Shown here: piece by piece, positions 1 through 64,000 of the stretch | Layout: each line of letters begins with the position of its first letter | Numbering within the stretch: the first letter of the stretch is position 1 | Source of the DNA: a virus | IMG/VR virus record: IMGVR_UViG_3300017763_000005 | Span: 33,607-97,606 of that record | DNA length: 64,000 nt | Direction: 5' to 3' (one strand) | Translations under genes and position numbers: made by a program | Notes under the pieces: model-generated | What the model was told of the DNA's origin: nothing | Seen by the model: only the letters and a program-made list of their open reading frames with translations | Databases searched by the model: none

Positions 1-774
1 TACAAATAATTTAACAGCTTCATCTTCCATTTGTTTTGATATTTTAACAAAGTCTTTATCTTCTTTTAAGAGATTACGTATCATAACTGTTGTACCAGCT
101 AAATGAGTATTTTCATCTCTTGCAATAAACTTAATAATCTTTGCGTTACCTTCCATCTTTTTTAATTCAGCAAATGCCCATGAACAAGCAAATGATACAT
201 AGAATCTAATACCTTCTAATGCATTAGCTGATAATAAACACATCCATAGTGTTCTTTTATTTGATAACTTGTTTGTTGCTGCTCTATTATCGTCAATAAG
301 TTCATCATAGTATTTTGCAATGTCATCTCCACATTCCATAATTTCTTTTACATCAAGCATTGAATCAAAGACTGCACTTGGATCTGGATAGATGTTTCTT
401 ATAATATGAGTGTATGATCTACTATGAATTGTCTCAAAGAATGACCATGTTTCAATCCAGTTCTCTACTTCAGGTAACGAACATATAGGAAGGAAAGCAA
501 GGTTCGGGGCCCGACCTTGAACAGAGTCCAATAGTATTTGCCTTTTGAGATTAGATGTGAAGATGTGTTTTTCATGATCAGTTAAATTATCAAAATCCTT
601 TTTGTCTTTAGATACATCAACTTCTTCAGGTCTCCAAAAGAAACCAAGTTGTTTATCTGTTATCTTTTCTAGTTGAGGGTATTTGACTTGATCGTATCTT
701 GCGATGTCAACACTCTCATCAAAAAACATATTACGTTCTAAGTGAGATTTTTTATTTTTCTTGAGTACTGCCAT
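1..774 (-). CDS. nrdB: Ribonucleotide reductase class Ia beta subunit (3' part runs off window)
   Basis: Hand translation from ATG at 774: MAVLKKNKKSHLERNMFFDESVDIARYDQVKYPQLEKITDKQLGFFWRPEEVD...FETIHSRSYTHI...LEGIRFYVSFACSW...RDENTH; follows nrdA. Confidence 0.95.
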   Translation of the reverse strand, partial: MAVLKKNKKSHLERNMFFDESVDIARYDQVKYPQLEKITDKQLGFFWRPEEVDVSKDKKDFDNLTDHEKHIFTSNLKRQILLDSVQGRAPNLAFLPICSLPEVENWIETWSFFETIHSRSYTHIIRNIYPDPSAVFDSMLDVKEIMECGDDIAKYYDELIDDNRAATNKLSNKRTLWMCLLSANALEGIRFYVSFACSWAFAELKKMEGNAKIIKFIARDENTHLAGTTVMIRNLLKEDKDFVKISKQMEDEAVKLFV

Positions 775-985
775 CGGGTTTCCATGAAATGTTTGATTTT
801 GTTTCTATTGCGTCTTGTGCGCACTGTATATATTCTTTGTCTTCTTCTGAAAGTACTGACCAAAATTTACTTATTGTTAAGGTATGATCATATACTACTT
901 TCGGATTTCTTAAATGATAATCTACTTCCATCCAAGCTTGAAGTATGTCCATTCTTTGATTTATTTTCTTTCTTAAATCTTGCAT
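752..985 (-). CDS. Hypothetical protein between nrdA and nrdB
   Basis: 77-aa ORF overlapping the nrdA stop and nrdB start. Confidence 0.6.
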   Translation of the reverse strand: MQDLRKKINQRMDILQAWMEVDYHLRNPKVVYDHTLTISKFWSVLSEEDKEYIQCAQDAIETKSNISWKPDGSTQEK

Positions 986-3282
986 GAATCACAATCTTCA
1001 TCATCTTCAACATAGGTTTCTGCTTCACCATCATATGCATGATGAGTTTCACCATCAGTTATCTCACCAGCACCATCAAAGGTGTTAAAGTAATACAACT
1101 GTTTGAGGCCATACTTATATGCCGTCACGAGATCAGTAATCATTACTGACATTGGTACCTTATTATCCTCAAAGTGTTCAGGATTATAAGATGTGTTTAC
1201 AGAGATACCTTGGTCTATATACTTTTGTAATATACCACATATTGCTAAGTATCCTTCTGGAGATTTTTGATCCCACAGTAAATCATACTTATTCTTAAGG
1301 TGGTGATAACCAGGTACGACCTGAGCCATTACACCATCTTTACTCTGTTTGTACGATACCAATGCTCTTGGTGGTTCAATACCATTCGTACTGTTACTTA
1401 TCTGAGCGCTTGTTTCAGCGGGCATTAAGGCCATTAGTGTAGAGTTTCGAATTCCCGTTTCTCTGAGTTGTTCTCTTAACTCTTCCCACGGCAAACGTTC
1501 TCTATGCACTATAAGATTATCTAACGCTCTCTTATAAGTGTCGATAGGAAGTACTCCATCAGAATATTTCGTATCAGTATTATATATCAATTTTCCTTTC
1601 TCAGCGGCAAGGTTTGCTGAACTTTTTATTAAATAATATGACCATGCTTCTGCATATTCATCTACTATTTCGTATGCAGATTCATCGTATTTTAATCCTC
1701 TTTTTGCAAGAAAGTACGCGAGGTTGATAATCCCAACTCCCAACGGTCTTCGAGATAATGTACCTTTTTCTGCTGCTGGGATTGGATACCCTTGATAGTC
1801 AAGTAGCTCATCAAGAGCACGCACAGACAAATCGCAATATTTTTCAAATTCGGTGGTTTCATTTATAAGTCCCCAATTAATAGCCGATAAAGTACATAAT
1901 GATATTTCACCTTCTGTGTCATCATAGTTACTTAAGGGCTTTGTAGGTAAATCAATCTCACAACATAAATTACTCATACGTATTGGAGCAACTTCAGGTT
2001 TAAACGCACCATGATCATTTGCATGATCTACATTCATAAGATATATTCTACCTGTATCTTTTCTTTCAGTTAAAAATTGTTGAAAGACTTCAAGCGCTGG
2101 TAATGATTTTTTACGTATTGATGTCTTTCTTTCGTACTTCTCATATAACTTATCAAACTCATCTTGATCTGCAAAGAACGCTTCATAGAGTCCTGGCACA
2201 TCATTTGGATCGAAGAAAGTTATATTACCGCCTGATAATAACCTTTCATACATAAGTTTATTGAATTGAAATGCATAGTCCATATGTCTTACACGACTTT
2301 CATCAGTACCTTTATTGTTTTTAAGTACAATAAGATCTTCAAACTCATAGTGCCAAAGAGGTAAATAAACTGTGGCCGCTCCTCCACGTACACCTCCTTG
2401 CGAGCACGACTTCACAGCCGATTGAAAATACTTTAGGAATGGTATTAATCCTGTATGTACAACCGAACCATCACCTACCTTGGCACCATTCGCTCTTATT
2501 GATCCTGCGCCTATTCCAATACCTGCTTTCTTGCTTATATATCTGACAATAGAAGTAGCAGTAGCATTAATAGAATCAAGGGAATCTCCTGATTCAATAA
2601 GGACGCAAGAACTGAATTGTCGAGTCGGTGTTCTAACGCCTGCCATGATTGGAGTAGGTAGTGATATATAGAATTGAGAAATTGCATCATAATAGTCCTT
2701 TACAAATTTAAGTCGGTTATCTTTATACTTACCAAACAAAGTCATTGCAATCATCATATACAATATTTGTGGAGTTTCGTATATTTGTTTAGTTCTTCTA
2801 TCTTGAACTAAATATTTACCACGGAATTGTTCCATTCCAGCGTATGTAAATGTATCATCTCTTTCATGCTTAATATAATCATTAAGCTCACTGATTTCTT
2901 CATCACTATATATGTTAATGACTTCTTCATCATATACTCCAAGTTGTATATTCCTATTAATGATTACCCAAAGCGATGGAACTTGATAGTCTCCATAAGC
3001 TTCTTTTCTCATTTTATAAGATATAAGTCTTGCTGCTACGAATTGATAGTTTGGTGTATGATCAGAAATTAATTCTGCTGTGGATTTGATTAACAACTCA
3101 TGAATATCATAAGCTGGAATCTTATCGTAAAGTTGTATGTTTGCTTTGAGTTCGATTTCAGACATTGATACGCCTGATATATCTTCAACTGCCCATTCTA
3201 AAACTTTGTGTACTTTCTCTAAATCAAATGGTTGTATTGTTCCATCTCGCTTAGTGACATTTATTGTAGTTGTTCCATTCAT
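973..3282 (-). CDS. nrdA: Ribonucleotide reductase class Ia alpha subunit
   Basis: ATP-cone (VTKRDG), SSCVL, SNLCCEI and C-terminal CDSCKI motifs. Confidence 0.98.
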   Translation of the reverse strand: MNGTTTINVTKRDGTIQPFDLEKVHKVLEWAVEDISGVSMSEIELKANIQLYDKIPAYDIHELLIKSTAELISDHTPNYQFVAARLISYKMRKEAYGDYQVPSLWVIINRNIQLGVYDEEVINIYSDEEISELNDYIKHERDDTFTYAGMEQFRGKYLVQDRRTKQIYETPQILYMMIAMTLFGKYKDNRLKFVKDYYDAISQFYISLPTPIMAGVRTPTRQFSSCVLIESGDSLDSINATATSIVRYISKKAGIGIGAGSIRANGAKVGDGSVVHTGLIPFLKYFQSAVKSCSQGGVRGGAATVYLPLWHYEFEDLIVLKNNKGTDESRVRHMDYAFQFNKLMYERLLSGGNITFFDPNDVPGLYEAFFADQDEFDKLYEKYERKTSIRKKSLPALEVFQQFLTERKDTGRIYLMNVDHANDHGAFKPEVAPIRMSNLCCEIDLPTKPLSNYDDTEGEISLCTLSAINWGLINETTEFEKYCDLSVRALDELLDYQGYPIPAAEKGTLSRRPLGVGIINLAYFLAKRGLKYDESAYEIVDEYAEAWSYYLIKSSANLAAEKGKLIYNTDTKYSDGVLPIDTYKRALDNLIVHRERLPWEELREQLRETGIRNSTLMALMPAETSAQISNSTNGIEPPRALVSYKQSKDGVMAQVVPGYHHLKNKYDLLWDQKSPEGYLAICGILQKYIDQGISVNTSYNPEHFEDNKVPMSVMITDLVTAYKYGLKQLYYFNTFDGAGEITDGETHHAYDGEAETYVEDDEDCDSCKI

Positions 3283-3292
3283 TATAATATAT

Positions 3293-3322
3293 ATTATACC
3301 ACAAAAGTAAACAAATGTAAAC
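3293..3322 (-). promoter_or_regulatory. Sigma70-type early promoter for nrdA
   Basis: GTTTACA-N17-TATAAT with extended TG; ATG 10 nt after the -10 box. Confidence 0.8.
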
Positions 3323-3324
3323 GT

Positions 3325-3627
3325 TTATTTTTGTTTTATTTTAAGTCTTCTTTCTATTTCTTTTATTCTATTGTCAAGGTTGGCATAACCATCAAAGGAT
3401 TCTATACCACACTTAGGGTGTGCATCTCTCTCTAATACTGCAATTCTTTTTGATATGAGAGGATATTTTTCATGGAACTTTTTATCTTGTTTTATAATAT
3501 CGATTCCAAGCTTTGTTTCAGCCCATTTATCTAATTTTAGTAAAGATGGGTGTAAGAAACTAAATACTGATGTTGTTAATAATTTAATAATAATTGCACG
3601 AAAAACGGCAACTATTATGCTAATCAT
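3325..3627 (-). CDS. Hypothetical protein with N-terminal hydrophobic segment (lysis-region protein)
   Basis: 100-aa ORF overlapping the spanin-like gene. Confidence 0.6.
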   Translation of the reverse strand: MISIIVAVFRAIIIKLLTTSVFSFLHPSLLKLDKWAETKLGIDIIKQDKKFHEKYPLISKRIAVLERDAHPKCGIESFDGYANLDNRIKEIERRLKIKQK

Positions 3628-4141
3628 CTTTTTTAATTGCTACACCAGCACCTTTATCGCCGTTAGGCATAGTAACATTTTTATAATAAACTACTACTTC
3701 TCCCAGTTGTTTTAGGTATCGCTTAAGTTCTTGCATATCCTCAGCCATTACTTTATAGTCTCCAACTGATGTAGCTACAAATACAACTTCACCGCTGTTT
3801 TGTTTTTTCATTTCATCAAGGAATCGATCTAAATAAGTATAACCTTCTGGCCAGTCTGGATTTTCTGTTTCAGATTTATCACAAACCTTTGGTCGTTTTT
3901 CTTTACCATCTTCTTGTACAACCTTTTTACAAGGATTAGCAATACGAGCTTCTGATACCACATACCATTTAGGTGCTGTAAGTTCTACAGGTCTTGGCAA
4001 ATCAGGTTGCATAATATCTATTTGTATTGGCTTAGATACAGTCTCTATTTTCTTAGGACCTAATAAACCTAAGGTACTGCATCCTGTAAATAGAAAAATA
4101 CTACTGATTAAGAGTACTAAGTTTTTCTGTATCATCTTCAA
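3620..4141 (-). CDS. Outer-membrane lipoprotein, probable o-spanin (Rz1-like)
   Basis: Lipobox FTGC after a hydrophobic signal, Pro-rich segment, overlaps the i-spanin-like gene. Confidence 0.7.
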   Translation of the reverse strand: MKMIQKNLVLLISSIFLFTGCSTLGLLGPKKIETVSKPIQIDIMQPDLPRPVELTAPKWYVVSEARIANPCKKVVQEDGKEKRPKVCDKSETENPDWPEGYTYLDRFLDEMKKQNSGEVVFVATSVGDYKVMAEDMQELKRYLKQLGEVVVYYKNVTMPNGDKGAGVAIKKDD

Positions 4142-4469
4142 GTCCCTCCATCACTGCTTCACTTGCTTTGTTAAATCTTAATTCTATAAGTCCAGGCTTT
4201 TTAATTGCAAGTGCATCTAAATTATGCCTAGCAAATATAGCTAAATATTTTGCCTTTTCTTCTTCGATCTGAGCATTCTGTCTGCTCATATTCATTAAAG
4301 CTTTACCTTGTTTCTCATATTGTTCTTTCATGATCTCCATAGCTTGTTTCTGTTCTTCGACAGCAGCCTCGAGTTTAATTTGGTTTGCTTTAAATGTTTG
4401 GTTTTGCCCATATAACCACCAGGTACTTAAACCTAGTACTAATATGATAGCTATAAAAAATTGCTGCAT
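4101..4469 (-). CDS. Probable i-spanin (Rz-like)
   Basis: N-terminal TM helix, coiled coil, KKPGLIE motif typical of T4-like i-spanins. Confidence 0.7.
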   Translation of the reverse strand: MQQFFIAIILVLGLSTWWLYGQNQTFKANQIKLEAAVEEQKQAMEIMKEQYEKQGKALMNMSRQNAQIEEEKAKYLAIFARHNLDALAIKKPGLIELRFNKASEAVMEGLEDDTEKLSTLNQ

Positions 4470-4687
4470 TATGAATTCACCTCAATATATTCTTTAATAA
4501 GACCTATAGTTGAAAGAGTTTCTGCATCTTCATCTGCTATTTCTACATCATATTGTTCTTCAAGCTGTAAAATAATTTCAACTGTGTCTAATGAATCAGC
4601 TCCAAGATCATCTACTAATGATTTATCATCGCTACATTCTTCTATTGTTTTACCTAAATGGTCTGCTACTATTTTATTTACTGACAT
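4469..4687 (-). CDS. acpP: Acyl carrier protein
   Basis: DLGADSLDTVE phosphopantetheine-serine motif; 72 aa, acidic. Confidence 0.92.
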   Translation of the reverse strand: MSVNKIVADHLGKTIEECSDDKSLVDDLGADSLDTVEIILQLEEQYDVEIADEDAETLSTIGLIKEYIEVNS

Positions 4688-4956
4688 TATTCGTCCTCTA
4701 TCTTATATCTTAAACCTTGCATACCTTTGATATGCACAGTTCTTTTATCATCTGTTCTAAACTTTAGTTCTTTGAAGTTTGATTTTATTATTTTTCTCAC
4801 ATGCACATATTTTTGATCGTCACCATTACCCCATTGATTATCAAAGGAAACAGTAACAGTAAATCTTGGATTTAACTTATTTACTATCCACCAATAAACT
4901 TTCTTAACAATATTAATCAGTTTTTTTAAGTATTTCACGTGCGTTTCTCCTAGCAA
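4687..4956 (-). CDS. Hypothetical protein
   Basis: ORF in a tightly packed operon. Confidence 0.6.
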   Translation of the reverse strand: MLGETHVKYLKKLINIVKKVYWWIVNKLNPRFTVTVSFDNQWGNGDDQKYVHVRKIIKSNFKELKFRTDDKRTVHIKGMQGLRYKIEDE

Positions 4957-5152
4957 GGATACGTTCTACAAACTTCTTACCCTCTTTAGTTCTTCCATCA
5001 TAAATTCTTTTATGCATTTGATTTTTCTTTTTATGTTTATCGTGTTTATCTTTTGGCATAGCGTCTGCTGGCATAGATACACCACCATGACCTACAGCAT
5101 TTGCTGCTGCATCTTCCCACATATCTTGGTATTCTTTAAATGATCTTATCAT
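4913..5152 (-). CDS. Hypothetical protein, probable internal head protein
   Basis: N-terminus MIRSFKEYQDMWE resembles the T4 capsid-targeting sequence. Confidence 0.6.
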   Translation of the reverse strand: MIRSFKEYQDMWEDAAANAVGHGGVSMPADAMPKDKHDKHKKKNQMHKRIYDGRTKEGKKFVERILARRNAREILKKTD

Positions 5153-5739
5153 CTGCTTATATCTCTATTTGTTATGTATATATTTTGTCTTGTTTTAGAA
5201 TGTAATACCCTGTATATATTTATATTAGAAATGCTTCCAACTGGTGTTAATAAGTCATTAACTATAACTTTTGAATTTCTATGCGCTATTATTTCACCAG
5301 TTTCTAAAGATGCTACATCTTCTACTAAAATATAATTACCTGGATAAAGTCTTGCTTCTGAATCTTGATACCAATAGTTTTCATTTATCTCATTACTAAG
5401 CGGTTCTTCTAAAGCTTTTTCTAATGTTTTTAATAATTGTTTTTCAGACATTCCAGTATGTTCTTTAATCAAGAATAGAGCAGCTCCATAACGAGCAACA
5501 ACTGATTTGCCGCCTGGAGCTTTTGCCATTATTCTTTTAAGATTAAATACAAGTCTATGAAAAACTGTATAGGCTGACTTTTCTTCTGGAGTTGTACGTT
5601 CAGGTCCTTTTTTAAGTACCTTACCTTCTTTATCAATTATACCAAGCTCAAACGCTTTTGTTTTCTCAAACGGAGTAACGAGCAATTTCAAAAAGCGAAA
5701 TGCGTAAAATAAATCTCCTGTTCTTGATATAATTCCCAT
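5149..5739 (-). CDS. Conserved T4-like phage hypothetical protein
   Basis: FLKLLVTPFEKTKAFELGIID motif seen in T4-like phage proteins. Confidence 0.75.
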   Translation of the reverse strand: MGIISRTGDLFYAFRFLKLLVTPFEKTKAFELGIIDKEGKVLKKGPERTTPEEKSAYTVFHRLVFNLKRIMAKAPGGKSVVARYGAALFLIKEHTGMSEKQLLKTLEKALEEPLSNEINENYWYQDSEARLYPGNYILVEDVASLETGEIIAHRNSKVIVNDLLTPVGSISNINIYRVLHSKTRQNIYITNRDISR

Positions 5740-6110
5740 TAAAGTTCTCTTAATACCTCTACTATGTTAGGGTCCATTACGACATCAACCTTCTCATCCT
5801 CAGGTAAGTAGTGAAGATATACTAAAAATGGTTTGATATATTGATAGTGATTTTGATCTATCTTATACCATATCATTCTATTACAAGCTTCTATACCAAA
5901 TACGTTATAAAGAACTATAATGTGATTAAGAATTAATCGTTCTTGTAATTCACCATGTTCTTCGTATCGAGTAAGCAACCTTTTGAGATATTTAAATCTA
6001 CTTAAGTCTTGCTTGAATTCTTCTACATCCGTACATTCCGGATTGTTATAATGTTGTGCCGCAAAAAGTTTAAAATTCTTACTCGTCAACTCATCAAATA
6101 CTTTCATCAT
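5739..6110 (-). CDS. Conserved T4-like phage hypothetical protein
   Basis: HYNNPEC...RFKYLKRLL...RLILNHIIVLYNVF motifs. Confidence 0.8.
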   Translation of the reverse strand: MMKVFDELTSKNFKLFAAQHYNNPECTDVEEFKQDLSRFKYLKRLLTRYEEHGELQERLILNHIIVLYNVFGIEACNRMIWYKIDQNHYQYIKPFLVYLHYLPEDEKVDVVMDPNIVEVLREL

Positions 6111-6139
6111 ATATTATATATACCTTTCGGTATAATTAA

Positions 6140-6802
6140 TTAGTCAGTTTCGTTATCAGCTTCGTAGTTTGCATCAACGTAATCAAAGAATTCTTTCTTT
6201 TTATCTCCTTCAAGTTCATCAGGTGATTTTACACCAAATTTCTTAAGAGCTTTATCAAAGAATGCTCGGTATTTTTTTTGTTTTTCAGACTGCTCATCGA
6301 CTTTTTCGTCTTCTTCGTCTTCTTTTTTACCTTCTTTGACGTCTTTCTTTTCTTCTTCTTCGTCGTCTTTGTAGTCTTCTACTTTGTATTTTTTACCAGA
6401 AACTACGAATTCATCATCACCGTTTTTACGAGCAGCATTTAAAGCTTTAGTGAAGGCATTACCTTCTTTTTTCTCATCTTCTTCATCATCATGCTTAGCT
6501 TCTTTAGTTACTGTACCATCTGGATTTTCACCAGATTTTTTTATAACATGCTTGTCTTTAAAATCCTTTTCGCCTTTAGCTCTTGGCTCTTCAACCTCAT
6601 TAACTTTTGGCTTTTCATGAGTGTAACCTTGCTTAGCAAGTTTTTCATGATCTTCAGGAGTTTTAGCAACTACTTTTTCGCCAGTTTTAGGGTGAAACAT
6701 ATCGTGAGGATATTTAGCTTCTTCTTTTTTTGGAGCTTTACCTTCAAGTACATCTTGTACTGTGTTAGCAATGCTCATTGTTATGTCATCATTGAATTTC
6801 AT
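6140..6802 (-). CDS. Lys/Glu-rich protein, probable internal head/core protein
   Basis: Highly charged low-complexity ORF with several x-x-E motifs resembling prohead protease sites. Confidence 0.65.
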   Translation of the reverse strand: MKFNDDITMSIANTVQDVLEGKAPKKEEAKYPHDMFHPKTGEKVVAKTPEDHEKLAKQGYTHEKPKVNEVEEPRAKGEKDFKDKHVIKKSGENPDGTVTKEAKHDDEEDEKKEGNAFTKALNAARKNGDDEFVVSGKKYKVEDYKDDEEEEKKDVKEGKKEDEEDEKVDEQSEKQKKYRAFFDKALKKFGVKSPDELEGDKKKEFFDYVDANYEADNETD

Positions 6803-6813
6803 TTTTTTCTCCG

Positions 6814-7125
6814 TTAATTACTTAAATGAACTATGTATTCCCAAGTAACTGCTGATATTAAACCAACTAATATTACCCAGAATATTCTATTAATAATATT
6901 GACTGTGCTTGCATTGCTATTAACTAATTGCTCAACACGGTCTATTCTATTTATAAGCGATTGCACTTGAGTTGCTTGTTGCTTATTAAATTCTGCGAGA
7001 GTTGAAATCTTCTCTTCAGCTCTTGCAAGCGCTATTATCGCCTGAGCCATTTGATCTAATTTCTCTTCTATTCTATCCAATCTTTGAGATTGAACTGTGT
7101 AAACTTGCATTTCTTGTTTATCCAT
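6814..7125 (-). CDS. Coiled-coil protein with C-terminal TM helix
   Basis: Likely start MDKQEMQ at 7125; hydrophobic C-terminus IFWVILVGLISAVTW. Confidence 0.65.
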   Translation of the reverse strand: MDKQEMQVYTVQSQRLDRIEEKLDQMAQAIIALARAEEKISTLAEFNKQQATQVQSLINRIDRVEQLVNSNASTVNIINRIFWVILVGLISAVTWEYIVHLSN

Positions 7126-7393
7126 CTTTAGAGATAATCCTACATTTGAGGGTGTTAACACCTTTTAATACTCTATGATATTCTCCCTTTGGTACGTCGA
7201 ATATCATGCCTGGTGATAATAAAAACGGTAAACAGTTATCAAACTGTATACACCAACCATCGCCTTCGAGTATTTCAATTTCACGATCTTCATTGTCACG
7301 ATGCCAAACATATTCCTCATCATCTCGATCGATAAAGAATTCTCTCTCTATACCTCCTAAGGTATATTCTTCTGCAAATGGAAGGTTTACCAA
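7118..7393 (-). CDS. Cupin-fold protein
   Basis: WHRD...E.LEG.G and F.VPKGEYHRV cupin motifs. Confidence 0.7.
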   Translation of the reverse strand: MVNLPFAEEYTLGGIEREFFIDRDDEEYVWHRDNEDREIEILEGDGWCIQFDNCLPFLLSPGMIFDVPKGEYHRVLKGVNTLKCRIISKDG

Positions 7394-7758
7394 AAGTAAT
7401 TCCCTCCTCCCTTTAAACCTAATTCTTTAGCATACTTAGGTAATCTACATGCCCAATAACCAGCTGACAATTTATCAGTTTTAGTATCACAGTTATGTCT
7501 TGAAGCAAAGTTTCGAGCAGCATCACGATCATTTATCTTTGATGTTAAACCACCTTTTGCATCTCCAAAGTTTATCTTCTTTACATTACCAGTTTGTGGA
7601 TTTTTTACATATACCACATACTTGCTTGGACCAGCTGATCTTTTTGGTTTATTAAGCTCCGGAGCTTCTATCAATGGTCTTTCTAATGGAACAGTTGTTC
7701 CTTCATATAAACCAAAGTTTTTATTTATATGTTCTTTGAAATTATCCACCGAACTCAT
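7387..7758 (-). CDS. Conserved hypothetical protein
   Basis: KKINFGD...FASRHNC...AGYWAC motif. Confidence 0.7.
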   Translation of the reverse strand: MSSVDNFKEHINKNFGLYEGTTVPLERPLIEAPELNKPKRSAGPSKYVVYVKNPQTGNVKKINFGDAKGGLTSKINDRDAARNFASRHNCDTKTDKLSAGYWACRLPKYAKELGLKGGGNYFW

Positions 7759-8116
7759 GCCCCGCTACTCTTTTCATTTGTTTTTTATATTCAGCAAAGT
7801 CAGGTTTAGATTTATATAGCTTTATAGAAATCTCGTTTCTTTCTTTACCTTTAATACGCCAGTTATAACCTTGTTCTTTATGTTCAGGATCTGTGGTTTT
7901 TACAACTCTTCTTTTGTAACCATCTTCCCAAGTTTCGCCTTTGTATTTACCTTCGCCTTCTTCTACGTTTTCTCCTTTAGCTCTGTCCATAGCTGCTTGA
8001 GTAGGAGCTCCTTTTTCTCCTTTTTTACGCATTGGCTTTCCACTCTTTCTTTTATTATGGATATTGGCCCAAAGACCAGGACCCTTTTCAGAAAGAAATG
8101 ATTTAAATGATATCAT
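7742..8116 (-). CDS. Hypothetical protein, probable internal head protein
   Basis: N-terminus MISFKSFLSE; GLWANIHNKR motif. Confidence 0.7.
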   Translation of the reverse strand: MISFKSFLSEKGPGLWANIHNKRKSGKPMRKKGEKGAPTQAAMDRAKGENVEEGEGKYKGETWEDGYKRRVVKTTDPEHKEQGYNWRIKGKERNEISIKLYKSKPDFAEYKKQMKRVAGHEFGG

Positions 8117-8406
8117 CTTTTTAAATCCATTCTAAACGATTTGCCCTTTTGTTGTTTATCTTTAGTGACTTTAAACTTAGCAATTCTAGCTATTATATTA
8201 GTTAATTCTGTTTTGCCTTTTTTTAAATCTTTTTCTAAGACCTTTTTAACTTCCTTCCATATAGAATCTAGTATATCACTATCACTAGCTACATATGGTG
8301 CTTCATCTAATTCATCTGCTTTAATACCGTCGCCATCTGTATCAATTTCTTTTTCGGCGTCAGTATAAGACTTAAATTTTTGTCTAGCTTGTTTAAAGGT
8401 TTTCAT
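8113..8406 (-). CDS. Hypothetical protein, probable internal head protein
   Basis: N-terminus MKTFKQAR. Confidence 0.65.
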   Translation of the reverse strand: MKTFKQARQKFKSYTDAEKEIDTDGDGIKADELDEAPYVASDSDILDSIWKEVKKVLEKDLKKGKTELTNIIARIAKFKVTKDKQQKGKSFRMDLKR

Positions 8407-9182
8407 TAGTATTTTGATCCTGCGCTTAAGTCGACTTTCATTCTTCTACCTGGTCGTATGTTTCCAGATTTTCTTTTGATTGCTTCATCCATATCTACAT
8501 CGAAGTTGATATGTGTAATATCATAACCTTGACCTTTTTTCTTAGCAGTTAACCATCTACCATTAAGTGAATCCATTGCAACTTTGTTTAAATCAGTCTT
8601 AGGAAACTTCTTACTCTTTGTAGACCCAGGGATAAAATATAAAACACCAAGATCATCGTATAACTCATCATCACCAAATGGCATAAGCTTTAAATATTTG
8701 TCTACTTCCTTTTCAGTAGTAGCAAAGTATGGCTTTGATACAAGGTCCATTAATTTTTGAAGTTTAGTTTTAGTATCTGGTATATCCCATGTACCTTCTT
8801 TAACTTTTTGCACTGATTCTGGTAAAGACATCATAAACTTACCGATATTTTTATTAGGACCTGATACACTAAGTTCAGTACCAGTTTTAGTTTTTTTACT
8901 TACAACTTTTACACCAGCCTTTTGAGCAAGCTTAACTGCAGTCTTATGACTATCGTCGTCCATATCTACTAATTTAACGGTCTCTTCGTTTACTGATTCG
9001 TTTGCTTGTCTTAAAGCATCTTTAACCATAGGATCATTTGCTAATCCTTTTTTCATTGCTTCTATTTTTTTATGAGCTCCAGTCATATTACCACCCATAT
9101 CAATTGCAATCTTTACAGCAGCTGCAACAAGAGATGAAGGGAATTTACTTCTGTATTTTTCTCTTAGTTCTTTAAATTTCAT
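8406..9182 (-). CDS. Hypothetical protein, probable internal head protein
   Basis: N-terminus MKFKELRE; internal x-x-E motifs. Confidence 0.65.
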   Translation of the reverse strand: MKFKELREKYRSKFPSSLVAAAVKIAIDMGGNMTGAHKKIEAMKKGLANDPMVKDALRQANESVNEETVKLVDMDDDSHKTAVKLAQKAGVKVVSKKTKTGTELSVSGPNKNIGKFMMSLPESVQKVKEGTWDIPDTKTKLQKLMDLVSKPYFATTEKEVDKYLKLMPFGDDELYDDLGVLYFIPGSTKSKKFPKTDLNKVAMDSLNGRWLTAKKKGQGYDITHINFDVDMDEAIKRKSGNIRPGRRMKVDLSAGSKY

Positions 9183-9185
9183 TTT

Positions 9186-10532
9186 TTATCCTCTTACTTT
9201 AGCGGCTAGATCTTTATCAGCTTTGCCCCATGTTCCTTTTGATTTTGTTACGAATGAATTGACTCTTGCCAATCCCCATTGAACAGCTGTTGTTCCAGGT
9301 CTATGACCTGTTTTCCATGCTGCTACTCCTCTATTGAATACTTGTCTTAATATACCTAAAGGCATACCAGATTTATCAGCTTTTTTCTTAAGTGCTGCAT
9401 CTGATTTACCTTCATGTACATTAAAGTCTTCAAATGTTAATTCACCAAACATTTGATGATATTTTTTTGTATGTGTAGATGGTTTTGTTTTTGCTGTTGC
9501 ATCACCTGGAGCTGGTTTTGTAGATTTCTTTTTAAAATGAGCATCTCTTTTTTGCTTTGTAGATTTAGAAAGACCTGCATGATATTTGGCTGGTTGTGAA
9601 CCTTTTTTGTGACCGATATCAGGATCTTCTCTATTCTCATCTTTCTTTTTCTTCTTTTCGCCAGGTGTTTCATTTTTAAGATAATTTGTATATGTTTTAG
9701 TACCTATTTCATTATATTCTAATAATTCTATAGCATCTAACCAGTATCTTTTCTTACCTAATATACCTTCTACTATTACATAATTAGTTCCACAAACTGA
9801 AATAGTACCTACTTCATTTGTTTCTTTAATTACAATTTCGTCTCCAACTTGGAATGAGTTACCTGCAACATATTCCTCTCTTGACTCAGATACAGTTGGT
9901 AATTCAACATGTTGTCTAAAAGTACTTTCTAATTTTAATCCCATACCTTTACGTACAGCATTAAAAAGATCTGTTGGATGAAACCTAGCTGGAACTCCTT
10001 TCGCAAATCCAGCTAGATCATTTTGTTGAGCGGCCATACGCATTTTTGAAGCAGACATACCAGTTGCACCTTCGGCATCTGGATCTCTTTCTCCTGCGCT
10101 TACTACATTTATTGCACCTTCGAAATTATAAAAACCGTGTTTAGCTTTTTCACCATTATATTTGTTTAATAATATATCAAACTCTCTTACTCTATCGCTA
10201 CCAGCGACAAGTGTTATTTTGGTAAAGCCTTGATCGTAAAGTTTTACTGCAATATCCAGTACTGTACGAACACCTTTATCGGCCATTATATTTCGTGCAT
10301 GTTTAGGAAACATTTTACGAAGGAATTTAATTTTATCTTTAAATTGAAGAGGATTCTTTTTAGCATCTACTGATTGTGATGCATAGATTCTATATGAACC
10401 ACCGCGTGATTGTTTTTTCAGTGCTTCAAATAATTTTTCATGACCAATCGTCGGAGGATTAAATCTCCCAAATACGAATGATACTTCTTTTGTGTTTTCA
10501 GTTAAATAATCACTGAATGATTTTATCGACAT
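9186..10532 (-). CDS. HIGH-family nucleotidyltransferase (cytidyltransferase-like) with extra C-terminal domains
   Basis: FGRFNPPTIGH (HxGH-type) and MSASKMR motifs; N-terminus MSIKSFSDYLTE. Confidence 0.85.
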   Translation of the reverse strand: MSIKSFSDYLTENTKEVSFVFGRFNPPTIGHEKLFEALKKQSRGGSYRIYASQSVDAKKNPLQFKDKIKFLRKMFPKHARNIMADKGVRTVLDIAVKLYDQGFTKITLVAGSDRVREFDILLNKYNGEKAKHGFYNFEGAINVVSAGERDPDAEGATGMSASKMRMAAQQNDLAGFAKGVPARFHPTDLFNAVRKGMGLKLESTFRQHVELPTVSESREEYVAGNSFQVGDEIVIKETNEVGTISVCGTNYVIVEGILGKKRYWLDAIELLEYNEIGTKTYTNYLKNETPGEKKKKKDENREDPDIGHKKGSQPAKYHAGLSKSTKQKRDAHFKKKSTKPAPGDATAKTKPSTHTKKYHQMFGELTFEDFNVHEGKSDAALKKKADKSGMPLGILRQVFNRGVAAWKTGHRPGTTAVQWGLARVNSFVTKSKGTWGKADKDLAAKVRG

Positions 10533-10551
10533 TTATATCCTCGGTTCCCAT

Positions 10552-11793
10552 TTAGCCTGGATTGTCCCAGCCTTTAATAATATCTTTGCTAAAGTTGTTG
10601 GTAGAAAATTCCATTCTATCAACTAGTTTAACTGCTCCACCTTCCATACGATCTATAGCAACAAAACCTTCTGGGTTGGTCACTTTAAATCCGGACGTTG
10701 TTTTAACAAACGTTCCAATTTTATTAAGTTTGTTTAGTTTATTTATAATAATTAATTTGCTGTCTACTAATAAATTTTGTAAATCAAACACATTTTGTAA
10801 GTTTTTTATATTTTTTTTATCAAAAAACTTTAATAATGCATCTCTTTGTTTTGCTTTATTATCTTTACCCTTTGTAGACGATAATTTATCGATTTGTTTT
10901 GCATATCTATCTTGAACAAACATTATTAAACCAGTAGCATGTTTTTTAGTATTAGTAATTCTTTGACCTTCTCTTACTTTTTTATTGTTATATACATTAA
11001 TAACAAGATTTAATTCTTTATTTGATTCTATTTCTTTTAATGTAGAAGCTGATATCTTTTTAAATATCTTACCAGCATCTGATAATTTCTTTGATACTTC
11101 TAAGCTATCTTGTTTAGTGAGTGTTGCAGTACCACTTAGGTCTTTTAAAGTAGCATCTTGCATCCATACATTTTTATTTGGTTTTAATTTAGAAACAATA
11201 TCTTTACCAAACTCTGCTTTCATAGTTTCAAATGTTGCTCCACTATATGATGTATGCCATACTATACCTACTTTAGCTGCTGCAATCTCTTTTGCTAAGG
11301 GCGTACCTGTAGGTACAGCATAAAGAATAGTATTAGGATGGAAAGTAATATGTTGGACTCCATCAATCTTCTCCTTTTTTAGATCACTTGAGTCAAACAT
11401 AAAGTCACCTTGTATTACATCTTTAATGCCAAGACTTTTTAGATTATCAAATGCAATCTTTAATTTTTTATTTAAATCACCTGATGTATCAGCATCTATA
11501 TCTGCATGATTCTTATATACTTTAGGATCAGCATTAAAGATACCTTTTTTTGCTACAAAGAATTGTCCATCTCGTGGATCTTCTCCAGCGAATAAGGCGG
11601 GGGCTCCGTCCCACTTGACAGTAACGTCCACAGGTGCTTTTGCGTTACCGCTCAACATATCCCTCAGTGATCTGAGCGCTAGGATTGCCTGGCGAGCCCC
11701 CTTAACTCCACCGTCAATGACAAGATCTTCAATATGTGTCATATGAGTATTCTTGCCTGCGGCCTCTGTTAAGTAATTTGTTAAACTTATCAT
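10552..11793 (-). CDS. Conserved T4-like phage protein with polynucleotide-ligase-like motifs
   Basis: TVKWDG (motif I-like), IQGDF, PEGFV, VKLV; N-terminus MISLTNYLTE. Confidence 0.65.
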   Translation of the reverse strand: MISLTNYLTEAAGKNTHMTHIEDLVIDGGVKGARQAILALRSLRDMLSGNAKAPVDVTVKWDGAPALFAGEDPRDGQFFVAKKGIFNADPKVYKNHADIDADTSGDLNKKLKIAFDNLKSLGIKDVIQGDFMFDSSDLKKEKIDGVQHITFHPNTILYAVPTGTPLAKEIAAAKVGIVWHTSYSGATFETMKAEFGKDIVSKLKPNKNVWMQDATLKDLSGTATLTKQDSLEVSKKLSDAGKIFKKISASTLKEIESNKELNLVINVYNNKKVREGQRITNTKKHATGLIMFVQDRYAKQIDKLSSTKGKDNKAKQRDALLKFFDKKNIKNLQNVFDLQNLLVDSKLIIINKLNKLNKIGTFVKTTSGFKVTNPEGFVAIDRMEGGAVKLVDRMEFSTNNFSKDIIKGWDNPG

Positions 11794-13172
11794 GTATAAA
11801 CCTTTACGTACGAGCTGGAATCTTCTGCTTTTGATCCAGCATAATTTACAATTTTAGTTATCCATCTGTTTGCTCTTTTACCTGTATTAATATCCAAGTA
11901 ATAACAAACATATAAACAACCAAGTTTAGATGAAATCCAATTAGTATCTTTTGCTAATAGTAGTTCTTGGAATTGTTCAAATGTTTCATTCTTATAAAAG
12001 TTGTTATACATCTTCCAAAATATTGCAATTCCTTTTTTATCTTTCTTTGTAGCTATTTTCTTCGCTATATTATATATTCCAGCTTTATGATTTGGTAATT
12101 TCTTATTAAATACAACTTTTGTTGCATCTTGTAAAACTCCCCAACTTGCTCCACCACCTCTTGCAGTTTTTAATATAATTTCTGCTTTTACGTTACCGCC
12201 AGGTGAGTTATCTTTTAAAGCCATTTTACCATCATCAAATACTAATGTTGCACCTTTGTTAGACCAGAAGTCTCCTCGTACAGCTCCTTGTAATAAGATC
12301 TGCATTAACTTATGATCGTCAGTATCAGGTGGTAGTTTAACATTGTATTCAGTTAGTTTAGCTTTTTTCTTAACAAGTTTAAGAGATATACCAACTAAAG
12401 TTCGATTTGCAAAGTGTTCTAATATAGATTCATTTAATGATTTAACGCTGTCTGATTTAAGATTTTTTATGTTAAAGCTTTTATCAACAGCCCATATATC
12501 GCCAGGATTCCATTTGTCATCTTTTAACGCTTTCATATCTGTATTTTTATATGCTACATTTTTAAGTGCATATATGCTATTCATGACTTTGTCATTTCTG
12601 TGAAAGGTGTGACCTTTATGGATATATTTGTTTTTAATTAATTCATATGCAGAGAGATGAGATGATGTAAACCAATCTCCTTCTACGCCTAATACTTCAT
12701 CTAATGATGCATCAACAAATACTTTTTTGTATGCTGCTTTAAGTATATCATGCGTAAAGAAATCTTCATCATGCATTCCATGATCTAACATCGCTTGGCA
12801 CATAACACATTGATGTGATTCTGTAATCTTTGTGTTAAGTGAACCTCCACCAGATCCTCCGCCACCACCAAATACTGATGACTTAGATAAATCTGATGTG
12901 GTATAACTGTTTCCATCTATTCCCATAAATGGTATAGCAGCTTTCTTATCTGAATTACTCTTTTTAAAGTCTTTTAAAAGTTTAAGTAGCTCAGGATTTT
13001 TTTCTATTACTACTGATCCGCCTTTAGCTAATTCAATTGGTTTATTTTGTCCAATCAGTCTTATAAGAATATCAACTCTCGCTTCTCCAGTAATACTGTT
13101 AGGTTTATCTAACTGAGCTGGAGTCATTTTTACTGCTTCTTTAAGTGTTTTAAAGTCTTTAAAATTTTTCAT
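11790..13172 (-). CDS. Putative PD-(D/E)xK-like endonuclease
   Basis: TESHQC...KWNPGDIW...GISLK pattern; N-terminus MKNFKDFKTLKE. Confidence 0.5.
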   Translation of the reverse strand: MKNFKDFKTLKEAVKMTPAQLDKPNSITGEARVDILIRLIGQNKPIELAKGGSVVIEKNPELLKLLKDFKKSNSDKKAAIPFMGIDGNSYTTSDLSKSSVFGGGGGSGGGSLNTKITESHQCVMCQAMLDHGMHDEDFFTHDILKAAYKKVFVDASLDEVLGVEGDWFTSSHLSAYELIKNKYIHKGHTFHRNDKVMNSIYALKNVAYKNTDMKALKDDKWNPGDIWAVDKSFNIKNLKSDSVKSLNESILEHFANRTLVGISLKLVKKKAKLTEYNVKLPPDTDDHKLMQILLQGAVRGDFWSNKGATLVFDDGKMALKDNSPGGNVKAEIILKTARGGGASWGVLQDATKVVFNKKLPNHKAGIYNIAKKIATKKDKKGIAIFWKMYNNFYKNETFEQFQELLLAKDTNWISSKLGCLYVCYYLDINTGKRANRWITKIVNYAGSKAEDSSSYVKVYT

Positions 13173-13178
13173 AGAGTT

Positions 13179-13219
13179 ATTATACCTTACTTTTTAGTAA
13201 ATGTAAATATCTATTTATA
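13179..13219 (-). promoter_or_regulatory. Tandem early-type and late promoters
   Basis: TTTACA-N17-TATAAT (13179-13207) and late box TATAAATA (13212-13219). Confidence 0.7.
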
Positions 13220-13224
13220 ACTTT

Positions 13225-13404
13225 TTAAACTTTATCTTTTGTGTAGAAAAGATTGGGCGAAATTTCTCCGCCCCTGTCTACATTGATGATCTTTTTTTCA
13301 TGAAGTTTTCGAATGGTTCTTTCAGCACCTTCACGTATGCCAATTTGAAATGCTTGATAACCAGCACCGAGTATGCAAATAAATGTAATTGCGTATACTT
13401 CCAC
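13225..13404 (-). CDS. Small membrane protein (not in ORF track)
   Basis: Hand translation from GTG: VEVYAITFICILGAGYQAFQIGIREGAERTIRKLHEKK...; coupled to the upstream stop. Confidence 0.5.
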   Translation of the reverse strand: MEVYAITFICILGAGYQAFQIGIREGAERTIRKLHEKKIINVDRGGEISPNLFYTKDKV

Positions 13405-13562
13405 TATAGAAGCACTCTTTCTACATGTGTATCAAAACCTTTTTTTCGCATTTGCTCTTCAAATATAATTGCATCTTTAAGCTGATCAAAAATATAATCA
13501 GCTTTGACTTCTTTGTCTTCAGTAGCAATTACTTTAAATGAAACATCATCTTTCGTATACAT
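13404..13562 (-). CDS. Small hypothetical protein (not in ORF track)
   Basis: MYTKDDVSFKVIATEDKEVKADYIFDQLKDAIIFEEQMRKKGFDTHVERVLL*. Confidence 0.55.
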   Translation of the reverse strand: MYTKDDVSFKVIATEDKEVKADYIFDQLKDAIIFEEQMRKKGFDTHVERVLL

Positions 13563-13842
13563 ATACATCCATTCTCTCCGCAAATTTTAGTGGTAATGAT
13601 TGATCGTATCTTCTACGATATGAACCTTGAGCAACTGCATGTTTAACTCTTGGACCACGTCCTTGACATTTAACATAGAATTGTACGAGCTTTTGCGGCC
13701 CGTAATTCATACTTGCTTGTGATGCACGTCTTCTTAAGATTGCATTTTGTTTCTTGACTAGATCTCTTAAATTTTGCAACTCTAGCATAGAGCTTGCGCA
13801 TTTAGGATCTGCAGTCATTACATAACTACTTGAATATCTCAT
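13546..13842 (-). CDS. Early hypothetical protein
   Basis: 98 aa, VKCQGRGPR motif. Confidence 0.65.
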   Translation of the reverse strand: MRYSSSYVMTADPKCASSMLELQNLRDLVKKQNAILRRRASQASMNYGPQKLVQFYVKCQGRGPRVKHAVAQGSYRRRYDQSLPLKFAERMDVYVYER

Positions 13843-14048
13843 TAGTGTATTGGCCTCCCACCTAAAGTTTCTAAAAAGAATTGACCCTGAATATCATGGC
13901 CAGTTCTTGCAAATACTGAATCACACAGTTTATTCCATGATTCATTAATAGTTTCTGGATTTTTGTCTTTAGCAAAACTTTGTTCTACTAAATCTAATTC
14001 GATATCTAGTGGGATATCAGTTGCGATGTGGGTTAGTGATAATATCAT
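13842..14048 (-). CDS. Early hypothetical protein
   Basis: 68-aa ORF, translationally coupled. Confidence 0.6.
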   Translation of the reverse strand: MILSLTHIATDIPLDIELDLVEQSFAKDKNPETINESWNKLCDSVFARTGHDIQGQFFLETLGGRPIH

Positions 14049-14260
14049 TGTGGTCCCTCCGGCAAAGCCTCGAATCTTTGGTTAACGAGTCTTTCAATAA
14101 CTACGTTTCTATCAGTCATAGCAACTCTCATGTCGAATGACTCGCATAATCCTGGTCTAGCTACACCGCCATCCAGTTCTCTCAGAATACAACCTGTGTT
14201 CATTTCTGAGACCTCGTCGAATAATCTTTCGAGGGTTTGTTCATTTTGTAAATTTGACAT
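14045..14260 (-). CDS. Early hypothetical protein
   Basis: First gene after a strong promoter; AAGGAG RBS. Confidence 0.7.
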   Translation of the reverse strand: MSNLQNEQTLERLFDEVSEMNTGCILRELDGGVARPGLCESFDMRVAMTDRNVVIERLVNQRFEALPEGPQ

Positions 14261-14287
14261 TTTATCTCCTTATCAATTTATAGTTAT

Positions 14288-14361
14288 ATTATACCATAGT
14301 TGGGAGCAGTTGTAAACGTTTTTTGTGAAAATAATTGAAAATAGTTGACAGAAAAGTGTTG
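14288..14361 (-). promoter_or_regulatory. Early promoter with phased A/T tracts and conserved 17-bp upstream box
   Basis: GTTTACA-N17-TATAAT plus CAACACTTTTCTGTCAA box. Confidence 0.85.
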
Positions 14362-14366
14362 TTCTC

Positions 14367-14391
14367 AAAAAGGGGAGTATGAAACTCCCCC
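14367..14391 (-). terminator. Rho-independent terminator
   Basis: GGGGAGT-TTCAT-ACTCCCC followed by TTTTT. Confidence 0.8.
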
Positions 14392-14415
14392 ACGAATTGT
14401 CATAATTAAAGGTTA

Positions 14416-14598
14416 TTATACTTCTTTTGCAATAAAAGTGTAAACACCGTAAGCAAGGGCTACCCAAGCTAGAAGGTCAACTAAGCCACCTAAGAGTAGG
14501 TAGGATAATGATAGTCCGATGATCATACCACCGTCCCAAGATGTTCTTTCTGCCCATCTATCCATTAACCATGCTTTTGCGTTATTTAACATATTCAT
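14416..14598 (-). CDS. Small membrane protein
   Basis: 60 aa with two hydrophobic stretches; AAGGAG RBS. Confidence 0.65.
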   Translation of the reverse strand: MNMLNNAKAWLMDRWAERTSWDGGMIIGLSLSYLLLGGLVDLLAWVALAYGVYTFIAKEV

Positions 14599-14609
14599 AT
14601 ATTTCTCCT

Positions 14610-15995
14610 TTATACTTTAAAGTCCGCAAACGAGTCATTACTTTCCCGTTCACCAAACTTGTTTATCGGCTTATCTGGTATCATGTCAGACATAATATCT
14701 GATTGAGCCGACTCCTCTACATCATATAGCTTCATGCGGGAACGATCTACACCAACCACAAATCTCTTGTATTTGGTCGGATCGTTATAACGATTCTTCA
14801 ATTGCTTTACCATTATCTGGCCAAGTTCCTCAAGTTCCTCTGTTGATATAAGAGCAAACATAAGATCTGCCGTTGCAGGTAAACCAAATGATTCAGATGT
14901 ATCCTCTAGACCGACGTCAGTATTACTGTAGCCAGACCTTGTAGTCTGAGTAGCCGATACTATAGGTACATTGAATTCCACAGCCAGTCCGCGAAGTTCT
15001 TCCGCGATGGCTTTAATATAGGTATAACTATTTATACTTCCGCCCATGCCACGCATGCGACTTGAGGCACAAATATTTAAATAGTCAATATAGATCATAT
15101 CAGGACTAAAGTTCTTTTTGAGTCGCAACTCATTAAGTAAAGCCCTGAAATGACCAGTGTGAGCTGAGCCAGTAGGATATTCCTTAACAATAAGTTTACC
15201 CGTAGCAGCTTTCGCTATCTTTCCAATCTTATCATCGAATACATTTTTAGGTAATGACCCAAGTGATTCAATTGGCAAATTCATTAAGTTAGCATCGATT
15301 CTTTCAGCGATACGTTCTTCTGCCATTTCCATTGTAATGTACAATACATTCTTACCTAAGTTAAGAGCACTTGCTGCACAATGACACATGAATAATGACT
15401 TACCTACGCCAGTTCCGGCTAAGGCAATATTGAGAGTCTTATTAGGAAGACCTCCCTTAGTTATTTTATTGAAATAATCTAGATCAAATGGAATTCGATC
15501 TTCTTTTCTATTGTAAAAATCAAATCTTTCTTCTGAGTTATCGATATAATCATGGCCAATTGCTTCATCAAATGAAACACCAAGAGCTTCTGAAAGTATT
15601 TCAGGTATAGCACCTTCACTTCGTTCTTTATCTTTACCATCAATGATTTGTATAGAATCCATGATAGCATTATAGACAGCTCTTTCCTTACACCACTTTT
15701 CTGATTCATCAAGTAGATACTCAGTATCGATATCAGATTTATCAGCTATTTCGTTTACCAACCTTGATGCATTATTTAATACATCTTCAGGAGCATTGAT
15801 CTTTTTAAGCTCAAGCTCTAATATTTTCGATGTTGGTAATTTGTTGTGTTGACCTACAAAGTTTACAATGAGATCGAATACCGTTTTATGAGTACCTTCG
15901 AAATATTCTTTCTTAAGATATGGTACTACACGTCTACAGAACTCTTCATTATTGAGAAGATGATTCAGTATGTGTGTCGGTAGTTGATTCGTCAT
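14610..15995 (-). CDS. 41: Replicative DNA helicase (T4 gp41)
   Basis: LAGTGVGKS Walker A, IDYLN, SATQTTRSG, SESFGLPATAD. Confidence 0.97.
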   Translation of the reverse strand: MTNQLPTHILNHLLNNEEFCRRVVPYLKKEYFEGTHKTVFDLIVNFVGQHNKLPTSKILELELKKINAPEDVLNNASRLVNEIADKSDIDTEYLLDESEKWCKERAVYNAIMDSIQIIDGKDKERSEGAIPEILSEALGVSFDEAIGHDYIDNSEERFDFYNRKEDRIPFDLDYFNKITKGGLPNKTLNIALAGTGVGKSLFMCHCAASALNLGKNVLYITMEMAEERIAERIDANLMNLPIESLGSLPKNVFDDKIGKIAKAATGKLIVKEYPTGSAHTGHFRALLNELRLKKNFSPDMIYIDYLNICASSRMRGMGGSINSYTYIKAIAEELRGLAVEFNVPIVSATQTTRSGYSNTDVGLEDTSESFGLPATADLMFALISTEELEELGQIMVKQLKNRYNDPTKYKRFVVGVDRSRMKLYDVEESAQSDIMSDMIPDKPINKFGERESNDSFADFKV

Positions 15996-16311
15996 GTCCA
16001 ATTCCTATTGTTGATTGATTAGTTTCGTTAGCATAATCTAACGAATCTGTTATTATATATTGTAGTACAGCTCCAAGATAGTTTTTAAATGTCTCATCTT
16101 TATCAAGTTCATCTACACTAAACTCGCCTGGATCTTGTACTGTATAGTTAAATGTAAGTGTAGCCATGTCCAGTGCTGGATCTTCTTTGATACCAACCTG
16201 TCCATAAACTACGATTACATCTTTCCATGTACCTGTTTTAAGAAGTACTCCACTTAAAGGGCTATTCTCATTTTCTACAATTGAGTAGTCTTTTTCAGAT
16301 ACATTATACAT
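15949..16311 (-). CDS. gp40-like head vertex assembly chaperone (positional)
   Basis: Lies between uvsX and gp41 as in T4; VYGQV..L.FNY pattern. Confidence 0.55.
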   Translation of the reverse strand: MYNVSEKDYSIVENENSPLSGVLLKTGTWKDVIVVYGQVGIKEDPALDMATLTFNYTVQDPGEFSVDELDKDETFKNYLGAVLQYIITDSLDYANETNQSTIGIGHDESTTDTHTESSSQ

Positions 16312-17363
16312 TAGTCTTCCGTTTCAATATCAAGATCAATATCAATCATTGGTCTATGTCCAATTGAATAATATGTTTTAACAAACTCTTTAAAGTCTGT
16401 ATTTTTAAAGATTGGATCCCAGAATTTTTTAGTAAGAGTATCTTTTTCTCTTACTTTAGTATCGTTAATTTCTCCAGTTTTCATATCAACTGCAGCGTAC
16501 CAACCAACGTTTGGTTTAGTTACATATCCACCAGCAAGAGCTACAGTTAAGAGTCCACTATACTGCTCAATACCACCTTCCCATGAAACACTAATAGGTA
16601 CTTTAGATTTTTCTTTTACAAACCTAGATTTCTCTACATTGATTACAAAGTGATACCCTTGAATCTCTGTTCCTTTTTTATCTTGTTGTCTTCCAATAAT
16701 CCAAATGTTATCAGCTGAATAGTAAATACCAGTACCACCTGATACTACAGCTTTTGGAAATAAACCAATCTCTTGATAGGTATGGTTCACCGCAAGTAAA
16801 GGGATATTCTTCATAGTAAGATAAGGAGTAACCATTCTGAATAGTCCCTTTAATGCTTTAGCTCTTGTCATATCAGCAACTGATTTCTCATTCAAAGCAT
16901 CTTCCAATTCTTTTTTGGACGCTAAATTACCAATTGAATCAATAACCACTATGACTTTATCGTTTCTTTCAATATTTTCTAACTGACCAACTAAATCAAA
17001 TTTAAGTTGCTCAACATCAGTAATTGGAGTATGTAATACTCTTGATGTATCGATACCAAAAGATTCGAAATAAGATTGTGGTGAACCAAATTCTGAATCG
17101 TAAAATAACATTACGGCATCTTCATGTTGTTTTAAATATGCTGCACCCATTAATAATGCAAATGAGGTTTTGAAATGTTTAGATGGACCAGCAAGAACTG
17201 TAAGTCCTGATGTTAATCCTCCATCAATATCTCCTGATAATGCAACGTTAACCATTGGCACATCAGTAGTAATTATGTCTTTCTCTGCAAAAAGAATAGA
17301 CTTGGATAGTATAGATGTTTCTTTTATCTTACTATTTTTCTTTAATTTATCCATTATAGACAT
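16311..17363 (-). CDS. uvsX: RecA-like recombinase
   Basis: AGPSKHFKT, FYDSEFG, DSIGNLASKKE, SGGTGIYYSAD. Confidence 0.97.
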   Translation of the reverse strand: MSIMDKLKKNSKIKETSILSKSILFAEKDIITTDVPMVNVALSGDIDGGLTSGLTVLAGPSKHFKTSFALLMGAAYLKQHEDAVMLFYDSEFGSPQSYFESFGIDTSRVLHTPITDVEQLKFDLVGQLENIERNDKVIVVIDSIGNLASKKELEDALNEKSVADMTRAKALKGLFRMVTPYLTMKNIPLLAVNHTYQEIGLFPKAVVSGGTGIYYSADNIWIIGRQQDKKGTEIQGYHFVINVEKSRFVKEKSKVPISVSWEGGIEQYSGLLTVALAGGYVTKPNVGWYAAVDMKTGEINDTKVREKDTLTKKFWDPIFKNTDFKEFVKTYYSIGHRPMIDIDLDIETED

Positions 17364-17364
17364 A

Positions 17365-17631
17365 TTATCTTCTCCTGCCTTTTTGAGGCTTCATGTATGC
17401 ATCATTGATGCGTTGTAATTTACGAGTTCTACTAATAGCTTCGGCTTTTTTGCGTTGCCTTCTTTGAGCTGGTTTTTCGTAGTACTGGCGTTCGCGTACT
17501 TCTTGTACGATGCCTGCTTTCTCACAGGCTTTTTTAAATTTGCGAAGTCCTACATCAAAAGGCATTTCCTTTTGAGGACGTTTATCTCGCGGGTTTCGAT
17601 TGGGCCTTGGCCTTAAATCAATACTGGGCAT
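17365..17631 (-). CDS. rpsU: 30S ribosomal protein bS21
   Basis: [31 protein letters not shown] matches the bS21 core. Confidence 0.9.
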
Positions 17632-17663
17632 ATATTCTCCGTGTTTTATTTCTCATTGTATAT

Positions 17664-17693
17664 ATTATACCATAAAATCAGTGAGTTGTAAAC
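17664..17693 (-). promoter_or_regulatory. Early promoter for rpsU-uvsX-41
   Basis: GTTTACA-N17-TATAAT embedded in the 3' end of the MTase-like gene. Confidence 0.8.
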
Positions 17694-18852
17694 TGTTTTT
17701 TTCATATTCATAGGTTCTTTTTTTATTGTCTTGAACTAAGAATTGAGTATCTACTAACTCAAGGTTATTATTTAAATATTCTTTAACCATACGTGCTGGA
17801 TGTTCAGCTGTCGTTACAGGTACATTTTGACATATATGATTTAAAGATCTTTTTGCATCAAGCAATACAAAGTTAAATGGTAACTTCATAAGCGATAAAG
17901 CTTCTCTTACTGTTAAGTAACGATCTTCATCTGGATGTGTTAAGCAAGTTGGCATATGTCCAACAAAAGCTCCTATTTTATCTTTAGGAATCTCTGTTGT
18001 TTTTCTCATGATATTACCACCCGCTTTAAGTTTATGATATTGTCTATCGCATTTCTTTGCTACATTCTCAAAACCGTTTGCTCTCATCCATTTAGCAACT
18101 TCTTTGTAGGTTGTTCTTTCTTCTATGTAATCCATAGGGTTAGTTGTCTTTTCTATTTTATTTTGAAATTCACTGTGGGATATACCACCTTCCAACTCCT
18201 CTAATACATATTTATAGTATGGCTCTTCTGAAGGAGTCTTATCGTTACAAAGTATTTGACTCATTGGATCATTATCGCAGCGTTTTACTTCTCTTATATC
18301 ATCAGCAATCATAGTTGGTTTTTCTAATACATAATCAAATAATGGTACTTGATCTCCTTTCCAAAAGAAATAAAATGTACGATCTCTTACTTGACTTAAT
18401 CCATGTAATATTGATTTTGTTTTAAAGATACTAAATGTATATCCATGTTCTTCTCCAATCTTTCTTAATCTTCGAACTACTGGTTCTCCCATCTTACTTG
18501 CTAACCTAGGAGCATTCTCTCCCCAAAAGACTTTTGGTTGAACCTCACCAAGTACATATTCTGCAGACTTATACATCCATTCGTTCATAGGATTATTACT
18601 CGAAGCAGATGGACTAAGTGAGCTGAGCCCTGCACATGGGCATACAGTATTAATCACATCAACTTTTTCTGTGTAACTCGCTCCCTCTGAGAGGTTCAAA
18701 TATGGGACACTATGGTTGTAATAATTGTTTAAGTGACTTTCATTAGCTTGAAATCCCTCAAACGTTAAGAAATACTTTGGCTTTTCTCCAAAGACATTTT
18801 CCATTGCTATTGTTTCTCCACCTATTAGTGGTACTATACTTGCGTAACTCAT
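17665..18852 (-). CDS. C5 DNA-cytosine methyltransferase-fold protein with atypical motif I
   Basis: CPCAGLS (IV), GENAP (VI), QVRDRTF (VIII), DRYLTVREA (IX), ICQNVP (X); motif I reads IVPLIGG; likely start MSYASIV at 18852. Confidence 0.8.
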   Translation of the reverse strand: MSYASIVPLIGGETIAMENVFGEKPKYFLTFEGFQANESHLNNYYNHSVPYLNLSEGASYTEKVDVINTVCPCAGLSSLSPSASSNNPMNEWMYKSAEYVLGEVQPKVFWGENAPRLASKMGEPVVRRLRKIGEEHGYTFSIFKTKSILHGLSQVRDRTFYFFWKGDQVPLFDYVLEKPTMIADDIREVKRCDNDPMSQILCNDKTPSEEPYYKYVLEELEGGISHSEFQNKIEKTTNPMDYIEERTTYKEVAKWMRANGFENVAKKCDRQYHKLKAGGNIMRKTTEIPKDKIGAFVGHMPTCLTHPDEDRYLTVREALSLMKLPFNFVLLDAKRSLNHICQNVPVTTAEHPARMVKEYLNNNLELVDTQFLVQDNKKRTYEYEKNSLQLTDFMV

Positions 18853-19829
18853 CCGAAAAACTCCTCTAATCCTTGAGGTTCCATTCCATTCCAATGTGGA
18901 TAGAACTCTCTTGATAAATGTATTGATTGTGGCTTCTCCATATATTTAAAATCGAGCTTGCCTTCTTGATTGTATAAGTACTCAGTCCATCTTATAATAC
19001 CATATTGTTTTTCAATATAGTCATTAAACTGATTTCTCCAATCGTTTCTTTCTTTCCATGAACCATAAAATGGTTGACCTTTATAGAAACCTGATTGTGG
19101 TATTCTTCTACTGACATCTTCAATTGGAAGCAACTCATAAATTTTAGCTTTATACTTACTTGCTTCTTCAATATATCTATCAGCCAAATCTTCTACCTTT
19201 TGTTCTAATCTTATTGCATGATGACGAACATCAATATTACCAAAATAACATTCAAGCTCGTCGTATTCATGTGGTATGAATGTATCAAATCCTTCATTGA
19301 TAGCTCCATTCAAAGTTTTAAATGGAACACTGTTGACTGTCCAGCCTGGACGATACATACATATTGAATGACTATCGCCAATAACTAGTTTACGAGTTGG
19401 ATTGATATAGTCTACTCTTTCAGCTTCATTAAACATTCTTTCTAGATTTTTTAAGTCTACATCATGCCATTCTGGCTGAACCTCTTTTTTAGCCGATTCC
19501 AGTTTTGATTTAACCATTTCGTGGTACGGCGGGAAGTCGATTCCAATGGAATAGACTTTACCTTTGAACTGAGAAAAATTAACAGTGTTCTTAACATAAG
19601 GAAAACCGTATACGCCACCAAACATATTAATTCCACCACTCCAATCAGTACCATGATAGACCCAAAGGTTATCATAAATATTATGGTCTTCAATTTCTCC
19701 ACCGTAGTTAACATCGCAGTTTCCATATTTCTCCTTTATCATATCTCCATACATTACTCCAGCAGCACCTCTATGAGAACCTGGTCTCTTTGCTATTGGA
19801 ATAAATGGACAATTAATTATATTTTTCAT
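18849..19829 (-). CDS. Uncharacterised protein in the DNA-modification cassette
   Basis: LVIGDSHS, FGNIDVRHH and SIHL (SGNH-like blocks); ATGA overlaps on both sides; ends LEEFFG. Confidence 0.7.
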   Translation of the reverse strand: MKNIINCPFIPIAKRPGSHRGAAGVMYGDMIKEKYGNCDVNYGGEIEDHNIYDNLWVYHGTDWSGGINMFGGVYGFPYVKNTVNFSQFKGKVYSIGIDFPPYHEMVKSKLESAKKEVQPEWHDVDLKNLERMFNEAERVDYINPTRKLVIGDSHSICMYRPGWTVNSVPFKTLNGAINEGFDTFIPHEYDELECYFGNIDVRHHAIRLEQKVEDLADRYIEEASKYKAKIYELLPIEDVSRRIPQSGFYKGQPFYGSWKERNDWRNQFNDYIEKQYGIIRWTEYLYNQEGKLDFKYMEKPQSIHLSREFYPHWNGMEPQGLEEFFG

Positions 19830-20890
19830 TCAAAAAACTCCGTGAGTGTATTAGTTTTTTGTACTCTTGCTACACGTCTACGTGCGCAAGCTTTTTCATC
19901 TTCTCTTATTTGAAGGTATACTCCAAACTGACATGATAGAACTTCTGTTCCATAATACTTAAGAGAATCTTGTTCGTATTGAAACAATTTAGTTCCATCT
20001 TTCTTATCGATATTAAATGCTTCAGGATGAAAGACCACATCTTTTGTAAGTCCAATCTCATCTGCATTTTCTCTCATAAAATAAATTGCTTCATCATATA
20101 GTTTCTTTGGAGCATCAGGCCACATAAGTTCTATTGTATAAACTGCTCCTGGTCCAGGCGCTACAAATCTTTGATCATGATGATACCTCATTTGTGGTAA
20201 TACTGAAGATGAAGCTGCTCCGTGAAATCCGTAGTAATGTCCTATACCAGGCTGTTCTCTTAAAAGATTATATATCTCTGACATATGATCACAGAGTTGC
20301 ATACGTTCTAAGAATCCAGTATCTCTAAATGAAGATACCCATTCACATACATCAACTGGATGAAACTTTCTATTTGGTTCGTTATACTTTCTTCTACAAT
20401 GGTTTCTACCAGCTGTTTGAATAGAAGTATGTAATTCAGTCGTTCCCCATATTGGTTGTTTATTTGCAATTGCTTTATCTAAATTCTGTCTTATTGATTG
20501 AATATAATCTTTGTCTTCATCTGCAAATCTATCAAAGTCTACAAATACATTATCTTCTCCTGAAGCTAAGAAGTGAACTCCTCTCCCTCCATAAAAATGA
20601 GATATAAAAGTATTACCAACAATATTCATTATTGAAGTATCTAAACTTGCAATCTCTTGACCAATAAATCTCATACGATCATCAAGTGTAATTGTTGGAT
20701 GAAAATATTCTACATCTTCTCCAAGACCAAAGTCTGCATCTCCATGTCGATTAACAGCTTCATATGTTTCATCGATATAACCAAGTTGAATACCTGATCT
20801 TTGATTGACTTTATATAAGAACCAATTGAACTCTTTCATGAGTTCTTTATCGTAGTTCCACCAATCGTAATTATATTTAATACTTGACAC
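19826..20890 (-). CDS. aGPT-Pplase / amino-acid:DNA-transferase-like protein (HhH fold)
   Basis: YFHPTITLDDR, PGIGHYYG (HhH-like), FVAPGPGA, TEVLSCQFGVY; ends LTEFFE. Confidence 0.65.
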   Translation of the reverse strand: MSSIKYNYDWWNYDKELMKEFNWFLYKVNQRSGIQLGYIDETYEAVNRHGDADFGLGEDVEYFHPTITLDDRMRFIGQEIASLDTSIMNIVGNTFISHFYGGRGVHFLASGEDNVFVDFDRFADEDKDYIQSIRQNLDKAIANKQPIWGTTELHTSIQTAGRNHCRRKYNEPNRKFHPVDVCEWVSSFRDTGFLERMQLCDHMSEIYNLLREQPGIGHYYGFHGAASSSVLPQMRYHHDQRFVAPGPGAVYTIELMWPDAPKKLYDEAIYFMRENADEIGLTKDVVFHPEAFNIDKKDGTKLFQYEQDSLKYYGTEVLSCQFGVYLQIREDEKACARRRVARVQKTNTLTEFFE

Positions 20891-21257
20891 GTTCCTCGTT
20901 ATCTCTTTTACAATGTACTATTGAGACGTTTGGACATCTCTTTCTAATTTCTTTAATTTGTATAGGATCATCTTCAAAATGCATTTGAACTTCTATACCA
21001 AGATCTTTTAACATATTAATCATTTGACCTTTAAAAATACCAGAAGCTTTTCTTCCATAAATTGAATTATCATAACGGTCAAGTGGATTCATATATACGG
21101 TATTATATATGCCTCTTGAATGTAGCATTTTTTCTGTAGCTTCTCTATCATGATACGGCCGCCCCGTAAGAATTATGTCATTCTCACAGGGTCTTACGCC
21201 GGTGACGTCTTCGCCAAAATAGATCACACCATCAATGTCAAAACTATTAACTTTCAT
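20877..21257 (-). CDS. HAD-superfamily phosphatase
   Basis: FDIDGV (DxD), LTGR, K and FEDD motifs; capless C0 type. Confidence 0.85.
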   Translation of the reverse strand: MKVNSFDIDGVIYFGEDVTGVRPCENDIILTGRPYHDREATEKMLHSRGIYNTVYMNPLDRYDNSIYGRKASGIFKGQMINMLKDLGIEVQMHFEDDPIQIKEIRKRCPNVSIVHCKRDNEERVKY

Positions 21258-22539
21258 AATCAGTTTGACCAGCTTGGAAGGTGAAAGGCAAGTCTTTAGC
21301 CTTTGGTCTATTTTCCTTGAGCTGAGGTTTAGTCATGTCTGTAATGACTCTTCTCGCTAAGGCGTCACATTCAAATTTAGCATCCTCAGTTTTTAACTGT
21401 ACTGGAGGAGTCTTTTGAGTCCAAGCTGATGGTCCTCTTAGATATCCAACAATACCCATTTCTGATGCTACCTTACAAAATCTAATTGCTGAAACAACAA
21501 CTCCACCAGAGTTTGGCGAATCTTGAACTGAAAGTCTTGCTGACATTTCGTATCTTGCTCCTGCAAATCCATAAGCAACCATATCAAAGTTTGCTATCTT
21601 ATTATCAGATGAAATAAAATCTCCACCTGGTTTTTGTTGAACAGTAAGAGATGGACCAGCAAATAAAGTCATACCTGCTGTAGACTCATCTCTTACAATA
21701 TTCTGACCTTTAAGAACATTTTCTTTTGAGATATGTTTGTTTTTTAATCTATATTGTTTAGCCATATTTAAGAAGTCAGTATTAGCTGTTCTTCCTGTTC
21801 TAATATGTTCTTGACCTTGTGTAGATCCAGCTGCCATATTCATTTGAATATGTTGAGTAATCATAAGTCCTGAATCAAGCATTGCACCTTGTAAAACTTC
21901 TGACATTCTTGAAGCTCCCCAAGCTGATCTCATATCTGATCCAATGAAACTTAAACCAGCATCTATAAATCTTTGTTCAACTTCTAATGCATCATCAGTT
22001 GAAATTAATGTAGGAATACAATTAACAAAATGTACTCCAGCTGCAACTGCGACATCAATCCAATATCTTGATGCTTCTTCTGATCCTACTGGTAAGTAAT
22101 TAATAAGTACGTCTACATTATGATACTGTAATAACTCAACTGTTCTATCGAACGATTCAGCTGGAACAGCTCCATTTACAAATGTGACTTCATCTGGATA
22201 GTCATGCATATGTGGTGCTATCCCGTCCATTTCTGGAGCTGAATAGACCATTGCGTCTTTATGTACGCATGAACTATTTGATGTAGTAGTAATTTTATCG
22301 ACATGATCCATAGCACAATTAGGTTGAGCTCGTAAAGCTTTTGCTAATTTCTTATTTACTTTTCTCTTATCGATATCAAATCCAACGACAAATTCTATAT
22401 CGTGTACTGAATATCCTCCGATATCTTCATACATAAGACCTATTTTATCTTCTGGATTTTCGTTATAATATTGAATTCCCTCTACGAGAGACTTCGCACA
22501 TGATCCGACACCTATGATGCCTGCTTTTATTTTTGACAT
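21247..22539 (-). CDS. ino1: myo-Inositol-1-phosphate synthase
   Basis: GIIGVGSCAKSLVEG NAD-binding, VLINYLPVGS, FVNCIP, NTDFLNM, SKEN, DSPNSGGVV. Confidence 0.93.
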   Translation of the reverse strand: MSKIKAGIIGVGSCAKSLVEGIQYYNENPEDKIGLMYEDIGGYSVHDIEFVVGFDIDKRKVNKKLAKALRAQPNCAMDHVDKITTTSNSSCVHKDAMVYSAPEMDGIAPHMHDYPDEVTFVNGAVPAESFDRTVELLQYHNVDVLINYLPVGSEEASRYWIDVAVAAGVHFVNCIPTLISTDDALEVEQRFIDAGLSFIGSDMRSAWGASRMSEVLQGAMLDSGLMITQHIQMNMAAGSTQGQEHIRTGRTANTDFLNMAKQYRLKNKHISKENVLKGQNIVRDESTAGMTLFAGPSLTVQQKPGGDFISSDNKIANFDMVAYGFAGARYEMSARLSVQDSPNSGGVVVSAIRFCKVASEMGIVGYLRGPSAWTQKTPPVQLKTEDAKFECDALARRVITDMTKPQLKENRPKAKDLPFTFQAGQTDYES

Positions 22540-22607
22540 AATTTTTCTCCTTGTTTATATCAGTTTATTTGAGTGAGAAATTTGGCTGGGAGACCCAGAG
22601 TAGCTCA

Positions 22608-22913
22608 CTATATACTATTAGTTATAACACTTATCAAGCCACTTCCTAAGATGAGACATGCTGCTGTGTTTAAAATTATCAACGCTCTATCTTTCCAGAT
22701 AAGAGCTACTACTAACCAACCGAAACATCCTATTAAGGAAAAGGTTTGATCGTAGATCGCAAGATCAGGACTTGATCTTACTGCCATTGCCAATAAAAGA
22801 ATAGCAGATGCTACCCATTTTATATACCAATCGATTGTATACTTAGGAGTTGCACTCTTAAATATACGTTTTGAATTCTCTAATTCTTTTGCGTCAAACT
22901 TTGATTGACTCAT
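22608..22913 (-). CDS. Small membrane protein (3 TM)
   Basis: WYIKWVAS...GW..VA..WKDRALIILN pattern. Confidence 0.75.
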   Translation of the reverse strand: MSQSKFDAKELENSKRIFKSATPKYTIDWYIKWVASAILLLAMAVRSSPDLAIYDQTFSLIGCFGWLVVALIWKDRALIILNTAACLILGSGLISVITNSI

Positions 22914-23355
22914 ATTCTATACCTGCTTCTTCAAATAATTGTTCTGTTAATGTATCGCTTTTATTCCAACGATCTGGAGTATCTTGAGAGAAAGCCATTA
23001 CTCTTTTGACACCGACTTGGATAAGACCTTTTGCGCATTCGCTACAGGTTGGTAATCCGTGTACATATACTGTCGAGCCTTTTAAAGATACTCCATTTGC
23101 TGCTGCATTGTAAATACAGTTCATTTCTGCATGTACTACATATTTGTATTTTTCTTCTCTGTCATTATATCTTTCTTCAGTATCTTCAATACCTCGTGGA
23201 AACCCATTATAGCCTTGAGCTATGATTTCTCCATTTTCTCCAATAGCAACTGCACCAATTTGTCGGCTTGGATCTTTTGACCACGTGCCAAAGTGCCATG
23301 CTAGAGCGAGATATCTCGTATCCCAATTACTTGATAAGGTCAAAGTGTCTTTCAT
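22894..23355 (-). CDS. cd: dCMP deaminase
   Basis: SKDPS, GYNG, HAEMN and PTCSEC zinc motifs. Confidence 0.93.
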   Translation of the reverse strand: MKDTLTLSSNWDTRYLALAWHFGTWSKDPSRQIGAVAIGENGEIIAQGYNGFPRGIEDTEERYNDREEKYKYVVHAEMNCIYNAAANGVSLKGSTVYVHGLPTCSECAKGLIQVGVKRVMAFSQDTPDRWNKSDTLTEQLFEEAGIEYESIKV

Positions 23356-24007
23356 ATACGTGTAAGTTTTGTACTTGCCAGTGAATATCACCTAAGCCAA
23401 TATGACCTAGTACTTTTTCTTTATTAAGATCTGATGCTAAGTTAACGAGTACTTGTTTTTGCCAAGCATAATCGTTTTTATAACCAAACACTACATCATT
23501 AGATCTCATTTGAACTACACAATGTAGTTCTCTATTTCTAATATAATACGTTACTGCATTAGTACAAATAAAATCGTTTTTACCATTCTCATCAAATTCA
23601 AACCAGATGCTTGGTCTTTGATAGACCATACTTGCTCGTCTTGAATCAATATTGTATGTAAGTTCATTTAATACTTGTTGATATTGACAATGAAACTTAG
23701 GACTATAAATGAGATGACCATAATTAGAATTGATTTCACCATGAATATTAGCAGTTGATTGCCAAGCTTTTGGTGGTTCTTTATCTCCTTCAGGATAGAT
23801 ATCAGTTATATTCGTTGATTCAGATTGATACCAATCGAGTTCAGCTTTAATATATTCTCTGTTTGGAGTACCAAAGATTGCTGGTTTATCAGCAAGAAAT
23901 GATGCACCAATAATTTCTACAGTCTTACATCCAGTTTTATCTGTTGTAAACTGTTTTGATTCAAGAGCATTAACAAATATCTCTGCGATATCTTTAGTCG
24001 TCTGCAT
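23327..24007 (-). CDS. 42: dCMP hydroxymethyltransferase (T4 gp42-like)
   Basis: DKTG.KT.EIIGASF.AD, GEINSNYG, DSRR, DFICTN, MRSNDVVFGYKNDYAWQ, LHVY.RHF; closely follows T4 gp42 as recalled. Confidence 0.9.
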   Translation of the reverse strand: MQTTKDIAEIFVNALESKQFTTDKTGCKTVEIIGASFLADKPAIFGTPNREYIKAELDWYQSESTNITDIYPEGDKEPPKAWQSTANIHGEINSNYGHLIYSPKFHCQYQQVLNELTYNIDSRRASMVYQRPSIWFEFDENGKNDFICTNAVTYYIRNRELHCVVQMRSNDVVFGYKNDYAWQKQVLVNLASDLNKEKVLGHIGLGDIHWQVQNLHVYERHFDLIK

Positions 24008-24323
24008 TTTGAATCCTGTTATTGAACATATCTCTATTTGGATCTTGGCCTTCCATTTTACCACGAGCATAAGCAACTGCAAAAGAACAATAGTTAATCA
24101 TGTCTTTATAAGTATCTTCAATGCTTTCGAAGTTTGGTTCATCGGTTGATTCAAGCAATGATGTTGCTCGCATAATTTTACCAAGAATGATATCATGAAT
24201 AGTATCAATGCCGCGTCTATAATGCATTGCTTGTACTACTGTAGATTCAGAGCTTTGGTAGTCTTGAGATTTTTTAGTTTGTAGTTCTGCACATTCTTGC
24301 AGGACTCTTAGGCTTTCTTTCAT
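23994..24323 (-). CDS. Nucleotide-modification-associated helical protein (Nmad1/DUF1599-like)
   Basis: KKSQDY...K..R...ESIEDTYKDMINY pattern. Confidence 0.65.
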   Translation of the reverse strand: MKESLRVLQECAELQTKKSQDYQSSESTVVQAMHYRRGIDTIHDIILGKIMRATSLLESTDEPNFESIEDTYKDMINYCSFAVAYARGKMEGQDPNRDMFNNRIQNADD

Positions 24324-24351
24324 AATGTCTCCATAATTTATTAATAGTTAT

Positions 24352-24381
24352 ATTATACCATACTTTAGCGTAAATGTAAAC
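24352..24381 (-). promoter_or_regulatory. Early promoter heading the DNA-modification operon
   Basis: GTTTACA-N17-TATAAT with extended TG. Confidence 0.8.
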
Positions 24382-24808
24382 AAGTTTTTTCACTAAATTT
24401 AAATCCATCCCATTCATAGTATCCACCAAGTTTATAGTAGGTATTTTCTTTTGGATCGTTGACAAAGATCATAGCTTTATCTGCTGCAGGTTTGCCCCAC
24501 AAGTCTAAATTTCTTCTATGCTCGTTAAGTCTTTGTAATACGCTTGGTATATATTGAGAAATTTTCGTAACCTTGACTTCTACCCATTTATTGTCAAGAT
24601 CAATTACGTCTTGATACATAGCAGGATTATCTGTGTAACCAATTTTCTCAATTAGAAACCATTCAGCTGTATGACCATACTCAACGGTTTCTATTATCTT
24701 TTCTAATGACCTTCCCTTACGTGTATTAGGATTATTAAATATTAATTCTGCTTCTGCTTTTGCTCTTTTATGAAGAGCCTCATTATCTAATTCGTTCTTA
24801 TCAAACAT
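24365..24808 (-). CDS. Hypothetical protein (possible PD-(D/E)xK-like)
   Basis: AE...QDVID...VEVKV pattern. Confidence 0.55.
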   Translation of the reverse strand: MFDKNELDNEALHKRAKAEAELIFNNPNTRKGRSLEKIIETVEYGHTAEWFLIEKIGYTDNPAMYQDVIDLDNKWVEVKVTKISQYIPSVLQRLNEHRRNLDLWGKPAADKAMIFVNDPKENTYYKLGGYYEWDGFKFSEKTCLHLR

Positions 24809-25260
24809 TATGGCTTATATATTATCCCCTGTTCATTTAGAGCTGCTCTATTCCACATATGACCTTTAATAGTATCTTCTTTTGATTGTCCCATGTATGG
24901 AACTGCATGATGATTATCCATCATAAGTTGATTAACACTTTTTTCAATATCAACTTCAAATACTGGATGACCTTCGGCATGTTTTTCTATTATAAAGATC
25001 TCTCCAATAATTCTTCCAAACTTACCTTTATCATGAACTATTAATTCAACTTCAGTTTCTTCTAATAAAGATGTAAGAAAATATTTTGCTTGTTTACCAT
25101 AATACTTTTCTTCTAAGTCTCTTGTTCTTGACTCTGGAGTATCAATACCCATTAATCTTACTCTTTGTTTTTTCATCCATATACCAAAACCAAGATCGAT
25201 GTCTACATCAACTGTATCTCCATCTACGATTCGAGTAACGTCAACTTTATATCTGTACAT
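24808..25260 (-). CDS. Thermonuclease (SNase-like)
   Basis: IVDGDTVDV, RLMGIDTPES, GKFGR. Confidence 0.9.
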   Translation of the reverse strand: MYRYKVDVTRIVDGDTVDVDIDLGFGIWMKKQRVRLMGIDTPESRTRDLEEKYYGKQAKYFLTSLLEETEVELIVHDKGKFGRIIGEIFIIEKHAEGHPVFEVDIEKSVNQLMMDNHHAVPYMGQSKEDTIKGHMWNRAALNEQGIIYKP

Positions 25261-25269
25261 TATTGTCTC

Positions 25270-25827
25270 CTACTTATAAAATATATGATTATTTATAACA
25301 ACAGTATTGTTCAATGAGTCAGCCCAGTAAGGATGTACACTATCTGAATGATAATGTGTAGAACCTTCAGTTATATCTCCATACTTATCTTGTAAAACAT
25401 CTCTTGCTACATGCATCGAATATAACCAAGTAGGACTATCAACTGGATCATCTGATTTACCATCACAGAACCAGCTAAACTGACATTGATTTCGTATTGG
25501 AACTACTTCATTTTTCCAATTAACTCTCATTTTAGCTTGATAAACTACACCACATATCGTCGTAGGATAATTAAAATGATTAACTCTATTTAAAACAACT
25601 TGAGCTACTGCAATTTTTCCAGCTAATGGTTGATTACCTGCTTCAAAATAAATATTTTGAGCTAAACAATATTGTTCTCCATTTGGATCAGATGCATAAG
25701 CTCTTGGTACAGCAAACATAACAGCTCCAAGTAAAAATCCAAATAGCATTCCACTTAAAAATGATTTGAACATTTTACGTCCTTGTTCGTTAACTTCTTT
25801 ATCTATTGCTTTGCCAAATTTACTCAT
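25270..25827 (-). CDS. Cell wall hydrolase (SleB/Hydrolase_2)
   Basis: CLAQNIYFEA, VVLNRV, CQFSW, THYH, HIFY; N-terminal TM. Confidence 0.92.
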   Translation of the reverse strand: MSKFGKAIDKEVNEQGRKMFKSFLSGMLFGFLLGAVMFAVPRAYASDPNGEQYCLAQNIYFEAGNQPLAGKIAVAQVVLNRVNHFNYPTTICGVVYQAKMRVNWKNEVVPIRNQCQFSWFCDGKSDDPVDSPTWLYSMHVARDVLQDKYGDITEGSTHYHSDSVHPYWADSLNNTVVINNHIFYK

Positions 25828-26741
25828 ATATTATTTTTAAACACGAATTCAATAGCTCGTGCAGCCTCCTTTTCTAAATCACGTTTTGAATACCAACCAC
25901 CTGTATCAAGATCTAAGTCTCTACAAATGTACTCAATCTCTTTAGGAGTAATTGGATATCCTTTACTCATAGCATTACCTGCTGTTGTTAGCATGATTTG
26001 ATACATCTTAGAGTACCAACCAGTACCAGTAATACCTTTATATTCATCAATCTGTTTTTTGTTTACAAATGGACAATCACGATATGATGTCCAACTAAAG
26101 TTAGTATTATTTAATTCATTGCGTTTTCTTTCAAGTAAAGCTTTTTGTATTGCTTCAGGAAAACGATCGAACATTGTTTGATTAGGTTTGACGTATGGAT
26201 ACTTTTCCATAAGGTCATTTGGATTCATAATATCTCCATCATGAGAGAATATGAAGTTGAAACTGTTTTTATATTTAGCAGGAACATAATACATTCTGCT
26301 TAAGTCTTTGGTTTGAGCATCAGCAATATCGCCAATCTCTTTATTTAAAGCATACCAAAAATGCTTAATATCATCGGTATCTACATTGCATGTCAATGGA
26401 AATACTAAACGAAACTTTGGAGATTCAACTGTAGATGAAGCTGTTGAATAACAAACATAACGATACTTATCATACTTTGATTCGATATCTTTCATATCTC
26501 CTTCATAGTCATCAATATCAAGAATACCAAAGCCACCCCAACCTACAACATTATCGTTTGCACGAGTAGTATCAGGTTGATAAATGGCTGGACTTAAAAG
26601 AGGAGCATCCTTCTTTGTAGGATACTTTGTAGATTCTGATAGCTTATACAGGATAGCCTCGAACTCGTCGAAGCTAGTATAGTCCATACGTTTATCTGTT
26701 TTATTATCGTATATACTATCGAATATCGTTAAACTTACCAT
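25824..26741 (-). CDS. Primase-polymerase (AEP-like) primase
   Basis: LLSPA.Y, R..DNV, LDIDD, YSTASS, KFRLVFPL, DLSRMYYVP. Confidence 0.7.
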   Translation of the reverse strand: MVSLTIFDSIYDNKTDKRMDYTSFDEFEAILYKLSESTKYPTKKDAPLLSPAIYQPDTTRANDNVVGWGGFGILDIDDYEGDMKDIESKYDKYRYVCYSTASSTVESPKFRLVFPLTCNVDTDDIKHFWYALNKEIGDIADAQTKDLSRMYYVPAKYKNSFNFIFSHDGDIMNPNDLMEKYPYVKPNQTMFDRFPEAIQKALLERKRNELNNTNFSWTSYRDCPFVNKKQIDEYKGITGTGWYSKMYQIMLTTAGNAMSKGYPITPKEIEYICRDLDLDTGGWYSKRDLEKEAARAIEFVFKNNI

Positions 26742-27129
26742 GATTGTCTTTGTGACTTGGTGCCTCCCAATCTTCAGGTTTAATTAAGTCTGGTAATCCA
26801 AGTGGATTAGGTCTTTCTGGTTTTACGCCGACTTGTTTATTCATATTTGCTTTAAGTACTTCATCCCATGCTTTATATGGATTAATTCCAAAAGCATCTA
26901 GTGTACCAATTGCTACAACACAAAGATCGATAAGACCATCAACTATTTCTTCTGCATCAGTACTTATAAGTGCTGCTTCAGTTTCATCAAGCTCTTCTCT
27001 TAAGAAGTCAACTCTAAATTGTAAGTATGTACGAAGTTTATCTGGATTTTCTTTGTTTTCTTCCATCCATTTCTTTACACCATACTTATCATGCATGATT
27101 GCAATATCTCTTACCCAATCAAAACTCAT
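26716..27129 (-). CDS. MazG/PRA-PH-like NTP pyrophosphohydrolase (candidate dCTPase/dUTPase)
   Basis: EELDE...EEIVDGLID...ANMNK...KPEDW. Confidence 0.8.
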   Translation of the reverse strand: MSFDWVRDIAIMHDKYGVKKWMEENKENPDKLRTYLQFRVDFLREELDETEAALISTDAEEIVDGLIDLCVVAIGTLDAFGINPYKAWDEVLKANMNKQVGVKPERPNPLGLPDLIKPEDWEAPSHKDNHGKFNDIR

Positions 27130-27290
27130 TTTCTATTGTCCTCTAATTGTAATAGTGTTATCCATATTAATAGCAATAAGAATCCCCACATGCTATTTAG
27201 TGTTTGTAAAAGTGGATACATAAAATCATATCCAAAAAGTACTGAGGATACAACTGTTAATCCAAATATTCCAGTTAATAATCTCATCAT
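27126..27290 (-). CDS. Small membrane protein (not in ORF track)
   Basis: MMRLLTGIFGLTVVSSVLFGYDFMYPLLQTLNSMWGFLLLLIWITLLQLEDNRK*; ATGA overlaps at both ends. Confidence 0.6.
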   Translation of the reverse strand: MMRLLTGIFGLTVVSSVLFGYDFMYPLLQTLNSMWGFLLLLIWITLLQLEDNRK

Positions 27291-27574
27291 GTTATAATTT
27301 TGTTCTTAGGTGCAACAAGTCCAGTATCCATTTGCCTTACCTGATCGACTAACTCGTCGACTGGATCAACTGTGAATACAATAAAGTTTTTAGGAATAGT
27401 GATTCCATCTTTTGCTTTTGTATAAGCCATGAAAGGCATAAATCCAATTTTGCCTTCACCAGCTGGTATTAAAGAATAGCCATCAGTAATAGTAACATCG
27501 CTGCCATTATCTACTACTTTGCCAATTACTTCCTCTCCTGAGGATAATCTTACTAGTTTCATATTTTTCTCCAT
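27287..27574 (-). CDS. Sm-like protein
   Basis: KLVRLSSGEEVIG pattern common in T4-like phages. Confidence 0.75.
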   Translation of the reverse strand: MEKNMKLVRLSSGEEVIGKVVDNGSDVTITDGYSLIPAGEGKIGFMPFMAYTKAKDGITIPKNFIVFTVDPVDELVDQVRQMDTGLVAPKNKIIT

Positions 27575-27582
27575 AGGTATAT

Positions 27583-27612
27583 ATTATACCATACTTTTAG
27601 TAATTTGTAAAC
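27583..27612 (-). promoter_or_regulatory. Early promoter
   Basis: GTTTACA-N17-TATAAT. Confidence 0.8.
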
Positions 27613-27616
27613 GTTT

Positions 27617-30148
27617 TTATCCAAAAAAATCCTCAAGGCTTGCGACTTCTTTTGAGTTCCAGCCAACTGCATCCAATATTGGTTCAATTGGATCGAGGAA
27701 AGTTTTTTGAAATTGTATCTCATGATCAATATATTTTCTTAAGCCAAACTCTTCAGGAAGATAGTCTGGAAAAGCAATTACATTTTCATGAATTGAATTT
27801 GGTTGACGAAGATATAAGAACTTAATCTTTTCGCCATTATTGATTGGTTCATATTTCTTTTTAAGTTGCATATCTTCTACAAGTTTGTTATATAGAATAG
27901 AACCACGAACATGAATAGGTGTACCTTTTTTATAGAGAGTATTTCTATCCTGCCATTTGCGAACTTGAGTTACGCCTCTTGGAAAGGCAATCTCGTCTGG
28001 TTCAAGCGTTTTAAAATAGTTTTTGAATTGTTCGATTGCTTGTTGAACTGATGACTCATCTTCTTTCATGATAACGTGAAAGATCTTTTTAAGAGCTTCA
28101 CGACATGGAGCTGGTGTAGAAGACTTAATAGCTTCAATACCCATAATTTTGAGTTTTGGTTCAGCATATCTTACGCCTTCGTTGTCATGTACATTCATAA
28201 TATATCGTTTCTTTGCAGTCCAAAGAGCACGATCAGCAATTGCTTCACGTTTCATGACCATACGATTATCTACACCGCCTAATATATCATAGAGTTCAGC
28301 ATAAGACTTTTCAAGCTCTGGTTCCAAAGCATCTTGGCAAACTTTATCTAAGAAATCGATTGGATTGTTTGGTTGTACCTTTTTGACGAGATCGTCTAAG
28401 CTAACATACAACGAGTCGGTGTCGATTGCAACGATATAATCTTTCCAGTCTCTGTTTTGGAGCACTCGATTGAGGTAGGAGTTAAGCGCATATTCGGCCC
28501 ATCGTATTGTAAGTTGTCCGGTGAGGGTAATTGCTTCTGCGATTCGTTGGTCAAAAAAGCGAAAGTAGCGATTCCCCATAGCACCATACAAGCTATTAAG
28601 GAGAATCTTAATCGACATTTGTCTGTTTTCTGCGATTGCAATATCTCTTTCGATTCGATACATTTCTTGTTTATCATTTTTATCTACCTTTTGTAATTCT
28701 TTTTGAGCATCAATCATTTGTTGCTTGATTTCTACACGTTCTTTATACATCTCATCGATAATAAATGGAACAATACCTTGTCGATCAGTTCGAAAATATT
28801 GGCCATTTGCAGCAAGAGCTTTACCACGATTGTCAGGACGAGTAGATTTAGTAAGAACATTTTCAATATCAAACTGAGTAATCTCTCCATTGGCAATCGT
28901 TTCTGGCGACATGTTGTATTGCATAATGATTGATGGATATAGTGAGTTAAGATCAAACGATACAATATTGTCATGTATTCCTACATGAGGATCTTTTACA
29001 AACCCGCCAGGATAAGCTGACTTTGTTTTATCTTCGATAAATGGAACAACGATATTGTTTGCAAACAGTTTACGATATATAATCGTATCCCATATCAATG
29101 TTGTACCAAACGTGTCATTATAGTTTACGCCACCTTTATATGCCATTGTCATGCAAAGTGTAATTAATCCAAGCTTATCTTCGATACGATCTACAAGCTC
29201 AACGTCTTTGATATTATAGTCAATAAACTTTTGATGATTATGTTTGTAAAGAGTATGAAGATTAGAATACTCTTCGTATGAGAGTTTCTTTTCGCCAAGT
29301 ACAACATGAGCAATATGATCAAGTTTATACGACTCTTGTGGACCATATGAATAACCAAACTTTTTAAATAAGTCAAGATAATCTAATTGAGATATACCTT
29401 TAAGCTCATAAGCAGTTTGAGTTCTACCCATCTTAGTTATTTCTTGTCTGTCAACCATACCCCAAGGACTTAGCCTTTTGACATATGATTCGCCAAGCAT
29501 ACGATTAATACGATTGACAAGATATGGAATATCAAAGAACCTTGTATTCCAGCCAGTAACAACGTCTGGACTATATTGTTGAGAAGACCAATGAGTAATA
29601 AAGTTAATAAGCAAATCGTCTTCACGATCAAACTTACGATATACAACCATGTGATCTTTCATGTATGATTGTTCAGTGTCATAGTCGCCAAGTCCCCATA
29701 CGTAATATGTTCCACCAATATTACTTTTCATTGCAATCGATATAACTTTATGATCAGCCTTTTCTGGCTCAGGGAATCCATCATCGGATGCGACTTCGAT
29801 ATCGATTGTGGTTACGTTGATTTTATTACGATTGAATTCAACTTCACCTGGGTAATAGTCATTGATAAAAGCAGGAATATACTTTGTATTTCCATAGATT
29901 GTTTTACCTGAGACTCCTTTGTTTGCAGTAACGTATTCGTTAGCTGCTCTCATAGATTCGAATCTCTTACCAGCATTAGCTACGCCGACAGGAGTTCCAT
30001 CTAGAGCTTTCCAATTTGTTTTTAGATTTGTGGATGTAAAAAGGATTGGTTCGTATTTGATTTTCTTTTCGATTCTTCGACCATGATCATATCCTCGTAA
30101 AAGAATTTGATTGCCATATCGAGAAACGTTAGTATAGAATTGCAACAT
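27617..30148 (-). CDS. 43: Family B DNA polymerase (T4 gp43)
   Basis: DIEV exonuclease, SFDLNSLYPS, KILLNSLYG, IDTDS, C-terminal SLEDFFG. Confidence 0.98.
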   Translation of the reverse strand: MLQFYTNVSRYGNQILLRGYDHGRRIEKKIKYEPILFTSTNLKTNWKALDGTPVGVANAGKRFESMRAANEYVTANKGVSGKTIYGNTKYIPAFINDYYPGEVEFNRNKINVTTIDIEVASDDGFPEPEKADHKVISIAMKSNIGGTYYVWGLGDYDTEQSYMKDHMVVYRKFDREDDLLINFITHWSSQQYSPDVVTGWNTRFFDIPYLVNRINRMLGESYVKRLSPWGMVDRQEITKMGRTQTAYELKGISQLDYLDLFKKFGYSYGPQESYKLDHIAHVVLGEKKLSYEEYSNLHTLYKHNHQKFIDYNIKDVELVDRIEDKLGLITLCMTMAYKGGVNYNDTFGTTLIWDTIIYRKLFANNIVVPFIEDKTKSAYPGGFVKDPHVGIHDNIVSFDLNSLYPSIIMQYNMSPETIANGEITQFDIENVLTKSTRPDNRGKALAANGQYFRTDRQGIVPFIIDEMYKERVEIKQQMIDAQKELQKVDKNDKQEMYRIERDIAIAENRQMSIKILLNSLYGAMGNRYFRFFDQRIAEAITLTGQLTIRWAEYALNSYLNRVLQNRDWKDYIVAIDTDSLYVSLDDLVKKVQPNNPIDFLDKVCQDALEPELEKSYAELYDILGGVDNRMVMKREAIADRALWTAKKRYIMNVHDNEGVRYAEPKLKIMGIEAIKSSTPAPCREALKKIFHVIMKEDESSVQQAIEQFKNYFKTLEPDEIAFPRGVTQVRKWQDRNTLYKKGTPIHVRGSILYNKLVEDMQLKKKYEPINNGEKIKFLYLRQPNSIHENVIAFPDYLPEEFGLRKYIDHEIQFQKTFLDPIEPILDAVGWNSKEVASLEDFFG

Positions 30149-30154
30149 GTATAT

Positions 30155-30184
30155 ATTATACCATAGTTTTGTACGTTTGTAAAC
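30155..30184 (-). promoter_or_regulatory. Early promoter, leaderless gp43 mRNA
   Basis: GTTTACA-N17-TATAAT-ATATAC-ATG. Confidence 0.85.
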
Positions 30185-30204
30185 GTTTTATTTCAATTAT
30201 TTTC

Positions 30205-30233
30205 AATAAGGTTGGGGGAGTTATTCCTCCCCC
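30205..30233 (-). terminator. Putative terminator hairpin
   Basis: GGGGGAG-GAATAA-CTCCCCC with a weak T-rich tail. Confidence 0.6.
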
Positions 30234-30254
30234 GCATGATTTTCATTTTGAGAC

Positions 30255-30395
30255 TTAAATGCTAGCCACTTGAGCAATCATTATAGCTGGTGCTAATCCT
30301 AAGATTAACGTAGTTACAATAATGCTAATTGTAGCTGTCTTTAAGGTCTCGGCAACGTCATCATATTTTTCAGCAAAGCTTATTATATGTTTCAT
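30255..30395 (-). CDS. Small membrane peptide downstream of hsp20 (not in ORF track)
   Basis: MKHIISFAEKYDDVAETLKTATISIIVTTLILGLAPAIMIAQVASI*; GGAG RBS. Confidence 0.6.
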   Translation of the reverse strand: MKHIISFAEKYDDVAETLKTATISIIVTTLILGLAPAIMIAQVASI

Positions 30396-30450
30396 GTTGT
30401 TCTCCAGTAAATAGTTGTTACTTATCTACTGAGTGTCGCTGCTCGCCAGT

Positions 30451-30906
30451 CTATCCTTTCAGATATTCTTTCTTCTTTGATGCCCCAGCAGACCCTAATT
30501 TGATCTTCCTAGGACGCTTTTCTTCTGGGAGTTCTACTCTGGCATACACCACTAGTATTCCATCCTTAAGATCAGCACCGTCAATTACAACAAATTCAGA
30601 GAGTCGGAAGGACTTCTCAAATTTGCGGGACGATATACCTTTAAATGCAAAGTCACGTTCGTCTTTACCCATTTCACCAGATATTTTTAGGATTCCATCT
30701 TTGACTTCAACACTAATGTCTTCATCTTTGAATCCAGCAACCGCTAGTTCGATTAAGAATTTCTCCTCATCGATTCTTACGATGTTATGTGGTGGATAGT
30801 TATCAGTTCCAGATCTAGCACTTTGATGAATCCTTTCCAGGTCTTCAAATAAAGTATCAAATCCAACGAATAGTGAACGAGGCACGTTCAAGTTATTTCT
30901 TACCAT
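30451..30906 (-). CDS. hsp20: Small heat shock protein
   Basis: NYPPHNI, ELAVAGF, KGISSRKF, A.LKDGIL; IbpA-like. Confidence 0.95.
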   Translation of the reverse strand: MVRNNLNVPRSLFVGFDTLFEDLERIHQSARSGTDNYPPHNIVRIDEEKFLIELAVAGFKDEDISVEVKDGILKISGEMGKDERDFAFKGISSRKFEKSFRLSEFVVIDGADLKDGILVVYARVELPEEKRPRKIKLGSAGASKKKEYLKG

Positions 30907-30979
30907 TTTAATTCCTCCTATATAATAGCAAGGTTGTTTGTGATCCGGTCCAATACCGCAATCATCAATTATATTTATA
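30907..30979 (-). promoter_or_regulatory. Late promoter and ROSE-like RNA-thermometer leader of hsp20
   Basis: TATAAATA at 30972-30979; CCTTGCT pairs with AGGAGG SD leaving a bulged G. Confidence 0.6.
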
Positions 30980-30996
30980 ATAGCTTAGACACTACT

Positions 30997-31143
30997 TTAA
31001 ATAATTTGTGTAAATATACCAACTATTAATCCAGCTGTAAACATTACTAGATATCCTAATAGAGTTAATTGATCGTCTATCATTTTGTTTTTTGGTATAA
31101 GTTTTAAGTTTTTTAGTTCTTTTATTGTTTGCTTTCCTGTCAT
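30997..31143 (-). CDS. Small protein with C-terminal TM (not in ORF track)
   Basis: MTGKQTIKELKNLKLIPKNKMIDDQLTLLGYLVMFTAGLIVGIFTQII*; ATGA overlap with regA. Confidence 0.5.
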   Translation of the reverse strand: MTGKQTIKELKNLKLIPKNKMIDDQLTLLGYLVMFTAGLIVGIFTQII

Positions 31144-31568
31144 TCCTGCTTTTGAGTGTTCCCAATATTATATTTTGGACAGAGCTCCCATTGTGATTTC
31201 TCCTTAAAGGGGATCACCTTAATTTGTCTTAATGGAGCAATATCTTTTGCTTTCTCAGGATTAACTATTGATATAAGTCCCCAATCAGCAAGTAATGTTG
31301 ATATTGTGTTTCTACGTTGTATATCGTTTTCTAATAAATTAGATGGCTTACCATCTAATAGAAAGAGCTCTTTAAAATGGACGATGAAGTATCTGCCTTG
31401 CTTATGTAATATATGACAAGACTGAAATAGCTTTTGGTCCTTTCGTGATGCGACTCCAATACGTGTTAATGTTTCACGTATTTTTAAAAAGTCGTCTGGT
31501 TCGTTGAGAGTAACTTCAAGCATACTGCTTGGAGTCCAATCTGTGATTTGTATGTTATCGTTTTCCAC
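31140..31568 (-). CDS. regA: Translational repressor RegA
   Basis: DDFLKIRETLTRIGVAS, QSCHILHKQGRYFIVHFKELF. Confidence 0.97.
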   Translation of the reverse strand: MENDNIQITDWTPSSMLEVTLNEPDDFLKIRETLTRIGVASRKDQKLFQSCHILHKQGRYFIVHFKELFLLDGKPSNLLENDIQRRNTISTLLADWGLISIVNPEKAKDIAPLRQIKVIPFKEKSQWELCPKYNIGNTQKQE

Positions 31569-31932
31569 CTTTATAAATCCTTTGTTTCAATTGTTCAATT
31601 TGTTCATGACTCATTAATGATAATGCAGATTTAGCCTTTTCATTACTATATCCATAATATTCTTTGATGAGTTCGAGATTGTCGACTTCACTGGCCTTAA
31701 TCCATTTGGACCATCTCTTCTTCTTCCTTATTATATTTATAAAAAAATCGAACTGAAGGCGACTATCTAGGTGATGAAAACGATTCATTTCATTAGCAAA
31801 GAGGATAGTATCTTGAAAATGCGATAATCCACGATTAATAATAAATGAGTTATACTCTTTTTCAGCAATATCATCTACCATGATATCTTTCTTAGATTCG
31901 TTAATTGCTTTTAAATATTCAAATGGATTCAT
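31555..31932 (-). CDS. 62: Clamp loader small subunit (gp62)
   Basis: INRGLS, ANEMN, YYGYSNEKA. Confidence 0.93.
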   Translation of the reverse strand: MNPFEYLKAINESKKDIMVDDIAEKEYNSFIINRGLSHFQDTILFANEMNRFHHLDSRLQFDFFINIIRKKKRWSKWIKASEVDNLELIKEYYGYSNEKAKSALSLMSHEQIEQLKQRIYKGGKR

Positions 31933-32131
31933 TTTCGTTTATGTAAACTCTTGCTTGTTTTTCTGAGTCAAAGATTCTTTCGTATTTTACTTCATTATCT
32001 TCAAATCGAACGACTCTCCATCTTGTGACTTCTAAATCGTACATTACTGGCCACATTTGGTATTTTGTTATAACTTCTTCTTCTGCTTCAAATGTGCCAT
32101 TATGTAGGTTATGAATAAATTTCTTAATCAT
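31919..32131 (-). CDS. Hypothetical protein
   Basis: 70-aa ORF coupled between gp44 and gp62. Confidence 0.6.
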   Translation of the reverse strand: MIKKFIHNLHNGTFEAEEEVITKYQMWPVMYDLEVTRWRVVRFEDNEVKYERIFDSEKQARVYINENESI

Positions 32132-33063
32132 TTGAATTTGACTCCTGCCATTACTTCAGTTAAACATGCAACCATATTCAATTCATGGTCAGCAACAAAA
32201 CTGTTTTTATATTGATAATCTGCCAAGATCAAAACCAATTGTGGTATTGATTGTGGCTCTACGAATTCGTTCATGTTATCGTATATTTTACGAAACATCG
32301 ATGCTGGTTCAGTGTCAATGTTATCTGCAACCCATTGTCTCATCTGTTTAAAGTTTTTAATTTTAAGAGAATTCATCAGAGTATCTAACGATATATCCGT
32401 TGCGTTTGCAAGTATTCCACTATCAATCTTACCAAAGTTAGAGTATCTTTGTAACTCATTTAATGTTCTACGAAAGTCTGGAAAGTATTTAATAATCAGT
32501 TCAGCAAGAACAGCTGGATCTGAATTGATATTTTCAACTGATAATATTTGCTGTACTCTTTGCATGAACATACCAGCCAAAGCATCTCTTTCTTTCTTTG
32601 GCATAGCAAATTCAATAACACTACATCTTGAATGTAATGGTTCAATAACACGATTTTTAAAGTTGCATGTTAATATAAACCTACAGTTAGCTGAAAACTC
32701 TTCAATAAATCCACGCAAAGCTGGTTGAGTGGATTGTGGATTAAGGTAGTCCGCTTCGTCTAAGATGACGACTTTGTAGCCGCCTGATAAGGAAACTGAC
32801 GAAGCGAACTGTTTGATTTTATTTCTAAGTGTATCAATGCCTGATTCTTCTGATCCATTAATAATAATGTAATCTAAATCAAGTTCATTACAAAGCGCAC
32901 GAGCAACTGTGGTTTTACCTGTACCCGCTGTTCCAGTGAGCATCATATTTTGAAGCTCACCACCTGAAACTATGTTTGCAAATGTTTTAGTTAAGTCTTG
33001 AGAGAGTATACACTCTTCGATTTTCTTTGGTCTATACTTTTCAACCCATAGGAATTCATTCAT
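32128..33063 (-). CDS. 44: Clamp loader large subunit (gp44)
   Basis: LWVEKYRP, GTAGTGKTT, ILDEAD, SRC. Confidence 0.97.
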   Translation of the reverse strand: MNEFLWVEKYRPKKIEECILSQDLTKTFANIVSGGELQNMMLTGTAGTGKTTVARALCNELDLDYIIINGSEESGIDTLRNKIKQFASSVSLSGGYKVVILDEADYLNPQSTQPALRGFIEEFSANCRFILTCNFKNRVIEPLHSRCSVIEFAMPKKERDALAGMFMQRVQQILSVENINSDPAVLAELIIKYFPDFRRTLNELQRYSNFGKIDSGILANATDISLDTLMNSLKIKNFKQMRQWVADNIDTEPASMFRKIYDNMNEFVEPQSIPQLVLILADYQYKNSFVADHELNMVACLTEVMAGVKFK

Positions 33064-33319
33064 TGATTACCTCCCATGATTCAACTGTATCAAGTCTAAA
33101 TGATCTCCAAGCATCTTTGTCAAGAGACCAGACTGGAAACGCTTCCATCTCATTAGCTGAATAATTAATAGTAGATGATATTCCATTATCTTTTAAGATG
33201 TCAACATTTAATGTACAAGGCATAACTCTTATTTCGCCTGTATCGATTTTTTTAAATGTGACTGTGACTTGCCCTTTTTGTAAAGCCTCAAGCAATTTGG
33301 CTCTTTCATTTGTTTTCAT
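33056..33319 (-). CDS. Conserved hypothetical protein (WYL/SH3-like)
   Basis: VTFKK..GE.R.M.CTL...AWRSFR. Confidence 0.75.
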   Translation of the reverse strand: MKTNERAKLLEALQKGQVTVTFKKIDTGEIRVMPCTLNVDILKDNGISSTINYSANEMEAFPVWSLDKDAWRSFRLDTVESWEVINE

Positions 33320-33340
33320 AATATATCCTATAATAAATGT

Positions 33341-33359
33341 GAGGGGAATTCCACCCCTC
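33341..33359 (-). other. Intergenic hairpin (terminator or processing site)
   Basis: GAGGGG-TGGAATT-CCCCTC. Confidence 0.5.
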
Positions 33360-33364
33360 TATGA

Positions 33365-33619
33365 TTAAGACTCTTCAGTTGATTCAACTTCAGGTACTTC
33401 ACCTTCTGGTTGATCTTCACCTTTTGGAGCAGCAGCTTCTAAGAATTTTACAACTCTATTTCTTAAGCTTCCAACTGCTTCAAGTTCAGGACCTTCAAAC
33501 CCGCCTCTCTTTGAACACAAATCAATGATTTGTACCATAGTGGCGATATCTTGAAGACCAAGCTGAACTGGTTCTTCTACTACAGTCTCAACGTTTTCGT
33601 TATTCACGTCTTCTGACAT
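33365..33619 (-). CDS. Acidic hypothetical protein
   Basis: IIDLCSKRGGF.G.EL..VG motif; AGGAG RBS; late promoter at 33688-33695. Confidence 0.75.
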   Translation of the reverse strand: MSEDVNNENVETVVEEPVQLGLQDIATMVQIIDLCSKRGGFEGPELEAVGSLRNRVVKFLEAAAPKGEDQPEGEVPEVESTEES

Positions 33620-33690
33620 AATCTTCTCCTATGCATAGTTACGAAATAAAGAAGACCCGACCATCGGCATCTTCCATTCCTACAATATAT

Positions 33691-34362
33691 TTATACATTG
33701 TAGCTTGAGTTTTTCTCAAGAGCGATAAAATAATCCACTGGATAGTTACTGTTAGTCCAGTTAGAGATTAGCTTTGAGCTTATGCTTACAAAGTAATCGC
33801 CTGGTAGTAACTTCAAGTTTGGAATACTTACCACGAAGTTAAATTCATTTTTACATGAATTGTCTTTATCTAGTTCAATCTCAAACACGTTTGAAGTTGA
33901 GTCTCTTGTATCTAATACAGAAGCTTCAATTATTCCATTGTTGCCTGTGATTGCTAGTTCAGTATGACCTAAAACAGCTGCAGCTTTTCGAATCTGATTT
34001 AGTTTATCTTCTTCGATATTAACTCCAAGCTCTGGATCAGGCATCTGAATTTCTTTTTGAGGTGTGGTTAGGATATCGCTTTCAGAAAAGAAATATCTAA
34101 TCTTTTGTCCACTACCTTGAATTAATACTGACTTGTCTTCGAACTGTAAAGTTGGTTGGTCAATCAAACTTAAGACTGATAAGAATTCATTTAAGTCATA
34201 GACTCCAAACTCTTGTGGAAAGTCTTCTACAATAGTTGCTGATGCAAGAATCGTTTTAGACTCTGAAATTGTCTTTAATTTTTGACCTGGTTGAAATACC
34301 AAGTTAGGATTAATTGTTGCGAAGTTTTTTAACACATTCACGGTGTCATTTGATAGATTCAT
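33691..34362 (-). CDS. 45: Sliding clamp (gp45)
   Basis: LKNFATINPN, FGVYDLNEFL, NLKLLPGDY, YFIALE. Confidence 0.96.
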   Translation of the reverse strand: MNLSNDTVNVLKNFATINPNLVFQPGQKLKTISESKTILASATIVEDFPQEFGVYDLNEFLSVLSLIDQPTLQFEDKSVLIQGSGQKIRYFFSESDILTTPQKEIQMPDPELGVNIEEDKLNQIRKAAAVLGHTELAITGNNGIIEASVLDTRDSTSNVFEIELDKDNSCKNEFNFVVSIPNLKLLPGDYFVSISSKLISNWTNSNYPVDYFIALEKNSSYNV

Positions 34363-34381
34363 ATTTTCTCCATAATAATAT

Positions 34382-34411
34382 ATTATACCATACTTTCATC
34401 GTTATGTAAAC
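34382..34411 (-). promoter_or_regulatory. Early promoter for gp45
   Basis: GTTTACA-N17-TATAAT. Confidence 0.8.
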
Positions 34412-34413
34412 GA

Positions 34414-34710
34414 TTATTTTTGATTTTTGTCATGACAGTCTAAAGCGATAATAGCATAATGCAAAATCTTTAAAAGATCAGCTCTATTATGTCCTTCTTT
34501 CTTACCATATCTTTGAGCGTACTTAAGTACATTACCCAAAGAAAATCCCATACCATGACCACAATCAATAATGAATTCAGTTGATTGAAACTGATTTTTT
34601 GAATAGTGGCCGCCGTAAGTTTTATCAATATAAGCTTGAAGCTCTGTAATCAGAGCTTTCTCATTAAACTTATAGTCAATTTGCTTAGATGATTTTTTAA
34701 ACATCATCAT
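34414..34710 (-). CDS. DUF3310-like protein
   Basis: HYS...GF.LGNVLKYAQRYGKK...DLLKILHY. Confidence 0.8.
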   Translation of the reverse strand: MMMFKKSSKQIDYKFNEKALITELQAYIDKTYGGHYSKNQFQSTEFIIDCGHGMGFSLGNVLKYAQRYGKKEGHNRADLLKILHYAIIALDCHDKNQK

Positions 34711-35854
34711 ATTCTCCTACATCAGGATATTCAACTTCAGGAGTTACAATCTCATCGGCATCTACTTTGCTGTAGAGATCGAGGAATGCTTCCTTTGTAT
34801 CATTATCAAACCTTGAAATACAAAGATCAATTGCTTTGTCTCTTTTATCAAAGATTGAAAACGTTTGAACAATGTGGCAAAGTCTTCTAGTTGAAATAAC
34901 TTCATCAACACCATCATCGTAAAAAGTTTTACGTATAATGTCAGCCCATGTTACGAGCTTATCAGCAAAGTCGCTGTCTACACAATTGAATTTCTCCATG
35001 TGTTTTAATACAATCTTTTTTTCGATTGATAGCGATGGGAACTGCTGATCTACTGATATTGTAAATCTTTCGAGGAAAGCATCATCAATGATCGAAGCAG
35101 CTGTAAATCTGCCGTCATCAGAACCTTTACCTTTTGTATTTGCTGTGGCAATAACATTGAAGCCTTCAGCAGGATATACAATATCGCCAGTCTTTTTGAC
35201 TAGGACTGGTTTGCCTTCAAGGATTCCTTGTAAACACATGATTTTATTTGTTGCTCTATCGATCTCATCGAGGAGTAACACTGCGCCATTTTCCATAGCT
35301 TTTAAAACTGGACCTTTAGAGAAAACTGTTTCTCCATTGATAAGTCTAAATCCACCAAGCAAATCATCCTCATCAGTTTCAGGATTGATTTGAACTCTTA
35401 TAAACTCTTTGCCGACTTTAGCACATGCTTGTTCGACCATAAAAGTTTTACCGTTGCCAGATAGACCAGCAATATAAGTTGGATAGAACATATTTGATTT
35501 TATGATTTTTACAATATCGTGATATGCTCCCCAAGCAATAAATGTATCATCAATTTGAGCGAAGTTCTTTTCTTCGTTTACTATTGATTGCATTTGAGCA
35601 GCTTGAGCAGGGATGCTGTTTACTACAGAAGTACTGATTGCAGACTCTCTTAGAGGTTCAATCAAACCAGCAAGATCATAAGTACCAATCTTGACTCTGT
35701 TAGATTTTTGCATAAGTGGATCCCAGTCTTTTCCTGAGTATCCAAACGATTCGCCAACTTCGACGATCGCATTTTTTCTGAATTGAGTTTGATCAGGATA
35801 TCTGATCGCAAGCTCTTTTAAGATTATTTCAGTTGATTTTTTCAAGTTATTCAT
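34697..35854 (-). CDS. MoxR/CobS-like AAA+ ATPase
   Basis: GLSGNGKT, LLLDEID, ATANTKG, AFLERF, ISTRRL. Confidence 0.9.
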   Translation of the reverse strand: MNNLKKSTEIILKELAIRYPDQTQFRKNAIVEVGESFGYSGKDWDPLMQKSNRVKIGTYDLAGLIEPLRESAISTSVVNSIPAQAAQMQSIVNEEKNFAQIDDTFIAWGAYHDIVKIIKSNMFYPTYIAGLSGNGKTFMVEQACAKVGKEFIRVQINPETDEDDLLGGFRLINGETVFSKGPVLKAMENGAVLLLDEIDRATNKIMCLQGILEGKPVLVKKTGDIVYPAEGFNVIATANTKGKGSDDGRFTAASIIDDAFLERFTISVDQQFPSLSIEKKIVLKHMEKFNCVDSDFADKLVTWADIIRKTFYDDGVDEVISTRRLCHIVQTFSIFDKRDKAIDLCISRFDNDTKEAFLDLYSKVDADEIVTPEVEYPDVGEYDDV

Positions 35855-35888
35855 AATATAGTTTTCTCCTTATCTTTATTATTTGTAT

Positions 35889-35962
35889 ATTATACCATAG
35901 TTCGGCGCATTTGTAAACGATTATTTTCACTTTTTTTGAAAATAATTGACAGAAAAGTGTTG
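35889..35962 (-). promoter_or_regulatory. Early promoter with conserved 17-bp upstream box
   Basis: GTTTACA-N17-TATAAT plus CAACACTTTTCTGTCAA. Confidence 0.85.
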
Positions 35963-35965
35963 ATC

Positions 35966-38170
35966 TTATTCTGCAACTGCTTTACCGAAGTTAGTTAGTA
36001 GTGTTTTGTTAAGCTTTTTAGACTTACTAAACTTTTTAAATGCTGTGGTCAATTGACCTTTTGAAGCATCTTCAGCTGTAACAAATTCTTCTGCATCTGT
36101 TTCTAGTCTTTTAGATTTCAAAAAATAGAATTCGTTATAGCCAAGAGCATCTTTGAAAGTTACACATTTCTTTTTGTTGTATTCTTTCTGATACTTTCTC
36201 ATATTGCTGCTATCGTAGTAACAATCTTCATCGCAATCTTCAATTTTATATTTAAAGTTGTGAGCATTGTCTGCTAAGAAAAAGCCGATTGTAGTACAAC
36301 CAAATTTCTTTTGTAAGTTTTCAAGTAAGCTTTGAGTACCTCTTTTTCTTGTATCTTCTAGTTTAATATGCTCGCCCATAATATTTACAATAGCACCTTT
36401 GTAAGATTCTGTAAGAGTGTAATCTCTTTTACGATTTTTTACTATGCTGATTCCATTTGTATCTCCATCAGAGATTACTACGAAATTCATATTGTCAATG
36501 TTGTTTGCTCTTTTAAACTTATTAACCATTCTATGAGCAGCTATCAATGATTGATTAAGAGGTGTTGAACCATACTCTTCTTCTGGTGCCAATACATATC
36601 TTTCATAGAAACCATACTCACGTTTTGCAAGTACTTTTCTTAAGTAGATGTGGAATAAAGCTTCTTCATAATCTGCCTTTTTAAGAGTTGACGCAATTAC
36701 TTGAGGTAATGATAATCCACCGTGATGTACCTCTGATTCAATTTGAGCTATTGAATGGTCTTTTACTCCATCTTCCTCATCATATAACCATTGGCTTAAT
36801 CTTGGATTGCTATTCGTAAAACCATAAACATCAAACGGGATATTAACAGTTTTACAGAAAACAACTAAGTGTAAAAGTTGATCCATTACATTAGTCATAC
36901 ATTCTGACATAGAACCTGAGTAATCAATTAACATCATCATTCCATGATTTTTAGCATCAGCTAATTTTGTAACTCTTGCAAATATATCGTCGTTTGTTTT
37001 ATATGACCATAATCTATTTACATCAACTGAACCAGTTTTTGCAGTTTGAGCTCTTGTATATCTGAAAGCTGCTTTTCTCATTTCAAATTCTTTGACAGCA
37101 AAGTTGACATTTTGTTTGACAGTCTTAAGATATTGTTTAAACTCATATTCATGCATAGCAAGAGTCATTTCACTTTGGCCATCAAAATGTTCTAGTTTAG
37201 CTTGTCTTGATTTTTTAAGCTGAGCATATGGTGTGATAATAGCATCTCTTACTGGTTTACTAAATTCGTTACCAATAAGAGTTTGTGTACCACCTTCATT
37301 AATATCTAAGAGTGTATGCTCTTTTCTTCTAAATGCTTCATCTGTTTCAGAAACATCTTCTTCAGATGGTTTTTGGTCTTCAACATTTCCTTGATCATCT
37401 CCATCATCATCGGCCTTTGAAGGATCTCCTTTTGCTGAATCGTTTCCTTCTTCATCAGTTTCATCAATAGGATCTTGTTGTTCGTTTCCAGTATCTTTTG
37501 TTTGTTCATCTTGACTCTCCATATCATCGTGACCAGTTGGACTCATGTCATCCTCTTCTTCTTGACCTTCAGTTTCACTTTGTGATCCCATAGGTGGAGG
37601 TGTCATAAGCTCTTCTTGATTTTCTTTTGTATAAGCAAGAATATCTCTTACTAAATCAAGTACTTCATCAAATGTTTCTGTCTTCATTGATCTGTTATAG
37701 AAGACAAGTTCTTCATCTGACATAGGTACATCAAGGTGAGCACCAACTTTAGCCTTTAGGTTAATTTTATCGATAAGTTTAACTTGATCCCAATCTAAGT
37801 CTTCATCAACTCCAAAAAAGTCGTCTTCAAAAAGCTTTTTGTATCCTCTTGCCATTGGAGCAACAAGACCAACATAAGCTTCTTTAATGTGTCTTTCAAT
37901 TCTAGCATCTTCAACAACATTAATATAAGAACGAGGACAGCCTTCTAGTTTTTCAGGACTATCATGCCAGCCTTCGTATGGTGTAAATAAAGCATGTCCA
38001 ACTTCATGACCTATAAAAAGATCTGCGACATCTTTACCCATATCTTTCCAGAGTGGAATACCTAGAATTCTGTTTTTAATATCAAACCAAGCTGTTTTGT
38101 AATTACCATATTGCACAGTAATATTTTCTTTTGCTAAAAGCTTGGCAAGAGTGCTTTTGTGTTTAATCAT
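35966..38170 (-). CDS. CobT-like protein: HExxH domain, acidic linker, vWA domain
   Basis: HEVGH, NVVEDARIE, DYSGSM (MIDAS), STPL, ISDGD. Confidence 0.88.
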   Translation of the reverse strand: MIKHKSTLAKLLAKENITVQYGNYKTAWFDIKNRILGIPLWKDMGKDVADLFIGHEVGHALFTPYEGWHDSPEKLEGCPRSYINVVEDARIERHIKEAYVGLVAPMARGYKKLFEDDFFGVDEDLDWDQVKLIDKINLKAKVGAHLDVPMSDEELVFYNRSMKTETFDEVLDLVRDILAYTKENQEELMTPPPMGSQSETEGQEEEDDMSPTGHDDMESQDEQTKDTGNEQQDPIDETDEEGNDSAKGDPSKADDDGDDQGNVEDQKPSEEDVSETDEAFRRKEHTLLDINEGGTQTLIGNEFSKPVRDAIITPYAQLKKSRQAKLEHFDGQSEMTLAMHEYEFKQYLKTVKQNVNFAVKEFEMRKAAFRYTRAQTAKTGSVDVNRLWSYKTNDDIFARVTKLADAKNHGMMMLIDYSGSMSECMTNVMDQLLHLVVFCKTVNIPFDVYGFTNSNPRLSQWLYDEEDGVKDHSIAQIESEVHHGGLSLPQVIASTLKKADYEEALFHIYLRKVLAKREYGFYERYVLAPEEEYGSTPLNQSLIAAHRMVNKFKRANNIDNMNFVVISDGDTNGISIVKNRKRDYTLTESYKGAIVNIMGEHIKLEDTRKRGTQSLLENLQKKFGCTTIGFFLADNAHNFKYKIEDCDEDCYYDSSNMRKYQKEYNKKKCVTFKDALGYNEFYFLKSKRLETDAEEFVTAEDASKGQLTTAFKKFSKSKKLNKTLLTNFGKAVAE

Positions 38171-38202
38171 TGAGTTTCCTTATCTTTTTGATTTATATAT
38201 CT

Positions 38203-38276
38203 ATTATACCATAGTTCAGCGCATATGTAAACGTTTTTTGGTGAAATAATTGAAAATAGTTGACAGAAAAGTGTTG
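38203..38276 (-). promoter_or_regulatory. Early promoter with conserved 17-bp upstream box
   Basis: GTTTACA-N17-TATAAT plus CAACACTTTTCTGTCAA. Confidence 0.85.
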
Positions 38277-38291
38277 TTCTTCTGAGAAAAG

Positions 38292-38367
38292 TGGTGCTGG
38301 TAGTCGGATTCGAACTGACGACCTACTGATTACAAATCAGTTGCTCTACCAACTGAGCTATACCAGC
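38292..38367 (-). tRNA. tRNA-Thr(UGU)
   Basis: GCTGGTA acceptor stem, D loop AGTTGGTA, anticodon loop TTTGTAA, GTTCGAATC T loop, encoded CCA; 76 nt. Confidence 0.95.
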
Positions 38368-38368
38368 A

Positions 38369-40084
38369 TTATTTAATCTTTGAGAAATTCCTCTCTTTGA
38401 AGAATTCTATCTTACTTCTGAACTTATTTTCTAATACATCGCCTTTATGAGATATAATGAATACATTACTTCCATCATCAAGAGTATCTAGAATCTTTGT
38501 GAGGTTATCTACACCATCTAAGTCTAGACTTGAATCGAATGTTTCATCAAGAATAAGCAAATTAGATGCTGCACTATTCTTCATTTTAGCTATTTGTCTC
38601 CATGTAAAGAGAAGAGCTAAGTCGATTCTTTGTTTTTCTCCTTCTGAAAAGGAAGCATAGTTAAATGAATCACGATGACGAGATCGAATAGTCTCATTAA
38701 AGTTTTCATCTAAATGAAATGACACAAAGAAATCTAAGATCTGTAAGTATTGGTTAATTAATCTATTCATCACTGGCAAATATTGCTTAATGACTTTAGT
38801 TTTAATTCCAGTATCTTTGAGCATTTCTCCTATGACTTCATTATAGGTTCTTTCTTCTACATACTCAAGTTTCTTTTCAGTTGATGTATCTTTATTCTTT
38901 CTTAATGAAGTAAGTTCTTTCTTTGCTTTTGATACGTCTCCAGTTTGACCTTGTAGACCATCAATTTCTTTCTGTACTTTATTAACTTCTTTTTGTAAAA
39001 GAGCAATTGCATCATTGTTACTATTTATCTTTTGTTGTTTTTGACGGAGCTTATTTAAACTATTAGATACTTCTTGTTGCTCAACTTTTAACTCATCAAT
39101 ATTTTTAGTTAAGTCTTGTTTAGCAGTTTGTATCTCTTTTGCTTTATCTTTTAAAAGACCAAGCTTTTCAGTTTTCTTTTCTTCTTCAATAGGTTGATCA
39201 CACGTCGGACATTCATCATTCTCTTCATAGAATCTTGACTCGTCAACTAAACCTTTAATCTTATCGTTGAATTGCATATCATATGAATCAAGTTGAGAAA
39301 GCTTTTTAACAATCTGTCCACTATGTTTTTCTTCAGTTGATATTGATGCTGATAAATTCTTCCCAAGCTGTTTGCTTTCGTCAAAGAGTTTATTGATTTG
39401 TTCTTTATGGTTTTCAATACTATCTCTTTTCTTTTCTATTTGATCATCGTTTAACTCTTGTAAGTCTTTTATATACTTGCCTTGAGCATCCATTTTAGTT
39501 TTAAGAATATCTATTTGATGATTAACATCAGTTAATTCATCTTTGATTTTAGAGTTTCTTTCTTTTAAAAGAGTATTCATCTTAGAAAAGATGTTAATGT
39601 CTAGTAAGTCTTCAATGATATTTCTTCTTGACCAAACAGGCAATTGCATGAATGGTATAAAAGAAGATGAACCAAGTACAACTACCTGGTGAAATGATTT
39701 ATGATTTAGCTTAAGGATATTTTGTTCTAAGAACTTTTGATAATCTCTTGCATTAGATGCTTGATTAATAAGATTACCATTTTGATATATTTCAAACTTA
39801 CCTGGCTTAATACCACGTATAATCTTAAACTCATGACTTCCTATAGTCATTTCAACTGTAACCAATGTACCTTTTTTATTGATACTATTAATCATTTGGT
39901 CTTTCTTAATATCTCTATGGGGTTTGCCAAAGAGTGCAAAGGATAGAGCATCAAGTAAAGTTGACTTACCTGCTCCATTCTGACCAACGATTAACGTTGA
40001 TGGTGTTTTATCTAATAATATTTTTATTGGATCGCTTCCAGTGGATAGAAAGTTCTTCCACTCACATGATTTAAAATGTATCAT
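38369..40084 (-). CDS. 46: Recombination endonuclease subunit, Rad50/SbcC-like (gp46)
   Basis: GQNGAGKST, CPTC zinc hook, FSEGEKQRID, LILDE. Confidence 0.96.
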   Translation of the reverse strand: MIHFKSCEWKNFLSTGSDPIKILLDKTPSTLIVGQNGAGKSTLLDALSFALFGKPHRDIKKDQMINSINKKGTLVTVEMTIGSHEFKIIRGIKPGKFEIYQNGNLINQASNARDYQKFLEQNILKLNHKSFHQVVVLGSSSFIPFMQLPVWSRRNIIEDLLDINIFSKMNTLLKERNSKIKDELTDVNHQIDILKTKMDAQGKYIKDLQELNDDQIEKKRDSIENHKEQINKLFDESKQLGKNLSASISTEEKHSGQIVKKLSQLDSYDMQFNDKIKGLVDESRFYEENDECPTCDQPIEEEKKTEKLGLLKDKAKEIQTAKQDLTKNIDELKVEQQEVSNSLNKLRQKQQKINSNNDAIALLQKEVNKVQKEIDGLQGQTGDVSKAKKELTSLRKNKDTSTEKKLEYVEERTYNEVIGEMLKDTGIKTKVIKQYLPVMNRLINQYLQILDFFVSFHLDENFNETIRSRHRDSFNYASFSEGEKQRIDLALLFTWRQIAKMKNSAASNLLILDETFDSSLDLDGVDNLTKILDTLDDGSNVFIISHKGDVLENKFRSKIEFFKERNFSKIK

Positions 40085-41142
40085 ACTACTTCTAGATTTT
40101 GTGCCTCCGTAAATAACTTACGTAGTTCTACTTTAAGATGTTCTTTATCTAAGTCAGTATCTACTGCTTCGACATAAGAATCTAAAAGTTCAGTAGTATC
40201 TTCTAGGGATATTTTCTCGTCTTCTACGCTTTCTCCCAAATACTCTTCAAAACTTTCAGCTATCTTAAGCTCATACGTTTCAATGTTTTGTAATCGATCA
40301 ATAAACTTATCGAACATATACAAGTCGTTTTTATTTATAACAATCAGTTTAATGAACTTCTTTTCAAACTCTGATATGTCTACTTTATCATAATCTGTTT
40401 TAGTATCATCATATATAACTTTCTTAAACATTGTAATTGGATTACGAACTGCTTCAACTTCTCTTGTTTCAGTATCTAGTACATGAAAGAATTTAGGATC
40501 GTCTACATCTGCCCAAGTGAATTCCATTTGAGAACCAAGATAAGTTACGTTACCTTGAGTTGATCTTGTATGGAAATGACCACTTAATACTTTTTCAAAT
40601 CTTGAGAATACATCAGCACTCATACCATGTGGATTAGGCATCCCTGCCATCATATCAAATCCTTTTAATTCTAAATGAGCTCCAAGTATTGGCGCACCAC
40701 ATTTTTGAGCAAACTCTGTATACTCTTTATAATTTGAATTATTAATCCAAGGTATAACTGCAACTTTTAGACCATCATAGTCTAATACAGTTGGCTTCAT
40801 TATGATATTTACATTACTGGTAAAATAGCCAAGCAGTTCTTTGAGGCTACACAATTCATTTGTGTTTTTAAAATAGACATCGTGGTTTCCTGGGATGATA
40901 TCCATAGTAATGCCAGCATCCCGCATAGGCTCAAGAAAATGCTTACGATTAGCATTAAGCGCTTTAAAGTTGACAAATTTTCTGTGTTCATAATAGTCTC
41001 CTAAATGAAGTATGTTTTTAATGTTATGTTCTTTTAAATATGGAAAAAATATCTCGAGATAAAAGCGTTCTTGATACTGTAAGAAAATATCACTACTATT
41101 TCTGACACCACAATGAGTATCATTTAATATTGCTACCTTCAT
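40081..41142 (-). CDS. 47: Recombination endonuclease subunit, Mre11/SbcD-like (gp47)
   Basis: DTHCG, HLGD, PGNHD, SGHFH. Confidence 0.96.
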   Translation of the reverse strand: MKVAILNDTHCGVRNSSDIFLQYQERFYLEIFFPYLKEHNIKNILHLGDYYEHRKFVNFKALNANRKHFLEPMRDAGITMDIIPGNHDVYFKNTNELCSLKELLGYFTSNVNIIMKPTVLDYDGLKVAVIPWINNSNYKEYTEFAQKCGAPILGAHLELKGFDMMAGMPNPHGMSADVFSRFEKVLSGHFHTRSTQGNVTYLGSQMEFTWADVDDPKFFHVLDTETREVEAVRNPITMFKKVIYDDTKTDYDKVDISEFEKKFIKLIVINKNDLYMFDKFIDRLQNIETYELKIAESFEEYLGESVEDEKISLEDTTELLDSYVEAVDTDLDKEHLKVELRKLFTEAQNLEVV

Positions 41143-41324
41143 GCTTGTTTTGCGAGACTCATCATGCGTTTTTGAGCTTTCATAATTCGCCTTCCAGCTA
41201 ATTTAATCTTTTCCATTTTAGCAGCAATGACTACTCTATGGACTTTACGCTTTTCTTCACGTTGAGTTCTTTTCTTCATAAGACGCATATGTCTTAGATT
41301 TTGTTTTGTGCTTACTTTTTTCAT
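41139..41324 (-). CDS. Small basic hypothetical protein
   Basis: 61 aa, Lys/Arg-rich, coupled between gp55 and gp47. Confidence 0.55.
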   Translation of the reverse strand: MKKVSTKQNLRHMRLMKKRTQREEKRKVHRVVIAAKMEKIKLAGRRIMKAQKRMMSLAKQA

Positions 41325-41899
41325 TACATAAATAACTCGAGTTTTTCTTTCTCTCGTTTCTTCTCCTCTTTTGCAAATTGTTTAATAGCTTCATCTTTTG
41401 TACGTATAGTACCAATCCTTTGTCTTAATGTATCAACATAAGCCATTGTTTCTTCAGCACCTTCGTTATCCATACCCATAGCAACAAAGTCTTCAATACC
41501 CATTTTCTCAATGAACTTAAACTTGATATCTTGTTGTTTCTTTTCTTTGGTGATTCTACGAATAAATGCAAAATAGCATATTTGAGTAAAGTATGAGAAT
41601 GCATTTGGTTTGCCTGTTCTTGTAGCAGTTTCGATATTATAATTACCAATTGCTCTTAAACAGTTTTCAACTGCATCCATTACCATTTCTTCTCGATATG
41701 TGTACCTCACGAAGTTCGGTCTGTGAGACAGTCCTTCTGAGATTCTTATAAAACATCTTGCAATATAATCAGGAACTGTAGGTACTGGCTTATCAGCTTT
41801 TCTGCATGCATGAGCTTCTACAGCATAATCCATAACGGCTTCAGAGAATTCTCTGTTATTGACGTAATGAGGTTTATCTTTTGGTTTAATTTGAGCCAT
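41324..41899 (-). CDS. 55: Late sigma factor (gp55)
   Basis: HYVNN, YTYREEMVMDAVENC, NAFSYFTQICYFAFIRRI. Confidence 0.96.
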   Translation of the reverse strand: MAQIKPKDKPHYVNNREFSEAVMDYAVEAHACRKADKPVPTVPDYIARCFIRISEGLSHRPNFVRYTYREEMVMDAVENCLRAIGNYNIETATRTGKPNAFSYFTQICYFAFIRRITKEKKQQDIKFKFIEKMGIEDFVAMGMDNEGAEETMAYVDTLRQRIGTIRTKDEAIKQFAKEEKKREKEKLELFM

Positions 41900-41920
41900 A
41901 TATTTTCTCCATAATGTATT

Positions 41921-41950
41921 ATTATACCATACTTTCAGTCAAATGTAAAC
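41921..41950 (-). promoter_or_regulatory. Early promoter for gp55
   Basis: GTTTACA-N17-TATAAT. Confidence 0.8.
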
Positions 41951-41983
41951 GATTAATTTATTTTAATTATTTTCACAAAAAAC

Positions 41984-42013
41984 GTTTACAAATGCTTGTT
42001 TTTATGGTATAAT
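41984..42013 (+). promoter_or_regulatory. Divergent plus-strand (antisense) early-type promoter
   Basis: GTTTACA-N17-TATAAT with extended TG; upstream AATTATTTTCACAAAAAAC identical to the 14288 promoter. Confidence 0.7.
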
Positions 42014-42045
42014 ATATTAACACCCGGAGCGGTAGAGGTATAGGA

Positions 42046-42429
42046 TTAATGTATTGTCCTCTTCGCATCAGGTATCAGATCAGCGTAATCAGAACTTAAA
42101 CTGTCTTCGTACTCTTTTAAGAGTTCTTCATCAGTTCGAGTATCAGGTGGGCTGATCGGTTTATCCATCTTAAGAGCAAAGTCAACATATGTATCTTTTA
42201 TAGACTCTGCTATTGGTACATGCTGTATTATACTGCTCTTAAGTACTTTAAATTGTTTATCCTCTGAGAATGGAAACCATGCAGAGAATTGTATACCACC
42301 AAGAAGACTTGGATTGATTCTTACTGGTCGTTCAATAATGTAATTATCGTCATTCTTAATTGCAAGTAATCCGATAATCTCTTCACCATTCATGAGTTTA
42401 AAATGTCTTATATTTAATCCTGTATTCAT
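42046..42429 (-). CDS. Sm-like conserved hypothetical protein
   Basis: FKLMNGEEII motif; late box at 42435-42442. Confidence 0.75.
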   Translation of the reverse strand: MNTGLNIRHFKLMNGEEIIGLLAIKNDDNYIIERPVRINPSLLGGIQFSAWFPFSEDKQFKVLKSSIIQHVPIAESIKDTYVDFALKMDKPISPPDTRTDEELLKEYEDSLSSDYADLIPDAKRTIH

Positions 42430-42437
42430 ATTATTAT

Positions 42438-43934
42438 TTATATGTTTATATCGTACATCTTATAGTTAAATCTTTCTTTTGAGTATATTTTAATTCTTTC
42501 AGCTGCATGCTGTAATGTATAGTTCTTTTGTGTCTTCCAATGTAAGTCATCTGCTATATCATATATCTTAGTATCTGTTCCATCTTCACTCTTCCTCAAC
42601 CCTCTTCCGATCGATTGAAGTACTCTAATTTGGCTTTTACTTGGGCTAGCAAAGATGATGTTATGTAAATTGCGAATGTTAATACCAGTAGAAAAAGTCC
42701 CAATACTTGCAACGATAATTGCGTCTTTCTCTTTCTCGGTAATCTCACGGACTGATTCTCTTGTGTCAACATCTGTTTCTCCTGATACGTAAAAGAGTTT
42801 TCTCTTATCTGGCATCTTTGTTTGTAATAATGAATGCAATGGTTTACCATGCTTGTCTACGTAATTAAACAATATTAAAGTATTGCCTTTTTGATCTAAT
42901 GCTAAATTACTTATAAATTTGTTTCTTGGTTCGTACCTTACAATAAAATCTAACTCTTGTTGATATTTCTCTTTTACTATCTGTTTGCAATACTCTTCTT
43001 TATATTTAAGTATTAATATATCTATATTTAATTGAGCCAGATCGTCATTGTCCATTAACTCTTTTGTAGTAGTTACTTTATATACTGGACCAAACAATCC
43101 TTCTAATACTAATTGATGTGTTTGAGTTCCATCTAATGTTCCAGTAGTACCAATACGATATTTTGCTTCTGTACATTTCTCTAATATACTTGTTAATGAT
43201 TTTGCTTTAAAGTTATGTGCTTCGTCTCCTATGACCATACCAAAACTATTAAACCAACTTGCTGGTAATTTATATATTGATTGCCAAGTGGATATAATAA
43301 TTCTTTGAGATACTCCAATTTTTTCTCGGCCAGAATATATTCTATGACAGTTTTCTTCATGAGACCATGTATCCTTACGAGAGTAGTCTCCGAAATCAGA
43401 GTACATTTGCTCTACCAATGATGTCGTAGGTACTATCAGCAAAACGTTACCATCAAAAACATCTAGGTAATATCTTATAGCTAAATATATGATTAAACTC
43501 TTCCCAGAAGCAGTTGGTGATAACAGTAAGGATTTCTCTTGAGAAAGTGTGTGCGAGAGTCCCTCCAATTGATATTGTCTAGGTATTATATCAACTCCGT
43601 TCACAGAAAGGGACAGATTTGATAATAGGCCTTCTAGGTCAGGGCTGAGGGATGATTCGAGTGCACCATATTGCGGCGATTCTATCACTTCTAACTTATA
43701 ATCCCTCACGTCACAAAACTCACGCAAATATTTGTGAAGTCCGCAGTATAATGTTTTCTTTCTACTATCAAATAATCTTATTTTACCGTCCCACATACGA
43801 TTACGATATGCTGGCATAAATTTATACCCAGGCACAAAGAATTGGAAATGCTCTGATAATTCCATTTCAATAGACGGGTCGGTTTGTATGTTTAAGAAGA
43901 CTTCGTTCTTCTTTTGAATAGTAATGGTTTCCAT
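42438..43934 (-). CDS. uvsW: DNA helicase UvsW
   Basis: WDGKIRLF, SPTASGKS, GDEAH, QSIGRGLR. Confidence 0.96.
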   Translation of the reverse strand: METITIQKKNEVFLNIQTDPSIEMELSEHFQFFVPGYKFMPAYRNRMWDGKIRLFDSRKKTLYCGLHKYLREFCDVRDYKLEVIESPQYGALESSLSPDLEGLLSNLSLSVNGVDIIPRQYQLEGLSHTLSQEKSLLLSPTASGKSLIIYLAIRYYLDVFDGNVLLIVPTTSLVEQMYSDFGDYSRKDTWSHEENCHRIYSGREKIGVSQRIIISTWQSIYKLPASWFNSFGMVIGDEAHNFKAKSLTSILEKCTEAKYRIGTTGTLDGTQTHQLVLEGLFGPVYKVTTTKELMDNDDLAQLNIDILILKYKEEYCKQIVKEKYQQELDFIVRYEPRNKFISNLALDQKGNTLILFNYVDKHGKPLHSLLQTKMPDKRKLFYVSGETDVDTRESVREITEKEKDAIIVASIGTFSTGINIRNLHNIIFASPSKSQIRVLQSIGRGLRKSEDGTDTKIYDIADDLHWKTQKNYTLQHAAERIKIYSKERFNYKMYDINI

Positions 43935-43935
43935 A

Positions 43936-44121
43936 TTACCAATTATGTATAATATTTCCTATAATAAAAAAAGCGCATACAACGTTTACTAAAACAACAA
44001 AGGTTCTTATTACAGCAACATAGTTATCGTAATCTTCTGTTTTATCGTCACTAAATGAACCTATAGAGTATTTCCATATAGTCCAAAATTTAGATACCAC
44101 TAGTAAACTTTCTCCACTCAA
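43936..44121 (-). CDS. Small membrane protein
   Basis: WKYSIGSFSD...IRT...NIIHNW motif. Confidence 0.6.
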   Translation of the reverse strand: MSGESLLVVSKFWTIWKYSIGSFSDDKTEDYDNYVAVIRTFVVLVNVVCAFFIIGNIIHNW

Positions 44122-44536
44122 TCATGTTCTTTATATTCTGATGTCTCCATTTGACATTCTCTAATATTTCTTTTAAAGTAGCACAAACTTCTTCTAGGTA
44201 TTGTATCTTAGCTTGATGTTCTTGAATTAATGGATCAGCATCATAGTATCTGTCCATATCGCCTTTTAAAACTGTAAGACCATTTAAAGGATCATAATCC
44301 CAACCTTTCTCATCAATTTCTTCTTTTGACATTTTGCCATTATAATGTAGCCACTTGTCTTTAAGCAAAACTTTAAAATCAAGTTCAGCCTTTTTAAGTT
44401 TCATTCTATTAACTGATAAAAGTTCTAAATATTTGCCGTGAAGTTTAGCGGAGTCTCTTGATGTCTCATCTAGATTCATTTCATCTATAATGGAATCAGT
44501 TTTCCACATATCTAAGATTTGTTGTAAATTATTCAT
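44090..44536 (-). CDS. uvsY: Recombination mediator UvsY
   Basis: LHGKYL, IKNMIEWRKF.SG. Confidence 0.92.
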   Translation of the reverse strand: MNNLQQILDMWKTDSIIDEMNLDETSRDSAKLHGKYLELLSVNRMKLKKAELDFKVLLKDKWLHYNGKMSKEEIDEKGWDYDPLNGLTVLKGDMDRYYDADPLIQEHQAKIQYLEEVCATLKEILENVKWRHQNIKNMIEWRKFTSGI

Positions 44537-44542
44537 GTATAT

Positions 44543-44572
44543 ATTATACCATACTTTAGTGAAAATGTAAAG
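44543..44572 (-). promoter_or_regulatory. Early promoter, leaderless uvsY mRNA
   Basis: TTTACA-N17-TATAAT-ATATAC-ATG. Confidence 0.8.
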
Positions 44573-44578
44573 GTATTT

Positions 44579-45049
44579 TTATTTAAATTCAAAATTGGTG
44601 TATGCAAAAGTTACATCCATTTGCACATATTCGATACTCTCTGCTTGAGCGTCAAATTCTATTGCAGACATACTTGTTGGAAATACATCTTTAAACAATA
44701 CTTCTTTTATAACATTATTATGAGAAGTTAGTATTAAAAGGGTAGCGTCAACTTTAAAATCTTCTGCATTTGTAGATTGAGCTATATTGTGCATCCAATC
44801 GAGAGTTTCAATATAGTTTTCTAAGTTTTCTGTAACGTTAACTCTTAAAGCTAAGTCTTCAAATTCGAGCCTATCACCTGTAAATCCTAATGTGACTCCG
44901 CGATACCCTTGCTCAGTTTGATTAACTGAGATACCTGGTAATGTAGCTCCTACTGCAAAATACTCTAAGTTAGGATATGTAGTACTGTCAATTTTAAATT
45001 GAAACCCTACTGGGCTTAAGAAATTCTTATTTGTAGTTAATGTTGCCAT
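44579..45049 (-). CDS. 3: Tail completion/tube terminator protein (gp3-like)
   Basis: NFLSPVGF, LPGI, GDRLEF, DATLLILTS, FPTSM; late box at 45055-45062. Confidence 0.8.
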   Translation of the reverse strand: MATLTTNKNFLSPVGFQFKIDSTTYPNLEYFAVGATLPGISVNQTEQGYRGVTLGFTGDRLEFEDLALRVNVTENLENYIETLDWMHNIAQSTNAEDFKVDATLLILTSHNNVIKEVLFKDVFPTSMSAIEFDAQAESIEYVQMDVTFAYTNFEFK

Positions 45050-45081
45050 ATATCTATTTATACACCTTAAAATGTTAAGAT

Positions 45082-45110
45082 AAAGAAAAGGGGTCTAAAA
45101 AGACCCCTTT
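45082..45110 (-). terminator. Rho-independent terminator after gp23
   Basis: AAAGGGGTCT-TTTT-AGACCCCTTT followed by TCTTT. Confidence 0.85.
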
Positions 45111-45132
45111 AAGATGAGTGTTTAACTCTGGC

Positions 45133-46458
45133 TTACACCATGATGTCGTCAACTCTGAAGATTCTAAAGTACTGGTTAGCACGGTTAGTACCTGTGCCAT
45201 CAGCAGCTACGAATGGATTTGCAACCATACCGTATCTTGTTTTGAATCCCATTCTTGGTTGGAAATCGTTCTCACCCACTGCTTTAACCATTGTTAAAGG
45301 TACGTAAGGACAATAGAACATACCAGCATCATACGGGTTAGTTCCTCTATATCCAACACAAACGAAGTCAGTAGTTGCATATGGATCGATGTACACCTTG
45401 ATTCTTCCATTTAGAAGACCAGCAAAAGTATTACCAGTATCATCAACGTTTAAGTTTGCACTTAAAGCAGGTGTGTAATCTAGCATGCCAGCGGCAGCTA
45501 AAGCTGAAGCAACGTCTGAAGAACAGATAACAAAGTTACCTTTTCCACGTCTTGTTTCTTTAGCGATTATGTTACATTCTCTCTCAATCTGCATGATAAG
45601 ACCTTTAAATCTTTCTACCATCCATCTTCCATCTGAGTCTGTGTTAACATCAAAAATACCACTTACAGCAGTAGAAGTTTGAAGAGCACCAATTTTAGCT
45701 TTTGTTAAAATTGTTCTTACAACTTCTCTGTTGATTTCAGCCAAGATTTCAGCTGAAAGGATATTAGCCAATTCGCCTTCAGCATCCAATCCGTGGATTG
45801 CTTTAAGGTCTTGTGCTAATTCCATTGTGTACTCAGCTTTTAGAGCTCTTGACTTAGCTGTTACAGTTGATTTCTCAATTGAAAAAGCCATTTCGCCGAA
45901 AGAACCGTCGCCGGACTCGCCGACTCCCAATCTTTCTGCAGCTGATGTAGCAAGACCTGAACCGTGTGTTGACACTGTGTCAGCTTCGTCTGCTATTGTA
46001 CCGTCTGTATCAGCATCAGTAACACCTACTAGACCTGTTGGGTCAGCTTGATGAGTACCTGTTCCTGAGAAGTCAGTATCAGCTTCGTCAAATAGAGCTT
46101 CTGTTCCGCCCTGAGTTGAGTATTTTGATTTCATTGCAAAGATAAGTCCTGTAGGACCACTCATTGGCTGAACGCCAGCGATATCATAAGCAATTAAGTT
46201 AGGCATAGCTCTACGAACTAAAGAGATTAATACTGGATCAAAAGTTCCAATACTTCCACCACCAATGTTATTTGGCGCTGCAGCTTCAGAAATATAATTT
46301 CCTTGTGCTTGAGCTCTTTCTTCTTGTAGGGCAACCTCTTGGTTTTCTAACAATCTAGCTGTTACAGCTTTCTTGTATCTGTCGGAAATTTCAGGAGCTG
46401 ACTCGTGATCGAGAACAGGACCCCATTTTTCCATTAAGTTTTTATCTGCTTGAAACAT
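45133..46458 (-). CDS. 23: Major capsid protein (gp23)
   Basis: LISLVRRAMPNLIAYDIAGVQPM, KSRALKAEYT, FYCPYVPL, GFKTRYG. Confidence 0.98.
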   Translation of the reverse strand: MFQADKNLMEKWGPVLDHESAPEISDRYKKAVTARLLENQEVALQEERAQAQGNYISEAAAPNNIGGGSIGTFDPVLISLVRRAMPNLIAYDIAGVQPMSGPTGLIFAMKSKYSTQGGTEALFDEADTDFSGTGTHQADPTGLVGVTDADTDGTIADEADTVSTHGSGLATSAAERLGVGESGDGSFGEMAFSIEKSTVTAKSRALKAEYTMELAQDLKAIHGLDAEGELANILSAEILAEINREVVRTILTKAKIGALQTSTAVSGIFDVNTDSDGRWMVERFKGLIMQIERECNIIAKETRRGKGNFVICSSDVASALAAAGMLDYTPALSANLNVDDTGNTFAGLLNGRIKVYIDPYATTDFVCVGYRGTNPYDAGMFYCPYVPLTMVKAVGENDFQPRMGFKTRYGMVANPFVAADGTGTNRANQYFRIFRVDDIMV

Positions 46459-46476
46459 TTCTGTTTTCCCCTATAT

Positions 46477-47649
46477 TTACTTTGTGAAATTAGTTATAGC
46501 TTGAGTGTATTTAGACATAGACTCTGATGATACTTCTTCTGAAATATTATCTTCGCCTAAAAGACTATCAACTTCGTCCACTGATTCGTCAGTCTCATTT
46601 TTGAAGTATGACTCTTTAACAGTTTTTACTTTCATTTCGAAAGTTTCTTTGTTATCGAATTCGATATCTTCTACTAATGATGCTAATTTCTCAGCTTCAG
46701 TTTCTGCAAGCCCTGATGATTGTTCTCTTACTACTTCTTGCTTTTCAAAGTTTTGAACAGCTTCATGTAATTTGATATTATCATCTGTGGTTTTATTTAA
46801 AGTCTCTTCTAGCTCAGTGACTTGTTCGTTGAGTTCATCAACTAAGTCTTCTTTAACTTCAGGTACTTCGATGTAGTGTTCTTTGAACACTGACTGAAGT
46901 GAAGTCATAAACTCTTCAGCAATTTCAGTCCTAAGACCTTGTTGAACTGCAAGTTCATTATCTTTCATCCATCCTTCAACTACGTAGTTAAGGTATGAAT
47001 CTACCTTCTCTACTAATGAAGATTGTACTTCTGATACTTCTTCTTCTAAATTTTGCGCATATTCTGCTTCTAGCCTATCAATTTCTTGAGTTAACTTACT
47101 TGTAAGTACTGCCTCAAAAATGACAGATGCTTTATCACGGAATCCTTCGCTGAGTGTAGCTTCTTCTTTGATGATTGTATCCAAATCTTCATCAAAATCA
47201 ATTGCTTCAACTTTAGCTTTCGCTTTAGGATCTGCAACCTTCTTAACACCGCCATCTTTAGCAGCATCAGCTGATTTCACTGAATCTTCTTCACCATCAA
47301 TAGTTACTAACTTAGCAAACATTTTTTGCGCGTCTTCTTTTTTAGCCTTTTTAAGCATTTCAACTGCTGCTTGAATAACACCAGCTTTAGTTTTTGGAGT
47401 CTCGACTTTAGGAGCAGCTTCTTTCATCTCCTCTTCTTCGTCTTCGTCTTCATCTTCTTCAGCGTCTTCGTGTTTCTTCATGGCATTAACTTTTTTCTTG
47501 CCATAAGTCTCATCAAGAGTTTCTTCAGTTTCTTCTTCTTCCTCGTCTAAAATTGTTTCATTTTCAACGAGCTCTTCAGATTCTTGAAGTTGCTCTTCTT
47601 CAACAGTTTCTACTACTTCTTCAGCATTGTTTAAAACGTCGTCTGACAT
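46477..47649 (-). CDS. 22: Prohead core scaffold protein (gp22)
   Basis: Acidic coiled coil; IFEA, KVDSYLNYVVE.W, ESYF. Confidence 0.92.
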   Translation of the reverse strand: MSDDVLNNAEEVVETVEEEQLQESEELVENETILDEEEEETEETLDETYGKKKVNAMKKHEDAEEDEDEDEEEEMKEAAPKVETPKTKAGVIQAAVEMLKKAKKEDAQKMFAKLVTIDGEEDSVKSADAAKDGGVKKVADPKAKAKVEAIDFDEDLDTIIKEEATLSEGFRDKASVIFEAVLTSKLTQEIDRLEAEYAQNLEEEVSEVQSSLVEKVDSYLNYVVEGWMKDNELAVQQGLRTEIAEEFMTSLQSVFKEHYIEVPEVKEDLVDELNEQVTELEETLNKTTDDNIKLHEAVQNFEKQEVVREQSSGLAETEAEKLASLVEDIEFDNKETFEMKVKTVKESYFKNETDESVDEVDSLLGEDNISEEVSSESMSKYTQAITNFTK

Positions 47650-47658
47650 AGTATTCTC

Positions 47659-48318
47659 CTATGATTTTAGATTTAATTTAGAGAGGAAATTTTTAAAAGC
47701 TCTTATTTCAACATCTGGCGATGTTGGATTCTTTGCTGTCTTGATTTCAGTCTCAATTACTTCAATATCTTGTTGACGAATTAGCCCATTATCCCATACC
47801 CATTCAACACCTTCCATAACTCCATTTACAAATGCACTTGGAGCTGAAGGGTCTTGAACAATATCTACAGTTGATAACATAAAGTCATCTCCCACATATT
47901 GAGCGCCATTCTTCTGTACAAGACTTCCCATACCACGACTTGATACACCAAGCTTAACTCCACCTTCGAGCAGACCTTCGACGATCTGACCCATAGGAGT
48001 CTTTAAGATTGATGCCTTTCCTACAACATCATTTCCCTGCCAATGCAGATCTGTGATTTTGTGCGAAACTTTATCCAGGTTTACTGTTGGTCCTTCTGGA
48101 TGATTTAACTCTCCAACAGCTCTTCCTGTTTTAACTTGTTCGGTTACGTATTTTTCTACAGCCTTTTCAAGACTTTCTTTTGTGTAGATACGGCCGTTTC
48201 TGTTCTTTTTTTCCGATTGCATAAATACGCCTTCGATGTAATAGTTCTTAGTTCCATCTTTTTTGGCTTCGCAAATCGTTTCTAAATTGTTTTCTACGTA
48301 TTCTGTTATTAATTTCAT
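47659..48318 (-). CDS. 21: Prohead protease (gp21)
   Basis: NRNGRIY, GELNHP, GVSSRGMGS, DPSAP. Confidence 0.96.
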   Translation of the reverse strand: MKLITEYVENNLETICEAKKDGTKNYYIEGVFMQSEKKNRNGRIYTKESLEKAVEKYVTEQVKTGRAVGELNHPEGPTVNLDKVSHKITDLHWQGNDVVGKASILKTPMGQIVEGLLEGGVKLGVSSRGMGSLVQKNGAQYVGDDFMLSTVDIVQDPSAPSAFVNGVMEGVEWVWDNGLIRQQDIEVIETEIKTAKNPTSPDVEIRAFKNFLSKLNLKS

Positions 48319-48543
48319 TTAGATACCTAGTAATTTTAGCATATCATCTGCAGCTTTTTCAGCTTCTTTCTGATTCTTATAGTTATTGTCTAGAAGTTCT
48401 CCATCTACATACACAGAAAATTTTGTACCTTTTTTAGCAAGTACAACTTCTTTATCTTTTTTCTTACCAGCTTTAAAAGACTTAATTTTCTTTTCTCCGC
48501 TTGCAAGTTTAACTTTTTCTCTCAGCTCAACAAATGATAGCAT
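48319..48543 (-). CDS. Prohead core-region small protein
   Basis: MLSFVELRE N-terminus; position of gp67/gp68. Confidence 0.65.
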   Translation of the reverse strand: MLSFVELREKVKLASGEKKIKSFKAGKKKDKEVVLAKKGTKFSVYVDGELLDNNYKNQKEAEKAADDMLKLLGI

Positions 48544-48549
48544 GGATTA

Positions 48550-48729
48550 TTATCCTTGTGTTTCGTTTTCTTTCTCAGCGACTTTACGCTGAACCATTCC
48601 TGATGCTATTTCTATCTTCTTAGCATCAAGAGCTGCGGCCATTTTGTCAGCCATAAGAGTATTAAACTCTTTATTAGCCTTTACGTTATCGCCATCATTT
48701 AAGTTTTTAATCAATTCATTAATTGCCAT
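48550..48729 (-). CDS. Small prohead core-region protein (not in ORF track)
   Basis: MAINELIKNLNDGDNVKANKEFNTLMADKMAAALDAKKIEIA...; late box at 48750-48757. Confidence 0.7.
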   Translation of the reverse strand: MAINELIKNLNDGDNVKANKEFNTLMADKMAAALDAKKIEIASGMVQRKVAEKENETQG

Positions 48730-48760
48730 TTTTAAAATCCTTGTTTATATATTTATAAAA

Positions 48761-50269
48761 TTAATCGTCCCAGCGAGGGTCCTCATCGTCTGGAGCATCA
48801 AGTTTACCAGCTTTGGTTTCCTGATCAATTTGTTTCTCAATTTCCTCCAGCTCGTCATCACTAAATCTAAGTACGTTTTTACGTATCCACTCATTGGATA
48901 TATATTTACCAACGTATTCATCTAAAGATGATAACATATCAAATCTTTCTCTCATCATTTCTGCTTGTTTTAATTCTGAGAAATAATTATCTTCAATAAA
49001 ATTGAATACAATTTTTTCTTTCCAAATCTTCCAATCATCTTTTGTAATGATGCCTTTGAGTAAGAGTTGAGTTTTTAATAGTTGCATAAACAAATCAGAA
49101 AATCTTTTTCTTAATCTATCTATGAACTTCTTAAACTTTACTTCGTCTCGTGTAATCTCTGCTGTTCTGCCAAGATTGAATCCGGACTCTTGTTCTAAAC
49201 GATCAGTTGGAACATTAAGTGATTTATATAGTTTCTTTTGAAAATATATAATATCATCTATTTGTCCTAAGTTCTCGCCGCCTGGTAGCGTAGTGATTTC
49301 AGTACCTCTTCCACCTTCTCGTCTTGGTAAGAAGAAATCTTCTAACATACTCATATGTTTTCGATCATCTTTGATATCACCAGTCTTAGCATCATATACC
49401 AATTTGTTTCTATATTGATTCATAATACCTCTTAGGTATTCTTCGGCTTTACCTTTTGGTAAGTTACCAACATCAATATAAAATATCCTACGTTCTGGGG
49501 CACGTGATATTCTGTATATAACCAATGAATCTTCCATCATTCTAAGTTGATTCACTGGCTTTAATGCTTTATGTAAATAAGAAAGTATTCTTTTTCTACT
49601 TGGATCCATTATACCTGATGTACAATATGCAATTGCATCTGGATATATTTTAAGACCTTGATTAGCACCAACTGTTCCTTTATCTTGGAACATAAAGTAT
49701 TCATCTACTTTCTTAATAAGTTTAGCTCCTGTTTTAGGATCTGTTTTTTCTTCGATCTCTTTTACTTTACGTAATTTAGTAGGATCGATATATCTTAATT
49801 CTTGTATACCTTTTTTAGTATTACTTGTATCTACGATAATATGATAAGGTAATCTACCATCTACATACCATCTTCTAAATATATCATGTGCATAACTATT
49901 AAAGTTAAGCATTGAAAGAATCGCTTCAAATTCATTTTTTATTGATTCTTTAATTTTATCTGAAACTTCTAATTCATCTAATATAACGTTAACAGGTGAA
50001 TCATCATTGTCACCAACAATTGATTCATTAATAATATCTTCTACTGCAGCATCGCATTCGGGCTGTGAAGCTATATCTCTGTATTTCATTATAAGATCAT
50101 TATCATTCTTGGCCTTATCGCCGTCCATATCAATATATGCACCAAAATGACCTCCGGCCTGTATTACACCAGCGCCGTCTTCGTCCGTTCTCGGTACAAA
50201 AGACGGTAATTTCTTATCGTCTTCTTTATCTTTTTTTCTATTGATTTCAAAACCAAAAAATTCGGCCAT
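48761..50269 (-). CDS. 20: Portal protein (gp20)
   Basis: WYVDGR, YRISRAPERRIFYIDVGNLPK, LPRREGGRGTEI. Confidence 0.98.
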   Translation of the reverse strand: MAEFFGFEINRKKDKEDDKKLPSFVPRTDEDGAGVIQAGGHFGAYIDMDGDKAKNDNDLIMKYRDIASQPECDAAVEDIINESIVGDNDDSPVNVILDELEVSDKIKESIKNEFEAILSMLNFNSYAHDIFRRWYVDGRLPYHIIVDTSNTKKGIQELRYIDPTKLRKVKEIEEKTDPKTGAKLIKKVDEYFMFQDKGTVGANQGLKIYPDAIAYCTSGIMDPSRKRILSYLHKALKPVNQLRMMEDSLVIYRISRAPERRIFYIDVGNLPKGKAEEYLRGIMNQYRNKLVYDAKTGDIKDDRKHMSMLEDFFLPRREGGRGTEITTLPGGENLGQIDDIIYFQKKLYKSLNVPTDRLEQESGFNLGRTAEITRDEVKFKKFIDRLRKRFSDLFMQLLKTQLLLKGIITKDDWKIWKEKIVFNFIEDNYFSELKQAEMMRERFDMLSSLDEYVGKYISNEWIRKNVLRFSDDELEEIEKQIDQETKAGKLDAPDDEDPRWDD

Positions 50270-50289
50270 ATTTTTTCCTCACATTATCG

Positions 50290-50327
50290 GAGGGGACATT
50301 ACATCCCCTCGTCTAATATTATTTATA
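50290..50327 (-). promoter_or_regulatory. Late promoter and leader hairpin before gp20
   Basis: TATAAATA at 50320-50327; GAGGGGA/TCCCCTC stem. Confidence 0.65.
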
Positions 50328-50330
50328 TAC

Positions 50331-50858
50331 CTACGAAGTAGTGTTAGATTCCCAGTATTGTAACTGGAATTCTACTGTGAACTCTTCAATAGTATTTTCT
50401 GAATCATAACTTACTTCAATTTCAGAAATATTAGTAGGAAATAATCCTCTAAAATCATATCTCTTAGTTGGGTTACCTTCTTTATCCAATTGTTCAACAA
50501 TTGCATCAGCTTGGTAATCAGTAGGATTTGATAATCCTGTATTTTCATTATGATTATTAATACCATTCATCCGACGTTCCATCGAGTTACGAACTTCAAA
50601 CCCAACGTCATTAATGACTGTGATTGTCCAAGGTTCAAATGTTCTGTCTCCAGCTATTTGAAGTGTTCTACCTCTGAATAAAACAGGGATAGGTTCAATT
50701 ACTGAAGAAGGCATTTGAGCTGTTTTACACATAAATGATGTAAGTTCTACATCACCTTGCGCATAACTTGGATAGTTCATAGTTACCTTAAAAAGGTTGG
50801 ATCTTGCTCCACCGCCTACTAGTTTAGATTTAAAATCATCTACACCTAAAATTGCCAT
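50331..50858 (-). CDS. 19: Tail tube protein (gp19)
   Basis: GGARSNLF, FRGR, AGDRTF.PW, IEEFTVEF. Confidence 0.96.
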   Translation of the reverse strand: MAILGVDDFKSKLVGGGARSNLFKVTMNYPSYAQGDVELTSFMCKTAQMPSSVIEPIPVLFRGRTLQIAGDRTFEPWTITVINDVGFEVRNSMERRMNGINNHNENTGLSNPTDYQADAIVEQLDKEGNPTKRYDFRGLFPTNISEIEVSYDSENTIEEFTVEFQLQYWESNTTS

Positions 50859-50869
50859 GTCTTATCCTC

Positions 50870-52558
50870 CTATGAACCTGCAATCTCGGAGAATTCTACT
50901 CCGGATCGGGTTGCTACAAAGTTCAATGTTATGAAGTTAATAGATCTGTTTGGCTTGATAAAAATATCAGCTACAAATTTATTACCATCAACCACTTGAC
51001 TTGTGTTGTTAGTTTGATCACAGATTACTAAAAAGTCTGTGAGTCCACGTCTTCCTTTGACGTCTCTCAAGAACGGTTCAACTAAGTTTCTGAACTGTGC
51101 TCTTGTAAATTCGTCGTTAAATTCGAAGAGTTGCGCTTTAGCTGCTGTGCTAACCGCTTTCTCTAATGCAATAAAGAGTCTACGTACATTTATTCTGTCG
51201 AATGCTGAAGGTCTACTTAATAAAGTTTTGTCCCCAAATAGTAAAGTACCTTGTCCAGGTAATGATACTATAGGATTGACTCTTGCTTTATAAAGAGTAT
51301 CTCTGTCTGCTTTCTTAGGATTAAATGCTAATTTAGTTACTCCAAGAAGTTGACCTCTATTTACGCCTGCTGGAGAGAACCATGCATCTGCCACATTGTC
51401 TGTGTTAGCGCAAAGTCCTGCATGATGACCTGCAGCTCCAATATATCTGTATACGTCGTTATATTTGTCGTATACATATAAAGCTGTTGAGTCAACAGAA
51501 GCGTAAGATGTAGATGTTAAACCATCAGCAAATGCTTTCACATCAGCTGCAGGAGTTGAACTACCTACTGTGTCTTCTAATGGTGGAGATACAAAAGCCA
51601 TACAATCTTTTCTTGCGTTAACAATAGCTATTAAATCTTCTGCTATTGTCTCTGCGCCATTGGCGTCAGGAGTAGCAAATAATAGATTTACATCTACAGT
51701 GTCTGCATCTTCTAAAAGATCATATCCTAATGCGATCTCTCCAGTTGTTGGAGCATTATCGTCCGATCCACCCGCAAGTGAATGTTCGATAGCTGCGTTA
51801 TTGGTTGTCATTGATCCGGATTGAGAAGCTAATGTTTCTCCAGCATCAGATAAACTTGTATCATGATCAGCCCACCAAATATATTCGGATTGTGAATTAA
51901 TCACATCCTTATAAAAGTTTGATGTACCATCAGAATTTTTAGCATCTGAACCTTGCGATACAAATGCGAATGTTTCTAATACTGTTCCTGGTGTACCAGA
52001 TATAGCTCCATCTTCATCAACAACTGCTACATGCAGTTCGTCGTTTGCAGAAGTTTTACCTAGGTCTATCGCATATTGTGATGTCCCTGGTGCAGCATCA
52101 AAATTAGCAGAATATGTCCACCCTGAAAAGGATGTAATACCCTGTGTAACCATTGATACTTTTAAGCTATTACCTAACACGCCTGGATATTTAGCTACCC
52201 AGTTACCCTTACTTAGACTACCGTCAGCGTAATTATTATCATAGTCATCTTCATTCTTTATCAGCTGTCCTGAACCATCTGCAGTCGCGTTGTCGTGACC
52301 GGATGCTACTCGAACTACTTTTAGTGCGTTTCCATACTTTAAGAATGACGCTGCTACTAAAAAGTATTTTGCTGTATTGTCGTCCGGTGCACCAAATTTC
52401 TCGGCAAGTTCATTTTCAGAACTTACTGTCATTATTTGCTCCACAGGACCCCAGTTGAACGAGCCTGCAAATCCACCAATGCTGGTTGATACTGCTGGGA
52501 CTACATTCGTAGCGTCGATCTCATTGACCTGAACGCCTGGTGATACTTGAAATGCCAT
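50870..52558 (-). CDS. 18: Tail sheath protein (gp18)
   Basis: SPGV...E, WFSPAG.NRG, GDKT, FDRINVRRLF. Confidence 0.97.
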   Translation of the reverse strand: MAFQVSPGVQVNEIDATNVVPAVSTSIGGFAGSFNWGPVEQIMTVSSENELAEKFGAPDDNTAKYFLVAASFLKYGNALKVVRVASGHDNATADGSGQLIKNEDDYDNNYADGSLSKGNWVAKYPGVLGNSLKVSMVTQGITSFSGWTYSANFDAAPGTSQYAIDLGKTSANDELHVAVVDEDGAISGTPGTVLETFAFVSQGSDAKNSDGTSNFYKDVINSQSEYIWWADHDTSLSDAGETLASQSGSMTTNNAAIEHSLAGGSDDNAPTTGEIALGYDLLEDADTVDVNLLFATPDANGAETIAEDLIAIVNARKDCMAFVSPPLEDTVGSSTPAADVKAFADGLTSTSYASVDSTALYVYDKYNDVYRYIGAAGHHAGLCANTDNVADAWFSPAGVNRGQLLGVTKLAFNPKKADRDTLYKARVNPIVSLPGQGTLLFGDKTLLSRPSAFDRINVRRLFIALEKAVSTAAKAQLFEFNDEFTRAQFRNLVEPFLRDVKGRRGLTDFLVICDQTNNTSQVVDGNKFVADIFIKPNRSINFITLNFVATRSGVEFSEIAGS

Positions 52559-52619
52559 CGCTTTGTCCTCTATGTTTGAGTTAGTTAATATGTTTCATAA
52601 TACGAATATTCAATAGTAT

Positions 52620-52627
52620 TATTTATA
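52620..52627 (-). promoter_or_regulatory. T4-type late promoter
   Basis: TATAAATA upstream of gp18. Confidence 0.75.
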
Positions 52628-52642
52628 ATAAAGTAATCTTCA

Positions 52643-54256
52643 TTAGATGTTGCGTCCTGTCCATTCAGATTCAAACCATATATTACCATCATCACCTTTT
52701 ACACCTTGTTCTTTATTATCATAATTAATACTTTCTACATAACCGAATGGTAACATATCATCTTGAATTGCTTTTAATCTTTCCCTATATAACATATCTT
52801 TCATATCAATATTTGTTAGAGCTTCAAATACATCTGTAGAAGTAAACCAGGCAAACAATACTAAGTTCATCATTAAATCATCATGGTTTGGAGCAATAGC
52901 CATAAAGCTATTTCCTCTACTTACAAAAGTACTCATCTCTAAAATTGTTTGTGCATCATTAATTTTTAATTTTTTCTGTTCAATTAAATCTTTTATAGCT
53001 GAACAACCAATCCTTTTTACTCTTTTAGTCATATTAACACCAAGAGCATCTGCCTTTACGCTTGATTCAACAAACATATTTTCGTATTCTAAATCGTAAT
53101 ATAATCCATTACAAACAACTGAACCTTGGTCATTACTTTCTACAATGGTATAAGCCATATTATAAAAATTAGCATATTTGTATATAATATCTGGCAATAA
53201 CATTGGAGATATATTATTATCTCTAAAAATTGCAACTTGTTCAAATTGTTTTGATGATACATCTATTATTGTAAATGTGCTATAATCTTGTTGTCTTCCT
53301 TTTGCAACATCTACTGTCATGACATATTCATGATCTTCTATTGGTTGCTTATATATAAAAACATTCTCCTTAATAAACTCAGGTTCTATACTTACTTGAG
53401 CCAGTAAATAATTAGCATCTATTAATGTGTTGCCTCTTCCATGGAACGTATTACCAAATTCTTGTTCAAACTGCAACTCAGATGTATTATTAACTGTTTC
53501 TTCTTTCCATTTTTCATCTCTACCTGGTACATCCCACCAATCTACTCTAAATGGTTTAAATTCATTTGTATTTTGTACAGCACCTTCCCATAACTTATGG
53601 TATACATTACCTATACCGTTAGCTGTTGATGTAATAATAATTTGAGCATCTTTACCAGCTGATACAACAGGATAAGTTGAAGTATAAAATTGAGCATCAT
53701 TTTCAACAAATGCAAACTCATCTAAGAATAATAAGTTAATTGAAAGACCACGAATAGAACTACCAGTTGTAGCTGATGCTATTATTCTAGAATTATTACT
53801 AAACTCAACTGATCCTTTATTTAATGCTTTGCAGCCTGGTTGTAAAAAGAACGGCAAATTTTCTAAAGCTAATGTTATACGTGCTAACATTTCTCTTGCA
53901 ACAGCACCTTTGTTAGCTAATATAGCTATTGTTTTTTCTGGATGAAAACATGCATACCATAAGAGATATACAACTGATGATATTGACTTACCGCTTTGTC
54001 TACATGCTAATACAATACTAAAACGATTTTCATGAAAATGCTGAAACATTTTTTCTTGATATGGATATAAATCAAAATCAACTAATCCTTCATCTAAAGA
54101 AATAATTTTTATATAAGTGCGGGCAAAGTATGCAGGATCTTGCATACATTTTTGATATTCTAGGACTTCTTCTTTACTAAATTCAGTTTGGACGCCATCT
54201 CTCTTGACGTTTGGATTACCTAGATAACCGAATTCATTATTTTTTAACGTCGCCAT
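52643..54256 (-). CDS. 17: Terminase large subunit (gp17)
   Basis: YLGNPN, RQSGKS, LDEFAF, STANG, HDDL. Confidence 0.97.
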   Translation of the reverse strand: MATLKNNEFGYLGNPNVKRDGVQTEFSKEEVLEYQKCMQDPAYFARTYIKIISLDEGLVDFDLYPYQEKMFQHFHENRFSIVLACRQSGKSISSVVYLLWYACFHPEKTIAILANKGAVAREMLARITLALENLPFFLQPGCKALNKGSVEFSNNSRIIASATTGSSIRGLSINLLFLDEFAFVENDAQFYTSTYPVVSAGKDAQIIITSTANGIGNVYHKLWEGAVQNTNEFKPFRVDWWDVPGRDEKWKEETVNNTSELQFEQEFGNTFHGRGNTLIDANYLLAQVSIEPEFIKENVFIYKQPIEDHEYVMTVDVAKGRQQDYSTFTIIDVSSKQFEQVAIFRDNNISPMLLPDIIYKYANFYNMAYTIVESNDQGSVVCNGLYYDLEYENMFVESSVKADALGVNMTKRVKRIGCSAIKDLIEQKKLKINDAQTILEMSTFVSRGNSFMAIAPNHDDLMMNLVLFAWFTSTDVFEALTNIDMKDMLYRERLKAIQDDMLPFGYVESINYDNKEQGVKGDDGNIWFESEWTGRNI

Positions 54257-54650
54257 CTACTATTACATTATCTTTTTTTAATAATAATCTTTGTAAATCA
54301 GTTGTACTTCCTACAAACATATTATTATTTGTCACTTGTTTAGCTTCTTCCCTTTCGTCTTTAGTTAAGTCTTGCTTACTTTTTTGAAGGTCCATTAAGT
54401 TTTTAGTTACATCACCAAGATTTTTAATTGTTTGAGATAATACCTCAAACGCTCTTGGGTGTTCTGATTCTCTTGCTAACTCAGCAAGCACATCCATAGA
54501 TCTTGTACCTGTGTATATAAGATCTTTATATGTTTTACGAGAAAATTCATAATCATCTTTTATATCTTTATCAAGTTTTAGTGGTCTATCTTTTTTAACT
54601 ACTGGCAAATTCTTTTCTAATTTTGCTACTATTTTTTCTTTTTTATCCAT
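54237..54650 (-). CDS. 16: Terminase small subunit (gp16)
   Basis: DYEFSR, SEHPRAFEV, NNNMFVGSTTDLQ. Confidence 0.92.
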   Translation of the reverse strand: MDKKEKIVAKLEKNLPVVKKDRPLKLDKDIKDDYEFSRKTYKDLIYTGTRSMDVLAELARESEHPRAFEVLSQTIKNLGDVTKNLMDLQKSKQDLTKDEREEAKQVTNNNMFVGSTTDLQRLLLKKDNVIVDGDVKK

Positions 54651-55405
54651 TATTCGGTACCATCTTGTGTTATGGTTTCTGTTATTGTAAAGCTATCTGC
54701 CGTATCTGTAGCTCCAACAGTAAAGTCCATTTCCTCAAACAATTGTGTTGTTAAATCTTTATCATGAAAATCAATATTAACTTCGCGTATAATAGCGCTA
54801 TCTCCTGTAGGTCCAAAGAACTTCATTTTCATTGTAAAGTCTAATTGATAAATTAATACACGCCTTTCAGTAAAGTCTCCTTCATACTGATCCTCTATTT
54901 GAACACCACCTAATATAACTGAAACATCTTGCTTATAATTAAATCCAGATACAGGAGTAATTGTTACGCTATACTCTGGCTGAAAATAAGGAAGAATTTG
55001 TTCGACTATTTGTAGTCCATCATCTTGATTTTTTACCATAATATATAATGACATTCCAATATCATATGAAGTATAATGTTTAATTGTTTTCTTTTTAGTT
55101 ACATCTGAAGCATGCGTTTCTGATATTACATTTCTTTTAGGCATTTTTTGACTTGTATCTAAAGTTAAACCCGTAATTTCAAATCCCATTCTTGGTAATT
55201 TAATTGCCATAGTAGCGTCTCTACCAGTTTCCTGATCTAAACGAGATAAGAATTTTGCTTTAGGTCCATAAGCTAATGGAACTCTTACTTGATTTAATAC
55301 ACTTCCATCTGCAGCTTTTCTTGCTACTTTTAAATTATTAAATAGCGTACCAAAAACAGCAACTGATTTTCTCATTGTTGCGTGATAAAAATGATCTCCA
55401 AACAT
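54650..55405 (-). CDS. 15: Tail sheath stabiliser (gp15)
   Basis: FGTLFNN, VPLAYGPK.KF, QIVEQILPYFQP. Confidence 0.93.
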   Translation of the reverse strand: MFGDHFYHATMRKSVAVFGTLFNNLKVARKAADGSVLNQVRVPLAYGPKAKFLSRLDQETGRDATMAIKLPRMGFEITGLTLDTSQKMPKRNVISETHASDVTKKKTIKHYTSYDIGMSLYIMVKNQDDGLQIVEQILPYFQPEYSVTITPVSGFNYKQDVSVILGGVQIEDQYEGDFTERRVLIYQLDFTMKMKFFGPTGDSAIIREVNIDFHDKDLTTQLFEEMDFTVGATDTADSFTITETITQDGTE

Positions 55406-56676
55406 TAGTATGTCTCCGATGGATCACCAAATGGATTTGATTCTGAAAAATCAATAAATCCATCAGCATCTAATTCAAAATCAATATTTTGAGCAGCCTC
55501 ATCTGTAGCCCAAGTTACTCCTGTAGTATCTGTAATGTCACTACGTATAACTGATATTGTTCCAGTATAACCTGTTGTTCTTCCAGTTAATGTTCCATCT
55601 TTTACAAATTCTTTTGCATCTGAGGATCCTGATGTGCCTATATTACTTACCCATATTTTACTAAGAACATTTGAAGCTTTAGTTCTTTGTTGTACTTCAC
55701 CAAATATTTTTACAGGAGATACAACTGCAGATGTAAGTACTGCTGTTCCGCCCATACCACTATGGTTTGAACAATAGTAATATAATGTTGTAGGTGTTGA
55801 TGAACTTACTACAATAACTACTTTTGCTCCAGCTTGTCCAGGAGTACCAGTGACTGTAACTCCAGTTGTATATTCAGCGCCACTTGCATGTGAACCATTA
55901 GCAGTAGTACTAAATTTAAAGTTATGAGTAGCATTACTTGCATCTGATAAATCAAATGTTACAGTTGAACCTATTGATAATGTTTTATTTGGATGTATAT
56001 CATTATCTAAATAAAATTTACTATTTGCAACAGTTACGGCATAAGTTTTAGCTGCAATATCTTGACTGATTGTTTGTTCTACTATTTCACCAACACTAAA
56101 ATGATTACCGCCACTAATAGCAATTTCCATAGGTATTTGATAAGCAACTTCTGCAGTTGAATCATCTATCGATGTAATACCAGTTTCAAAATCTTCATCA
56201 TTATATTCAAATAATGAACATGTCATCTTGTATACTGGTAAATTTGATAGTTGATAAAACGGTTGATCGTCTTCTACAAATGAAATTTCAAAGAAACTAT
56301 TTGTCATAGGCAAGAAGATTAAATCTCCTTCCTGTGGTCTTGGATCTACTTGGTTGTCATCAAATACTCCTACACGAGTATCCCATCGTCTGCGTGATAC
56401 TATAAATGTAGCTTCGTCTCTTATTTCTAAACCAAATTTAGAATATAAATCTCCAGATCCTTCAAACCCTTCATTATTTTCAATATACATTTCAAGTAAA
56501 TAAGCATCATCAAAACTAGATGCTGGATCTTCGTTTAAAACATTATCACGATTTACAAGAGTGCGTGGAATATAATAGACGTCTTGTCCATATATTCCCA
56601 ATGATTCTATTATCAGGTCTTCGTAAAGATTCTGTTCAGATTTTACGGCCTGAGAAAAATATACATTTCTCGGCAT
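55405..56676 (-). CDS. 14: Neck protein (gp14) with inserted cupredoxin-like domain
   Basis: YGQDVYYIPR, SKFGLEIRD, EGDLIFLP, DFSESNPFG; insert containing TLYYYCSNHSGMG. Confidence 0.9.
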   Translation of the reverse strand: MPRNVYFSQAVKSEQNLYEDLIIESLGIYGQDVYYIPRTLVNRDNVLNEDPASSFDDAYLLEMYIENNEGFEGSGDLYSKFGLEIRDEATFIVSRRRWDTRVGVFDDNQVDPRPQEGDLIFLPMTNSFFEISFVEDDQPFYQLSNLPVYKMTCSLFEYNDEDFETGITSIDDSTAEVAYQIPMEIAISGGNHFSVGEIVEQTISQDIAAKTYAVTVANSKFYLDNDIHPNKTLSIGSTVTFDLSDASNATHNFKFSTTANGSHASGAEYTTGVTVTGTPGQAGAKVVIVVSSSTPTTLYYYCSNHSGMGGTAVLTSAVVSPVKIFGEVQQRTKASNVLSKIWVSNIGTSGSSDAKEFVKDGTLTGRTTGYTGTISVIRSDITDTTGVTWATDEAAQNIDFELDADGFIDFSESNPFGDPSETY

Positions 56677-56679
56677 TTT

Positions 56680-57651
56680 TTATCCTGTCATGAAGTCGAC
56701 TGGCTGTTCCCAATTAAGTCTAGCCTCTTCTTCTAATTTTTCTATTTCTTCATTTGCGTCGTCAAATATTTGACGTCCATTAAATGTTACGCCACCTGGC
56801 ATTACCATACCTTCAAATTTAATTAGATTAGTTCCCCACTGTCTTTTAATCAATGCTGTCGCATATCTCTTTAAGAAGTAATCGTTATAAACATCGGTGT
56901 AAGTATTTGGATCGATAATTCTATAACATTCTACTACTAAATAATCATCAACATCTACTTCTTCATCCCAATCCATAAAAACATCTAATTGATTTTTATG
57001 TTTATCAAAGTTTATATGTTTTTGATCAGAATCTATAACTAAATCTAAGAGCGATAAGAATTGTTGTGACATCACATATTCAGTTAAATTACCCATAAAA
57101 CCAACTGAGTATATATCATTTAAATGTATTTGATATCTTATATCAAACATATCACTTGAAGATACAGAATCTCTAATTGGCATAACTCTTACAACATCTG
57201 TAATTAAGTCATTGATTGGTATATAACGATTCTCTATATCGCCTTTTGATATTCCATTAGAAGCTATTGTTCCTGTAGCACTAGTTGTTCCACCAGTAAT
57301 TACATCTCCAACAGCAAAAGCAGTATTAGAATCTACTAATGCATTATATGTTATTTTAGTTCCAGTGGCTGTTTTAACTACTGCTTTAGCACCTGAAGTA
57401 CCTCCAGTAATAGTTTCACCTACACTAAAATTTCCTGCAACTGCAGCAGTGAGTGTTAAAGATGAATTAGTGACTTTATGTTTTAGATAAAATTTTTCTA
57501 TAGAATCTGCATGATAATGCTGATAAAATTGTAGAGCTTCATCTACTCTATCATCGATTTGATCATCGTCAACATTGATTTCTATTACAGGTGCGCCTAA
57601 TGATCTTAAGCAATAATCTATAAAAGTTTGTTTACTATTTGGAGCTGCCAT
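56680..57651 (-). CDS. 13: Neck protein (gp13) with beta-rich insertion
   Basis: LGAPVIEINV, KRQWGTNLIKF, PGGVTFNG; late box at 57673-57680. Confidence 0.93.
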   Translation of the reverse strand: MAAPNSKQTFIDYCLRSLGAPVIEINVDDDQIDDRVDEALQFYQHYHADSIEKFYLKHKVTNSSLTLTAAVAGNFSVGETITGGTSGAKAVVKTATGTKITYNALVDSNTAFAVGDVITGGTTSATGTIASNGISKGDIENRYIPINDLITDVVRVMPIRDSVSSSDMFDIRYQIHLNDIYSVGFMGNLTEYVMSQQFLSLLDLVIDSDQKHINFDKHKNQLDVFMDWDEEVDVDDYLVVECYRIIDPNTYTDVYNDYFLKRYATALIKRQWGTNLIKFEGMVMPGGVTFNGRQIFDDANEEIEKLEEEARLNWEQPVDFMTG

Positions 57652-57713
57652 AATTAATTCCTATTATAGTTCTATTTATAATAGTTTACACTTCAATTAG
57701 GATTAATATCTTA

Positions 57714-58040
57714 TTAAAGTTGTTCCGGAACTACTGTCCAGTCATCTGGTAATGAATTTACTATCACTGTAATTTCATCTTTCATTTCTTGTATTTTTTC
57801 AGCTCCTAAAAATGCTTCTACCCAACTTTGTAGTTGTGCATCTGTTACATCTTCTACACTCGAAAAGGAATCAGAAAGATTATTATCATCAAAAGCAACG
57901 CAACCACCAGCTTCTGAGTAATGCCCTCTGCTGTCCGTTCCTCTTATTTTAAATGTTATTTGTCTAATTATATCTCTTTTTCTGCTATTCTTGTTCCACG
58001 GAACTAGTTCTGATATATCCACTACCCATGTAAATGTCAT
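57714..58040 (-). CDS. Hypothetical protein (tail-fibre associated)
   Basis: Follows a tail fibre gene; AAGGAG RBS. Confidence 0.65.
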   Translation of the reverse strand: MTFTWVVDISELVPWNKNSRKRDIIRQITFKIRGTDSRGHYSEAGGCVAFDDNNLSDSFSSVEDVTDAQLQSWVEAFLGAEKIQEMKDEITVIVNSLPDDWTVVPEQL

Positions 58041-58053
58041 CTTATTTCTCCTT

Positions 58054-59475
58054 TTATGCCCATCCTATTTGTGCTCCTGACATATCTGTATAAGCAGTAT
58101 TACCTGCAGAACCACCGTGTCCACCTTTGTTTACAACAAACTTAGCTGTAGGGTGAGTCATACTTGGAAAACTTACTGTAATTTTAAATCCTTGCGACCC
58201 AACAGAAACAGCTGCTATACTAGCACTTCCGGAAGTTGCATAGAAAGCTGCTGCACTTTGTGTTATGCCATTATTTACATATCCCGAATAATGACCACTA
58301 TGATATTTAGAATTATATCCTGCTATATAAAATTCTACAGAAAAACCACCATAACCAACTCCACTTGCTCCAGTATTTGGATTTGGTATTGAAAAATACA
58401 CACTTGTAAAATTGCCGCCTCTACCACCTTGTCCATGATAAGTCCATTGATTGCCATTAGTATCACTACTCATATTAGCATCGCCAGGAGGCCCATTCAT
58501 TAAAATACCACCTCTTTTTACATGAAGACCTTCAGAACCGTTTCTATTTTCATAATCTCCGTCTGTGTCTCCTATACTTAAACCCTTAGGAGTAACCCTT
58601 GCATATTCTGCATTTTTTACTCTAAAATGTATGCCCGATGCTGTGCCACCCCAAGCATTATCATCAGCTTTTAATTTTAAGACATATGAATCTTGTGTAA
58701 TATATGTTGGTGAGTTAGTGCTGTTTGATAAATGTATTTGGTTAACTGCTGTATCAGTTTCTACTGTTAAAGCATTTTGGTCTGTACTCTTTATATGAAG
58801 GTCTGTTGATGGACTAGAAGTCCCAATTCCAACATTTCCAGCTGAGGTAACAGTTAATAATTCTGTAGTACCTGTTCTAATTGACATATAATTCGGAGAG
58901 CTAGGTGTGTAAAGACCGAAGTACCTATGAGCAGTATCTCCAAATAAAATTTCGTGTGTACCACTAGTGTTAGCAAATAAAACACCAGTACCTAATACAT
59001 CTAGTTTTCTTTGAGGACTACCTGTACCAATTCCAACATTCTCTGAACTGTCAATTGTAATAGCAGTAGCATCTGCACTTGATACTATACCATCTACTCC
59101 TCCACCTGCAGCATCTTCCCAAGCAATACCTGAGCCTGTTGATGTTAAAACTTGGCCATCAGATCCTTGTGCACTACTTATTGTTAGGTTAGGTATCTCT
59201 ACTGTTCCAGTAAATGTTGGACTTGCTAGAGGAGCTTTCAATGCAATACTATTGGTAACGGTTGTACTAAAGTTTGCATCATCGCCTAAAGCTGCAGCTA
59301 ATTCATTGAGTGTGTTTAATGCAGCTGGTGAACTATCAACTAATGCTGTTATTTCCTGTTGAACAAAAGCAGTCGTTGCAGGAGCAGTTGTATTTGTCCC
59401 CGCACTTGCAGTTGTCAGAGTAATCTGATCAGGTGTTATAGCTCCATCTGCGATTAATTTTACTTTTGTTGTCAT
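58054..59475 (-). CDS. Tail fibre protein
   Basis: TLNELAAALGDDANF module, repeated GNVGIGT.SP motifs. Confidence 0.85.
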   Translation of the reverse strand: MTTKVKLIADGAITPDQITLTTASAGTNTTAPATTAFVQQEITALVDSSPAALNTLNELAAALGDDANFSTTVTNSIALKAPLASPTFTGTVEIPNLTISSAQGSDGQVLTSTGSGIAWEDAAGGGVDGIVSSADATAITIDSSENVGIGTGSPQRKLDVLGTGVLFANTSGTHEILFGDTAHRYFGLYTPSSPNYMSIRTGTTELLTVTSAGNVGIGTSSPSTDLHIKSTDQNALTVETDTAVNQIHLSNSTNSPTYITQDSYVLKLKADDNAWGGTASGIHFRVKNAEYARVTPKGLSIGDTDGDYENRNGSEGLHVKRGGILMNGPPGDANMSSDTNGNQWTYHGQGGRGGNFTSVYFSIPNPNTGASGVGYGGFSVEFYIAGYNSKYHSGHYSGYVNNGITQSAAAFYATSGSASIAAVSVGSQGFKITVSFPSMTHPTAKFVVNKGGHGGSAGNTAYTDMSGAQIGWA

Positions 59476-59756
59476 TAGCTATTATCCGTTATGTATTGTT
59501 TGCCTGTTGCAATTGCTGTTGTGTAACTTGTTTTATCTGCTGATGAGCCTGCTACATCAGGTGTAGGATCCTCATCATCTATTGGTGCCATAGCTAATAC
59601 AATTTCTAAATACTCTACATTTTCTTGTACTCTACGATTTACAATTTGTTGCGTGTGACCTTCCATGAAATATGAAAGGTCGCCATCATTAATTTGATTA
59701 ATTAAAGTTACAGAATCATCTGCACCTGTAAGTACTTGTTCAACTGTTTTAGCCAT
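59475..59756 (-). CDS. Hypothetical protein (tail-fibre associated)
   Basis: Coupled between two fibre genes. Confidence 0.65.
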   Translation of the reverse strand: MAKTVEQVLTGADDSVTLINQINDGDLSYFMEGHTQQIVNRRVQENVEYLEIVLAMAPIDDEDPTPDVAGSSADKTSYTTAIATGKQYITDNS

Positions 59757-62226
59757 TTTGTAATTCCTCTACTTTAGCCGAAAGTTCTTGTACGGCTTTT
59801 ACTAACATAGGTATTAATTCATTAGGTGTTAATGCCTGTGTACCATCTTCTTGTTCTTCCCATAAATGTGATATAACCTCAGGATGATTGTCTAGTGCTT
59901 CTTTAACATCCTGTGCAATAAATCCAATTTTTCCTATTGGATTATCTTTCTCATACCTTTCGTCTGAGTCAGATTTATGATTTGATAATTCAGCATCAAT
60001 GTCTTTTTTCTTTCTCCAATCAAAATTAACTGGTTTTAAATCATTTATAAACGCAAGTCCTGCTTCACTTGGTCGTATATTTTCTTTTAATCTTTCGTCT
60101 GAACTTCCACTCCAACCAGTTGCTCCTAAAGAAATCCAAGATTTGCTACCACCATAACCAAGAGTTGCGTATGTGCCTGCTGCTCCGGATGTTGCTCCGT
60201 ACCCAATTGTTATACCACCATTGCTTGCGCCACTTACTTGAGCACCTGCACCAACAACGGTATTGTATGAACCTGTATTGCCACTTCCTGCACCTGAGCC
60301 AAAAAAAGCATTTGCAAAACCTCCACAACTTCTTCCTGCTTTATACCCTACCATGCAATTAGCATATCCAGTCGTAAGATTAGTGTCACCAGCTCTATCT
60401 CCAATGATTACATTTGTATAACCAGTAGTAACATTATAACCTGCTTGGTTTCCAATAAAGACTGAATCATCTGTGCTTGTTCCTGTGTAAAAAGCTTCAT
60501 TACCCACAACAACTGTTCTACCAGTTGTCATGTTATAAGCTGCATGATTTCCTACGACTACAGCATCGTCTCCTGATGAGTGTAATCTTTTTGCATTATA
60601 TCCAATTGCAACATTACCTTCACCTGTTTGGAAATTACGCATGGCATGAACTCCCATAACAGTGTTAAGAGAGCCTGATGTAATTCCAGTAAAATTATTA
60701 CCACCCACTGCAGTGTTAGAATGACCAGTACATACTCCAGATTCTGCTGTTGAAGCTCCAATAAAACAGTTTTGATTTCCTGTACTATTTTCTGCTCCTG
60801 CTAAGAACCCTATAAAAGTATTTGAACTACCAGTTGAATCTTCACCTGCTCTATGTCCTAGTGCTGTTACTTGTGTTGCTGTGGTTGTAGTTGAAAGGGC
60901 ATTATAACCAACTGCTGTATTAGCAGCTGCAGTGTTAGCTGCCAACGCGCCTGCGCCAATAGCAGTATTATAAGAGCCTACTGATGCTGCTGATAAAGAC
61001 GCATATCCTACTGCAGTATTATTTTGTGCATCTGATGCTCTATAAGCAGCATATGCACCTATGTGAACATTTTTAATTCCTGTTGTAATGTCTCCACCTG
61101 CTTCAAATCCTACAGCTACATTCTGATTACCCGATGTTAGAGCTGCAAAAACATCTACACCCACACCAGTATTATAACTAGCTGCATTAAGTGTTCCAGT
61201 AGCGTTATCACCTAAAATTATAGAGCTAGTGAAATTAGTTCCGCCCTCTTTAAATGTAGGTCCACCACCTGCTGCATCTTCCCAAGCTACTCCTGAACCT
61301 GTTGAAGTAAGTACTTGCCCGTCTGTACCTTGGTCTGTTCCAATTTTTAAATTGCCAATAGATGCTATTCCAGCTAAGTGAAGGTCTTTCCATCTTACAG
61401 AAGAAAAGCCTAAATCTAAAGTATTATCGGTTTGACCTGAAGATGTGTTATAAGGTAATACACCATTTACTGCATCATTAAATCTAATTCCAGTATCGGT
61501 TGTTCCAATATAAATATCTGTTGCTTCAGTACCAATACTTCCAACTATTGTTCCATCTTTAGTAAATACCAACATATCACCATCATTTGTCAGTCTGTTT
61601 AAAGAAATTGGATTTGCCCCATTTCTAGTAAATGTAGCAAGAGCTGCTGCACTAGCAGGATCTCCTCTTAGAGCTATACCTTCTACACTATAAGTATCAG
61701 CAGTTTTACCCACCAACACGTTTCCACCATTAAAATAACTTAACCCATTTGCCTGTATATCAACCTTATCTGTGGTATCTGATTTTATAAGTATTCTACC
61801 ATCATCACTTGCGTTAGTAGTTATAGTAATTGTATTTTTACCTGCAGTATTGGGACTAAAAAAGGCTTGAGTTCCAATTAAATTGCCTGTTAATGTTCCA
61901 CCTGCTAAAGGTAATTTAGTTGCTATACTATTTGTGACTGTTGTACTAAAGTTTGCATCATCTCCTAAAGCTGCAGCTAATTCATTAAGTGTATCTAATG
62001 TACTTGGTGCAGAGTCTGCTAGGTTTGCAATTGCTGTTGATACGAATGCAGTACTTGCGGCTGTCGTATCATTATCACCAGCTGTTGCTGTTGCAACTGT
62101 AACTGCTTTACCTGTAAGATCTAAAGTTGTATGTAATTTATCTGCAGTTATACTTGTATTCGTAATTGCTGAAGCTGTAATTGCTCCATCTGCTATGATC
62201 GCTGATGTTATTTTTGTTAATGCCAT
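59749..62226 (-). CDS. Tail fibre/adhesin with C-terminal peptidase S74 intramolecular chaperone
   Basis: TLNELAAALGDD module, about 25 NTAVG-type repeats, SDERLKENI...GFIAQ...LVKAVQEL. Confidence 0.88.
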   Translation of the reverse strand: MALTKITSAIIADGAITASAITNTSITADKLHTTLDLTGKAVTVATATAGDNDTTAASTAFVSTAIANLADSAPSTLDTLNELAAALGDDANFSTTVTNSIATKLPLAGGTLTGNLIGTQAFFSPNTAGKNTITITTNASDDGRILIKSDTTDKVDIQANGLSYFNGGNVLVGKTADTYSVEGIALRGDPASAAALATFTRNGANPISLNRLTNDGDMLVFTKDGTIVGSIGTEATDIYIGTTDTGIRFNDAVNGVLPYNTSSGQTDNTLDLGFSSVRWKDLHLAGIASIGNLKIGTDQGTDGQVLTSTGSGVAWEDAAGGGPTFKEGGTNFTSSIILGDNATGTLNAASYNTGVGVDVFAALTSGNQNVAVGFEAGGDITTGIKNVHIGAYAAYRASDAQNNTAVGYASLSAASVGSYNTAIGAGALAANTAAANTAVGYNALSTTTTATQVTALGHRAGEDSTGSSNTFIGFLAGAENSTGNQNCFIGASTAESGVCTGHSNTAVGGNNFTGITSGSLNTVMGVHAMRNFQTGEGNVAIGYNAKRLHSSGDDAVVVGNHAAYNMTTGRTVVVGNEAFYTGTSTDDSVFIGNQAGYNVTTGYTNVIIGDRAGDTNLTTGYANCMVGYKAGRSCGGFANAFFGSGAGSGNTGSYNTVVGAGAQVSGASNGGITIGYGATSGAAGTYATLGYGGSKSWISLGATGWSGSSDERLKENIRPSEAGLAFINDLKPVNFDWRKKKDIDAELSNHKSDSDERYEKDNPIGKIGFIAQDVKEALDNHPEVISHLWEEQEDGTQALTPNELIPMLVKAVQELSAKVEELQNG
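61940..61986. repeat. 47-bp near-identical repeat shared with 59261-59307
   Basis: gttgtactaaagtttgcatcatc(t/g)cctaaagctgcagctaattcatt in both fibre genes, one mismatch. Confidence 0.85.
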
Positions 62227-62233
62227 TTATTTA

Positions 62234-62563
62234 TTATTCCTCGTGTATGTGTTCATATATAACCCATGATTCTGAACTCTCATCCCACTTATATTGTTGA
62301 CCATCATTAGGATATGCAACTGGTGGCTGCCATTTAAAAGTTTCGTTGTTTAACACCCACGAGTTATAAGGCTGCGGTTCAATAAATACATCGTTTTGAG
62401 CATCATAAGTAAATCCAACGCCTGCATATATGTTTCTTATAGAACCATCTTCTTTTGTCTCTAGCCACGTTCCAGCAGTGGTATCTATATAAGAATCCAT
62501 AAAATCTTGATCCGCAACAATACTTTCTACAACTAGACCATTTACAACTTTTACAAATATCAT
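62234..62563 (-). CDS. Conserved phage protein accompanying glycine-rich virion proteins
   Basis: RNIYAGVGFTYD...FIEPQPY.SW.L...WQPP. Confidence 0.75.
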   Translation of the reverse strand: MIFVKVVNGLVVESIVADQDFMDSYIDTTAGTWLETKEDGSIRNIYAGVGFTYDAQNDVFIEPQPYNSWVLNNETFKWQPPVAYPNDGQQYKWDESSESWVIYEHIHEE

Positions 62564-63855
62564 ACTGCGTACCTCACTATAACAATTCCAGAACCACCTG
62601 CACCAGCAGCCCTTTGGTTGCCTGCGTAAAGTTGACCTCCTCCGCCACCGGAACCAGTATTAGCTGTTCCTGCTGTTCCGTCTGAGTCATATCCCATTGC
62701 ACCAATGCCGCCGCCACCTAAACCACCTTCATTTCTGCCATATAAGTGTGTTTGTGCTTCAACCGCACCAGCACCACCTCCTGCATAATAGTAGGTACCA
62801 CTTTCATTTACGCCTGTGCTTGTAGCAGCACCCCAAGCAGAATAAGCGCTTGTACCATCTCCACCATCAGATTGTGTAGCGTTCATATTATTACAGTCGT
62901 ATGCTCCATTAACACCAGCTTGACCAGCTCCTCCGCCACCACCTGCTGAACCACATGAGGTTAATGTACTTCCGCCTGCGTTACCTTGACCTGAAGTTCC
63001 TGCACCGCCAGATGAACCGCCAGAATCACGACCACCTCCGCCACCAGAACCGCCGCTACGCCCATTGCCGCCAGCTCCACTCTGGCCGCCACCGCCTCCG
63101 CCAACGGCTACTGTTTCGCCTGGAAAAGTTGAATTACCACCATCTGAGCCTGTTCCTCCAGCTGCTCCGCCAGCTCCAACAGTAATAGAGTATGTTTGTT
63201 CTGTAAGATTTATAGCAGCTCCTAGAACAACACCGCCAGCTCCTCCTCCGCCACCGCCATTATATCCAACGCCTCCACCACCACCACCACCACCGATGAT
63301 GAGTGCTTGTGCTGATTTGCTACCTACAACAACTAAATTTCCGCTTGCTGTAAATACATGATATTTGTAACCGCCAGAAGTAACTGTACTATTTCCGCCT
63401 GTAGCACTAAAGCCTACATCAGAACTACCCTTACCAATATTAGTCCAAAAATTTGCATTGCTTGTTGCATCAGTACAACACCAAAGATTTCCAGTGCTTT
63501 TATTTAACCATAGTGTTCCAACGCCTGTTGATGGATTGGTATTTGCTGCTGGATCAGAGGTTGCTACAGTAGTCTCTGTTAAAGATTCAAAAGAGCTTGC
63601 TGCTGAAGCAAAAGATAAAGTTCCACTACCATTTGTTTTTAAGAATTGACCATCAGAACCATCAGAAACAGCAAGAGCAGGTATTCCAACCGCATTATCT
63701 GCTATAAGAGCAGAGGTAATAGCATCATCTGCAATAGAAGCTGTTACGACTGCATCATCAGCAATGGTTGCACTTGTAATAGCATCATCCGCAATTGCAG
63801 CAGTGGTTACTGCATCGTCTGCTATTTGTTCGGATTGTATTTGTGTATTTGCCAT
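62560..63855 (-). CDS. Glycine-rich virion/tail protein
   Basis: IADDAITSA tandem repeats, YHVFTASG, GGGGG tracts, GGSGIVIVRY C-terminus. Confidence 0.8.
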   Translation of the reverse strand: MANTQIQSEQIADDAVTTAAIADDAITSATIADDAVVTASIADDAITSALIADNAVGIPALAVSDGSDGQFLKTNGSGTLSFASAASSFESLTETTVATSDPAANTNPSTGVGTLWLNKSTGNLWCCTDATSNANFWTNIGKGSSDVGFSATGGNSTVTSGGYKYHVFTASGNLVVVGSKSAQALIIGGGGGGGGVGYNGGGGGGAGGVVLGAAINLTEQTYSITVGAGGAAGGTGSDGGNSTFPGETVAVGGGGGGQSGAGGNGRSGGSGGGGGRDSGGSSGGAGTSGQGNAGGSTLTSCGSAGGGGGAGQAGVNGAYDCNNMNATQSDGGDGTSAYSAWGAATSTGVNESGTYYYAGGGAGAVEAQTHLYGRNEGGLGGGGIGAMGYDSDGTAGTANTGSGGGGGQLYAGNQRAAGAGGSGIVIVRYAV

Positions 63856-64000
63856 TTATCCCTCTAGTGTTTCTATCCTTGATTTTAAAGATTCTATTTC
63901 TGTCATAGCTTCTTGTAGTGCCTTAATAGCCATAATGTACATTTGCTGTTCTTTAACACCCTTACGAATTACAGCATCTTGAGCAGCAGTTTTTGTATCA
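63856..64000 (-). CDS. C-terminus of another tail fibre (S74 chaperone-type end), partial
   Basis: ...MYIMAIKALQEAMTEIESLKSRIETLEG*. Confidence 0.7.
   Translation of the reverse strand, partial: DTKTAAQDAVIRKGVKEQQMYIMAIKALQEAMTEIESLKSRIETLEG

Follow-up and report, generated by a model that had tools for sequence, protein, structure and literature searches.

A phage operon joining hydroxymethylcytosine synthesis to a putative inositol kit points to a possible inositol-bearing DNA base

Why should a T4-like phage encode a myo-inositol-phosphate synthase (MIPS) among the genes that make and modify hydroxymethylcytosine (hmC)? The question is raised by a 64,000-nucleotide stretch of viral DNA (the window), in which minus-strand positions 24380-17665 form a single compact nine-gene unit of an uncultured marine T4-like phage (Table 1). 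The operon combines hydroxymethylcytosine synthesis, a two-gene inositol kit and three DNA-directed enzymes, a combination that points to a putative inositol-bearing DNA base. We give a probability of roughly 55% to the reading that the cassette is a post-replicative hmC hypermodification pathway, standing in place of the T4 glucosyltransferase and yielding an ether-linked inositol base. No published description of an inositol-bearing DNA base was found.

Table 1. Cassette genes, promoter and context features, by position in the window
Feature	Position	Strand	Evidence
UvsX recombinase (context)	16311..17363	-	56% identical to Mendera recA-like recombinase; synteny with T4
C5-cytosine methyltransferase-fold protein, 395 aa	17665..18852	-	PF00145 E 2.7e-14; ends LQLTDFMV
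Two-domain enzyme, 326 aa	18849..19829	-	beta-glucosyltransferase-like N-domain and SGNH serine-esterase/acyltransferase domain; ends GLEEFFG
PF18723 helix-hairpin-helix protein, 354 aa	19826..20890	-	PF18723 E 1.2e-10; ends TLTEFFE
Small capless HAD phosphatase, 126 aa	20877..21257	-	four HAD motifs; phrog_415 PNK-type
MIPS homologue, 430 aa	21247..22539	-	E 5.7e-49 to M. tuberculosis Ino1 (1GR0)
DUF6552 small hydrophobic protein, 101 aa	22608..22913	-	PF20189 E 4e-17
dCMP deaminase, 165 aa, start codon uncertain	22894..23391	-	PF00383 E 7.8e-19; phrog_174 E 1e-42
T4-type dCMP hydroxymethylase, gp42 homologue, 226 aa from ATG	23327..24007	-	E 8e-70 to T4 gp42 (1B5E)
Nmad1/DUF1599 protein, 109 aa	23994..24323	-	PF07659 E 4.6e-8
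Sigma-70-like early promoter, heads cassette	24352..24380	-	TTTACA, 17 nt, TG-TATAAT; 11/12 consensus match
Family B DNA polymerase gp43 (context)	27617..30148	-	PF00136/PF03104; ends SLEDFFG
gp45 sliding clamp (context)	33691..34362	-	PF09116 E 1.3e-12

All nine minus-strand genes set out by a first-pass annotation of this DNA are present, and the early promoter it placed ahead of them is borne out. The gene junctions measure, in order, -14, -65, -20, +68, -11, -14, -4 and -4 nt, the final four confirming the claimed overlap of the last five genes. The promoter is the joint best within positions 16000-26000, equalled by a site at 17692-17664 ahead of the S21 gene, while promoter-like sites overall are no more numerous than in shuffled sequence. 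Profile or PDB matches and motifs uphold the calls of Nmad-like protein, T4-type dCMP hydroxymethylase, dCMP deaminase, MIPS, HAD phosphatase and C5-methyltransferase-fold protein; those for the 354-aa and 326-aa proteins are revised below.

The hydroxymethylase retains the catalytic Cys (CTN) and, in KNDYAW, the Asp that replaces the uracil-selecting Asn of TS, and both features assign it to gp42. The motif aligns with T4 RNDYAW, where the position of Asp179 is fixed by the PDB D179N mutant entry 6L18. The Nmad1 gene upstream is also kept in related loci. On the downstream side, the UvsX gene borders the T4-type gene 42-gt-uvsX interval. This interval carries a glucosyltransferase in T4, as the annotation had stated, and in the T-even relative phage P8; here the cassette occupies the glucosyltransferase site between gene 42 and uvsX. 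The absence of a recognisable glycosyltransferase holds across the 97.6-kb source record, itself only ~54% complete, which has zero Pfam matches to GT1, GT2, TAGT or T4 beta-gt (PF09198). A gp56-type dCTPase was likewise not found in this half-complete record, so cytosine is perhaps replaced by hmC only in part. With the T4 glucosylation system (gp42, gp56, alpha- and beta-glucosyltransferase) the cassette has in common gp42 with its Asp179 and the genome position. T4 relies on host UDP-glucose, whereas the cassette has a cyclitol-making kit and adds two further Cys-type DNA enzymes.

All three DNA-directed enzymes of the cassette end in a putative gp45 clamp-binding peptide (Table 1), defined by a C-terminal pattern, (S/T)L(D/E)x(F/L)(F/L/M), modelled on the phage's own gp43; the T-even gp43 terminates in SLDFLFG. 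Of the 97 minus-strand ORFs of the window, only five have such a tail: the three cassette enzymes, the polymerase and one further ORF. Homologues of 26% identity still carry the tails, and that of the PF18723 protein is present in all its homologues. The DpdA of phage Mendera, a known DNA enzyme, and a TET/JBP enzyme bear the tail of their own polymerase, whereas the T-even beta-alpha-gt protein has none. Equipped with polymerase-type tails, the three enzymes are expected to work on DNA at the replication fork or in its wake.

The 326-aa enzyme, annotated at first pass as unknown, can be assigned two domains on the basis of its predicted structure (pLDDT 83 for the whole protein and 91 for the N-domain model). 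Residues 145-320 compare with SGNH enzymes at VIA Z 12-14 and Foldseek E 4e-6, and the SGNH set of S153 (GDSH), G175, N198 (GNID) and H304 is invariant in 23 homologues with identity down to 28%; no clear counterpart of the customary DxxH Asp is seen. For the N-domain, the best PDB match by two methods is the N-domain of T4 beta-glucosyltransferase (BGT; Z 7.1, rmsd 2.8, 107 residues), which also supplies the top three Foldseek matches, and hhalign pairs the two at E 7.7e-5 with a probability of 62%. An acceptor-like domain and a YD...N-F-G-G block appear to be kept, and D98 aligns after this block with the catalytic D100 of BGT. The likeness of the modelled domain to beta-glucosyltransferase is modest. 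In contrast to BGT, the enzyme lacks the UDP-sugar-binding GT-B C-domain: the place of the Rossmann fold that binds UDP-glucose is taken by the SGNH domain, and no PF09198 match occurs in the record. Phages 44RR and 31 of Aeromonas encode the PF18723 and 326-aa enzymes as a single fused protein, and the place of MIPS beside it is held by a Na/solute symporter or UDP-galactopyranose mutase gene. Both phages have genes 42 and 56 and no glucosyltransferase (PMC2993671).

The first-pass view of the 354-aa protein as an attaching enzyme of aGPT-Pplase/amino-acid:DNA-transferase type was a mis-assignment. The protein matches PF18723 (41.6 bits against a cut-off of 25, residues 131-278), which bears the Pfam name 5-hmdU DNA kinase, helical domain. 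It does not match PF18724, the amino-acid:DNA transferase (AADT) family, so that membership of that family is not supported; none of the cassette proteins gives a PF18724 profile match. Its identity as the P-loop 5-hmdU kinase was ruled out, as it is of the PF18723 type and a Walker A motif is found in none of the cassette proteins. In phage Ab18 the PF18723 protein and the P-loop kinase are separate genes, and a search for PF18748 (P-loop 5-HMUDK) in this record and four related records, a weak test, returned no match. With no P-loop kinase in the cassette, the activation step must differ from that of the thymidine pathways. The alignment of PF18723 homologues, the RP13 member included, shows invariant GIG, PGPG, Glu316 and Cys320. 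An essential Cys with a neighbouring Glu has been described for AADT (PMC8989533), and the E316...C320 pair of the 354-aa protein resembles it.

Thymidine hypermodification in ViI, M6, PaMx11 and PhiW-14 employs a 5-hmdU DNA kinase and an amino-acid:DNA transferase (PMC8989533). That pathway acts, and the one proposed here would act, post-replicatively on a 5-hydroxymethylpyrimidine through a helix-hairpin-helix family with a Glu/Cys pair, both have Nmad and TS-like genes nearby, and the serine hydroxyl provides a precedent for an O-nucleophile. The base in the cassette pathway would, however, be cytosine instead of uracil, the helix-hairpin-helix protein is a putative enzyme of PF18723, and the putative nucleophile is a phage-made cyclitol in place of an amino acid or polyamine.

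The C5-methyltransferase-fold protein aligns with M.HaeIII (profile E 5e-7) and carries the invariants P72-C73, E112-N113, Q154-R156-R158, an RxxTxRE block and QNVP, so that motifs IV, VI, VIII, IX and X place it within the fold. Motif I (FxGxG) is degenerate, reading V-P-L-I-G-G in 12 of 12 homologues, and the use of AdoMet by this protein is uncertain. Roughly half of the type-A clusters lack this gene.

The putative inositol kit comprises MIPS and the HAD phosphatase. MIPS matches PF01658 (30.7 bits, cut-off 27), and residues 3-390 of its 430 align with M. tuberculosis Ino1 (1GR0, 170 bits) with the catalytic residues kept. The catalytic Asp/Asn/Lys columns (D, N-D-F, K..SK, DNK, DSxNS, KxPP) are invariant in the homologue alignment. 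Unlike Ino1, the phage enzyme invariably occurs with a minimal HAD, extends at its C-terminus into a conserved TFQ..TDYE segment and bears two insertions specific to its clade. In this marine/RP13 clade the insertions lie near active-site segments and DIKSQ becomes DMRSA, including a Lys-to-Arg change by the phosphate loop, which leaves room for a different substrate or product. The HAD protein has no Pfam or PDB sequence match; its nearest atlas clusters are HAD IIIB/PNKP-like, and D7, D9, T31, K76 and E95-D96-D97 (motifs DxDGV, TGR, K, EDD) are invariant in 13 diverse homologues. With intact catalytic residues and no clamp-type C-terminal tail, MIPS and HAD look like soluble small-molecule enzymes.

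These features bear on the nature of the adduct. The kit might feed DNA modification with a product other than a myo-inositol ether, either an inositol phosphate in phosphodiester linkage or, if the activity of MIPS is altered, an inosose or a different carbocycle, and the capless HAD might work after attachment, on a DNA-bound cyclitol phosphate. Capless PNKP-like HAD enzymes, the type found here, often accept large substrates. Consistent with such an adduct are the second-best PDB match of MIPS, a five-membered-cyclitol-phosphate synthase (6K96, 88 bits, E 6.5e-24), the clade-specific changes in MIPS, and the glucosyltransferase-like domain of the 326-aa enzyme, which suggests that the oxygen of hmC stays in place and acts as nucleophile. 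We regard this alternative as rather unlikely: MIPS is much nearer to genuine Ino1 than to the five-membered-ring enzyme, all its catalytic columns are invariant, including those of the insertion-free Cr30 and Mendera enzymes, and HAD has no clamp tail.

To judge from its sequence, gp42 makes hmdCMP. Under the ether reading, MIPS would convert glucose-6-phosphate to inositol phosphate, from which HAD would release myo-inositol. The 326-aa enzyme may grip the flipped-out hmC by its beta-glucosyltransferase-like domain, with Asp98 as base, and its SGNH serine centre may esterify the 5-CH2OH to give a leaving group, a role that falls to the kinase in the thymidine pathways; no acyl donor for this step is evident. 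In the PF18723 enzyme, Cys320 would attack C6 with Glu316 as acid, generating an exocyclic methylene to which an inositol hydroxyl would add; the resulting ether would be 5-(inositol-O-methyl)cytosine. The ViI serine:DNA transferase offers a precedent, since there a hydroxyl adds to an exocyclic methylene produced by a Cys (PMC8989533). The C5-methyltransferase-fold enzyme would be an optional extra, acting on residual cytosine or in a second Cys-C6 transfer. The inositol ether on hmC is our inference from sequence. A parallel is found in RB69 and DLP3, which arabinosylate modified cytosine (PMC13326640): these phages too are T4-like, act on a gp42-family product and make their own donor from a sugar phosphate with a small HAD phosphatase. 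In contrast, their anomeric kinase, nucleotidyltransferase and GT-B glycosyltransferases are absent from the cassette, and activation at an anomeric carbon is not open to a cyclitol, which lacks one.

The co-occurrence of MIPS and HAD with base-modification genes across phages, on which the first-pass proposal turned, is strongly supported. Hypermodification genes lie within 6 kb of MIPS in 148 of 164 viral MIPS loci (115 hmC, 24 ADDT/TET, 7 deazaguanine and 2 mixed), a linkage somewhat inflated by the clustering of early and nucleotide-metabolism genes in T4-like genomes. Only three loci with enough flank have no hypermodification neighbours, and most of the unlinked loci are truncated contigs. 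Along the MIPS tree the types of partner are interleaved and change at least 11 times, and HAD is the sole universal neighbour of viral MIPS (27 of 37 clusters). The order MIPS-HAD-PF18723-326aa is kept in ~70 marine relatives, among which MIPS is at least 74% identical and its partners are down to 26%. That MIPS-HAD belongs to a DNA-modification pathway and is not a stray metabolic gene is well supported by these neighbourhoods.

The opposing view is that MIPS and HAD are an ordinary auxiliary metabolic module, serving osmoprotection, lipids or host physiology, placed in the early region by chance or shared regulation, and that hmC is modified with something else. The Menderavirus MIPS has been annotated in print as a bacteria-like acquired gene (PMC9025141), and accessory genes crowd the few plastic regions of T4-like phages. 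Of 66 further loci with a homologue of the 326-aa enzyme, moreover, 16 have no MIPS, and most of the 13 metagenomic ones among these encode a PLP enzyme instead, which implies that the DNA enzymes do not depend on inositol as such. We nevertheless hold this explanation to be improbable, given that MIPS is adjacent to, and usually the very next gene to, three unrelated modification chemistries in the linked loci, that partner types have switched repeatedly on its tree, that well-flanked loci lacking modification neighbours are so few, and that MIPS is translationally coupled to the DNA enzymes in this cassette.

More broadly, we tentatively suggest, at somewhat less than even odds, that myo-inositol, a cyclitol of the phage's own making, is covalently joined to DNA bases, one portable two-gene kit supplying three base chemistries (those of 7-deazaguanine, hydroxymethylcytosine and oxidised or activated thymine). 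In the present phage this would mean 5-(inositol-O-methyl)cytosine, assembled at the sliding clamp by two enzymes: one of serine-esterase type, derived from a glucosyltransferase, would activate hmC, and the Cys/Glu helix-hairpin-helix enzyme would exchange in the cyclitol. If true, cyclitols on DNA bases would constitute a DNA-modification class so far undescribed. The presence of an identical kit beside three base chemistries without a common transferase also fits an indirect role, in which the product of MIPS and HAD stays off the DNA and serves as an acyl-group carrier for the SGNH enzyme, a cofactor, or a decoy against host defence targeting modified DNA. SGNH transferases use ester donors, in keeping with the first of these roles, and in deazaguanine clusters DpdA is the only DNA enzyme seen to carry a tail. 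Such a role seems to us a slim prospect: no conserved inositol-acylating enzyme lies next to MIPS, DpdA could itself insert a modified free base with no further DNA enzyme needed, and a direct adduct is the simpler reading. At loci L057-L059 the cassette carries an inserted gene for an FkbM-type methyltransferase; O-methyltransferases are among the members of the FkbM family, and this enzyme could accordingly act on a polyol adduct.

Nine genes, all on the minus strand like every other gene discussed here, lie between two promoters that tie for the best score in the 16-26 kb interval, and successive genes are joined at junctions of -14, -65, -20, +68, -11, -14, -4 and -4 nt. The source is a viral contig of 97.6 kb, about 54% complete, from a T4-like phage with 33% G+C. 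The order of genes around the cassette runs gp43, further genes, gene 42, cassette, S21, uvsX and gp41, and the same interval in T4 and one T-even relative reads 43-imm-42-glucosyltransferase-uvsX-40-41. The matching gene order therefore places the cassette in the position of the glucosyltransferase. The first-pass annotation had proposed a nine-gene cassette behind an early promoter, and the genes, junctions, promoter and T4-like synteny all agree with it. The ribosomal protein S21 gene follows directly downstream, with its promoter inside the last cassette gene.

Features of the window and of compared viral loci (L numbers), with coordinates where available
Feature	Coordinates	Strand	Remarks
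Cassette promoter	24380-24352	minus	sigma-70-type, near-consensus: TTTACA, 17 nt, TG-TATAAT; 11/12 matches
Gene 1, Nmad1/DUF1599		minus	
Gene 2, dCMP hydroxymethylase		minus	E 8e-70 to T4 gp42; catalytic Cys and cytosine-selecting Asp179 kept
Gene 3, dCMP deaminase		minus	
Gene 4, DUF6552, small hydrophobic protein		minus	
Gene 5, myo-inositol-phosphate synthase homologue (MIPS)	21247-22539	minus	E 6e-49 to M. tuberculosis Ino1
MIPS C-terminal extension (TFQ..TDYE)	21247-21290	minus	
Gene 6, 126-aa HAD phosphatase	20877-21257	minus	four motifs, all invariant
Gene 7, 354-aa protein	19826-20890	minus	PF18723 match; ends TLTEFFE
Gene 8, 326-aa protein	18849-19829	minus	no Pfam match; ends GLEEFFG
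Gene 9, C5-methyltransferase-fold protein (395 aa)	17665-18852	minus	ends LQLTDFMV
S21 promoter	17692-17664	minus	near-consensus; within 3' end of gene 9
Ribosomal protein S21	17365-17631	minus	PF01165, E 5e-16
Staphylococcal-nuclease-like, cell-wall hydrolase and PRA-PH/MazG-like pyrophosphohydrolase (26716-27129) genes	24808-25827, 26716-27129	minus	upstream of cassette
191-aa ORF	41324-41899	minus	no Pfam match; ends EKLELFM
Mendera DNA polymerase	L002:1775-4453		ends SLEDLFG
Mendera DpdA-like DNA transglycosylase	L002:9482-10696		ends SLDDLFG
TET/JBP oxygenase	L097:6096-7424		ends SLEDLFA
Fusion gene and symporter, Aeromonas phage 44RR2.8t	L084:4408-8388		
326-aa-type locus, Aeromonas phage 25	L085:2776-6047		
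FkbM methyltransferase and alternative oxidase insertion	L057:12711-14008		

Among cultured phages, MIPS homologues occur only in Ralstonia phage RP13, Caulobacter phage Cr30 and the Menderavirus group, and a HAD gene adjoins MIPS in all of them. The MIPS-encoding Stenotrophomonas phages include Mendera, Moby and IME-SM1. The other neighbours are a PF18723 protein, an ADDT-like protein and HMUD2 in RP13, for which heavily modified DNA has been reported (PMC12686479); TET/JBP, ADDT and a weak TAGT match in Cr30; and FolE, QueC, DpdA and QueE in Mendera. Two scans of viral contigs added 160 loci, and among the 164 MIPS loci compared, 148 carry a hypermodification partner within 6 kb of MIPS (115 of the hmC type, 24 ADDT/TET, 7 deazaguanine and 2 mixed). 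The other 16 comprise 12 contigs that end beside MIPS, one locus (L110) where Pfam matches show ADDT and a TS-like gene, and three loci without partners, one of which (L143) resembles a giant-virus bin, while L130 and L167 still had none on re-examination. Close marine relatives whose flanks are long enough, about 70 in number, all keep the order MIPS-HAD-PF18723-326aa. Across the 37 clusters of the MIPS tree, loci of the three partner types are intermingled, requiring at least 11 changes, and together with the linkage in 148 of 164 loci this means that inherited synteny alone cannot explain the pattern. When neighbours were clustered without bias, HAD alone emerged as a universal partner of MIPS (27 of 37 clusters). 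The expected co-occurrence of MIPS and HAD with base-modification genes across phages is thus upheld, and on these genomic comparisons we argue that the pair acts as a portable module supplying DNA hypermodification. Searching the literature for a link between inositol-phosphate synthase and DNA modification in phages gave no relevant result; the one paper there on a phage MIPS regards the gene as a bacterial acquisition (PMC9025141). MIPS is carried by at least 204 close and 409 wider viral contigs.

The DNA polymerase of the window's phage ends in SLEDFFG, and a T-even gp43 ends in SLDFLFG; this C-terminal peptide of gp43 binds the gp45 clamp. Tails of this pattern, found in 5 of the 97 minus-strand ORFs of the window, also terminate the three DNA-type cassette enzymes and are retained in homologues at 26% identity; they are never present in MIPS and HAD. 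As an outside control, both the polymerase and the DpdA-like transglycosylase of Mendera bear the tail, as do a TET/JBP oxygenase and an Aeromonas fusion protein (SLDGLFAI). Taken with the cassette tails, these cases indicate that the tail separates DNA-acting from small-molecule enzymes within these clusters. Judged from sequence, clamp-peptide tails seem to be general for DNA-modifying enzymes of T4-like phages, and may provide a simple sequence mark of such enzymes. A single further C-terminus in the window resembles a clamp tail, that of a 191-aa ORF, a candidate gp55-type late sigma factor by its size.

After Ino1, the second PDB match of MIPS is a five-membered-cyclitol-phosphate synthase, and the window's MIPS clade displays two insertions, with a Lys replaced by Arg near the phosphate loop. 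A literature search on Ari2 for residues setting ring size found nothing. A conserved C-terminal extension beyond the Ino1 fold is common to marine and RP13 MIPS and absent from Cr30 and Mendera MIPS. PDB searches returned no match for the HAD sequence or its profile, nor for the sequences of the 354-, 326- and 395-aa proteins; of this set, only the profile of the methyltransferase-fold protein had a match, to M.HaeIII. That protein keeps motifs IV, VI, VIII, IX and X, with PLIGG as motif I.

The 354-aa protein had been described as resembling amino-acid:DNA transferases, a reading that is not sustained, as its match is to PF18723, named '5-hmdU DNA kinase, helical domain' in Pfam. The PaMx11-like phage Ab18 encodes, in this order, ADDT, an FAD enzyme, GNAT, a P-loop kinase, a PF18723 protein and a TS-like hydroxymethylase, the first four of which match enzymes characterised previously (PMC8989533). 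PF18723 is therefore a separate helix-hairpin-helix protein, neither the demonstrated kinase nor, probably, the amino-acid:DNA transferase. The kinase function implied by the Pfam name is rejected, since P-loop kinase and PF18723 protein are separate adjacent genes in Ab18. Walker A motifs are absent from all cassette proteins, and the P-loop 5-hmdU kinase profiles (PF18748, PF18747), weak even on a true kinase, found no such kinase either in the window's record or in four related records. PF18723 proteins, including that of RP13, invariably have GIG and PGPG turns and a Glu316...Cys320 pair; the pair recalls the Cys and Glu essential to amino-acid:DNA transferases, enzymes that attack C6 to generate an exocyclic methylene (PMC8989533).

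The 326-aa protein, initially labelled unknown, indeed lacks a Pfam match, but two domains are recognisable from its predicted structure (pLDDT 83; 91 for the N-domain alone) and profile. Residues 145-320 are modelled with the fold of SGNH esterases/acyltransferases (VIA Z 12-14; Foldseek E 4e-6), and the corresponding Ser153 (GDSH), Gly175, Asn198 (GNID) and His304 are invariant in homologues down to 28% identity. Two methods agree on the closest PDB structure to the N-domain: the acceptor domain at the N-terminus of T4 beta-glucosyltransferase (Z 7.1, rmsd 2.8 over 107 residues; Foldseek ranks 1-3). Profile comparison also selects this enzyme (E 7.7e-5, probability 62%), aligning a YD...N-F-G-G block, and Asp98, the residue after the block, corresponds to its catalytic Asp100. 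The likeness suggested by model and profile is moderate and falls short of proof.

From the observed gene identities, catalytic residues, tails and linkage we infer the following enzymatic steps. Inositol phosphate would be made by MIPS and dephosphorylated by HAD. The 326-aa enzyme would activate flipped-out hmC at its 5-CH2OH, probably esterifying it via Ser153 with Asp98 as base, standing in for the missing kinase. The putative PF18723 enzyme would then form a Cys-C6 adduct and an exocyclic methylene, to which an inositol hydroxyl would add, as serine does in phage ViI (PMC8989533). The Aeromonas fusion of the 326-aa and PF18723 types fits consecutive steps. The methyltransferase-fold step would be optional; its gene is present in about half of the type-A clusters. 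The cassette would thus be a case of hydroxymethylpyrimidine hypermodification by a phage, carried out by new enzymes and possibly yielding a new adduct class: a cyclitol-bearing base, if real, would stand beside glycosyl, amino-acid and polyamine adducts. Hypermodified bases govern the survival of phage DNA against restriction enzymes and CRISPR nucleases as well as its sequenceability, and hypermodification systems have yielded useful DNA-modifying enzymes. The abundance of MIPS and 326-aa genes implies that a common marine phage DNA chemistry may be unrecognised. The idea is testable by mass spectrometry in the cultured phages Cr30, RP13 and Menderavirus.

Relatives of the 326-aa enzyme are found in about 600 viral contigs, and MIPS adjoins them in 50 of 66 newly fetched loci. 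A single 795-aa fusion protein of the 326-aa and PF18723 types is encoded beside a Na/solute symporter in Aeromonas phages 44RR and 31; in Aeromonas phage 25, the 326-aa type adjoins UDP-galactopyranose mutase and a 358-aa unknown protein ending in LDLIMA. These three phages have been known since 2010 to possess genes 42 and 56 and to lack the glucosyltransferase (PMC2993671), and our finding suggests what substitutes for glucosylation in them. In MIPS-less metagenomic loci the 326-aa-type gene is mostly present as tandem copies, followed in 10 of 13 by a PALP-type PLP enzyme (weak Pfam matches); several have a TS-like gene, and a DUF6378 protein is often nearby (loci L221, L224, L225, L229, L230, L232-L234, L237, L239 and L240). 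The PALP loci would seem to hold another modification on this 326-aa platform, possibly one based on amino acids. These exceptions indicate that the DNA enzymes constitute a general hmC-directed platform with a varying adjoining supply gene, as expected if the supply gene sets the adduct.

Neither a gp56 homologue nor a PF03819 (MazG) match was found in the 97.6-kb, ~54%-complete record. The PRA-PH/MazG-like protein upstream of the cassette was rejected as gp56 itself, having no similarity to the T4 protein (E 0.47); it is a possible candidate for a dCTPase substitute.

The PF18723 gene is deeply divergent among loci L039-L083 (64% or more vs 24-41% identity to the window's copy) in cassettes whose MIPS keeps at least 74% identity, which suggests that this particular enzyme has been replaced or evolves fast. 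In three otherwise syntenic cassettes (L057-L059), the PF18723 and 326-aa genes are separated by inserted genes for an alternative oxidase and an FkbM-family methyltransferase; the methyltransferase could tailor a polyol adduct.
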